From the IMG/VR virus record IMGVR_UViG_3300036832_000815: a stretch of 20,000 bases of DNA. The stretch is one strand, 5' to 3'. Shown piece after piece: positions 1 to 20,000 of the stretch. Numbering within the stretch: the first letter of the stretch is position 1; the number at the start of each line of letters is the position of its first letter. The notes below the pieces were generated by a model. That model worked only from the letters and a program-made list of their open reading frames with translations, was not told where the DNA came from and did no database searches. Position numbers and translations under genes: made by a program. The stretch is from an uncultured virus (IMG/VR IMGVR_UViG_3300036832_000815). Taxonomy: Duplodnaviria > Heunggongvirae > Uroviricota > Caudoviricetes.

Positions 1-2
1 CC

Positions 3-3000
3 ACCTGGACCGTTACTAGGGGAGCCGAGGGAGCCGCCCCCTGGGCGCACGTCGCAGGCTGGACGGCCATACCGGTCCTGACCGCCCAGGCGCTCGGTCA
101 GTTCCCCCGCTTCCCGCTGACCAACACCGCGGCCACGGCCGCCACGATCGAGTACCGCACCAACGTCACCGCCGATACCCAGTACCGCTTCACCATCACC
201 GCCGACGGCACCCAGTCCTGGGGCTCGGGCGCGGCGGTGGCCAAGTATGGGCTGGGTGGGGCCGAGCAGAACGTCAGCGGCTACGTCGGCCTACCCATCT
301 TGATGCCCAACGCCTCCAACGTGGCCACCCTGGCGGGGGTGATGTTCAACGGCAGCCAGGGATCCGGCATGGGCCTGGGCTTCGTGTCCGGCAGCCACGC
401 CGCCTTTGTCACCCCATCCGGGTACACCCTCTTCCTCAACAACGTCTCCCTCACCAGCACCCACACGGGCGTCCCAGGGATCAAGATCATCCTGGCCGCC
501 AGCCAGGGCTCCCCTGCCCTTCAGATCAACAACAGCGGTGGCTCGCTGCTGAGCTTCTTCGACCCCAACGGCAACCTGGGCATCAATGGGCCTGGGATTG
601 GGAATCTCTCCTACAACGTGCAGGTGGGGACGGCCAGTACCGGCTCGATCGGCATCGGTGGGGGCTCCATCAGTGAGGCCGGGGGCTACACCAAGTTCTA
701 CCGGGCCAGCGGCAACTTCGACTTCGAGTGGGGCACGGTAGCCTCGACGTTCTTTGGCGGTGGCCTGAACATTGCCGGTTCTGGGACGGCCACGATACCG
801 GCTCTACAAACGCAGGTCGGGAATCCTGCTTATCCAGCCCTGTCGGTTTTTGGGGCTGGTGGCCAAACCGGCAACATCATGCAGGTAGGCACGGCCAGTG
901 GCAATGGCGTCTTTGCAGTGGGACCGAAGCTGGCCCTGACGCTAGGTGCCTTTGATGCTACTACCATCCCACTTACTATCAGTGGTTACAGTGCCCAGAC
1001 CGCTGACTTGTTGGATCTTAAAAACTACGGTGGCACCGTAGTTACATCATTTGATAGTGGTGGTGGTCTTCATTTCAGCACCGATACAGCACTCTATCGT
1101 TCCAGCCCACAACAGCTAACTATCGGCTCTGGCAGCAACTCTTGGGACGTTGGCATACAGAACGGTGCTTCACTGACGTACCACGGCAATGCTATGAGTA
1201 CTGGTTATGCGCTTTCCCAAGATGCTAACAGTACCTATCTGAACGCCACGTCAGGTGGTTATGTCTTTTGCCGGAGTGGCAATGTCAATGACATCTGGAC
1301 CACCAATAACACAGGCATGACGCTCAACCGGCCCATAGGCATTGGTCGCATCGGCCAGCCCATGGCCGGAGTCTGGGTTTGGTCTGCGGCCACGGCTGCC
1401 ACCGACATCCCGTTAGTTCTCCAGGCCGGTAACGGCCAAACCGCCGACACCTTCGAGATCAGATCGTATGGCAACTCGATTATCTCTGGGTTTGACGCAA
1501 CCGGTCGATTGTACCTCGGTCCTACGCCATCCTTCGGTGCAGGTACTGGCCCCATGCTTTTCCTGGGTAATGACACCGCCGATCCCACCGCCAATCCCAC
1601 AGGCGGTGTCATACTCTATTCCTCGGCTGGAGTTCTCAAGGCCCGCACCCCCAGCGGGGCCATCGTCCAGTTAGCCCCCAGCACAGGAGTGGCCGCACCT
1701 CTCGTCTTGACCGCCCCTACGGCCACCACCGTGCCCTTGACCCTGGTCGGAGCAGCCAGCCAGAGCAGCGACCTGCTGGATGTCCAAAGCAGCGGCGGCT
1801 CCACTCTGGCGGCCATCGACGCTACCGGTGCGCTCTATGGCCCCTCGGTGGGTGGTTTCAACGGCAACGACCGGGTCTACTTCCCGGCCGGTAACTACGT
1901 GTCGGTGCCCCAGTACCTCAGCGTGGGCACCTCGGCGGCCACCAACAGCGGCCAACTCACGGTCTATCCCACCACCACCGGGACGACCGCTATCGCCGTC
2001 AGCCTCAAGGCCAGCCAGACCGGTGACGCCCTCACCATCTACAACTCGGGCGGCTCAGCCGTCCTGGGCATCAATGCCACCGGCCAGTTGTACATGGGCT
2101 CTTCTCAGTCCTTCGGCGGTGGCACCGGACCCATGCTGTTCCTCAACAATGACACCGCCGATCCGGGCTCGAACCCGTTCGGCGGGGTCGTCATCTTCTC
2201 GTCGGCGGGGGTACTCAAGGCCCGTACCCCTTCGGGCGCGATCGTGCAGCTAGCCCCTCAACCCGCTCCGGCCGGGGCCGCCTCGGGTGATCTGTCCGGC
2301 ACCTATCCCGGCCCCACCGTAGCCCGGATCAATGGCACCAGCGTCCCGGCCACCCCGACCTCGGGCCAGGTCCTCACGGCCACCTCCGGCACGGCGGCCA
2401 CCTGGCAGACCCCCGCTACAGGTGTCTCCTTCCCCCTGAGCAACACCGCCGCCGCCGCTACCACCATCGAGTACCAGACTCAGGTCACCGCCGACACTTT
2501 CTACCGCTTCACCATCAACGCCCGAGGCGATCACGCCTGGGGCAATGGGGCGGGAGCCACCGACACCAACCTGGCCCGTACCGGCAACGGCATCCTGGCT
2601 CTGACCGCCACGGCCAGAGCCGTCCTCAGCGTGCAGGGTGGCGTCGGCATCACCGAGCAGTCCGCTTCCGCCACCCCGCTGAACATCCAGGCTGCGGCCA
2701 GCCAGACTGGTCCACTCACCTCCTGGGCCAACTCCTCCGGCCAGGTCATCACCTGGATCGACTCCGCTGGCACCTTCAACACCTGGGTGGCGGCCGACAC
2801 CGTGGCCCGCTTCAACCTCAACGCCAACGGGTCCATGTCCTGGGGCCTGGGCAATGCCGGGCGCGACACCGGCCTCTTTCGCCAGGCAGCAGGACTGTTG
2901 GCCGTCGGTGGTAGCGCATCTGCGGCCAACGGCTGGGATGTCGGCAATACCGGCCTGGGTGGCTCCCTGGCCGGTCTGGTGGCTCACGGGATGAGCGGCA

Positions 3001-5975
3001 CCACGGCCTACGCCCTGGCCAGCGATGGTACCCAGACCATCCTCAACGCCCCCACGGCCATCTACTGCAAGATCGGGGCCTCCACCGGCATCTGGAGCGT
3101 CACCTCGGCGGGCACCCTGTTCAACAGCCCCACGGCCTGGGCCACTGCCACCCTCTCCTCCACCGTCCTGGCCGGTATCGGCATCAACGCCAGCAATGTC
3201 GTCGGACTGCAAGTCACCGCCAACTCCACCCAGACCGCCGATCTCCTGCAATGGCGCAGCAGCACCCCCACGGTGCTGGGCGGCGTCAATGGGGCAGGCC
3301 AGTTCTATGTGGGGACCAGCCCCAGCTTCGCAGGTGGCACCGGCCCCACCATCTACCTCGCCCCTAACACCGCGGACCCGTCCACCAATCCCACCACCGG
3401 GATCGTCCTGTACTACTCGGCCAATGCGCTCAAGGCCCGCGACGCCAACGGTGTCATCACCCAGATAGCCCCGGCCCTGACCTCGGGACCAGCCACGGCG
3501 GTGATGGGACCGGATGCTTTCGGGGCGGGCTCCACGGTGGGAGTCAGCACTCTCTTCGCTCGGCAGGATCACCGTCATGGCCTGCCTACCGCTCCAGTGG
3601 TGCCTACAGCCGCCACCACCGTCACAGGACCGGACGCCTTCGGTGCAGCCTCAGCGGTGGGAGTTAGCACCTTCTACGCCCGCCAGGACCACGATCACGG
3701 GCTCCCAGCCGCACCAACGACGAGCTTCCCACTCACTGACAGCACTCAGGCTGCTTCGGCCAACACTGAATACCAGACCCGCGTGTCAGGCGACACCTCA
3801 TATCGCTTCGTCATGTCCACGGGGGGATACTTGCAATGGGGCGTGGGCAGCGCCCCAGCAGACGCTTTCCTGCAACGAACGGGTGTCGGTGCGTTGCAGA
3901 TCAACAGTTCGCTCACGATCTCGACCAGCGCCGCGGGCACCACCCCCTTGTATGTCATCGGCACCTCGGGCCAGACTGCTGATCTGGTCCGCGTCACCAG
4001 CGGCACTGGCGTGCTGACACTTCAGCACACCGCCTCGGGTCAGACCACCATCACCGCCGCCACGGCGGCCGCGATCCCTCTCACACTGAAAGGGGCGGCC
4101 AGCCAGAGCGGGGATTTCCTGCAGATCCAGAACTCCGCTGGCACCATCCTGGCCAACTGGGTCGTTGCTTCGGCCGCTGTGGCCACCCTGAGGCTCAACG
4201 GCGGAGTCAACTCTGATCCCCTGCTGGAGAGCCTGGTCTCGGGCAATGCCTGGCAGCGGTTCCGTATAACAGCCGACGGCACCATGAGATGGGGGCCGGG
4301 CACGGCTGCCCCCGGCGCTTCCGGGACCACCGGCATCACGCTGGACTTCCCCTCGGCCAACTCCTTCAGGATCACCAACGGCACATCGCACGCGGCTTTC
4401 GCCAACACCGGCCTCTCCGGTGACATGGCCCTCTACAACGACGTTGGCTGGCTGTCCATCTCCGGCACCACTGGGGTCAACTACGGGGAAACCGGCGTCC
4501 TCATCGGTGAACTGAATCAGACAGCTTCAGAGTTCAACAACGATCATGTAGCTCTTTCCAGGCGCACCTCCATCGGCGTGGCTCCCGGCAATAACGCTCC
4601 GGCCGGTGTTTATGGATCAGGCACCGGGCCAATGCTGTTCCTGGCTAATGACACCGCTGATCCCACCGCCAATCCCACAGGCGGTGTGATCATTTATTCA
4701 TCAGGCGGAGTCCTAAAGCTGCGCGCCCCCACTACTTCTACTACTTTCTCTACACCCGGTACTGAGCTAGTTCTGGAGCAGACCGGTGATGCCGGGGGTG
4801 CCAGCCGTCTGCACATGCAAAACCGGGGTGGTTTGGCCGGGGCGTTGTTGGAAAGCACCGGCAATCCCATCACCGACCTGGGCTTCAAGGCCGCGGGCCT
4901 CAACCAGGCCCTCGTTCGCCTCGAAGGTCGCGCCGCCTACATCGGTGACGTAGGCAACGGCACCACCAACGGTGACCTCCAGATGCAGCCCAATCAGCAG
5001 CAGGCAGCCTGGTTCGGGATGGTCGGATCCGGCGTTACCGGCCGGTTCAGTTTGGGCGTCAATCCTCAAGCGGCCACCTGGGGCGGCGGCTCGGGCGGGA
5101 TGCTGTACATCGGCAATGACACCGTCGATCCCAGTAGCAGCGTTACCGGCGGAACCCTCCTCTTCTCCTCGGCTGGGGTCCTGAAAGCCAAGACCCCGGA
5201 TGGCACCGTCACCCCCCTCGCGCCCGGAGGAGCCTACGCCCCGGTCAGCAATGGTGTGGCCCCCAACGCCAGTCTTCCGGGGGCGGTGCCGCCTGCGGGG
5301 CTGCTCTGGGTGGACACCAGCGTGGCGGCTGCATCCTTCATCGGGCCACCGGGCCAGCCGGACCTGGGTGTCAACTCGGCTACCCCGGATTTGAATACCT
5401 TCCAGACCAGCGGGAACACAGTCTTCACCGGATCGCCCACCAATGCCCCACCCATACCTCCCGGTGCCTTTATCCTGACCGTGTTCACGATCGGCAATGG
5501 CACTTACATCCAGCAGCGAGCTACGTCTGTCGCCCTGCCGCAATACGTCGCCCATCGGGTGTACTCCGGTGGGGCCTGGGGCACCTGGAGGTCCCCGGCG
5601 GCCGGGCTCGTAACCTCTGTCCTCGGCCCCGCCTCAGTCTTGAACACGGCATCCAACACCGTTTGCACTATCACCTACTCAGTGATCGCTAATCGTCGTT
5701 ACCGTATCACAGCCTTTGGGAGTGGATCTCAGCAGACCAGTACCGGTGAAGTGCGGATATCTCTCAGTCAACCTACCGATACTGCACAGGGTCGTTTTGC
5801 CGATCTCTACAGCATCGTTGCCGGGGCCTTTGTAGCCGCAACCGGTGTCTATGTGTACTCACCCGGTGCCAGTGGATCTCAAACGTGGATCCTGATAGTT
5901 GGTACCACGGCAGGCACGATCAGTTGTGCGGCCAATCAGAGTTCCCTGTTTCTTGAAGATATAGGTACCAGCTAA
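3..5975 (+). CDS. Very large mosaic tail fibre / adhesin protein, 5'-truncated (>1990 aa), with a pyocin-knob-like domain and C-terminal jelly-roll head
   Basis: The frame of ORF 237..5975 is open back to position 3 (TWTVTRGAEGAAPWAH...FPLTNTAATAATIEYRT), so GTG 237 is not the true start. It is G/S/T/A-rich with several internal repeat families and HxH motifs. DLNTFQTSG...NAPP...QQRA...HRVYSGGAWGTWR (5388-5591) resembles a pyocin knob. The protein ends RRYRI...LFLEDIGTS. Confidence 0.85.
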   Translation, partial: TWTVTRGAEGAAPWAHVAGWTAIPVLTAQALGQFPRFPLTNTAATAATIEYRTNVTADTQYRFTITADGTQSWGSGAAVAKYGLGGAEQNVSGYVGLPILMPNASNVATLAGVMFNGSQGSGMGLGFVSGSHAAFVTPSGYTLFLNNVSLTSTHTGVPGIKIILAASQGSPALQINNSGGSLLSFFDPNGNLGINGPGIGNLSYNVQVGTASTGSIGIGGGSISEAGGYTKFYRASGNFDFEWGTVASTFFGGGLNIAGSGTATIPALQTQVGNPAYPALSVFGAGGQTGNIMQVGTASGNGVFAVGPKLALTLGAFDATTIPLTISGYSAQTADLLDLKNYGGTVVTSFDSGGGLHFSTDTALYRSSPQQLTIGSGSNSWDVGIQNGASLTYHGNAMSTGYALSQDANSTYLNATSGGYVFCRSGNVNDIWTTNNTGMTLNRPIGIGRIGQPMAGVWVWSAATAATDIPLVLQAGNGQTADTFEIRSYGNSIISGFDATGRLYLGPTPSFGAGTGPMLFLGNDTADPTANPTGGVILYSSAGVLKARTPSGAIVQLAPSTGVAAPLVLTAPTATTVPLTLVGAASQSSDLLDVQSSGGSTLAAIDATGALYGPSVGGFNGNDRVYFPAGNYVSVPQYLSVGTSAATNSGQLTVYPTTTGTTAIAVSLKASQTGDALTIYNSGGSAVLGINATGQLYMGSSQSFGGGTGPMLFLNNDTADPGSNPFGGVVIFSSAGVLKARTPSGAIVQLAPQPAPAGAASGDLSGTYPGPTVARINGTSVPATPTSGQVLTATSGTAATWQTPATGVSFPLSNTAAAATTIEYQTQVTADTFYRFTINARGDHAWGNGAGATDTNLARTGNGILALTATARAVLSVQGGVGITEQSASATPLNIQAAASQTGPLTSWANSSGQVITWIDSAGTFNTWVAADTVARFNLNANGSMSWGLGNAGRDTGLFRQAAGLLAVGGSASAANGWDVGNTGLGGSLAGLVAHGMSGTTAYALASDGTQTILNAPTAIYCKIGASTGIWSVTSAGTLFNSPTAWATATLSSTVLAGIGINASNVVGLQVTANSTQTADLLQWRSSTPTVLGGVNGAGQFYVGTSPSFAGGTGPTIYLAPNTADPSTNPTTGIVLYYSANALKARDANGVITQIAPALTSGPATAVMGPDAFGAGSTVGVSTLFARQDHRHGLPTAPVVPTAATTVTGPDAFGAASAVGVSTFYARQDHDHGLPAAPTTSFPLTDSTQAASANTEYQTRVSGDTSYRFVMSTGGYLQWGVGSAPADAFLQRTGVGALQINSSLTISTSAAGTTPLYVIGTSGQTADLVRVTSGTGVLTLQHTASGQTTITAATAAAIPLTLKGAASQSGDFLQIQNSAGTILANWVVASAAVATLRLNGGVNSDPLLESLVSGNAWQRFRITADGTMRWGPGTAAPGASGTTGITLDFPSANSFRITNGTSHAAFANTGLSGDMALYNDVGWLSISGTTGVNYGETGVLIGELNQTASEFNNDHVALSRRTSIGVAPGNNAPAGVYGSGTGPMLFLANDTADPTANPTGGVIIYSSGGVLKLRAPTTSTTFSTPGTELVLEQTGDAGGASRLHMQNRGGLAGALLESTGNPITDLGFKAAGLNQALVRLEGRAAYIGDVGNGTTNGDLQMQPNQQQAAWFGMVGSGVTGRFSLGVNPQAATWGGGSGGMLYIGNDTVDPSSSVTGGTLLFSSAGVLKAKTPDGTVTPLAPGGAYAPVSNGVAPNASLPGAVPPAGLLWVDTSVAAASFIGPPGQPDLGVNSATPDLNTFQTSGNTVFTGSPTNAPPIPPGAFILTVFTIGNGTYIQQRATSVALPQYVAHRVYSGGAWGTWRSPAAGLVTSVLGPASVLNTASNTVCTITYSVIANRRYRITAFGSGSQQTSTGEVRISLSQPTDTAQGRFADLYSIVAGAFVAATGVYVYSPGASGSQTWILIVGTTAGTISCAANQSSLFLEDIGTS
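1530..5225 (+). repeat. Five dispersed ~50-aa modules in the fibre (GPMLFLxNDTADPxxNPxGGVxxYSSxGVLKAR)
   Basis: Copies at about 1530-1679, 2109-2258, 3324-3473, 4611-4730 and 5079-5225. Positions 1568-1609 and 4646-4687 match at 41 of 42 nt. Confidence 0.9.
3492..3716 (+). repeat. Tandem 40-aa (120-nt period) repeat with HxH motif
   Basis: ATAVMGPDAFGAGSTVGVSTLFARQDHRHGLPTAP and ATTVTGPDAFGAASAVGVSTFYARQDHDHGLPAAP. Confidence 0.9.
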
Positions 5976-6895
5976 TGCCTGCTCTCAAGTACTGGGATGC
6001 CGGGAGCAGTCAGTACGTCCTGCTCATGCCGGGGACACCGACCACCTTCCCGCTTATCTACACCCAGACTTTGACCGCTCCTACGGTGGTCTCGTCGCCG
6101 TATCAGGTCAACCACAACCTCGGTACCACCACCCCACTCGTACAAGTTTATGATGCCGTAACCGGCCAGCTTGTCATGGTCGGTATCACGGTGGCCAACA
6201 GCAACTCCATCCAGGTCAGCGTGTCGGCCAACATGCCGAACAACGTCAACGTGGTGGTGGTCGGGACAGCCCAGTCACCGATACCGATCAACCCCGCGGA
6301 CCAGGCCAGCAAGTCCTACGTCGATGCCCGTACTCCCAACCTGCCTGCCCCCATTACCTCAGGTAGCGGTGTGCAGAGCTTCACCGATGTCCTGGGCGAT
6401 GTATGGGTGGCCGCCAACGGCGTGAACTCGGGCGCGTGGAAGCGGGCACGGGATGTCATTCGCGCTCGGGTCTATCGTAATGCCGCTTACACCGTACCGG
6501 GGATAAACACCGCCACCGGCATGCCTTTTGACAGCACTAATGATGATGCTTACAGCGGATGGTCGGCGTTGAACACCACTTCGGCTATCTACACTTGTCC
6601 AATAGCGGGTCGTTATCTGGTGATGACCAGGTGTGACCTACTAGGTACCAGTGTGGCTGCTCGGCTTTTTAGCTCTGTGTATAGAGGAGCTAATCTTGCA
6701 GGTGTAGTTGAATCAATGCGAGGTGTTGATCTTACTCAGAACTCAAACACTCCTCTGACTTCAACTAATGCTGGGACGATGTTTTGCAATGTCCAAGACG
6801 TGGTGCAGATGAGGTTTTACGCCACCATTGCTCAAGCCTTTGAAGTTGGTACGGCGATGGCTTGGATGGATATTCAGTACATAGGAACGTCCTGA
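5975..6895 (+). CDS. Fibre/receptor-binding protein, paralogue 1 (HNLG beta domain, SKSYVD fibre motif, shared linker, C1q-like head)
   Basis: TAATG overlap with the upstream gene. Motifs: VNHNLGTTTPLVQVYD, DQASKSYVD (ATKxYVD-type), NLPAP...FTDVLGDVWVA...WKRARDV, and the C1q-like signature FD...D...YTCPIAGRY. Confidence 0.75.
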   Translation: MPALKYWDAGSSQYVLLMPGTPTTFPLIYTQTLTAPTVVSSPYQVNHNLGTTTPLVQVYDAVTGQLVMVGITVANSNSIQVSVSANMPNNVNVVVVGTAQSPIPINPADQASKSYVDARTPNLPAPITSGSGVQSFTDVLGDVWVAANGVNSGAWKRARDVIRARVYRNAAYTVPGINTATGMPFDSTNDDAYSGWSALNTTSAIYTCPIAGRYLVMTRCDLLGTSVAARLFSSVYRGANLAGVVESMRGVDLTQNSNTPLTSTNAGTMFCNVQDVVQMRFYATIAQAFEVGTAMAWMDIQYIGTS

Positions 6896-8076
6896 TGGCC
6901 AAGCTCAGCACGTTGGAGTATGCCTTTGTGGGCCTCTCCAATCCGCCTTGGGCCAGTTCGAATGCGGCCGGAGGCTCGTTTTCGGCCGCGAGCGGGCAAC
7001 TGACCATGAACGTCCCGGCGAACACGGCCAGCGCCCACGCGTCGTTGGTCACCTACACCAGCGGTGCCTACACCTATTGGGATATCACCGAGAGTTCCAT
7101 CGTCGTCCGGGTGGTGAACGCGGGGACGCAAAACGCCACTCTCGAACTGTGGGCACCCCAGTTGGTGGACTCCTCCGGCAACTGGTTTGGATGGCACATC
7201 GCCAATGGCCAGATCCAGGCCGACTACGAGGGCACCATCATAGCGTCGGCCACTTACAATGCCTTCACTCACGCCTGGTTGAGGATACGTGAGACGGCCA
7301 GTACCACCTACTTCGACTACTCCTCTGATGGCGTGAACTGGACCAATCTCACCTCTTATGCCGATACCGCTCATAACTACGTACCGACGGCGGTCTATGT
7401 AAACTTCTACCTGGGCAGCAACAGCAGCGGCACCAATCCTGCCACTACAGCGGTCCTCGACAACCTCAACTTGACACCACCTGTCTTCGCCCAGGTACCT
7501 GACTACAGCCTCAGCAATAATCTACCTGCTCCGGTCGCCACCACCACCATCCAATCCTTCACTGATCTGAACGGCGAAGTATGGGTGGCTAAGAACACCG
7601 CCAATGCCAACAACGGGCAGTGGCGGCGCGCCCGTGACGTGTTGATGGGCAGGATTTGGCGTAGTGCCGCTCTGAACTTCGCTGCTAGCCCCGGCAACGT
7701 CATCGCCTTTGACACCGTGGCTGGCGACAACTTCGGCATGTATACCGGAGCCAGCTTCTATGGTTTCTCGGTGCCCATTGCTGGCTGGTACGAGGCAATG
7801 GGCAACCTCCAGGCCACTTCCTCTGTGGCGAACACCTACGTTCAGGGATCCATCCAGCAGAACACCGGTCCCTCCAATGGCACCGTCGTCAACTGGTCCA
7901 GCGACAACTACTTCACCTCGCGGGCTTCGGGTGGCCTGCTCTGGCGCTCCAAGGCCCTGATGTACCTGGCCGCCAATGACATCGTCAACATCAAGGCGTA
8001 TAACCAGAACCTGTTCGCAGTATCCGGGGGCGCGGTCTGCTCCTTCCTCTGCCTCGCCTACATGGGGTCAGGATGA
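6895..8076 (+). CDS. Receptor-binding protein, paralogue 2 (N-terminal ConA/LamG-like lectin domain, shared linker, C1q-like head), 393 aa
   Basis: Start reassigned from 6862 to ATG 6895, which overlaps the upstream stop (TGATG). HAWLRIRETASTTYFDYSSDGVNW is a ConA-like motif. FDTVAGDNFGMY...FSVPIAGWY is C1q-like. Confidence 0.75.
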   Translation: MAKLSTLEYAFVGLSNPPWASSNAAGGSFSAASGQLTMNVPANTASAHASLVTYTSGAYTYWDITESSIVVRVVNAGTQNATLELWAPQLVDSSGNWFGWHIANGQIQADYEGTIIASATYNAFTHAWLRIRETASTTYFDYSSDGVNWTNLTSYADTAHNYVPTAVYVNFYLGSNSSGTNPATTAVLDNLNLTPPVFAQVPDYSLSNNLPAPVATTTIQSFTDLNGEVWVAKNTANANNGQWRRARDVLMGRIWRSAALNFAASPGNVIAFDTVAGDNFGMYTGASFYGFSVPIAGWYEAMGNLQATSSVANTYVQGSIQQNTGPSNGTVVNWSSDNYFTSRASGGLLWRSKALMYLAANDIVNIKAYNQNLFAVSGGAVCSFLCLAYMGSG

Positions 8077-8633
8077 GCATCCTGACCTACGCCCCTCTCG
8101 ACAACCTTTCTGCCCCGGTGGTCACCGGCACTACCACCCAATCATTCCAGGACATATACGGTGAGGTGTGGGTGGCAGAGAGTGGGATAAGGAACGGGCT
8201 TTGGTTCAAGGCCCGTGAGGTCTTGCATGGTCACGTCACTCGGAGCGCAGCCTTCACCCCTCCTACCACCCCGAGCCTCTTCGGGTGGGACACCGTGGTA
8301 GGTGATCCGTTTGGAATGTATGTGGCGAGTCCTACCTACGGGTTCGTGGTGCCGGTGACGGGCTGGTATCACGTCAATGCCCAGTGGTACTGCGGGATCC
8401 CTACCACGCAGGATTACTCCGGGATTCGCATCTATCAAAATACCACTATGATGACCAATGAGAACATGATCCAGAACTTGGCGAACGGTGGTGTCCATGC
8501 CAAATCGCAACTGGATATCTATGCTGCTGCTAACGACACCTTCACCATGCAGTACTGGACCAGCGTGGCTGCGACTGCTTCTGGGTCAGTACTGTTCAAT
8601 CATTTTTACGTGAGTTATCTGGGGTCGGCGTGA
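8073..8633 (+). CDS. Stand-alone linker + C1q-like head protein, paralogue 3
   Basis: ATGA overlap. NLSAP...QSFQDIYGEVWVA...WFKAREV, then WDTVVGDPFGMY...FVVPVTGWY; ends YLGSA. Confidence 0.75.
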   Translation: MSILTYAPLDNLSAPVVTGTTTQSFQDIYGEVWVAESGIRNGLWFKAREVLHGHVTRSAAFTPPTTPSLFGWDTVVGDPFGMYVASPTYGFVVPVTGWYHVNAQWYCGIPTTQDYSGIRIYQNTTMMTNENMIQNLANGGVHAKSQLDIYAAANDTFTMQYWTSVAATASGSVLFNHFYVSYLGSA

Positions 8634-9193
8634 GCATTCCTATTTACACCACGCTCAATGATCTACCTGCCCCGGTGACAACCGGCGGCATTCAGGCTTT
8701 CACCGATGTGTACGGCGAACAATGGGTGGCCAAGCCGGGTGTCTATAACGGATCCTGGCGCAAGGCTCGCGACGTGCTGCACGCCGTGATCTATCGCAAT
8801 GCGGCCCTAGCCAACATGCCCACATCGTCTGCTACCTTCATTGCCTATGATACGGTGCTTCGGGATGTCTATGGCATGTTCTCCAGCAATGGGTTCTTGA
8901 TACCAGCCGCCGGTTGGTATCGCATCCAGGCCACCGGTAATACGAACGCCGCCGCCATCGGTCAGTACGCCACGACCTGGATCTTCGGTGGTCCCTCCGC
9001 GGGTACGACTATAGGGCAGGGGAACAACGTCACTGTTCTTGCCAGTGGTGGCATGAGTTGTCGGGCCTTCGTGGAGACGGTCTGCGCGGTCAATGACCTG
9101 ATCAAGAGTACAACTGTTCAGCCTCAAGGAAATGCCGGGCAGGTCGGTCAGGGGAACATGCGTCTGGAAATCTCGTACATAGGAGCCGGTTAG
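8630..9193 (+). CDS. Stand-alone linker + C1q-like head protein, paralogue 4
   Basis: GTGA overlap. DLPAP...QAFTDVYGEQWVA...WRKARDV, then YDTVLRDVYGMF...FLIPAAGWY; ends YIGAG. Confidence 0.75.
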   Translation: MSIPIYTTLNDLPAPVTTGGIQAFTDVYGEQWVAKPGVYNGSWRKARDVLHAVIYRNAALANMPTSSATFIAYDTVLRDVYGMFSSNGFLIPAAGWYRIQATGNTNAAAIGQYATTWIFGGPSAGTTIGQGNNVTVLASGGMSCRAFVETVCAVNDLIKSTTVQPQGNAGQVGQGNMRLEISYIGAG

Positions 9194-9201
9194 GAGGATC
9201 A

Positions 9202-9786
9202 TTGAGCTATTTGACCTACGCCTTGTTGACCGAGGACGTGAACTTCGGACGACGGTCCCGTGCCTGCATCAACGAGACCGCCAATAGTCTTAATCAAGAC
9301 AGTAATCCTGCCATAGCAGCGTTAGCTACCGATCTGCTGAAGCAAGAAGGATTGCAGACCGTTGTCATGCTCAACTCCATCTGTGCTGGCCCGAACTTCA
9401 GTGAACTCGTTGACAATGGCGATGGCACCATCGACTCCACCAAGATCTCTGACGAGGACATCAAGGCTCATACCCAGGCCATGTTCACCGAGGTGGCGTG
9501 GATCTTCTATCCCGACAAGATGCCGAGTGGAACACCTCTGCCGCCCTCGGTTGATGCCGTGGATCCCACCAGTGGTCCCAACGGCACTCCTATCACGCTC
9601 ACGGGGGTGTCCCTGAGCGGGACCACCAAGGTCGCCCTGGGCGGAACGACCTGCACCGATCTGAACGTGGATAGCGACACCCAGGTGACGGCCGTGACCC
9701 CGTCCGGTCCCAACAAGGGTGCCCGATCCATCGTGGTGACCGTGGACGGCACCGATGTCTCTGGCCCCAGTTTCCAGGTTACTTAG
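9202..9786 (+). CDS. Fibre-associated small protein (possible assembly chaperone) with C-terminal IPT/TIG Ig-like domain
   Basis: AGGAGG at 9192-9197 precedes the TTG start. PSVDAVDPTSGPNGTPITLTG...VDSDTQVTAVTP is a typical IPT/TIG pattern (9541-9783). The N-terminal half is paralogous to 9819..10154. Confidence 0.7.
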   Translation: MSYLTYALLTEDVNFGRRSRACINETANSLNQDSNPAIAALATDLLKQEGLQTVVMLNSICAGPNFSELVDNGDGTIDSTKISDEDIKAHTQAMFTEVAWIFYPDKMPSGTPLPPSVDAVDPTSGPNGTPITLTGVSLSGTTKVALGGTTCTDLNVDSDTQVTAVTPSGPNKGARSIVVTVDGTDVSGPSFQVT

Positions 9787-9818
9787 ACTCCATCGATCCC
9801 AATCACCTCGGAGGTGTT

Positions 9819-10154
9819 ATGAGCTACAGCGCCGTCAGTTTGCTGAACCAAGATCCCGCCTACGCCGGACGGGTCCGGTCCTGTGTCACCGAGCAGGCCG
9901 CCTCGTTGACCGGGGACGCCAATCTGGCCACGGCGGCCTGCGCCAACGCCGGGCTGCGCGGTGACCCGGTCATCATGGACACCTTCGTGCGGACCACCTC
10001 CAGCGCCCCTGGCCTGGGTGACAAGGCCGACAAGGGTGATGGCACCGTCGATCAGACCCTGATCGCGGACGGCGACATCCTGGCCGCCATCCAGGCCAAC
10101 TTCCCCAGAGTGGCGGCGCTGTTCTTCAACGACGAAGGAGTGAGGATCGCATGA
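9819..10154 (+). CDS. Fibre-associated small protein, paralogue of the N-terminal domain of 9202..9786
   Basis: GGAGG RBS. Shared pattern MSY..LL..D....R.R.C..E.A.SL ... DxGDGTxDxT.I.D.DI.A..QA.F..VA..F. Confidence 0.7.
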   Translation: MSYSAVSLLNQDPAYAGRVRSCVTEQAASLTGDANLATAACANAGLRGDPVIMDTFVRTTSSAPGLGDKADKGDGTVDQTLIADGDILAAIQANFPRVAALFFNDEGVRIA

Positions 10155-10378
10155 GCCCAGGGAAGAAGGAATCCAGCACCCGCATGCGCCTGGTGGGCTG
10201 GAACGTCCAGCCCGTCCTCATGGCCGACGACGGTGACAACCTGACCCCGGTCCAGGTGGGGGCCACCATGATCTCGGCCGCCAACTGGGACGAGTTCAAG
10301 GAGGGCGGCGACAAGCTGGCCCTGGAAGACCTGCGGACTCAGATCGAGAACGGAAAGGCCGAGCCCAGCAGCCCCTGA
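10151..10378 (+). CDS. Hypothetical protein (75 aa)
   Basis: ATGA overlap, AAGGAG/GAGG upstream, GC3-rich codon usage. Confidence 0.65.
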   Translation: MSPGKKESSTRMRLVGWNVQPVLMADDGDNLTPVQVGATMISAANWDEFKEGGDKLALEDLRTQIENGKAEPSSP

Positions 10379-10387
10379 GGTGATTTG

Positions 10388-11890
10388 GTGATCCTGGCTG
10401 CCACCTCGACTCTGACGGCCACCGTCACCGTTACCGGGCTGTCAGTCACTCCGCTCGCTGCGCCGGTAAGCCCGATGGCGGGTGTGTTAGGCGCGCCGGT
10501 CGGGAACTTTGTACTGAGCAAGCCGCTGGTGGCCGGGGCAGCCGGTGCCGTCGGCATGTCGGCCAGCACCGGCATGGTGATCCAGGGACAGGTCACCCAG
10601 GTGGCCCAGGTGGCTCTATCGGGCTCTTCCGGGATGACCCTGGCTGGGACGGTGGCCCGTCAGGCTTCGATCGCTCTGTTCGCCACGGCCGGGATGACGG
10701 TGGCCGGAGCCGTCACCCAGGCCGCCTCAGTGGCCCTGTCGGGGACCGCCAGCCTGACCCCCACCGGTATTCGTATCGTGCCTGCCACGGTGCCCCTGAG
10801 CGCCTCTGGGGGGCTCACCGTGGCCGCCACCCAGATGGTCATCGCCACCGTGGCGGAGTCGGCCACCGCCAGCCTGACGGTGACTGGGATTCTCGCCCAG
10901 CAGGCCGCCATAGCCCTGACCGGGAATACCACCCTGACCGTCGCCGCCACCGTCAGCGAGTTCGCGGCCCTGGCCTTGTCGGGGACGGGATCCTTATCGA
11001 TCGCCGCCTCTTTGACGGTCTTGGGGTCGGTGCCCATGGCGGCGCTGACCTCCCTGACGACTAGCGGAGTGTCCGTACCGGGCACGGCCGTCTTCATGGG
11101 GGCCACCACCACCCTGACCATGACGGTGATGGTCACCGAGATCGCCGCCATAGCCCTGACCGGCAGCATCAGCCTGACCATCGCCGGGGTGGTGATCCGC
11201 TCCGCCGGGGTGATCATGAGCGCCACCGCCGGGTCCACCATTGCCGCCCTGGTGACCGAGTGGGCGGCCGTCGTCATGACCGCCAGCGCCAGCCTGACAG
11301 CCGTGGCCCTGGTCAAGGAGTTGGCCAGCGTTTCCATGGCCGCTCTGGCCAGCCTGACGGTGGCAGGCGGGATCACCGTGAACGCCGTCATAGCCATGGC
11401 CGCCCTGACCACTCTGAGCGCCGCGGCCTCGATCATCGAGCTTGCCACCGTGGCCCTGACCGGCTCCGCTTCCCTGACCGGGGCGGCCTCGGTCAAGGAG
11501 TTCGGGGTGGTGGCCCTGTCGGCCAGCGCCACCCTGCTGCCGGTGGGCCTGGTCATCGAGGTCGCCGCTGTGGCCCTGTCGGCCACTGGTTATCTCACCG
11601 CCAGCAGCCTGGTCATCGAAGTGGCCGCGGTGGCCATATCGGCCACTTCTGTCCTCACTATCACCGGTATAACCACCGAAGTTGCCGCTCTTGCTTTTCT
11701 GAGTGCTACCGCCGTTCTTTTCAGCGGTTATGTCGTTGAGGTAGCCTCGGTCGATCTGAGCGCCAAAGCCGGAATGATCGTCCATGCGGGCGTCTATCCG
11801 GCTAGATTTGTATTCAGAGATCTGATTCGAGCCCACGCCGAGCTTTATCCCTATCCGGCGGTCGGTACCACGCTGGAGACCTCAGGCTAG
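10388..11890 (+). CDS. A/T/V/S-rich protein of ~21 repeats with exact 20-aa period; putative fibre scaffold/ruler
   Basis: GAGGTGA at 10377-10383 favours GTG 10388 (TTG 10385 is possible). Consensus VxEvAxVALSATASLTVxGx runs without register slips over about 10532-11791. Confidence 0.75.
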   Translation: MILAATSTLTATVTVTGLSVTPLAAPVSPMAGVLGAPVGNFVLSKPLVAGAAGAVGMSASTGMVIQGQVTQVAQVALSGSSGMTLAGTVARQASIALFATAGMTVAGAVTQAASVALSGTASLTPTGIRIVPATVPLSASGGLTVAATQMVIATVAESATASLTVTGILAQQAAIALTGNTTLTVAATVSEFAALALSGTGSLSIAASLTVLGSVPMAALTSLTTSGVSVPGTAVFMGATTTLTMTVMVTEIAAIALTGSISLTIAGVVIRSAGVIMSATAGSTIAALVTEWAAVVMTASASLTAVALVKELASVSMAALASLTVAGGITVNAVIAMAALTTLSAAASIIELATVALTGSASLTGAASVKEFGVVALSASATLLPVGLVIEVAAVALSATGYLTASSLVIEVAAVAISATSVLTITGITTEVAALAFLSATAVLFSGYVVEVASVDLSAKAGMIVHAGVYPARFVFRDLIRAHAELYPYPAVGTTLETSG

Positions 11891-11900
11891 GAGAACCCCC

Positions 11901-12836
11901 ATGACCGCCCTGCCCAATCCGGCTCCCGGCAATCCTCCGGCCAACCTGGAGGACTACGTCTACGTCACCCAGCAGGGCAACGACCAGGTGGGCATCATCA
12001 TCAACGTGGGCGGGGTGCCCACCGACCCGGATGGTCAGGTGGTGCTGGTGGCCATGACCCCTGATCAGATCGGATCCAACCCGGTGTTCACCGGCCGCGA
12101 CGCCGTGCGTGAGTACACCGGGGCCTACAGCTACACCTTCCTGTCCGCCGACACCGCCGTCTCCGGTCACTACCACCTGGCCTGGACCTACCAGCTATCC
12201 GGCGTCCCCGACACCTTCCTGACCCCCATCGAGGTCGGTCCCTACAGCCCGGCCTACTTGGCCTTGCCCGCCGATATGCGGGCCATCATCGAACTGGTTT
12301 GGGCCAGGTTCGCGGACGGCTACGACTACGCCTTCGGTGGCCCGCACCTGCAGAGCTACTTCCAGAGCCACTTCGGCCGGGGCCGCATGGCCCAGTTGCT
12401 GCAGATCGTCATCATGACCGTCAACACCTCCATGCAGCCGGTCAGCAGCTACTCCCTGACCGGACCCTCCAGCGATCCCAACGTCCCCCCGATGGGGCCA
12501 GCGTTTCCGGTCCAGCAGTGGAGTGGCCTGCTGATCAGCGGGCTGACCATCGAGGTGTTCAAGCACCTGATGCGCTCCTACGTGGAGGAGCCCATGGCCG
12601 AGAACGTCACCGCGGCGCGTATGACCCGGCGGGATTACCTGGAGCGCTGGGGCGAACTTCTGGCCGTCGAACAGCAGACCTACCAGCAGATGTTCGAGGT
12701 GTTCAAGATCCGCCAGATGTTCGCGGGCCTGCAGCCCAGGGTGATGGTCTCGGGCGGGGTGTTCGGCAACTTTGGTCCCACCCGGCTGGCAGGCAATGCC
12801 GCGGCCCGGCCCCGCTATTGGACAAGGTGGTACTAA
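11901..12836 (+). CDS. Putative head-to-tail adaptor with N-terminal Ig-like domain
   Basis: AGGAG RBS. The N-terminal part is beta-rich (TGAYSYTF...GHYHLAWTY). The helical C-terminal part (VWARFADGYD..GGPHLQSYFQSHFGRGRMAQLL...RRDYLERW) recalls actinomyovirus neck proteins. It lies upstream of the sheath. Confidence 0.6.
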   Translation: MTALPNPAPGNPPANLEDYVYVTQQGNDQVGIIINVGGVPTDPDGQVVLVAMTPDQIGSNPVFTGRDAVREYTGAYSYTFLSADTAVSGHYHLAWTYQLSGVPDTFLTPIEVGPYSPAYLALPADMRAIIELVWARFADGYDYAFGGPHLQSYFQSHFGRGRMAQLLQIVIMTVNTSMQPVSSYSLTGPSSDPNVPPMGPAFPVQQWSGLLISGLTIEVFKHLMRSYVEEPMAENVTAARMTRRDYLERWGELLAVEQQTYQQMFEVFKIRQMFAGLQPRVMVSGGVFGNFGPTRLAGNAAARPRYWTRWY

Positions 12837-12840
12837 GCCC

Positions 12841-13038
12841 ATGCAATACCTCAACACAAGTGCCAATGACTATGCCGTGAACTACACCGTGTCAACGGCC
12901 AATATCAGCCAGGTGTCCTGGAAGCTCTACGAGCCGCCCAGCGACCCCTCAGAGCCGCCCTGTGGCGTCCGGGAGCCCCGCAGGCCCCTGCTACCCACCG
13001 GCTCGGCCAGCCAGGCCCTGGCGCTGCCTGAGGGCTGA
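12841..13038 (+). CDS. Small hypothetical protein (65 aa) with GVREPRRP motif
   Basis: ATG 4 nt after the upstream stop, in frame with ORF 12772..13038. It fills the gap between genes but has no clear RBS. Confidence 0.45.
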   Translation: MQYLNTSANDYAVNYTVSTANISQVSWKLYEPPSDPSEPPCGVREPRRPLLPTGSASQALALPEG

Positions 13039-13060
13039 TCAGAGCGACGAAGGGGTGAGA
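13037..13060 (+). promoter_or_regulatory. Repeated 24-bp motif, copy 1 (GATCAGAGCGACGAAGGGGTGAGA); candidate late promoter/operator
   Basis: Identical to 18375-18398 at 22 of 24 nt; lies directly before ATG 13060. Confidence 0.5.
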
Positions 13061-13317
13061 TGCCCGACAGCAGTGACACCAGCACCTCCAGGCAGGAGAC
13101 GCGCCTGGCCAAATGGTCCGAGGAGCAGACCCAGGCCGCCGCGGCTCATCACGGGGTAGCCCCCGAGGACCTAACCCACGAACACTTCGCGGCCCTGGAC
13201 TGGGCACCGGCCGAGGAGATCCGGGTCGATCACATCAGTGGCCGGGTGGTCCACCTCGACAGCCACGGCAATCGGCGGGTCATGACCATCGAGGAATGGA
13301 ACCGGGAGGAACACTAG
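13060..13317 (+). CDS. Hypothetical 85-aa protein; possibly the separated N-terminal part of the next gene
   Basis: AAGGGG upstream, GC3-rich codons, stop 2 nt before GTG 13320. Confidence 0.6.
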   Translation: MPDSSDTSTSRQETRLAKWSEEQTQAAAAHHGVAPEDLTHEHFAALDWAPAEEIRVDHISGRVVHLDSHGNRRVMTIEEWNREEH

Positions 13318-13319
13318 AG

Positions 13320-13709
13320 GTGGAGACCAACGTCGGTATCGGCATCATGGAGCAGCTTCTGACCGGCACCGCTCAGCCCACTCCCTTCGACGGTGGTCAT
13401 GCCCGCATCGGGGTGGGGGACGGCAACGGCTCGGTGCCCACCGTCCACGCCACCGACACCGCCCTGGTGGCCACCACCAACAAAGCCTTCGTGGGCATGA
13501 ACTCCGGGTTCCCCCAGCAGTCCGGCCAGGTCATGACCTGGCAGGCCACCTTCCCGGCCGGGGTGGGCACCTTCTTCTGGCGGGAGTGGTGCATCGACAA
13601 CGGCAACGGGGGTGGGCCGGGGCAGCTTTTCAACCACGTCGGGATCTCGATGGGCAACAAGACGGCCGGGACCACCTGGACCTTCCAAGTTTCGGTGACG
13701 CAGTCCTGA
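13320..13709 (+). CDS. Small beta-sandwich virion protein (tail-collar/fibre subunit-like), 129 aa
   Basis: Start reassigned from 13113 to GTG 13320 (GGAGG at 13305-13309). Motifs TNVGI...RIGVGDG...TDTAL...WQATFP...WREW..DNG...FNH...K...TWTFQVSVT. Confidence 0.65.
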   Translation: METNVGIGIMEQLLTGTAQPTPFDGGHARIGVGDGNGSVPTVHATDTALVATTNKAFVGMNSGFPQQSGQVMTWQATFPAGVGTFFWREWCIDNGNGGGPGQLFNHVGISMGNKTAGTTWTFQVSVTQS

Positions 13710-14152
13710 TGCCCTTCACCAACTACCTCGATCAGAAGCTGGCCGGGCTGTTCCTGGGCAACACCGCCTACGTCATCCCCGCCAACCTGTACCTGGGCCT
13801 GTCCTCCACGGCTCCCACTCAGACCCAGGTGGGCTCCCCGGTCTGGAACTTCACCGAGCCCGCCGGTAACGCCTACGCACGGGTGACGGTGCCCAACAAC
13901 TCTACCAACTTCGGGCCGATCGGCACCGAGCCCCCGGCCGGGTACACCATCCAGAACAAGCTGGTCATCACCTTCCTGCAAGCCAGCGGACCCTGGCTGG
14001 CGGGAGCCCCGCTGTCCTACTTCGGGCTCTTCGACGCCCTCACCGCAGGCAACCTGTGCCTGTACGGGACCTGCTCCCCGGCCCAGACGGTGGGCTCCGG
14101 GAACATCACGCTTTCATTCGCCGCTGGCGCGCTGAACATCACGCTGAACTAA
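13709..14152 (+). CDS. Small beta-sandwich fibre 'bead' protein (gp80-like), 147 aa
   Basis: Start reassigned to ATG 13709 (TGATG overlap). Motif FTNYL...LYLGLSSTAP...EP.GNAYARV...N...ITF..A...W....YFGLFDALTAGNL..YG...FAAGAL.I. Confidence 0.7.
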   Translation: MPFTNYLDQKLAGLFLGNTAYVIPANLYLGLSSTAPTQTQVGSPVWNFTEPAGNAYARVTVPNNSTNFGPIGTEPPAGYTIQNKLVITFLQASGPWLAGAPLSYFGLFDALTAGNLCLYGTCSPAQTVGSGNITLSFAAGALNITLN

Positions 14153-14162
14153 GGAGCAAACA

Positions 14163-14561
14163 ATGCCCGTAGGAGTCGCCACTCCGACCGCCAACAGCAT
14201 TCTGGCATTGATGCTCAACGGTACCGCTTATGCCGGGAACACCACCCTATACGCCCAGTTGCACATCGGTCAACCAGGACCGGCGGGCACGGCCAATGTA
14301 GCGGGCGAGAACCTGCGGGTTACGTGCGGGACTGCACCGGAGTTCAGCGCTCCTGCCAACGGGGCCTGCACCAACAACAATCCCATTACCTGGTCAGCCG
14401 TTACCACCAACGAGACCTACGCCTTTGTCACGCTGTGGACGGCGCTTACGGGCGGGACCTTTATAGCGTCAGGATCCATCTCTGCCCAGCCGGTAGTAGT
14501 CGGCAACAACTTCTCCATCCCGGCCGGAGGCTTGTCTGTTTCGCTGCCTGTAGCGAGTTAG
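14163..14561 (+). CDS. Second small beta-sandwich fibre 'bead' protein (gp80-like paralogue), 132 aa
   Basis: AAGGAG RBS. LYAQLHIGQPG..GTAN...R...N...ITW...LWTALTGGTF..SG...IPAGGLSV aligns by eye with 13709..14152. Confidence 0.7.
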   Translation: MPVGVATPTANSILALMLNGTAYAGNTTLYAQLHIGQPGPAGTANVAGENLRVTCGTAPEFSAPANGACTNNNPITWSAVTTNETYAFVTLWTALTGGTFIASGSISAQPVVVGNNFSIPAGGLSVSLPVAS

Positions 14562-14564
14562 CCT

Positions 14565-16916
14565 ATGGCGACTTACCGCCTGTTCCCTTCTACCAACGGA
14601 CCAGCTACCGCCACCGCTCGCTCCGGGAACTTCATCTCCGGGGTGACCTGGACCGTCACTCAGGGCGGCATGTGGTTCACGGGCTATTACTGGTGGGTGT
14701 GTGGCTCGGGTCAGACCGTCACCCCGGTCAAGTGCGCCCTGTGGTCCCTGCTGGGCGGCACCAGCGGGCTGGTCATCCCTGGCAGCGTGGTCACCTCCGG
14801 CTCCCTGACCGCCAACGCTTGGAACTACATTCCCCTCCCTAATCCCATCCAGATCGCCATCGGTGACACCCTGGTGGCGGCGATTGGCGTCAACGGGGCC
14901 TACCCCGACACCCCCAACTCCTTCGGGGCCGGGCAGACCTACGCCAACGGCATCACCCAGGGGCCACTGCGAGCCTTCTCCGCCCCCAGCGGCAACTACC
15001 CCAGTAGCTGGGGCAACCCCCAAGGCTGCATGTCCACGGCCGGTAACGACCCTTCCACCACCATCCCGCTGACGGCCCAAGGCACCGACAACCTGTGGGT
15101 CGGGGTCCAGGTCTCCGACACCGCCGCCCCCACCTACACCGGCACCTGGCGGCTGTGGCCCCACATGGCCTCGGCCACCACCTATACCCAGCCCAACACC
15201 ACCGATAATCTCACCGTCGGCACCGAGATCGATATCACCGCCCGAGCCACCGTCAACAACATCTGGTTCTACAGCCCGGCGGGCACGGCCCAGCTTCCCA
15301 CCGAGGTGTCCATCTGGACCATGACCCAGGGCGGTCTGAACGGCACCGCCGTGGTGGACGTGGTCAACCCCACCTGGTCGGGCGCGGCCGGGAGCGGCTG
15401 GATCTCCACTCCCATCCCCGGCAACGTGGTCCTGCCCATCGGCAAGTACCGGGTGTCGGTCTACAACGACACCATCACCCCGGATCAGTGGTCCGCCTTC
15501 TACACCGGCTACTGGGGGATCCCGGCCGGTCAGACCTACCCGGCTCCGGGCCAGAGCGGCATCGTGGCCGGTCCTATGACCGCCCCGGCCACGGCCAACG
15601 CCCAGACCGCCTTCAGCTACAACGGGGCCGGGGCCACCGAGCCCGGCCAGTCGCTGTTCGCCTACGGGCCGCCCAACTCCTTCCCGAACTTCTACATCGG
15701 GGTCAACTCCCCCGGCGGGGCGCTCTTCCAGAACTACTGGGTGGACCTGGAAGTCACCACCGTCATCGTCACCGTCACCGGCACCGCCTCCGTTGCCATA
15801 GCCCCGTTAAACGTCAGGGCAAACGGCATCGTTTCGGTGAGGGGAACGGCCAGCATTGTGGTCGGTCCCGTCAACATTGTGGCCACCGTTACCACCGTCA
15901 TAGGCACGGCCAGTGTCGTCGTTGGCGGTGTGAACGTCGCTGCGAACGGGCGTACCACGGTCCTGGGAACGGGTCGTATAGCGCTGGGCGCGCTGGACCT
16001 GGAGGCTACCGGGCACACCATCGTGGTGGGCCACGCCACCATCGTGGTCGGGCCGATACTGGTGGTGGCAGCCCGCGTCAACAAGGTCTTCACCCGAGGC
16101 GAGTCGGTCAGCCAGTCCGCGGTGACCGGCACGCTGCACAAGGCCGTTCTGGTCTCCAGCACCGGCCCGGTCACGGCCCTGTCCTCGGCCAGCGCGGCGC
16201 TGACCTCGACCCTGTACATCCCGCCCGGCACCGATGTCGGCACCTCGACCGAGACCCAGTCCATCCCCGACATCCGGGCCGCTCTGCTCGACCATTTCCT
16301 GGACACCTACGTGGTGCCCGATGTCAAGTCCTGGGAACTGGAGAACGAGCGCTTCCGCCATGACCAGGCCCTGTACCGCTACGGCGAGTACGCCATCTTC
16401 GTGTCCATGTGGACCATGCAGGACTTCACGGCCGGGCTGGTGAGCCGCTGCTCGACCTGCTTCGCCCCCCAGGGCGCGATCGAGGACACCTGGCAGCAAC
16501 CGGCCTACTTCAAGTGCCCGAACTGCCTGGGCACCAGCTTCGAGGGCGGCTACAAGGCCGTCCTGGTGCGGCCGTCGTTGTGGTCCTGGAATGAGCCGGT
16601 CCTACAGCAGGTGGCCCGCGGCGTCATCAACACCGACGTGGCCACGGTCCAGACCACCAGCGACTTCCGGCTGGAGCCCAAGGACTACATCATCCGGGGC
16701 GACGGGTCGCGCTGGCAGGCCCAGGAGGTCTCGGGTGACCATCTCGACACCGGCTTCGGGACCCAGTCCGGCATCTGGAACGCCACCGCCTTCATCTACA
16801 ACAACGTCACCCGAGAGGACGAGTCCTCCCCCATTTACCTGCTGCCTATCACCGAGGATTACATCCAGAAGCACATCCCGCAGTACTACTCCCGTCAGCC
16901 CGTAGGAGACTTCTGA
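14565..16916 (+). CDS. Fusion protein: 2x DUF4082-like domain, 20-23-aa beta-repeat stalk, CxxC/CxxC neck (head-closure/stopper-like) domain
   Basis: Two Trp/Tyr-rich beta domains, the second ending NYWVDLEV (about 15755). GTASxxVGxxNVxAxG repeats at about 15770-16200. C-terminal ERFRHDQALYRYGEY...RCSTC (16449-16460)...KCPNCLGTSFEGGY (16515-16526). Confidence 0.7.
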   Translation: MATYRLFPSTNGPATATARSGNFISGVTWTVTQGGMWFTGYYWWVCGSGQTVTPVKCALWSLLGGTSGLVIPGSVVTSGSLTANAWNYIPLPNPIQIAIGDTLVAAIGVNGAYPDTPNSFGAGQTYANGITQGPLRAFSAPSGNYPSSWGNPQGCMSTAGNDPSTTIPLTAQGTDNLWVGVQVSDTAAPTYTGTWRLWPHMASATTYTQPNTTDNLTVGTEIDITARATVNNIWFYSPAGTAQLPTEVSIWTMTQGGLNGTAVVDVVNPTWSGAAGSGWISTPIPGNVVLPIGKYRVSVYNDTITPDQWSAFYTGYWGIPAGQTYPAPGQSGIVAGPMTAPATANAQTAFSYNGAGATEPGQSLFAYGPPNSFPNFYIGVNSPGGALFQNYWVDLEVTTVIVTVTGTASVAIAPLNVRANGIVSVRGTASIVVGPVNIVATVTTVIGTASVVVGGVNVAANGRTTVLGTGRIALGALDLEATGHTIVVGHATIVVGPILVVAARVNKVFTRGESVSQSAVTGTLHKAVLVSSTGPVTALSSASAALTSTLYIPPGTDVGTSTETQSIPDIRAALLDHFLDTYVVPDVKSWELENERFRHDQALYRYGEYAIFVSMWTMQDFTAGLVSRCSTCFAPQGAIEDTWQQPAYFKCPNCLGTSFEGGYKAVLVRPSLWSWNEPVLQQVARGVINTDVATVQTTSDFRLEPKDYIIRGDGSRWQAQEVSGDHLDTGFGTQSGIWNATAFIYNNVTREDESSPIYLLPITEDYIQKHIPQYYSRQPVGDF

Positions 16917-17680
16917 TGCCCCTCGGCACCCGCGCCCCGGATCGAGCCATCATGGTCATCGACGGGCTCAGCGTGGCCGACGCCAAGTGGTTGTCCTCGA
17001 TCGCCGTCATCTACGCCCGTAGGCATGCCCCCAAGCTGACCGGGATCTCGGCGTCGAGGATCATGCCGCTCTACGGCCGGGAGCATTTCGGCCTGCGCTG
17101 GGCCGACGATAGGGTGTGGTTCCAGAACGCCGGGGTGAACCCCTTCGTCATGCGCTCCCTGGCCGGGAAGACTATCCCCATGTGGATCGATGATCCGACC
17201 GGCACCGAGCGCCAGAAGAACCCCAATGCCAAGGTGCGGGTCACCGAGAGTCAAAAGATCCAGGTGCTGATCTTTCGTCGGGTGGGCAGGCGAGGAGACA
17301 AGAAGACCGTCACCCGGCGCACGGGTGGCCAGGTCCAGAAGATCGAGGTGCCCAACTGGAACTTTCCCGGCGCGCCCGGCCGCATCACTATGCGGGAGGC
17401 GGCCCAGCCTCATACCACGCCGGGTCGGGTTGGTGGCCGTATCGCCAAAGGCAACATCGGGTTGCGCTGGTACTTCCCTGGGCTGAGCCCCCGCAACTTC
17501 ATCCAGCACGGGTTGGTCCAGGCATGCAATGCAGCCAACGTCATCCCCGGTCCTATCCATATCGGCTACAACTTCTACTCGGCCCGTGCTTCACTTGGTG
17601 ACAAGATCCCTGCTTATCCCCGGCAACCCATGGCCGAACGGATGAGTAAGATGGCGAAAAGAGGTATGCAATCTACTTAG
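16916..17680 (+). CDS. Basic virion morphogenesis protein (putative neck/tail-completion, HK97 gp10-like position)
   Basis: TGATG overlap. R/K-rich, with ARRHAPKLTG...WFQNAGVNPFVM...RWYFPGLSPRNFI. Sits between the stopper-like and terminator-like genes. Confidence 0.55.
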   Translation: MPLGTRAPDRAIMVIDGLSVADAKWLSSIAVIYARRHAPKLTGISASRIMPLYGREHFGLRWADDRVWFQNAGVNPFVMRSLAGKTIPMWIDDPTGTERQKNPNAKVRVTESQKIQVLIFRRVGRRGDKKTVTRRTGGQVQKIEVPNWNFPGAPGRITMREAAQPHTTPGRVGGRIAKGNIGLRWYFPGLSPRNFIQHGLVQACNAANVIPGPIHIGYNFYSARASLGDKIPAYPRQPMAERMSKMAKRGMQST

Positions 17681-17685
17681 TTCAG

Positions 17686-18351
17686 TTGATGCATGTCATC
17701 ACTTCAGGCTTGAAGAGCGTTTTCCATGGCGACTATGTGTCCATGGACGACCAGCCGGACTTCGCCGGTCTGCACGTCTCCATCGAGTACCCGCTCACTC
17801 CTCAGGACTACCCCGGCGTGTGGGTGGACTTCGAGCCCGAGGGGGAGCTTTCCCGTGGCGGCATCGATGACATCAACACCTACCTGCCGAATGGGGATAC
17901 GTCCCTGACCCCGTTGTACCTGTGGCGTGCCCAGGGTTGGGCCACCTACACCCTGGCCACTCTGACCTCCATGCAACGGGCGCGCCTGCACGATGAGATC
18001 GTGCGGGTGTTCGCCTTCGGCTCCGACCCCACCGTGGCGGCCTTCCGGGACACCATCGAGACCAACGACTACCTGGCCATGAACATGGACTTCGACCGCA
18101 TCGCGGAGCGAGGAGCCTCGGCCACGCCGGGTACGCCCTGGGGGACAGAAGAGATCATCTACGAGACGACATTGGCCATGCAATGCGTGATCGAGTTCTA
18201 CTCCACAGCGAATAAGGACAAGCTCTATCCGCTGTCCGCCATTCAGATTTACTCCACGCCTAAGGATTTGAATACTTGGACCGAAACCAGCCTCGATGCT
18301 AATGGGACATCCATCGGACCAGGCACACCGCCATCAGATGGTTGGCAGTAG
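17686..18351 (+). CDS. Putative tail terminator (start uncertain: 17671, 17686 or 17689)
   Basis: Acidic ~220-aa protein with SIEYP...YPGVWVDF and TLATLTSMQRARLHDEI motifs, immediately upstream of the sheath. Confidence 0.6.
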   Translation: MMHVITSGLKSVFHGDYVSMDDQPDFAGLHVSIEYPLTPQDYPGVWVDFEPEGELSRGGIDDINTYLPNGDTSLTPLYLWRAQGWATYTLATLTSMQRARLHDEIVRVFAFGSDPTVAAFRDTIETNDYLAMNMDFDRIAERGASATPGTPWGTEEIIYETTLAMQCVIEFYSTANKDKLYPLSAIQIYSTPKDLNTWTETSLDANGTSIGPGTPPSDGWQ

Positions 18352-18374
18352 GGGTCGGGGCCTGTCGCTGCTGG

Positions 18375-18398
18375 GATCAGAGCGCCGAAGGAGTGAGA
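18375..18398 (+). promoter_or_regulatory. Repeated 24-bp motif, copy 2 (GATCAGAGCGCCGAAGGAGTGAGA) upstream of the sheath gene
   Basis: Lies in the only long intergenic gap (18352-18483); identical to 13037-13060 at 22 of 24 nt. Confidence 0.5.
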
Positions 18399-18483
18399 AG
18401 CCCGACCAGGGAGACGCGGTTCTGTGTCATCAGCCCAAATGCATGACGCAATCCTGACCTTTGATAAGGGGGCGTGATACGTC

Positions 18484-19959
18484 GTGTCCATCATTGATTT
18501 CACGCAGTACCAGCCTCCCGATGTTTATATCGAGGCTTTGGCGGCCCCACTTGTCGGGGTCACTGGCATCGCTCCTGATGTCATCGGGATTGTTGGTCCA
18601 TCCCTCGGTTACAAGACCACAACGGAGAGCTATGTACTGACCGATACCATCCCGGTCACGCTGAATCAGTTTGGAGCTAATCCAGCCAGTGTGAGCATCA
18701 CCGATGTATCCGGGAATGCATTCCTTCTGACCGACTGGGTCACCACTGTTTTGCACGGTTCAACCCCGGCTCAGAACCAGGTCACGGTGGCTCGGTCCCC
18801 CACCTCGAATATCATCAGCGGCCAGGTGGTCTACATCACCTATCAGTACACCGATGGGAACTACTACCTCCCGGCCACCTATACCGACTACCCCTCGGTG
18901 AAGCGGGACTGGGGCGTCCCGCTCGACCTGACCACCAACGCCATCCTGTCCCCGCTGTCCCTGGCGGCTCAGTTGGCCTTCATCAACGGGGCCAATACCA
19001 TCATCATCTGCCCCACCCAGGACACCGGAGGCGTGGTCACCCGCACCGGCCTGCAAGAGGCGTACCAGACCATGGCCTCCATCGTCCCGCTGGACATCAT
19101 CGTCCCGCTGCCGGTGGGCATCAGTGGCACCTCGGCGCTGCCCGGTGACACCATCAACGTCGGCCTGGACCTGGCCTCCTTCCTGAACCAGCAGGCCCAG
19201 GTGGGCATCTTCGGAGTGGGCCTGGTGGGCTACGACGCGGCCAACACGGTTCCGCCCGACACCATCGCCAGCGGCATCTCCAGCTACCGCATCCAGGAAC
19301 ACTGGCCAAATCAGATGAACTACTTCAACGGCACCAACAACGCCTCGTTCATCATCTCCGGTTACTACCTGGCCGCGGCCTGGGCCGGGGTGCTGGCCTC
19401 CCTGCAGCGCCAGGTGCCGCTGACCAAGAAGAACGTCTCGGGCCTGTCGGGCATCCCCAACTCGGTGTTCACCACCATGACCATGGCCTACAAGAACCAG
19501 CTATCGGCGGCCGGGGTAGCCGTCACCGAGCAGGTGACCGGCGGGGGTCTGCAGATGCGCCACTCGGTCACCACCTCCACGGTGGCCATCACCAGCCGAG
19601 AGCTATCCATCATCCGGGCGGGCGACGGCATGATCGAGATGATCGAGAACACCCTGGTGAACTCCGGTCTCATCGGCAGTGCCTTCACCCCGACCACCCT
19701 GGCCAACGTCAAGAGCCTGGTCCAGGGAGCCCTGGAGGCCCTGCTCAACCAGGGGCTGATCGTGGGCTACACCGGGCTCGGAGTCCAGCAGCAGGCCACC
19801 AACCCTCTCGTCGTCCTGGTGCAGTTCCAGTACCAGCCCGCTTACCCCCTCAACTACATCGTCGTCCAGTACTCGATCGACACCACCACCGGCTCGGTCT
19901 CGACCGTCACCACGGCCCCCGATCCCACGGGTGGCTCCACCGGCAACACCGGCACCTAG
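18484..19959 (+). CDS. Contractile tail sheath protein
   Basis: N-terminal YQPPDVYIE (PGVYxE-type), YYLAAAWAG...PLTKK, ELSIIRAGD and C-terminal FQYQPAYPLNYIVV are sheath hallmarks; 491 aa. Confidence 0.9.
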   Translation: MSIIDFTQYQPPDVYIEALAAPLVGVTGIAPDVIGIVGPSLGYKTTTESYVLTDTIPVTLNQFGANPASVSITDVSGNAFLLTDWVTTVLHGSTPAQNQVTVARSPTSNIISGQVVYITYQYTDGNYYLPATYTDYPSVKRDWGVPLDLTTNAILSPLSLAAQLAFINGANTIIICPTQDTGGVVTRTGLQEAYQTMASIVPLDIIVPLPVGISGTSALPGDTINVGLDLASFLNQQAQVGIFGVGLVGYDAANTVPPDTIASGISSYRIQEHWPNQMNYFNGTNNASFIISGYYLAAAWAGVLASLQRQVPLTKKNVSGLSGIPNSVFTTMTMAYKNQLSAAGVAVTEQVTGGGLQMRHSVTTSTVAITSRELSIIRAGDGMIEMIENTLVNSGLIGSAFTPTTLANVKSLVQGALEALLNQGLIVGYTGLGVQQQATNPLVVLVQFQYQPAYPLNYIVVQYSIDTTTGSVSTVTTAPDPTGGSTGNTGT

Positions 19960-19971
19960 TAAAGGATCGCC

Positions 19972-20000
19972 ATGCAGACCCAGACCAGGCTCGTCGGCTC
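19972..20000 (+). CDS. Probable tail tube protein, 3'-truncated (MQTQTRLVG...)
   Basis: AAAGGA RBS and an ATG 12 nt after the sheath stop; the call is mainly positional. Confidence 0.6.

Follow-up and report, generated by a model that had tools for sequence, protein, structure and literature searches.

Four overlapping phage genes encoding paralogous neck-and-head proteins with a predicted C1q/TNF-like fold: a putative set of alternative receptor-binding tips

The window, a 20,000-nt stretch of DNA, stems from an uncultured high-GC phage with a contractile tail, and profile matches to its gene content mark it as a tail module. The sheath product is approximately 34% identical to the sheath of Mycobacterium phage Phabba, and a tail-collar fibre N-terminus and Gp80 fibre domains are encoded as well. 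Four co-directional genes (ORF1 to ORF4) lie back to back between the gene of a giant fibre protein and a downstream neighbour with a C-terminal IPT/TIG domain (Table 1). For the giant fibre, 1,990 aa can be read (1,912 aa if counted from a GTG at 237), including five repeats of ~60 aa; its PHROG match (phrog_19576) is weak, and its C-terminal 246 aa are unrelated to the head profile described below (hhalign probability 0.5%). The downstream neighbour begins 8 nt past ORF4, is preceded by GGAGGA, and is 64% identical to its counterpart in the closest relative (L001). It gave no match to the A2 family profile and is regarded as context outside the family.

Table 1. Coordinates of the array genes, their domains, and neighbouring genes (nt positions in the window unless marked aa).
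Feature	Position	Strand	Evidence or remark
Giant fibre protein gene	3..5975	+	Reading frame open at window 5' end
ORF1, 306 aa, long form	5975..6895	+	A2 profile E 8.8e-59
ORF1 N-terminal beta-hairpin	aa 4-17		
ORF1 beta-sandwich stalk domain	aa 27-97		
ORF1 spacer	aa 101-118		Low confidence
ORF1 neck	6338-6457		
ORF1 head	6458-6892		Predicted C1q/TNF-like
ORF2, 393 aa from ATG 6895, long form	6895..8076	+	A2 profile E 6.2e-68
ORF2 ConA/LamG-like jelly-roll domain, ~200 aa	about 6895-7494		
ORF2 neck	7519-7641		
ORF2 head	7642-8073		
ORF3, 186 aa, short form	8073..8633	+	A2 profile E 2.7e-70
ORF3 neck	8103-8222		Preceded by ~10 residues
ORF3 head	8223-8630		
ORF4, 187 aa, short form	8630..9193	+	GTG start; AF2 pLDDT 87.6
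ORF4 neck	8660-8776		
ORF4 head	8777-9190		
Downstream neighbour, C-terminal IPT/TIG domain	9202..9786	+	PF01833 E 6e-10
Sheath gene	18484-19959		phrog_2839 E 1.7e-75

The original prediction of a four-gene array with overlaps of 1 to 4 nt was confirmed, with 1 nt between the giant fibre gene and ORF1 (TAATG), 1 nt between ORF1 and ORF2 (TGATG), 4 nt between ORF2 and ORF3 (ATGA), and 4 nt between ORF3 and ORF4 (GTGA). As it had also stated, two of the proteins carry extra N-terminal domains (~120 aa in ORF1 and ~205 aa in ORF2), and the other two consist of neck and head only. The domain layout of ORF1 was taken from the secondary structure of its AF2 model (pLDDT 77.2), and many relatives have one to five copies of a stalk domain of this type immediately ahead of the neck. 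The ORF2 frame extends upstream to a TTG at 6862, inside ORF1. Residues 1-171 of ORF2 match phrog_14065 (E 7.3e-10), and structure leads from the Atlas connect its extra domain with a LamG-like cluster (TM 0.79) and, meeting the naming bar, with GH43_C2 (0.74). No Gly-X-Y run occurs in the translations of the four array proteins.

Each array protein ends in a conserved neck of ~40 aa (consensus LPxPxTxGxxQxFTDxxGxxWVAxxGVxxGxWxxARDVL), whose four copies lie at the coordinates originally given and translate exactly as written there, followed by a divergent head of ~140 aa (145, 144, 136, and 138 aa beyond the neck for ORF1 to ORF4). Amino acid identity among the paralogues is 50-64% in the neck and 15-33% in the head. 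In a five-protein database, blastp scored all six pairs at 66-107 bits with E from 1e-15 to 2e-31, which is paralogy far beyond chance. Across 147 modules drawn from 50%-identity representatives, the information carried per position is 3.05 bits for the neck and 1.64 bits for the head. All four paralogues show the head pattern D..x..D..YG..P.aG.Y and the C-terminus Y-[IML]-G-x-x; of the anticipated head pattern, only the GWY failed in one protein, as ORF1 reads GRY where the others have GWY.

That the heads are C1q-like was borne out by structure and profile comparisons. The ORF4 model is a compact ten-strand beta-sandwich of ~130 aa, predicted to be a C1q/TNF jelly roll, and its VIA-align matches were headed by EDA-A1, Caprin-2 C1q, and C1QL1 (1rj7, Z 15.3, rmsd 2.8, 136 aligned; 4oul, Z 15.2, rmsd 2.5, 128 aligned; 4d7y, Z 15.0, rmsd 2.6, 128 aligned), with 52 chains at Z>=8. 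Foldseek returned 271 chains at E<=0.001, the best being TL1A, Caprin-2 C1q, and C1QL2/3, and the best BFVD matches were a 'C1q domain containing protein [uncultured Caudovirales phage]' and tail fibre and minor tail proteins. The family profile matches the human C1q C chain at E 0.0044. The proposed search with PF00386 succeeded in relatives only, as none of the four window proteins matched at E<=1. Its gathering threshold of 23.7 bits was passed by three of the 24 long-form relatives (L012, 36.6 bits; L015, 38.0 bits; L021, 27.9 bits), a further three matched below threshold, and 22 of the 69 short-form relatives matched at E<=1 (best 4.1e-06). Since the L015 match (aa 610-706) falls within a neck and head module scoring 3.4e-33 against the family profile, the C1q homology of the window proteins is transitive, though sub-threshold for Pfam. 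The module belongs to a large family without annotation, which comprises 2,115 clusters (50% identity) at E<=0.001; the neck motif has no Pfam model, and three tblastn queries against 50,697 cultured phage records gave zero matches. A features-only lead from the Atlas was a cluster scoring 0.94, of whose members 45% carry Mtd_N (PF18454). Mtd_N was not found in the 69 relatives, and a neck similarity check against BPP-1 Mtd (hhalign), weak because of its single-sequence template, gave a probability of 0.1%.

For comparison, 21 distinct related viral loci were considered together with the window (22 in total, with L003, L011, and L019 being duplicates of L002, L010, and L018). Copy-number variation was found, with a module count per locus ranging from one to seven. 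A single module-bearing gene is present in 12 of the 22 loci, including L015 with two modules in one gene. Two module genes occur in three loci (L009, L010, L018), three in one (L021), four in four (the window, L001, L004, and L012, with an additional fifth head without neck in L004), five in L016, and seven in L002. All arrays open with a long form, with short forms of ~185 aa further on, and an overlap of 1 or 4 nt joins 23 of the 26 neighbouring pairs of module genes. Flanks were scanned in seven relatives, and in the four single-copy loci among them (L005, L006, L013, L022) the module gene follows tape measure, Dit-like, and minor-tail genes, in L013 just upstream of an endolysin gene. By this gene order, single-copy modules lie at the tape-measure/Dit/Tal receptor-binding position.

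The heads are the fastest-evolving part of the locus. Between the window and L001, identity is 76-90% for flanking proteins and 67-83% for the three necks that have a positional counterpart, but falls to 41-53% for the heads. The paralogues themselves are old, with their order kept in three genomes at clade supports of 0.92-0.99: ORF3 groups with its positional orthologues L001_3 and L002_6 (0.92), and ORF4 with L001_4 and L002_7 (0.95). A tropism switch by a DGR or an invertible segment was considered and rejected. No DGR-like near-identical direct repeat covers any head in the window, no inverted repeats flank the heads (one weak inverted pair, 72%, has its arms 8.4 kb apart), and a scan of 17 window ORFs turned up neither a reverse transcriptase nor a recombinase family.

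Modelling ORF4 in three copies predicted a homotrimer with ipSAE values of 0.79, 0.84, and 0.83 (median 0.83), while the best of three controls reached 0.00; partner chains had pLDDT values of 84 or more, and the runs agreed in 80% or more of their contacts. The ipSAE mark was reached by 20 of 30 solved one-chain pairs versus 1 of 23 solved single chains, a calibration based on two copies, whereas the ORF4 run contained three, and the pass may reflect model memory of solved TNF/C1q trimers. The predicted interface comprises the C-terminal residues 184-187 and, in the neck, residues 28-30, 39, and, within 43-53, 43-51 and 53. About half of the neck thus lies between the subunits, adjoining the conserved C-terminus, which argues for a trimer neck. 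The 'docking linker' of the original prediction therefore holds for half of the element at most, and docking by the rest would be a plausible additional role. The neck interface residues G29, W43, R47, D/E48, V49, and L/I50 are common to all four paralogues, so the neck alone would not block mixing of chains. In the head, predicted interface positions share the same residue in 40 of 252 paralogue comparisons (16%) and other positions in 153 of 553 (28%), for an interface list that comes from one predicted ORF4 model, is mapped to ORF1-3 by an alignment uncertain in the variable head, and takes in apical loops possibly variable for ligand reasons. This divergence fits an insulation against mixed assembly.

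Four alternative tips are the most likely reading, rather than one mixed tip, and we assign a probability of roughly 55% to the view that each of the four genes supplies its own homotrimeric receptor-binding tip to a single phage with a contractile tail. Every chain would end in the common module, the C-terminal half of the neck packing round a three-fold axis against the conserved C-terminal Y-x-G-x-G, while the exposed loops and the inter-subunit face of the head would be distinct in each paralogue. Tight translational coupling would cause all four proteins to be made together, and the virion would therefore show several binding specificities simultaneously, provided that the proteins are located there and differ in their ligands. 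The outcome would be a fixed multi-receptor repertoire and not a switch, and among the options originally offered, plug-in alternative tips without inversion or a DGR fit best. The long forms would supply their own stalk (ORF1) or an additional lectin-like domain (ORF2). Because the short forms would hold on by the neck only, its exposed N-terminal half would probably serve to attach them to a conserved socket; neither a recognisable anchor domain in ORF3 and ORF4 nor a candidate socket was found.

Heterotrimeric or combinatorial tips, which the original prediction had also offered, are disfavoured. Here, the universal neck would let chains co-assemble as in animal C1q A/B/C, giving an obligate ORF2-ORF3-ORF4 tip or combinatorial ones, and we regard this as unlikely. 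ORF2 to ORF4 and their orthologues do group into a single clade, made up of exactly three positions for each of three diverged genomes in conserved order (support 0.99), L002 holds a second internal trio (0.91), coupling would yield near-equal synthesis on top of the shared neck residues, and solved heterotrimers (LTa1b2, an APRIL-BAFF-BAFF single-chain construct, and C1q) are among the structural matches. However, a three-chain rule is at odds with the many single-gene loci and with arrays of 2, 4, 5, or 7 genes, and the 200-aa extra domain is present in ORF2 alone, its orthologue L002_5 being a short form without it. The confident ORF4 homotrimer prediction and the more diverged head interface also speak against mixing. 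Furthermore, collagen-like Gly-X-Y runs are present in relatives such as L012 (5841-7694), P0020, P0035, and P0044; where they alternate with heads in one chain, as in L012, they imply three parallel like chains. That the neck is itself a mixing device, joining ORF2, ORF3, and ORF4 into one asymmetric three-chain tip or a combinatorial mixed set, seems more doubtful still; if true, viruses would have their own equivalent of the animal C1q A/B/C heterotrimer and a means to multiply receptor specificities from few genes.

It is likewise improbable that the homotrimers build one branched or serial fibre, with the necks of the short ones attached to the array protein before them or to the giant fibre, instead of the baseplate, to give a multi-headed structure. 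Such an arrangement would agree with the long form always found upstream of short forms and with relatives in which several heads share a chain: P0016 and L015 fuse two complete neck and head modules through a Gly-rich spacer, the L012 chain at 5841-7694 bears three heads, and single chains with 4-10 heads exist. In these multi-head chains, however, the internal heads lack the neck. In addition, the giant-fibre repeats are confined to the window and L001; the retrieved flanks of L002, with its seven copies, and of the other loci do not contain them, and they are thus not a general docking ladder. Finally, a store of downstream copies whose main use would be to donate heads in recombinational swaps at the conserved neck, and not to act as simultaneous tips, would suit the conserved segment upstream of a variable one in every copy and the low head identity between close relatives with similar flanks, but is very improbable, since necks share only 51-69% of their nucleotides and longest exact words of 9-11 nt, making homologous exchange within the array implausible, and since each copy has a separate start codon and is translationally coupled and the copies are ancient with maintained order.

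The proposed set of four homotrimeric tips can be compared with known systems. C1q-domain putative receptor-binding proteins were described in uncultured marine and glacier phages (Mizuno et al. 2014, PMC3909814; Bellas et al. 2020, PMC7468147). In the available parts of these papers, the proteins likewise have a C-terminal C1q-like head, a gene beside tail fibre genes, and a conserved N-terminal part with a far more variable head, and are read, as here, as acting in the host-recognition step. According to the same parts, they are encoded by single genes in podovirus-like or Mu-like genomes and pass Pfam C1q, and an array of such genes is not described; here, a myovirus-like genome carries four to seven old paralogues in a single coupled array, the window proteins remain below Pfam C1q, and the family is defined by a specific ~40-aa neck motif.

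The jelly-roll fold of the ORF4 model is also found, at the distal end of a tail protein, in phage receptor-binding heads whose structures are solved, namely PRD1 P5 (1yq5/1yq8, Z 12.9), the short tail fibre of cyanophage A-1(L) (8ke9, Z 12.7), cyanophage A4 (9k09, Z 12.8), the mycobacteriophage TM4 gp23 RBD (9n6a, Z 10.8), and the lactococcal phage 1358 RBP (4l92, Z 9.3, with an alignment spanning model residues 21-187 and thereby part of the neck). Sequence identity is 11-16%, and none was recovered by sequence search. They are known as homotrimers encoded in single copy. Animal C1q, an obligate heterotrimer, resembles the window proteins in fold (Z 13.7; 6z6v_C, 5hzf), in its weakly similar C chain profile, and in its tandem paralogous genes (three, for the A, B, and C chains). 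The junction of head and collagen-like runs is shared with relatives and not with the four window proteins, which have no collagen stalk and a different neck. Side-by-side receptor-binding proteins with a common adaptor end and different tips displayed together are known from the CBA120 tailspikes, G7C, and phiK64-1, and TP901-1 BppL is a minimal RBP, a short protein docking via a small N-terminal element. In those systems most tips are beta-helix depolymerases or lactococcal head domains, whereas here all tips would be C1q-like and the common element would also be part of the predicted trimer base. Fold likeness extends to the Bacillus BclA/ExsFA and Bdellovibrio MAT fibre tips (1wck, 7r1m, and 8ol4; Z 13.3, 13.5, and 11.6), which differ in being cellular surface fibres without the neck motif; Pfam BclA_C was matched at E<=1 by 14 of the 69 short-form relatives.

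The prediction of four translationally coupled paralogues sharing a conserved segment of approximately 40 aa (hereafter the neck, originally called a linker) was borne out for ORF1 to ORF4, the tandem array genes. The four segments lie exactly where they had been placed, and all six pairwise blastp comparisons were significant (66-107 bits). Amino acid identity among the proteins was 50-64% in the neck and 15-33% in the C-terminal head that follows it. From the giant fibre/ORF1 junction to the ORF3/ORF4 junction, stop and start codons overlap by 1, 1, 4, and 4 nt, respectively. The Shine-Dalgarno-like purine-rich bases of each downstream gene were found within the conserved C-terminal Y-x-G-x-x codons of its upstream neighbor, so that protein end and coupling signal constitute one element. 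The junctions within the array read ATAGGAACG..TGATG, ATGGGGTCAGGATGA, and CTGGGGTCGGCGTGA, and the end of the giant gene, GATATAGGTACCAGCTAATG, is laid out alike.

Coordinates of the array, its surroundings in the window, and selected genes of related viral loci
Feature	Position	Strand	Description
Giant fibre gene	3-5975	+	Directly precedes ORF1; frame open at window 5' end
Giant fibre repeats	about 1497-1678, 2076-2257, 3291-3472, 4575-4756, 5077-5197	+	G-x-G-P-M-L-F-L-x-N-D-T-A-D-P...G-V-L-K-A-R-T-P
Coupling signals	5962-5977, 6880-6897, 8060-8075, 8617-8632		Within upstream Y-x-G-x-x codons; 5962-5977 is the end of the giant gene, laid out alike
ORF1	5975-6895	+	306 aa
ORF2	6895-8076	+	393 aa counted from ATG 6895
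ORF3	8073-8633	+	186 aa
ORF4	8630-9193	+	187 aa, GTG start
Post-array gene	9202-9786	+	194 aa; C-terminal IPT/TIG domain, E 6e-10
Repeat ORF	10385-11890	+	501 aa; Ala/Val/Thr/Leu/Ser-rich, ~20-aa (60-nt) periodic units
Gp80-domain genes	13586-14152 and 14163-14561		PF23140, podophage GP4 fibre I; E 2.6e-24 and 8.1e-19
Tail sheath	18484-19959	+	phrog_2839, E 1.7e-75
L002, protein downstream of seven-copy array	8934-14588		1,884 aa; three ORF2-type ConA/LamG-like domains; phrog_14065, E 9.4e-42
L012, collagen/C1q-type gene	5841-7694		MPALRYWDG, Gly-X-Y, head, Gly-X-Y, head, Gly-X-Y, stalk, neck, head
L015, double-module gene (same as protein P0016)	1881-4646		Two complete neck-head modules joined by Gly-rich spacer

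With regards to the fold, the PF00386 check proposed along with the prediction failed for the window proteins, none of which matched Pfam C1q at E ≤ 1, but succeeded for relatives, where 3 of 24 long forms (with extra N-terminal domains) exceeded the threshold and 22 of 69 short forms (neck and head only) matched at E ≤ 1. A 15-sequence profile of the module family (A2) matched the human C1q C chain among PDB sequences with an E value of 0.0044, and Caprin-2 and EMILIN-1 gC1q more weakly. An AF2 model of ORF4 built with the A2 alignment (pLDDT 87.6) had TL1A, Caprin-2 C1q, and C1QL2/3, i.e., TNF/C1q jelly rolls, as its top Foldseek matches. Exhaustive alignment to 48,161 chains gave Z scores of 15.3 for EDA-A1, 15.2 for Caprin-2 C1q, and 15.0 for C1QL1, compared with 9-13 for solved phage receptor-binding heads, and in BFVD the best matches were phage proteins carrying C1q-domain, tail fibre, or minor tail protein annotations. 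Profile match, fold match, and the relatives passing Pfam C1q together uphold the description as C1q-like: the window heads belong, remotely but genuinely, to the C1q/TNF superfamily, and by the Pfam threshold they are not members of PF00386.

The module defines a very large family without Pfam annotation. When 1.84 billion representatives were searched with the profile, 2,115 clusters (50% identity) matched at E ≤ 0.001, 179 of them at E ≤ 1e-30. Among 159 sampled sequences, 89 were short forms (≤215 aa), 51 were longer with one C-terminal module, and 19 carried several heads. Information content, taken over 147 modules, was 3.05 bits per position in the neck versus 1.64 in the head; the neck's signature is LPxPxTxGxxQxFTDxxGxxWVAxxGVxxGxWxxARDVL, and the chains end in Y-x-G-T-G. 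Because the internal heads of multi-head chains have no neck, the neck is tied to the terminal head. Neighbors of the family in the Atlas were viral clusters. In cultured phages (50,697 records), tblastn with ORF4, ORF1, and the relative P0025 found no family member, and megablast with the array found nothing. In a search for hosts by way of prophages, pattern scans of 185,579 species genomes based on A2 and on A4, a narrower alignment of relatives, confirmed no relative, although the patterns are narrow and this is weak evidence of absence. A suggested likeness of the neck to Mtd_N, prompted by an Atlas cluster with that domain in 45% of its members (score 0.94), gained no support from hhalign of A4 against BPP-1 Mtd (0.1% probability; a weak test, the template being a single sequence) or from a search of 69 relatives, which gave no Mtd_N match. 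Identity of the neck with the N-terminal hairpin of long fibres ('YYD..L.YW.G..W' or 'LKYWDG') was rejected, as a neck HMM run with --max on 70 long relatives outside their modules, on the giant fibre, and on the ORF1 and ORF2 N-termini matched no N-terminus; its best whole-sequence hit (E 0.0013) was P0091 aa 241-262, just before that protein's module.

Several relatives, among them P0013 (1,754 aa), P0014 (2,144 aa), P0027, P0029, and P0041, carry 4-10 tandem neck-less C1q-like heads per chain with short spacers; the heads could either be strung like beads along a trimer or form pseudo-trimers within one chain. Several multi-head metagenomic proteins begin with a 'MYYD..L.YWNG..W' motif, and the L012 gene encodes a collagen/C1q architecture in a phage. 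As for the extra domains in the window, the AF2 model of ORF1 (pLDDT 77.2) has a hairpin at its N-terminus, followed by a seven-strand beta-sandwich (aa 27-97) and, leading up to the neck, a spacer modelled with low confidence. The sandwich occurs in many long relatives as 1-5 tandem copies immediately before the neck, and is a stalk unit. The first ~200 aa of ORF2 match phrog_14065 and, according to Atlas leads, are similar to jelly rolls of the ConA/LamG kind (GH43_C2/DUF1349 type); they are 32-34% identical to the three copies in the 1,884-aa protein of L002.

Of the copy-number and order variation proposed as a check, copy number was found to vary among related genomes. The 24 related viral loci, 3 of them duplicates, left 21 distinct loci plus the window, in which module genes numbered at least one (12 loci, including L015 with two modules in its single gene), two (L009, L010, and L018), three (L021), four (the window, its closest relative L001, L004 with an additional neck-less fifth head, and L012), five (L016), or seven (L002), these counts being minima since some arrays reach contig ends. 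All arrays start with a long form followed by genes of ~185-200 aa, and overlaps of 1 or 4 nt join 23 of 26 adjacent module-gene pairs. In the four single-copy loci whose flanks were scanned, the module gene follows tape measure, Dit-like, and minor-tail genes, the classical siphovirus receptor-binding position.

A tree of 50 modules revealed positional orthology with identical order in three genomes, which indicates that the duplications are old. The first window module groups with the first of L001 (support 0.97), the second with L001_2 and L002_5 (0.98), the third with L001_3 and L002_6 (0.92), and the fourth with L001_4 and L002_7 (0.95), while ORF2-4 fall into a single clade with their orthologues (0.99). 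The low nucleotide identity among the window necks (51-69%), which have no exact word longer than 11 nt in common, agrees with this age. Compared with L001, amino acid identity was 76-90% for flanking proteins, 90% and 82% for the N-terminal domains of ORF1 and ORF2, and 83%, 67%, and 79% for the necks of ORF1, ORF2, and ORF4 (the single best match of the ORF3 neck was the L001 ORF2 neck, hence no positional value), but only 41-53% for the heads, which by this comparison evolve faster than any other part of the region.

How the tips may work was approached by structure prediction. Three copies of ORF4 gave a homotrimer with ipSAE values of 0.79, 0.84, and 0.83 (best control 0.00), partner pLDDT of at least 84, and at least 80% of contacts common to the runs. 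In calibration, 20 of 30 true one-chain pairs reached the ipSAE mark, as did 1 of 23 single chains; the pass may nevertheless reflect model memory, as the fold has many solved trimers. The confident predicted interface comprises neck residues 28-30, 39, and 43-53 and the conserved C-terminal residues 184-187 near the axis. The segment had been proposed as a docking linker; for its C-terminal half, the model instead predicts a role as trimer base. Conservation is no lower in the N-terminal half (LPxPxTxGxxQxFTD), and the absence of this half from the confident contact list makes it a candidate adaptor surface in keeping with docking, residues outside that list being uncertain. Among the paralogues, predicted head-interface positions were identical in 40 of 252 comparisons versus 153 of 553 at other head positions, the pattern to be expected if homotrimers made together were insulated from one another. 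Gly-X-Y runs between the heads of relatives imply three like chains as well. Together, these observations favor four separate homotrimeric tips that would be made and displayed together, a reading to which we assign a probability of roughly 55%. Co-assembly of different array chains into mixed trimers would fit the ordered ORF2-4 trio and the identical neck interface, and we consider it improbable given the divergent head interfaces; if true, no phage analogue of the C1q heterotrimer would have preceded it. A branched fibre, with the short trimers docked on whichever array protein precedes them, is suggested by the natural fusion of two complete modules (P0016/L015) and by multi-head chains, and is improbable to a similar degree. 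A store of recombination cassettes is very unlikely, as the low neck identity and short exact words speak against recombination between array members.

C1q-like heads are already known as suspected host-recognition proteins of uncultured phages. A marine phage study proposes C1q-domain proteins beside tail fibres as receptor-binding proteins and reports their N-termini as more conserved than their heads (PMC3909814), and two further articles describe such proteins in glacier phages (PMC7468147) and in eCIS fibres (PMC12923769). The Pam3 tail-fibre chaperone, considered as a TNF-like chaperone precedent, is not TNF-like. A limited full-text literature search found no published tandem C1q-gene arrays in phages, and PMC12028318 contained nothing of relevance. 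New here are a family that the neck defines, how large this family is, and that tblastn does not detect it in cultured phages. Also new are coupled arrays of one to seven tips, whose ancient paralogues have kept their order across distantly related genomes, the heads being the parts that diverge most quickly. The neck motif is a practical handle for spotting receptor-binding genes in metagenomic phage contigs and, if the neck is a common plug, would offer a natural junction for head exchange in laboratory phage-host studies.

As a whole, the window corresponds to the tail/fibre module of a phage with high GC content (56-68% per kb), and all large ORFs are on the plus strand. Its sheath is ~34% identical to those of Mycobacterium phages Phabba and Myrna and matched 228 phage records, nearly all actinophages. 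A ~60-aa motif occurs five times in the giant fibre protein, which is at least 1,990 aa long, and one of the copies matches phrog_19576 (E 1.8e-11); the partial L001 orthologue has four. These repeats were rejected as general head-docking sites, since a repeat HMM matched only the window and L001 and none of the other loci, including the seven-copy L002 (8-kb flanks). Likewise, the C-terminus of the giant protein, which also ends in IGTS, was dismissed as a fifth head (hhalign probability 0.5%; no A2 profile match). Downstream of the array, the IPT/TIG protein is 64% identical to that of L001, below all surrounding genes except the repeat ORF, and may be another surface-exposed tail component. 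The repeat ORF had no match in Pfam and PHROG searches and is 49% identical to its L001 counterpart, compared with 77-85% for neighboring genes. Upstream of the sheath, a tail-collar fibre N-terminus and the two Gp80 fibre-domain genes were found. The two Gp80 genes are adjacent paralogues, the second case in this tail module of a fibre-related gene duplicated in tandem.

Follow-up and report, generated by a model that had tools for sequence, protein, structure and literature searches.

Fibers in which dimers of Gp80-type proteins are strung on an extended rope polypeptide are described for the podophages GP4 and A1002 and as the neck whiskers of the myophages Bas63 and Sf14 (PMC13730344, PMC12609058, PMC11821841). 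Cryo-EM has revealed such rope-and-bead fibers only from 2023 onward, in a handful of phages with 2 to 11 beads per rope; the reported docking sites accommodate 2 dimers in Bas63, 5 in GP4, and 11 in A1002. Fiber I of the Ralstonia podophage GP4 is, according to papers citing its structure (PDB 8JOU; Zheng et al. 2023, J Mol Biol), composed of gp80 dimers on a separate rope and anchored by gp77, an Ig-like fiber-tail adaptor. In the collar-whisker complexes of Bas63 (PMC12609058) and Sf14 (PMC11821841), the bead dimers are described as wrapping the rope "like beads on a string," and the rope extends from the N terminus of a neck ring protein. Pseudomonas podophage A1002 is reported to carry 11 dimers of two paralogues, gp40 and gp41 (16% sequence similarity), bound to a nozzle-rope protein by beta-sheet augmentation, with a rope domain of ~268 aa spanning ~300 Å for the 11 dimers, or ~24 aa per dimer (PMC13730344).

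The neck fiber of the Anabaena myophage A-1(L) is described as gp82, gp81, and gp80 trimers at ~1:14:1 with a gp5 pentadecamer as anchor (PMC10966104). The original prediction for the locus studied here took A-1(L) gp80 as the source of the bead chain, and this attribution is wrong: the A-1(L) fiber is a trimer chain in that account, the Pfam Gp80 family is named after podophage GP4, and the gp80 name common to the two phages is a coincidence. A tblastn search of 50,697 phage records with bead 2 of this locus as the only query matched 17, none of them Anabaena phages. Though credited to the wrong phage, the proposed principle, with each repeat docking a bead, repeat number setting length, and the fiber sited at the neck, is known for the Gp80 family, and the locus is consistent with it.

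Gene order in the neck module

The window is a 20,000-nucleotide stretch of an uncultured virus (IMG/VR IMGVR_UViG_3300036832_000815), and the parts of the locus from 10385 to 19959 described below are on the plus strand. We consider it fairly probable that this locus encodes rope-and-bead, chain-like fibers of a contractile-tailed phage, the most likely reading being that the phage builds beads-on-a-string fibers at its neck, with repeat ropes of unusual length. The contractile tail follows from the tail sheath gene (18484 to 19959; phrog_2839, E 2e-75), whose product is 34% identical to the Phabba and Myrna sheaths over 94% of its length. Preceding it are two neck or tail-completion genes (16916 to 18351; phrog_2819 and phrog_2748), which are in the same order as in mycobacteriophage Phabba. 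The Phabba row consists of phrog_2791, a ParB-C-like gene, phrog_2806, phrog_2819, phrog_2748, and the sheath, and the window has the same row plus an inserted bead cassette and a 580-aa extension on the phrog_2806 domain.

The row begins with a 311-aa protein (11901 to 12836; phrog_2791, E 1e-38) that is homologous to Phabba gp213 (E 4e-24), which heads the row in Phabba. A search of solved structures with this protein gives no match, and it is called a putative head-tail adaptor solely by position and by its phrog_2791 synteny with Phabba. The bead cassette is headed by a small conserved protein of 85 aa (13060 to 13317) that is present in four related contigs (L002 to L005; E 1e-25 to 1e-41) and has no match in Pfam or phrog families. 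The repeats had been predicted to be interleaved with adaptor and stopper-like genes; the stopper-like element proves to be the C-terminal domain of one of the repeat proteins itself (783 aa), and the adaptor call is positional and syntenic. The analysis provides annotation for seven genes of the window that were previously unnamed.

Bead genes and two candidate ropes

Three small genes lie between the two repeat proteins, and all three had been proposed as beta-sandwich beads. Two of them are members of the Gp80 family PF23140, in each case well above the cutoff of 27 bits: bead 2 (13709 to 14152; 147 aa; E 1e-24, 87.6 bits) and bead 3 (14163 to 14561; 132 aa; E 8e-19, 68.7 bits), which share 29% identity in a pairwise comparison. 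Bead 2 also aligns weakly with GP4 gp80 itself (chain 8jou_a; E 0.017), over residues 5 to 142. Both have the size expected of a single Gp80 domain (~130 to 170 aa), and a bead 2 search returns 2,082 cluster representatives at E ≤1e-3. Among the best 150 representatives, 85 are no longer than 190 aa and 61 are 215 to 300 aa, a double-domain size, and the frequency of these tandem forms is at most suggestive of Gp80 homodimers. No natural bead-rope fusion that could be folded as a single chain was found.

Bead 1 (13320 to 13709; 129 aa) matches PF12571 (E 2.8e-5), the N-terminal family of tail-collar fibers, and phrog_23653 (E 1e-22). It is not assigned to PF23140, since the Pfam search gives no match to that family and hhalign against the Gp80 profile gives a probability of 0.7%. 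Its fold may be related to Gp80, and among its language-model neighbors are clusters with PF23140 in 15% of their members, which we treat only as a lead.

The first candidate rope, rope 1 (10385 to 11890), is a 501-aa open reading frame comprising a 60-aa N-terminal leader, 20 repeat units, and a C-terminal tail. The predicted reading frame is present, but its start is a TTG codon at 10385, preceded by GAGGTG, and position 10388, given earlier as the start, is the GTG codon that follows. Residues 61 to 460 are divided into 20 units of exactly 20 aa (consensus TASLTxAGxVxExAAVALSA), in register and without indels, and BLOSUM autocorrelation peaks at lags of 20, 40, and 60 (z 14.5, 14.4, and 13.2 against 200 shuffles). 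The 20-aa repeats are thus as had been noted, but the in-register units number 20, and the earlier count of ~21 therefore included one degenerate flanking unit. The tail carries a conserved LYPYP motif, which occurs three times in L002 and L003. Homologues occupy the same position in L003 (535 aa), L002 (1,195 aa), and L004 (1,883 aa), so that close relatives differ freely in rope length, by whole 20-aa units across L002 to L005, while the beads are conserved.

The second candidate, rope 2, is part of the 783-aa protein (14565 to 16916), which as a whole has no Pfam match and has three regions. Residues 1 to 402 (14565 to 15770) form a likely distal tip of two DUF4082-like domains ending in YWVDLEVT; a homologue of this region in contig L007 (49% identical) matches DUF4082 (E 6e-11), and in L006 to L008 other repeat tracts are attached to the DUF4082-like module, or it ends alone. 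Residues 403 to 555 (15771 to 16229) constitute rope 2, with five ~21-aa units (GTASxxVGxxNVxAxG) that open with glycines at residues 406, 427, 447, 468, and 489, followed by two looser units; autocorrelation across residues 391 to 570 gives z 5.5 at lag 21 and z 6.3 at lag 41. The five units agree with the original prediction, but the last two, which had been taken as a different repeat type, start at G512 and G534 and so continue the same 21- to 23-residue pitch; with only two copies, the case for a separate type is weak. The bead genes are flanked by serial segments close to the known docking range of ~20 to 24 aa, numbering 20 units of 20 aa in rope 1 and five to seven of ~21 aa in rope 2.

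The C-terminal 203 aa (16305 to 16916) form a domain of the stopper or head-completion type with a CxxC...CxxC motif, and it is to this stopper-fold domain that rope 2 is fused, which would provide it with an anchor. The domain matches phrog_2806 (E 4e-10), and a length-limited search found 14 homologues of 203 to 298 aa each. Its AF2 model is of moderate quality (pLDDT 70, pTM 0.68), and the top Foldseek matches are the phage 812 neck (E 3e-4) and the T4 portal-neck-tail complex (E 1e-3), followed by the P1 connector, the T1 stopper, and Douge, with TM scores of 0.4 to 0.6 overall. By the Phabba gene row, its gene has the position expected of a stopper, between the putative adaptor and the tail terminator. 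In L004, the homologue has four rope-2 units and the stopper domain, and the tip is absent.

Repeat periodicity beside Gp80 genes and alternative readings

The association of bead genes with 20-aa periodicity extends beyond this phage. Among 80 IMG/VR loci fetched with the bead profile, which form 30 clusters at 70% bead identity, 16 of the 30 representative loci have an open reading frame with a period of 19 to 22 aa no farther than 3 kb from the bead gene, and the other 14 have no periodic frame within that distance. Such frames make up 16 of 173 near the bead and 2 of 261 farther away (Fisher p 1.7e-5, a value to be read with the shared ancestry of the loci as a confounder), whereas six other lag bands have 0 to 3 frames near the bead and 1 far. 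The repeat sequences are very different from locus to locus, but the period is retained. Period-20 frames directly abut single bead genes in four loci (L014, L017, L063, and L067), and contig L007, from a different phage, has one Gp80 gene two frames away from a 1,642-aa protein with rope-1-type repeats. In the cultured phages KKP_3916, phiM5, and ACP17, which have Gp80 genes, 11 chosen neighboring frames show no strong periodicity. For GP4 gp79, whose gene adjoins that of gp80, autocorrelation is highest at lag 20 (z 5.4); the protein is a candidate rope only, being absent from PDB sequences. KPP25 ORF005, the counterpart of A1002 gp39 by genus, gene order, and a size of 620 aa, also has its top lag at 20 in the stretch matching the A1002 fiber-dock domain, although weakly (z 2.5).

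The main alternative, which we regard as rather unlikely, is that the 20-aa repeats fold autonomously as a beta-solenoid or a curli-like beta-arcade rod and act as a rigid spacer or fiber shaft, with the Gp80 beads docking on another partner, such as the short tract of the 783-aa protein alone or a rope encoded beyond the window. Twenty residues per coil is a common solenoid geometry, the repeat tracts of relatives sit between carbohydrate-binding domains in a spacer-like manner, and the AF2 model of rope 1 alone is all-beta and solenoid-like, with two to three strands per unit (mean pLDDT 71, pTM 0.61, and pLDDT 70 to 87 across most of residues 100 to 460, from an alignment of only 4 sequences). 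Its Foldseek neighbors include the beta-solenoids RsaA, Hbp, GlmU, CsgA, and tailspikes, all weakly, but no solved structure in the PDB matches (best E 0.3). Autonomous folding, which had been named in advance as evidence against bead docking, is formally what this model displays, but it is a documented AF2 artifact for 20-residue repeats: AF2 is reported to have made solenoids of 36 of 50 tenfold repeats of random 20-residue units, and since it over-predicts solenoids in this way the model is weak evidence. The restriction of the association to lags 19 to 22 and to the bead neighborhood also argues against a solenoid, as do the bead-adjacent repeats elsewhere, which are polar and divergent in sequence and yet constant in their 20-aa period, a pattern that a partner of fixed size outside the protein explains more easily than a shared core does.

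Less probable still is that the 783-aa stopper fusion is the only bead rope, forming short Bas63-like whiskers, and that the 501-aa protein is unrelated, whether or not it is a virion component. The rope-2 units give no match to an HMM of the rope-1 unit, rope 1 has no recognizable anchor domain, none of the 17 window proteins scanned matches the Gp77-type Ig-like collar family PF23148, and a search of 5.8 billion proteins found only 3 homologues of rope 1; a TIG-domain protein at 9202 to 9786 could be the rope 1 anchor, but only as a guess. Set against this are the constant position of rope 1 in all four related contigs, the rope-1-type repeats near a lone Gp80 gene in L007 in a setting with no stopper fusion, and the four loci in which period-20 frames abut single bead genes. 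Finally, despite long overlapping opposite-strand frames at 10660 to 11586 and 10994 to 11836, it is very improbable that the 501-aa frame is a chance product of GC-rich DNA, because its GC3 of 0.82 is similar to that of the flanking genes and its protein is conserved in L002 to L005 with lengths that change by whole 20-aa units, and it is tightly packed on the same strand as its neighbors.

Proposed fibers and their relation to known systems

In the favored rope-and-bead reading, beads 2 and 3, and perhaps bead 1, would form dimers, and each 20- to 21-residue unit would contribute two short strand-like halves to fill in the unfinished beta-sandwiches of one dimer, so that the rope carries dimers in end-to-end succession. 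The stopper-fold domain of the 783-aa protein is predicted to sit in a neck ring, probably as a hexamer, which would give about six whiskers, each with five to seven dimers followed by the two DUF4082-like, probably sugar-binding, tip domains. Rope 1 would be a protein of its own, offering 20 docking units and probably attached to the virion by its conserved LYPYP tail; at the A1002 spacing of ~27 Å per dimer it would extend ~54 nm and bear ~40 bead copies. By analogy, this reading is favored by the membership of beads 2 and 3 in a family of rope-bound dimers, and by the known rope fusions to ring proteins in the Bas63 collar and A1002 nozzle-rope.

A broader proposal, possible but doubtful, is that one bead cassette serves two heteropolymeric neck or head-proximal fibers, with each bead paralogue reading a repeat code specific to it (the 20-aa TASLT...AAVALSA unit, the 21-aa GTASxxVG unit, or the two looser units) and the order of units programming the order of beads. 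The 20-residue pitch would then be a universal address unit of Gp80 ropes, and hundreds of sequence-unrelated period-20 proteins beside Gp80 genes would be ropes whose unit count determines fiber length. This locus and the 80-locus scan together suggest that the design is widespread among uncultured phages, that the rope is recognizable in sequence by its ~20-residue period, and that it can be fused to varied virion ring proteins, here a stopper, and to sugar-binding tips. If so, unit number would be a simple genetic dial for fiber length, and sequence alone could suffice to annotate such fibers and perhaps to engineer them.

The bead family of the window, PF23140, is built on GP4 gp80, and rope 1 is separately encoded like the GP4 rope and has the 20-aa period also seen in gp79. 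GP4, however, is a podophage with five dimers per fiber and one bead gene, whereas the window has a contractile tail, 20 rope 1 units, two or three bead genes, and no PF23148 match. Bas63 and Sf14 are closer in being myophages with neck appendages, and rope 2, as predicted from its sequence and the domain model, similarly extends a neck ring protein. In Bas63, a dodecameric Ig-like collar protein is reported as the carrier, with two dimers per rope and no tip domain, in contrast to the stopper-type carrier, five to seven units, DUF4082-like tip, and additional free-standing 20-unit rope of the window. A-1(L) is likewise a myophage with a neck fiber that appears beaded in EM, although no rope polypeptide is reported in the available account (PMC10966104). 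A1002 is similar in that its rope is fused to a ring protein of the tail channel and ends in a globular domain, and in having more than one bead paralogue, and its reported ~24 aa per dimer fits the pitch of the window units (20 and ~21 aa). It differs in being a podophage in which the rope belongs to a split nozzle, with 11 sites that, as judged in the KPP25 orthologue, have almost no sequence repetition, whereas the candidate ropes of the window are overt tandem repeats at the neck. The rope-and-bead mechanism itself is an already published principle; new here are a candidate rope that extends a stopper-type neck protein at its N terminus and carries a DUF4082-like tip, a cassette of two or three bead paralogues, and a second, separate candidate rope with 20 units, where the solved fibers have 2, 5, and 11 docking sites.

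Organization of the locus

This locus probably codes for a rope-and-bead fiber system of the kind known from phages GP4, Bas63, and A1002; its new features would be a rope fused to a stopper-like domain with lectin-like tips, a separate rope of 20 units, and two or three bead paralogues. All of the long genes are on the + strand. A gene for a giant fiber protein (3 to 5975), open at its 5′ end, is followed by four paralogues (5975 to 9193) that are likely alternative fiber-tip or receptor-binding proteins, three small genes (9202 to 10378), a 501-aa repeat protein (rope 1; 10385 to 11890), and, directly after it, a 311-aa phrog_2791 protein (11901 to 12836). An 85-aa gene then precedes three small genes starting at 13320, 13709, and 14163 (beads 1 to 3), a 783-aa protein gene (14565 to 16916), two neck or tail-completion genes, and the tail sheath gene, which is last in the order. 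The sheath shares 34% identity with its counterpart in the cluster C mycobacteriophages Phabba and Myrna, and thus the phage is contractile-tailed. In Phabba the row is phrog_2791, a ParB-C-like gene, phrog_2806, phrog_2819, phrog_2748, and sheath; the row here matches it apart from a bead cassette placed behind phrog_2791 and ∼580 aa fused ahead of the phrog_2806 domain.

The upstream genes have features of their own. The giant fiber-like protein is at least 1,990 aa long and without a Pfam match; a large internal module is repeated several times within it, with the motif GTGPMLFLxNDTADP...GGVxxxSSAGVLKARTPSG occurring about five times. The four paralogues (306, 393, 186, and 187 aa) have a common C-terminal domain of ∼180 aa that opens with LPAPV...SFTDxxGExWVA, and the 393-aa protein has an N-terminal part similar to domains found inside the rope proteins of three other uncultured-phage loci (L002, L004, and L007). 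Just upstream of rope 1, one of the three small genes codes for a 194-aa protein with a C-terminal IPT/TIG Ig-like domain (E = 6e-10), the second for a 111-aa paralogue of its N-terminal half, and the third for a 75-aa protein. A Pfam scan of the window proteins found no Gp77-type collar, and the Ig-like 194-aa protein could be a counterpart of the rope-anchoring Ig-like collar of GP4 and Bas63. For the 311-aa protein, a language-model atlas search returned only unnamed viral clusters, and comparison with the PDB, alone and as a profile, gave nothing useful; PDB sequence searches were likewise uninformative for rope 1, the 783-aa protein, its C-terminal domain, a 221-aa protein, and GP4 gp79.

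Repeat proteins and candidate bead genes

Autocorrelation and unit alignment bear out the original prediction of repeat arrays in both proteins flanking the small genes. In rope 1, residues 61 to 460 comprise 20 consecutive units, each exactly 20 aa long and without a break in register (consensus, TASLTxAGxVxExAAVALSA); the autocorrelation z at lag 20 is 14.5. It is a real gene, as GC3 in its frame is 0.82 and it is conserved in related contigs; a spurious ORF is rejected on these grounds. These relatives, L002 and L003 (80% identity) and L004/L005, have the same gene order and keep all three small genes, with rope 1 homologues of 1,195 aa (L002), 535 aa (L003), and 1,883 aa (L004), the longer of which carry CBM_4_9 domains. 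At its C terminus, rope 1 carries a conserved motif of the LYPYP type, (V/I)Rx(G/A)AxL(Y/F)P(Y/W/F)P (11800 to 11890), which occurs once here and in L004, whereas L002 and L003 each have three copies spaced ∼22 to 24 aa apart. The motif may serve as an anchor or docking peptide for a ring protein.

An alternative is that the rope 1 repeats fold autonomously as a beta-solenoid instead of binding beads, an outcome that the original prediction held would count against it. AF2 modeling of rope 1 alone (four sequences) does yield an all-beta repeat model with two to three strands per unit and pLDDT of 70 to 87 over most of its length, and its weak structural neighbors are solenoids, which favors this alternative. 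The model has no significant PDB match. However, Pratt et al. report that AF2 made solenoids of 36 of 50 proteins built from ten copies of a random 20-residue unit, so the model carries little weight. Autonomous folding is the less likely reading.

Under the favored rope-and-bead reading, the second rope is the repeat tract (residues 403 to 555) of the 783-aa protein; two DUF4082-like domains precede it and make up the rest of the ∼580-aa extension. Five ∼21-aa units open at G406, G427, G447, G468, and G489, and two looser units of the same pitch follow at G512 and G534. The L007 homologue of the extension is 49% identical and matches DUF4082 (E = 6e-11), and the stopper protein of L004 retains four units, with the tip absent. 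The last 203 aa form the stopper-like domain, for which a length-limited search gave 14 homologues of 203 to 298 aa. The best structural matches of its AF2 model (pLDDT 70, pTM 0.68) are neck proteins, including the phage 812 neck (E = 3e-4), the T4 portal-neck-tail complex (E = 1e-3), the P1 connector, and the T1 stopper, with modest TM-scores of 0.4 to 0.6. The domain also contains a CxxC...CxxC pattern (16450 to 16530; residues ∼629 to 655) that is invariant in 15/15 aligned sequences and is probably a zinc ribbon; AF2 confidence is lowest here.

Two of the three small proteins, all of which had been proposed as beads, belong to the Gp80 family (PF23140) by Pfam: bead 2 (13709 to 14152; E = 1e-24) and bead 3 (14163 to 14561; E = 8e-19). 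Bead 1 (13320 to 13709), however, lacks a Gp80 match; it weakly matches the tail-collar fiber N-terminal domain PF12571, and hhalign against the Gp80 profile shows no connection (probability 0.7%). A language-model search offers no more than a lead toward Gp80-like clusters. That individual bead paralogues read different repeat types is an attractive possibility. Among the best 150 Gp80 cluster representatives (P0018 to P0167), 61 are 215 to 300 aa long, the length of two tandem Gp80 domains; such proteins would amount to covalently linked "dimers," as expected if the dimer is the working unit. No naturally occurring fusion of bead and rope came to light, the search yielding only a 269-aa double Gp80.

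Periodic proteins near bead genes in other loci

A 10-sequence bead profile (a 61-sequence profile being too diverse for a locus scan) was used to fetch 80 IMG/VR loci, which form 30 clusters at 70% bead identity, and ORFs were scored as periodic if at least three windows of 80 aa had an absolute score of ≥0.7. In 16 of the 30 representative loci, an ORF with a 19- to 22-aa period is no more than 3 kb from the bead gene. Of 173 ORFs near a bead, 16 are periodic, versus 2 of 261 farther off (Fisher p = 1.7e-5, for loci related by descent), and six other lag bands gave 0 to 3 near and 1 far. The repeat sequences are very unlike one another between loci. One or two of the 16 may be false positives, as the flagged ORF of L052 looks like a tape-measure protein and that of L029 is an AT-rich 22-aa repeat. 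The criterion flags GP4 gp79, which adjoins gp80 (lag 20, z 5.4), is absent from PDB sequences, and was not found named as the GP4 rope in literature text. It misses one real rope, KPP25 ORF005 (record AB910393, of the A1002 genus), the counterpart of A1002 gp39 by size and gene order, though the strongest lag of this protein is 20 (z 2.5). LC064302, also considered as an A1002 relative, is instead the N4-like phage KPP21.

In L007, a single Gp80 gene lies two ORFs from a 1,642-aa protein with rope 1-type units. Repeat proteins of unrelated sequence and the same 20- to 21-aa period adjoin Gp80 genes in L014 (7940 to 10000), L047 (13069 to 14670), L063 (1424 to 3871), and L034 (3754 to 4782), and the period recurs in a repeat protein of L008 (9995 to 12490); examples from this set are ISATGxLSGTLxKQVxLxGS, xSYxNSAxxxQNYxx, and ARHLxxxAAATTTAxAxLxV. 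In the L008 protein, a GSG-type 20-aa tract is linked to a DUF4082-like module and there is no stopper domain; the 21-kb L008 locus has no Gp80 match.

Comparison with known rope-and-bead systems

The bead-chain model had been traced to gp80 of A-1(L), and this attribution does not hold: Pfam Gp80 is named for gp80 of podophage GP4, and the A-1(L) neck fiber is modeled as gp82, gp81, and gp80 trimers at ∼1:14:1, with no rope reported in the available text (PMC10966104). In GP4, as described in citing papers, a rope encoded by its own gene links five gp80 dimers and interlocks with an Ig-like collar. In the myophage Bas63 (PMC12609058) and in Sf14 (PMC11821841), the accessible text describes dimers of a GP4 Fiber-1 homologue, two per rope, that wrap the collar protein's N-terminal rope domain "like beads on a string"; the rope completes their incomplete sandwiches. 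In podophage A1002, according to the portion of PMC13730344 available, 11 dimers of two paralogues are bound by beta-sheet augmentation to a nozzle-rope protein's fiber-dock domain, a domain of ∼268 aa and ∼300 Å. The rope-and-bead mechanism proposed in the original prediction was thus already published, and the layout of the 783-aa protein, with a tip domain, a rope, and a ring protein, parallels those of A1002 gp39 and the Bas63 collar.

Follow-up and report, generated by a model that had tools for sequence, protein, structure and literature searches.

A predicted neck stopper extended by a stalk and lectin-like heads in an uncultured phage: probable built-in neck whiskers

As known from other phages, neck fibres and whiskers are proteins in their own right that dock onto the neck; in T4, for instance, the whiskers sit on the gp13/gp14 neck. 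In T4 and in A-1(L) alike, the neck fibres are encoded beside the neck genes, and their part in early contact with the host, or in sensing, is likely to be similar to that proposed here. For A-1(L) itself, the published account describes trimeric fibres (gp82/81/80) that are separate proteins docked on the neck protein gp5 (PMC10966104). As regards the stopper, the closest described system is phage 812, for which PMC12886913 describes a hexamer whose subunit has a core that is a beta-barrel, a tetra-cysteine loop (the four cysteines of which bind zinc in a crystal structure) and a gating hairpin, and both of whose ends, N- and C-terminal, are in contact with outer decoration proteins that in turn touch the putative whiskers. 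Stopper folds may also occur within longer chains, as in the phiKZ neck chain 9xps_B (437 aa), Goslar gp50 and the P1 connector chain 9ums_B, and the Goslar stopper is described as having a separate N-terminal domain (PMC13742148); however, the extra parts of these proteins build the neck itself (in Goslar, a symmetry switch), and lectin-type heads or a repeat stalk are not described for them. A preprint on phage Jabs presents that phage as lacking a stopper. No fusion of a stopper with a fibre or lectin module was found in the open-access literature searched.

The stretch of DNA analysed here (the window, 20,000 nucleotides from an uncultured virus) contains a gene that appears to combine just these elements (Table 1). 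The reading we prefer, to which we would attach a probability of roughly 0.6, is that this gene encodes the neck stopper of a large contractile-tailed soil phage, extended at its N-terminus by a linker, a short stalk of beta-repeats and lectin-like heads that form arms directed outwards from the neck. On sequence similarity the phage is a distant relative of Bxz1, E3 and Pupper.

Table 1 Features of the gene and its neighbourhood, in window coordinates.
Feature	Position	Strand	Basis
Bxz1 gp119 / E3 gp107 homologue	11901..12836	+	BLASTP E 1.6e-29 vs Bxz1 gp119; tblastn E3, Pupper; phrog_2791
Protein with tail-collar-fibre N-terminal motif	13113..13709	+	PF12571 E 7.4e-5; phrog_23653 E 2.8e-22
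Gp80-like chain-fibre protein, paralogue 1	13586..14152	+	PF23140 E 2.6e-24, aa 44-186
Gp80-like chain-fibre protein, paralogue 2, adjoining the stopper gene upstream	14163..14561	+	PF23140 E 8.1e-19
Whole gene (P0001): lectin-like heads, repeat stalk, linker, neck stopper	14565..16916	+	ORF, 783 aa
Head domain 1, aa 1-~190, beta-sandwich, DUF4082-like	14565..15134	+	Model; VIA; DUF4082 in relatives
Head domain 2, aa ~191-398, beta-sandwich, lectin-like	15135..15758	+	VIA
Stalk, aa 402-506, five ~21-aa repeats, motif roughly xVxGxAxIxVGPxNIxAxGxx	15768..16082	+	Sequence autocorrelation
Ser/Thr/Ala-rich linker, aa 507-569 (63 aa)	16083..16271	+	Sequence
Neck stopper domain (predicted), aa 570-783	16272..16913	+	Model; Foldseek; VIA; phrog_2806; Bxz1 gp120 hhalign
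Tetra-cysteine loop C629-x2-C632 ... C651-x2-C654, putative zinc site	16449..16526	+	Conservation; likeness to 812 stopper
Neck-region gene, Bxz1 gp122 / Pupper gp111 homologue	16916..17680	+	Start overlaps stopper stop codon
Bxz1 gp123 / E3 gp110 homologue	17686..18351	+	Sequence similarity
Tail sheath	18484..19959	+	phrog_2839 E 1.7e-75; similar to Bxz1 and E3 sheaths

The gene is intact and the fusion architecture is real, recurring in independent metagenomic relatives. No stop codon interrupts the frame, and because the stop-to-stop frame opens at 14562 the ATG at 14565 is the sole possible start; it lies 3 nt past the TAG of the upstream gene, and at the far end the TGA of the gene overlaps the ATG of the next (TGATG), which is preceded by GGAG. 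Three relatives of the same length (80-85% identity) as well as relatives of 977 and 1359 aa, all of them on other contigs, align through the junction between arm and stopper. A contig assembled separately, from a soil-metagenome run, spans 14000-17800 unbroken and shows 0 differences, though this does not amount to independent data, because the run in question is possibly the source sample itself. An earlier note on this DNA had described a single ORF free of stops and with no obvious internal ribosome-binding site, and this description stands: neither a stop nor a misassembly is seen in the frame or the second assembly, and inspection by eye of the junction region (16040-16460) revealed no Shine-Dalgarno-like motif accompanied by an in-frame start.

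Judged by its predicted structure (pLDDT 91, pTM 0.84), the C-terminal domain is a neck stopper of the class that includes SPP1 gp16, lambda FII, T4 gp14 and 812 gp97. Its best Foldseek matches are neck chains of phage 812 (E 4.5e-5 for 8q01_S, and 1.1e-4), after which come neck entries of T1, P1, Douge, T4, lambda and SPP1. Comparison using VIA gave Z 11.3 against 8q01_S (rmsd 4.3 over 149 residues), 8.7-8.8 against lambda neck chains (114 residues), 8.4 against 8qgr, entitled “Stopper protein of phage 812”, and 6.2 against an SPP1 connector chain (109 residues), and by both methods the beta-barrel core fold of stopper subunits is present. When 48,161 chains were scanned without bias, the top 19 rows (Z 11.3 to 7.3) were all of neck or connector type, as judged from the titles of what are phage, gene-transfer-agent, SaPI or PBSX entries; a stopper subunit is named as such in the title only for the 8qgr, T1 and R4C entries among the neck matches. 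The protein most like this domain in structure is therefore 812 gp97 (8q01, 8qkh, 8qgr), which also has a loop with four cysteines close to where its barrel begins.

At the level of sequence, PDB searches yielded nothing beyond chance-level matches (E 0.1-2), whether the query was the C-terminal domain, its 79-row profile or either of two neighbouring proteins. Clear relationships emerge among phage proteins of the Bxz1 type: the domain matches the phrog_2806 profile (E 3.7e-10), and hhalign against Bxz1 gp120 gives 99.2% (E 1.1e-19 over 170 columns, with the cysteine pairs aligned). Bxz1 gp120 (198 aa), E3 gp108 and Pupper gp110, all in phrog_2806, are true homologues of aa ~590-770, having both cysteine pairs and the same position between neck and sheath genes; however, these are stand-alone proteins of 197-198 aa, with 25-28% identity, and they lack the arm. 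The stopper-domain family as a whole has 175 library representatives at E<=1e-3.

The genomic setting is that of a head-to-tail joining block, the stopper gene lying two genes ahead of the sheath in an order that matches Bxz1 gp119/120/122/123/sheath (gp119-124), E3 gp107-111 and Pupper; in Bxz1 and E3 the stopper directly follows the gp119/gp107-like gene, while in Pupper one extra gene lies between. Phage K has a comparable order, its presumed stopper being a few genes ahead of the sheath. For the neighbours themselves we can offer candidate identities: the product of 11901..12836 would be the adaptor, position being the only basis for this, and that of 17686..18351 might be the tail terminator, a lead given by the Phage_tail_terminator_9 and E217_gp29 clusters at 0.86-0.89, below the 0.9 mark. 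In the atlas these neighbours (311 aa and 221 aa) fall in unnamed viral clusters, the terminator leads being sub-threshold. Of the two Gp80-like genes, the nearer has AAGGAG ahead of its ATG; for the other, the listed start overlaps the preceding ORF and is probably too far upstream.

The four cysteines are invariant in 10 of 10 close relatives, and across 79 family members conservation is complete for C629 and at least 90% for the other three. By analogy, the two CxxC pairs are probably the counterpart of the tetra-cysteine loop that binds zinc in the 812 stopper. The first pair is C-S-T-C, thus C-x-x-C, unlike the C-P-C given for Herelleviridae in the text on 812 to which we refer above. Overall sequence similarity to 812 gp97 is not significant (the family profile scores 1% by hhalign against the 292-aa protein of phage K), and although a local alignment onto the Cys loop of the phage K protein was obtained, it is insignificant by itself, so that residue-level equivalence of the loops derives from this alignment combined with the overall superposition.

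Turning to the other end of the protein, the model of aa 1-398 (pLDDT 94.7) consists of two beta-sandwich domains, between which there is weak similarity (27% over 108 aa, pairwise E 0.001). For head 1 the VIA matches include a PHR domain (3gbw, Z 11.6), the central fibre protein gp20 of mycobacteriophage Douge (Z 10.9) and a phi812 baseplate chain (Z 10.8). For head 2 they include the Cwp84 entries 4ci7_B (with model residues 190-400) and 4d59_A at Z 11.1-11.8, where the title names a lectin-like domain, a capsid chain of cyanophage A4 (Z 9.9) and, at Z 5-6, fucose-binding modules and discoidin domains; carbohydrate esterase entries are also found among the Z 9-12 matches of the heads. In BFVD most matches are to actinophage “minor tail proteins”, and F5/8 type C and ConA-like proteins are also found. 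These “minor tail proteins” and PF13313 proteins share the head-like fold, but they belong to the tail tip or are cellular rather than being part of a neck ring. It may be added that lectin-like folds are known in non-binding roles too, for example in PHR domains and capsid proteins.

In Pfam the whole 783-aa protein has no match at E<=1, and so does not reach the gathering threshold of PF13313 (DUF4082; 28.4 bits), but PF13313 is matched by 11 of 62 aligned relatives (37-52% identity). When nine relatives were examined for DUF4082, eight reached 28.4 bits, with matches falling in either half, and four had two such stretches. On the model, then, the heads are best called “DUF4082-like” lectin-type sandwiches, a wording that suits a protein below the Pfam cut-off. 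By analogy with the lectin-type matches, the heads may bind sugars.

Between heads and stopper, the stalk gives autocorrelation peaks at shifts of 21 and 41, and Tandem Repeats Finder, run over the stalk DNA, found no array at the DNA level. The same repeats occur in three relatives (P0087, P0005 and P0006) and are absent from three others (P0008, P0009 and P0011). A three-copy complex prediction for aa 396-575, made without controls, scored 0.00 and left the fold of the partners uncertain. The linker is 32-63% identical in every relative that aligns over 62-63 residues, including those with unrelated heads, and it is kept in 9 of 9 close relatives, one of which (P0005) aligns over just 5 of its residues. 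Taken from end to end, the protein thus has the layout proposed in the earlier note, namely two DUF4082-like N-terminal domains joined by a repeat stalk to a stopper-like domain with a four-cysteine loop, and its statement that this last domain occurs as a stand-alone neck gene in Bxz1-like phages proved correct.

N-terminal extensions are found in 34 of 124 family members (28 of 118 if six close relatives added by hand are excluded), the stand-alone remainder possibly including some mis-called starts or truncated metagenomic genes; the viral-contig profile scan for relatives used a 12-row alignment. Within the window's own clade all 10 members are extended. Clustering of the 34 extensions yields 16 mutually unrelated groups, implying at least 16 kinds, and on the family tree, which was made by FastTree only and has an arbitrary root, extension state changes 17 times, at least 11 of these changes (gains or losses) being forced by well-supported branches. 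The fusion is less exceptional than the earlier note had implied, extension being a recurrent trait of the family; DUF4082-like heads are confined to P0001-P0006. On homologue length, the extended form is nevertheless not that of most homologues.

Among the closest relatives the arm has all the appearance, on sequence comparison, of a swappable module, stopper and linker being kept with other heads, more heads or none. One relative (P0008) shares only aa 503-780 with the window protein, at 67% identity; another (P0005) has two double-head modules; and a third (P0087, a 364-aa ORF at locus L003) has stalk and stopper only. Identity is mosaic as well, P0002 being 88-96% identical in the heads vs 78% in the stopper. 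A separate upstream homologue of the arm was sought by using aa 1-569 as BLASTP query on 211 upstream ORFs, and none was found; matches of the A2 profile to upstream ORFs lay in columns that the window protein does not cover. The slot upstream of stand-alone stoppers is often occupied by large, separate and unrelated genes (GDSL-like, glycosyltransferase, methyltransferase).

Since the head-less close relative keeps its stalk, the stalk must be supposed to have some role of its own that the idea of an adhesin arm does not explain, and it is here that a mainly structural reading of the extension finds its footing. Stalk and linker would then make a collar or docking platform for Gp80-like bead-chain fibres, the heads being an optional add-on. 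Two PF23140 Gp80-like genes immediately precede the stopper gene in the window and likewise in the head-less relative (L003), and there are partial parallels elsewhere: PMC13730344 has Gp80-type chain-like fibres docking on a dedicated domain in podophage A1002, while the accounts already cited have myophage A-1(L) anchoring its separate fibres on a neck protein (PMC10966104) and phage 812 needing decoration proteins at the corresponding neck site (PMC12886913). However, among the 211 upstream ORFs, which come from 48 related viral loci, Gp80-like genes occur in one close relative only (L007 and L003 being the same contig), the three relatives without repeats still have large N-terminal parts, and hypervariable, mosaic heads are more like host-recognition modules, all of which makes this reading an unlikely one in our view.

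Less plausible again, indeed improbable, is that the 783-aa product is a precursor whose arm is cleaved off in assembly, or is accompanied by a stopper made from an internal start, leaving a ring with few arms or none. It is true that a Ser/Thr/Ala-rich linker could be cleavage-prone or flexible, that most family members work at ~220-250 aa, and that there are in-frame GTG codons at aa 583-584; against this, the in-frame starts at the junction have no Shine-Dalgarno-like motif visible by eye of the kind that the neighbours have (AAGGAG, GGAG), the protein contains no known protease site, and the linker is preserved among close relatives as described above. Finally, two adjoining genes might have been merged through an error of sequencing, assembly or gene calling, as could be suspected from stand-alone stoppers being the majority form and from the upstream slot so often holding a separate large gene. 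Given that the alignment runs through the junction in five relatives on other contigs (52-85% identity), that the second assembly agrees throughout the region, and that both halves model at pLDDT >90, such an artefact seems to us so improbable as to be negligible.

Returning to the preferred reading, in which the extension forms outward arms, the finding of a stopper and a long arm in one gene means that this virus probably carries built-in neck whiskers. By analogy with the 812 stopper, the C-terminal domain would form a six-membered ring below the adaptor and hold the DNA in until the tail docks, the zinc-stiffened cysteine loop being pushed by the tail terminator. Because the N-terminus of the 812 stopper lies outside the neck, near the decoration proteins and whiskers, the 569-aa extension should project outwards. 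The arms would be covalently anchored to the neck with six chains per virion, a number and a location in the virion that are both drawn from the analogy, and their lectin-like tips may bind glycans of the host surface or matrix, so aiding a reversible first contact. The difference from the known systems lies in the connection: the fibres of A-1(L) are proteins apart from the ring, and the whiskers of 812 attach via separate decoration proteins, whereas here the appendage and the ring subunit are the same polypeptide, so that the number of chains is set by the ring.

A more general possibility, which we hold only tentatively and with considerable doubt, is that the stopper N-terminus is a general, hot-swappable display site, and that a widespread group of large, actinophage-like soil myoviruses has there a second, neck-borne locus for host recognition or glycan binding, with a copy number fixed by the ring and with modules exchanged by recombination independently of the baseplate fibres; surface binding might even be coupled to the gate, formed by the cysteine loop, through which DNA retention is controlled. 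In the Bxz1/E3-like lineage, the data show, the stopper has a conserved loop with four cysteines; according to a recent structural paper the loop is absent outside the Herelleviridae. If the preferred reading is correct, the ring subunit would itself be the fibre, arm number would be set by ring symmetry and no docking protein would be needed, while the gene would offer simple genetic access to a second site of interaction with the host. Roughly one family member in four carries an extension, of many unrelated kinds in all, and this suggests that a variable locus of large soil myoviruses has been overlooked.

The 783-residue window protein, P0001, ends in a stopper domain that belongs to the Bxz1 gp120 family and has a conserved loop with four cysteines. 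The earlier note described this domain as a stand-alone neck gene in Bxz1-like myoviruses, and correctly so: Bxz1 gp120, a protein of 198 aa, aligns to the family profile with its two cysteine pairs in register (99.2%, E 1.1e-19). Residues 600-714 match phrog_2806, a family whose function is unassigned in PHROGs (E 3.7e-10), and a tblastn search of 50,697 phage records gave matches in 9 only, all at about residues 601-769 and at 22-41% identity; these include E3 gp108 and Pupper gp110, each of 197 aa and encoded a few genes ahead of the sheath. When residues 570-783 were compared with 1.84 billion representatives (exhaustive phmmer), 175 proteins were found at E ≤ 1e-3, 76 of them at E ≤ 1e-30. 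An AlphaFold2 model of the domain, built on a 79-row alignment that included stand-alone members (i.e. stoppers without a long extension), reached a mean pLDDT of 91.0 and a pTM of 0.84. In a Foldseek search of the PDB, two neck entries of the Staphylococcus phage 812 ranked top (E 4.5e-5 and 1.1e-4), followed by neck entries of T1, P1, NF5, FCWL1, Douge, T4, SaPI1, XM1, Pam3, lambda and SPP1; the list also holds an entry titled "Stopper protein of phage 812", and residue ranges together with 15% identity indicate that the three phage 812 rows are one and the same protein. VIA-align gave Z 11.3 for 8q01_S (rmsd 4.3, 149 aligned) and Z 8.4 for 8qgr, and when 48,161 representative chains were scanned independently, 8q01_S again came first, the top 19 rows (Z of at least 7.3) being neck or connector-type entries of phages, gene-transfer agents, SaPI or PBSX, as judged per entry rather than per chain.

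Of the loop cysteines C629, C632, C651 and C654, the first does not vary across 79 sequences and each of the rest is at least 90% conserved there; all four are invariant among the 10 closest relatives. A conserved C-x-x-C...C-x-x-C loop thus marks the stopper family that takes in Bxz1, E3, Pupper and the 175 metagenomic representatives. Passages of the phage 812 paper report a zinc atom between four cysteines in the stopper crystal, and describe how the tail terminator forces the cysteine loop outwards, thereby opening the gate (PMC12886913). Elsewhere in that text the tetra-cysteine pattern is said not to be conserved across other phage groups, whereas the Bxz1/E3-like family does have a related pattern. 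Local hhalign puts the cysteines onto C-P-C...C-P-R-C of a 292-aa protein of phage K, an alignment that at 1% is non-significant alone; the gene for that protein adjoins a putative adaptor gene.

The N-terminus of P0001 consists of two lectin-like sandwiches, followed by a repeat stalk and a linker to the stopper. Residues 1-405, folded with 61 relatives, gave an all-beta model of two domains (pLDDT 94.7, pTM 0.91). By VIA-align the first resembles PHR domains (Z 11.2-11.6); it also matches one domain of the central fibre of mycobacteriophage Douge, at Z 10.9, and a chain from the phi812 baseplate, at Z 10.8. The second resembles Cwp84 entries that name a lectin-like domain in their title (Z 11.1-11.8). 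Lower scores link the head model to esterase entries (carbohydrate and polyvinyl-alcohol, Z 8-9.6) and to fucose-binding modules, discoidin and neuropilin b domains (Z 5-6). Foldseek scores for the whole head model are weak, as is expected of a two-domain query, and matches in the viral model library at E ≤ 1e-3 are chiefly actinophage "minor tail proteins", with some F5/8 type C and ConA-like, all at low TM-scores. To speak of two DUF4082-like domains, as had been done from the sequence, is fair wording, since 11 of the 62 aligned relatives match DUF4082; strict Pfam membership does not hold for P0001 itself, with which a Pfam search gave no match. Among nine DUF4082-matching relatives the matches fall in either half, with two stretches in four and the gathering score reached by eight. 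Similarity between the two halves of P0001 is weak (27% identity over 108 aa, E 0.001), and no paralogue of the head module was found within the rest of the window.

The stalk (aa 402-506) is built of a unit some 21 residues long that occurs five times; autocorrelation with BLOSUM scores peaks at shifts of 21 and 41. Tandem Repeats Finder found no DNA-level array over the stalk. The linker (aa 507-569), rich in Ser, Thr and Ala, is common to all close relatives, aligning over 62-63 of its residues at 32-63% identity, save that P0005 aligns over 5 residues only. At the head-stalk border lies a short tandem repeat, CACCGT x4.8, a 20-nt copy of which matches a second place on the same assembled contig.

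An assembly or gene-calling artefact as the source of this arrangement is ruled out by full-length relatives on other contigs and by a second assembly. Three 783-aa proteins from other contigs align over 99-100% of P0001 at 80-85% identity, as do proteins of 977 aa (61%) and 1359 aa (52%), while separate assembly of a soil-metagenome run gave a contig that spans 14000-17800 unbroken and with 0 differences (mean word depth 43.8), a match that tests the assembler and not the biology, as the run may be the source sample. The claim of a single ORF with no stop and no obvious internal RBS is borne out: the junction (16040-16460), read by eye, holds no Shine-Dalgarno-like motif ahead of an in-frame start. 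The ATG is codon 2 after the preceding in-frame stop and lies 3 nt from the TAG of the upstream gene; the TGA shares bases with the ATG of the next gene, which is preceded by GGAG.

Locations of features in the window and in related loci
Record	Feature	Coordinates	Strand	Remark
Window	Giant ORF	3-5975		leaves via 5' end
Window	IPT/TIG-domain gene	9202-9786
Window	Bxz1-gp119-like gene	11901-12836	+	precedes fibre-like genes
Window	Overlapping ORF, upstream	13113-13709	+
Window	Overlapping ORF, downstream	13586-14152	+	listed start GTG
Window	783-aa gene	14565-16916	+	stop-free ORF
Window	CACCGT repeat	15758-15786
Window	C-x-x-C...C-x-x-C loop	16449-16526
L005 (Bxz1)	Stopper with C-x-x-C...C-x-x-C loop	6903-7499
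L011	Upstream of stand-alone stopper	4696-6927
L022	Upstream of stand-alone stopper	4656-6905
L024	Upstream of stand-alone stopper	5272-6888
L033	Upstream of stand-alone stopper	5695-6900
L016	Stopper-match frame	6899-7012

The + strand of the window carries a series of phage structural genes, the last being that for the tail sheath, and the neighbours of the stopper match Bxz1 gp119, gp122, gp123 and sheath gp124 with their order kept. Bxz1 and E3 lack three fibre-like genes that in the window lie between the gp119-like gene and the stopper; two of these encode a Gp80 domain and the third a tail-collar-fibre motif. In other relatives the slot ahead of the stopper holds unrelated genes (GDSL-like, glycosyl- and methyltransferases), suggesting a hot-spot for insertions where the adaptor-like gene meets that for the stopper. 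The overlapping ORFs share 124 nt; the Gp80 match of the downstream one starts at its residue 44, so that the listed GTG probably lies too far upstream to be its true start. The giant ORF (at least 1990 aa) gave a short phrog_19576 match only and probably encodes a large protein of a fibre or of the baseplate; its counterpart in L003, a 157-kb viral contig, has 1556 aa with a CBM_4_9 carbohydrate-binding domain. Inside the structural block a 194-aa protein has an IPT/TIG immunoglobulin-like domain (E 6e-10). Genes directly upstream of stand-alone stoppers are highly variable at the four loci tabulated, and include a GDSL-lipase-like gene, a combination of methyltransferase, glycosyltransferase and TPR, and a GT4 glycosyltransferase.

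Within the stopper family, extensions at the N-terminus recur and are modular. A census of 156 rows (147 representatives and nine added close relatives), reduced to 124 by removing 32 with fewer than 140 domain residues, comprises 83 stand-alone stoppers, 34 lengthened at the N-terminus by 100 residues or more (total length 326-1524 aa) and 7 lengthened to that extent at the C-terminus; without six hand-added relatives from outside the representative list, the extended share is 28/118. The 34 extensions form 16 clusters with no BLASTP similarity between them (E ≤ 1e-5, at least 60 aa); the DUF4082-like module is confined to P0001-P0006, and the extensions are nearly blank to Pfam, which gave one DUF4434 match, one weak match to MG2 and, in a single C-terminal tail, collagen repeats. 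On a stopper-domain tree (FastTree only, arbitrarily rooted, and with metagenomic gene calls that may be truncated) the extended state takes 17 changes, of which well-supported branches make at least 11 unavoidable; shuffling gives a mean of 30.1, with 0/500 shuffles as low as 17. All 10 rows of the clade of P0001 are extended. Of 48 IMG/VR loci, 34 have a stopper ORF of 198-259 aa and 13 have one of 291-518 aa; at the remaining locus it is interrupted. Extensions that are C-terminal, not N-terminal, of 112-159 residues occur in P0093, P0115, P0136, P0145, P0159, P0173 and P0196, and P0114 (1145 aa) has both kinds, with collagen-like repeats beyond the stopper domain. In locus L016 the frame matching the stopper ends after 37 codons (ORF walk), yet tblastn aligns residues 1-192; the mismatch could come from a frameshift, from a stop codon or from the ORF walk being out of frame.

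Within the clade, P0008 (759 aa) has in common with P0001 only aa 503-780, at 67%, and P0005 has two double-head modules ahead of its stalk; stalk-like repeats are present in P0087, P0005 and P0006 and absent from P0008, P0009 and P0011. Identity to P0001 is mosaic by region (P0002, heads 88-96% and stopper 78%; P0005, heads 49-58% and stopper 81%), which with the module differences fits recombination at module borders. In L003, P0087 is a 364-aa gene product that lacks heads and consists of four stalk repeats followed by linker and stopper (86% identical); it is encoded directly 3' of two Gp80-like genes, as in the window.

This head-less relative keeps alive the main rival explanation, according to which the extension would serve Gp80-type fibres as a collar or as a platform to dock on. 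Gp80-type proteins of podophages form chain-like fibres, as part of one account has it (PMC13730344), and an excerpt on myophage A-1(L) describes separate bead-chain fibres attached to a neck protein (PMC10966104). In phage 812, a section of the structural paper states, the stopper N- and C-termini touch outer "stopper decoration" proteins, which touch density read as neck whiskers (PMC12886913). We are highly confident that the parts of the 783-aa protein are stopper, linker, stalk and lectin-like heads, and put at roughly 60% the reading of the whole as a stopper extended into covalent neck arms with glycan-binding tips.

Neck fibres are known as separate proteins, and phiKZ has a stopper with extra neck-building domains. 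The same is described for Goslar in part of a published account (PMC13742148). A search of the open-access literature brought up neither a stopper bearing an arm of lectin type nor any survey of extensions like these. By analogy with phage 812, the C-terminal domain of P0001 would form a hexameric ring, the cysteine loop may bind zinc and take part in gating, and the N-terminus would point outwards; the extension would then supply neck arms held on by a covalent link, with six chains to each virion and tips that may bind glycans.
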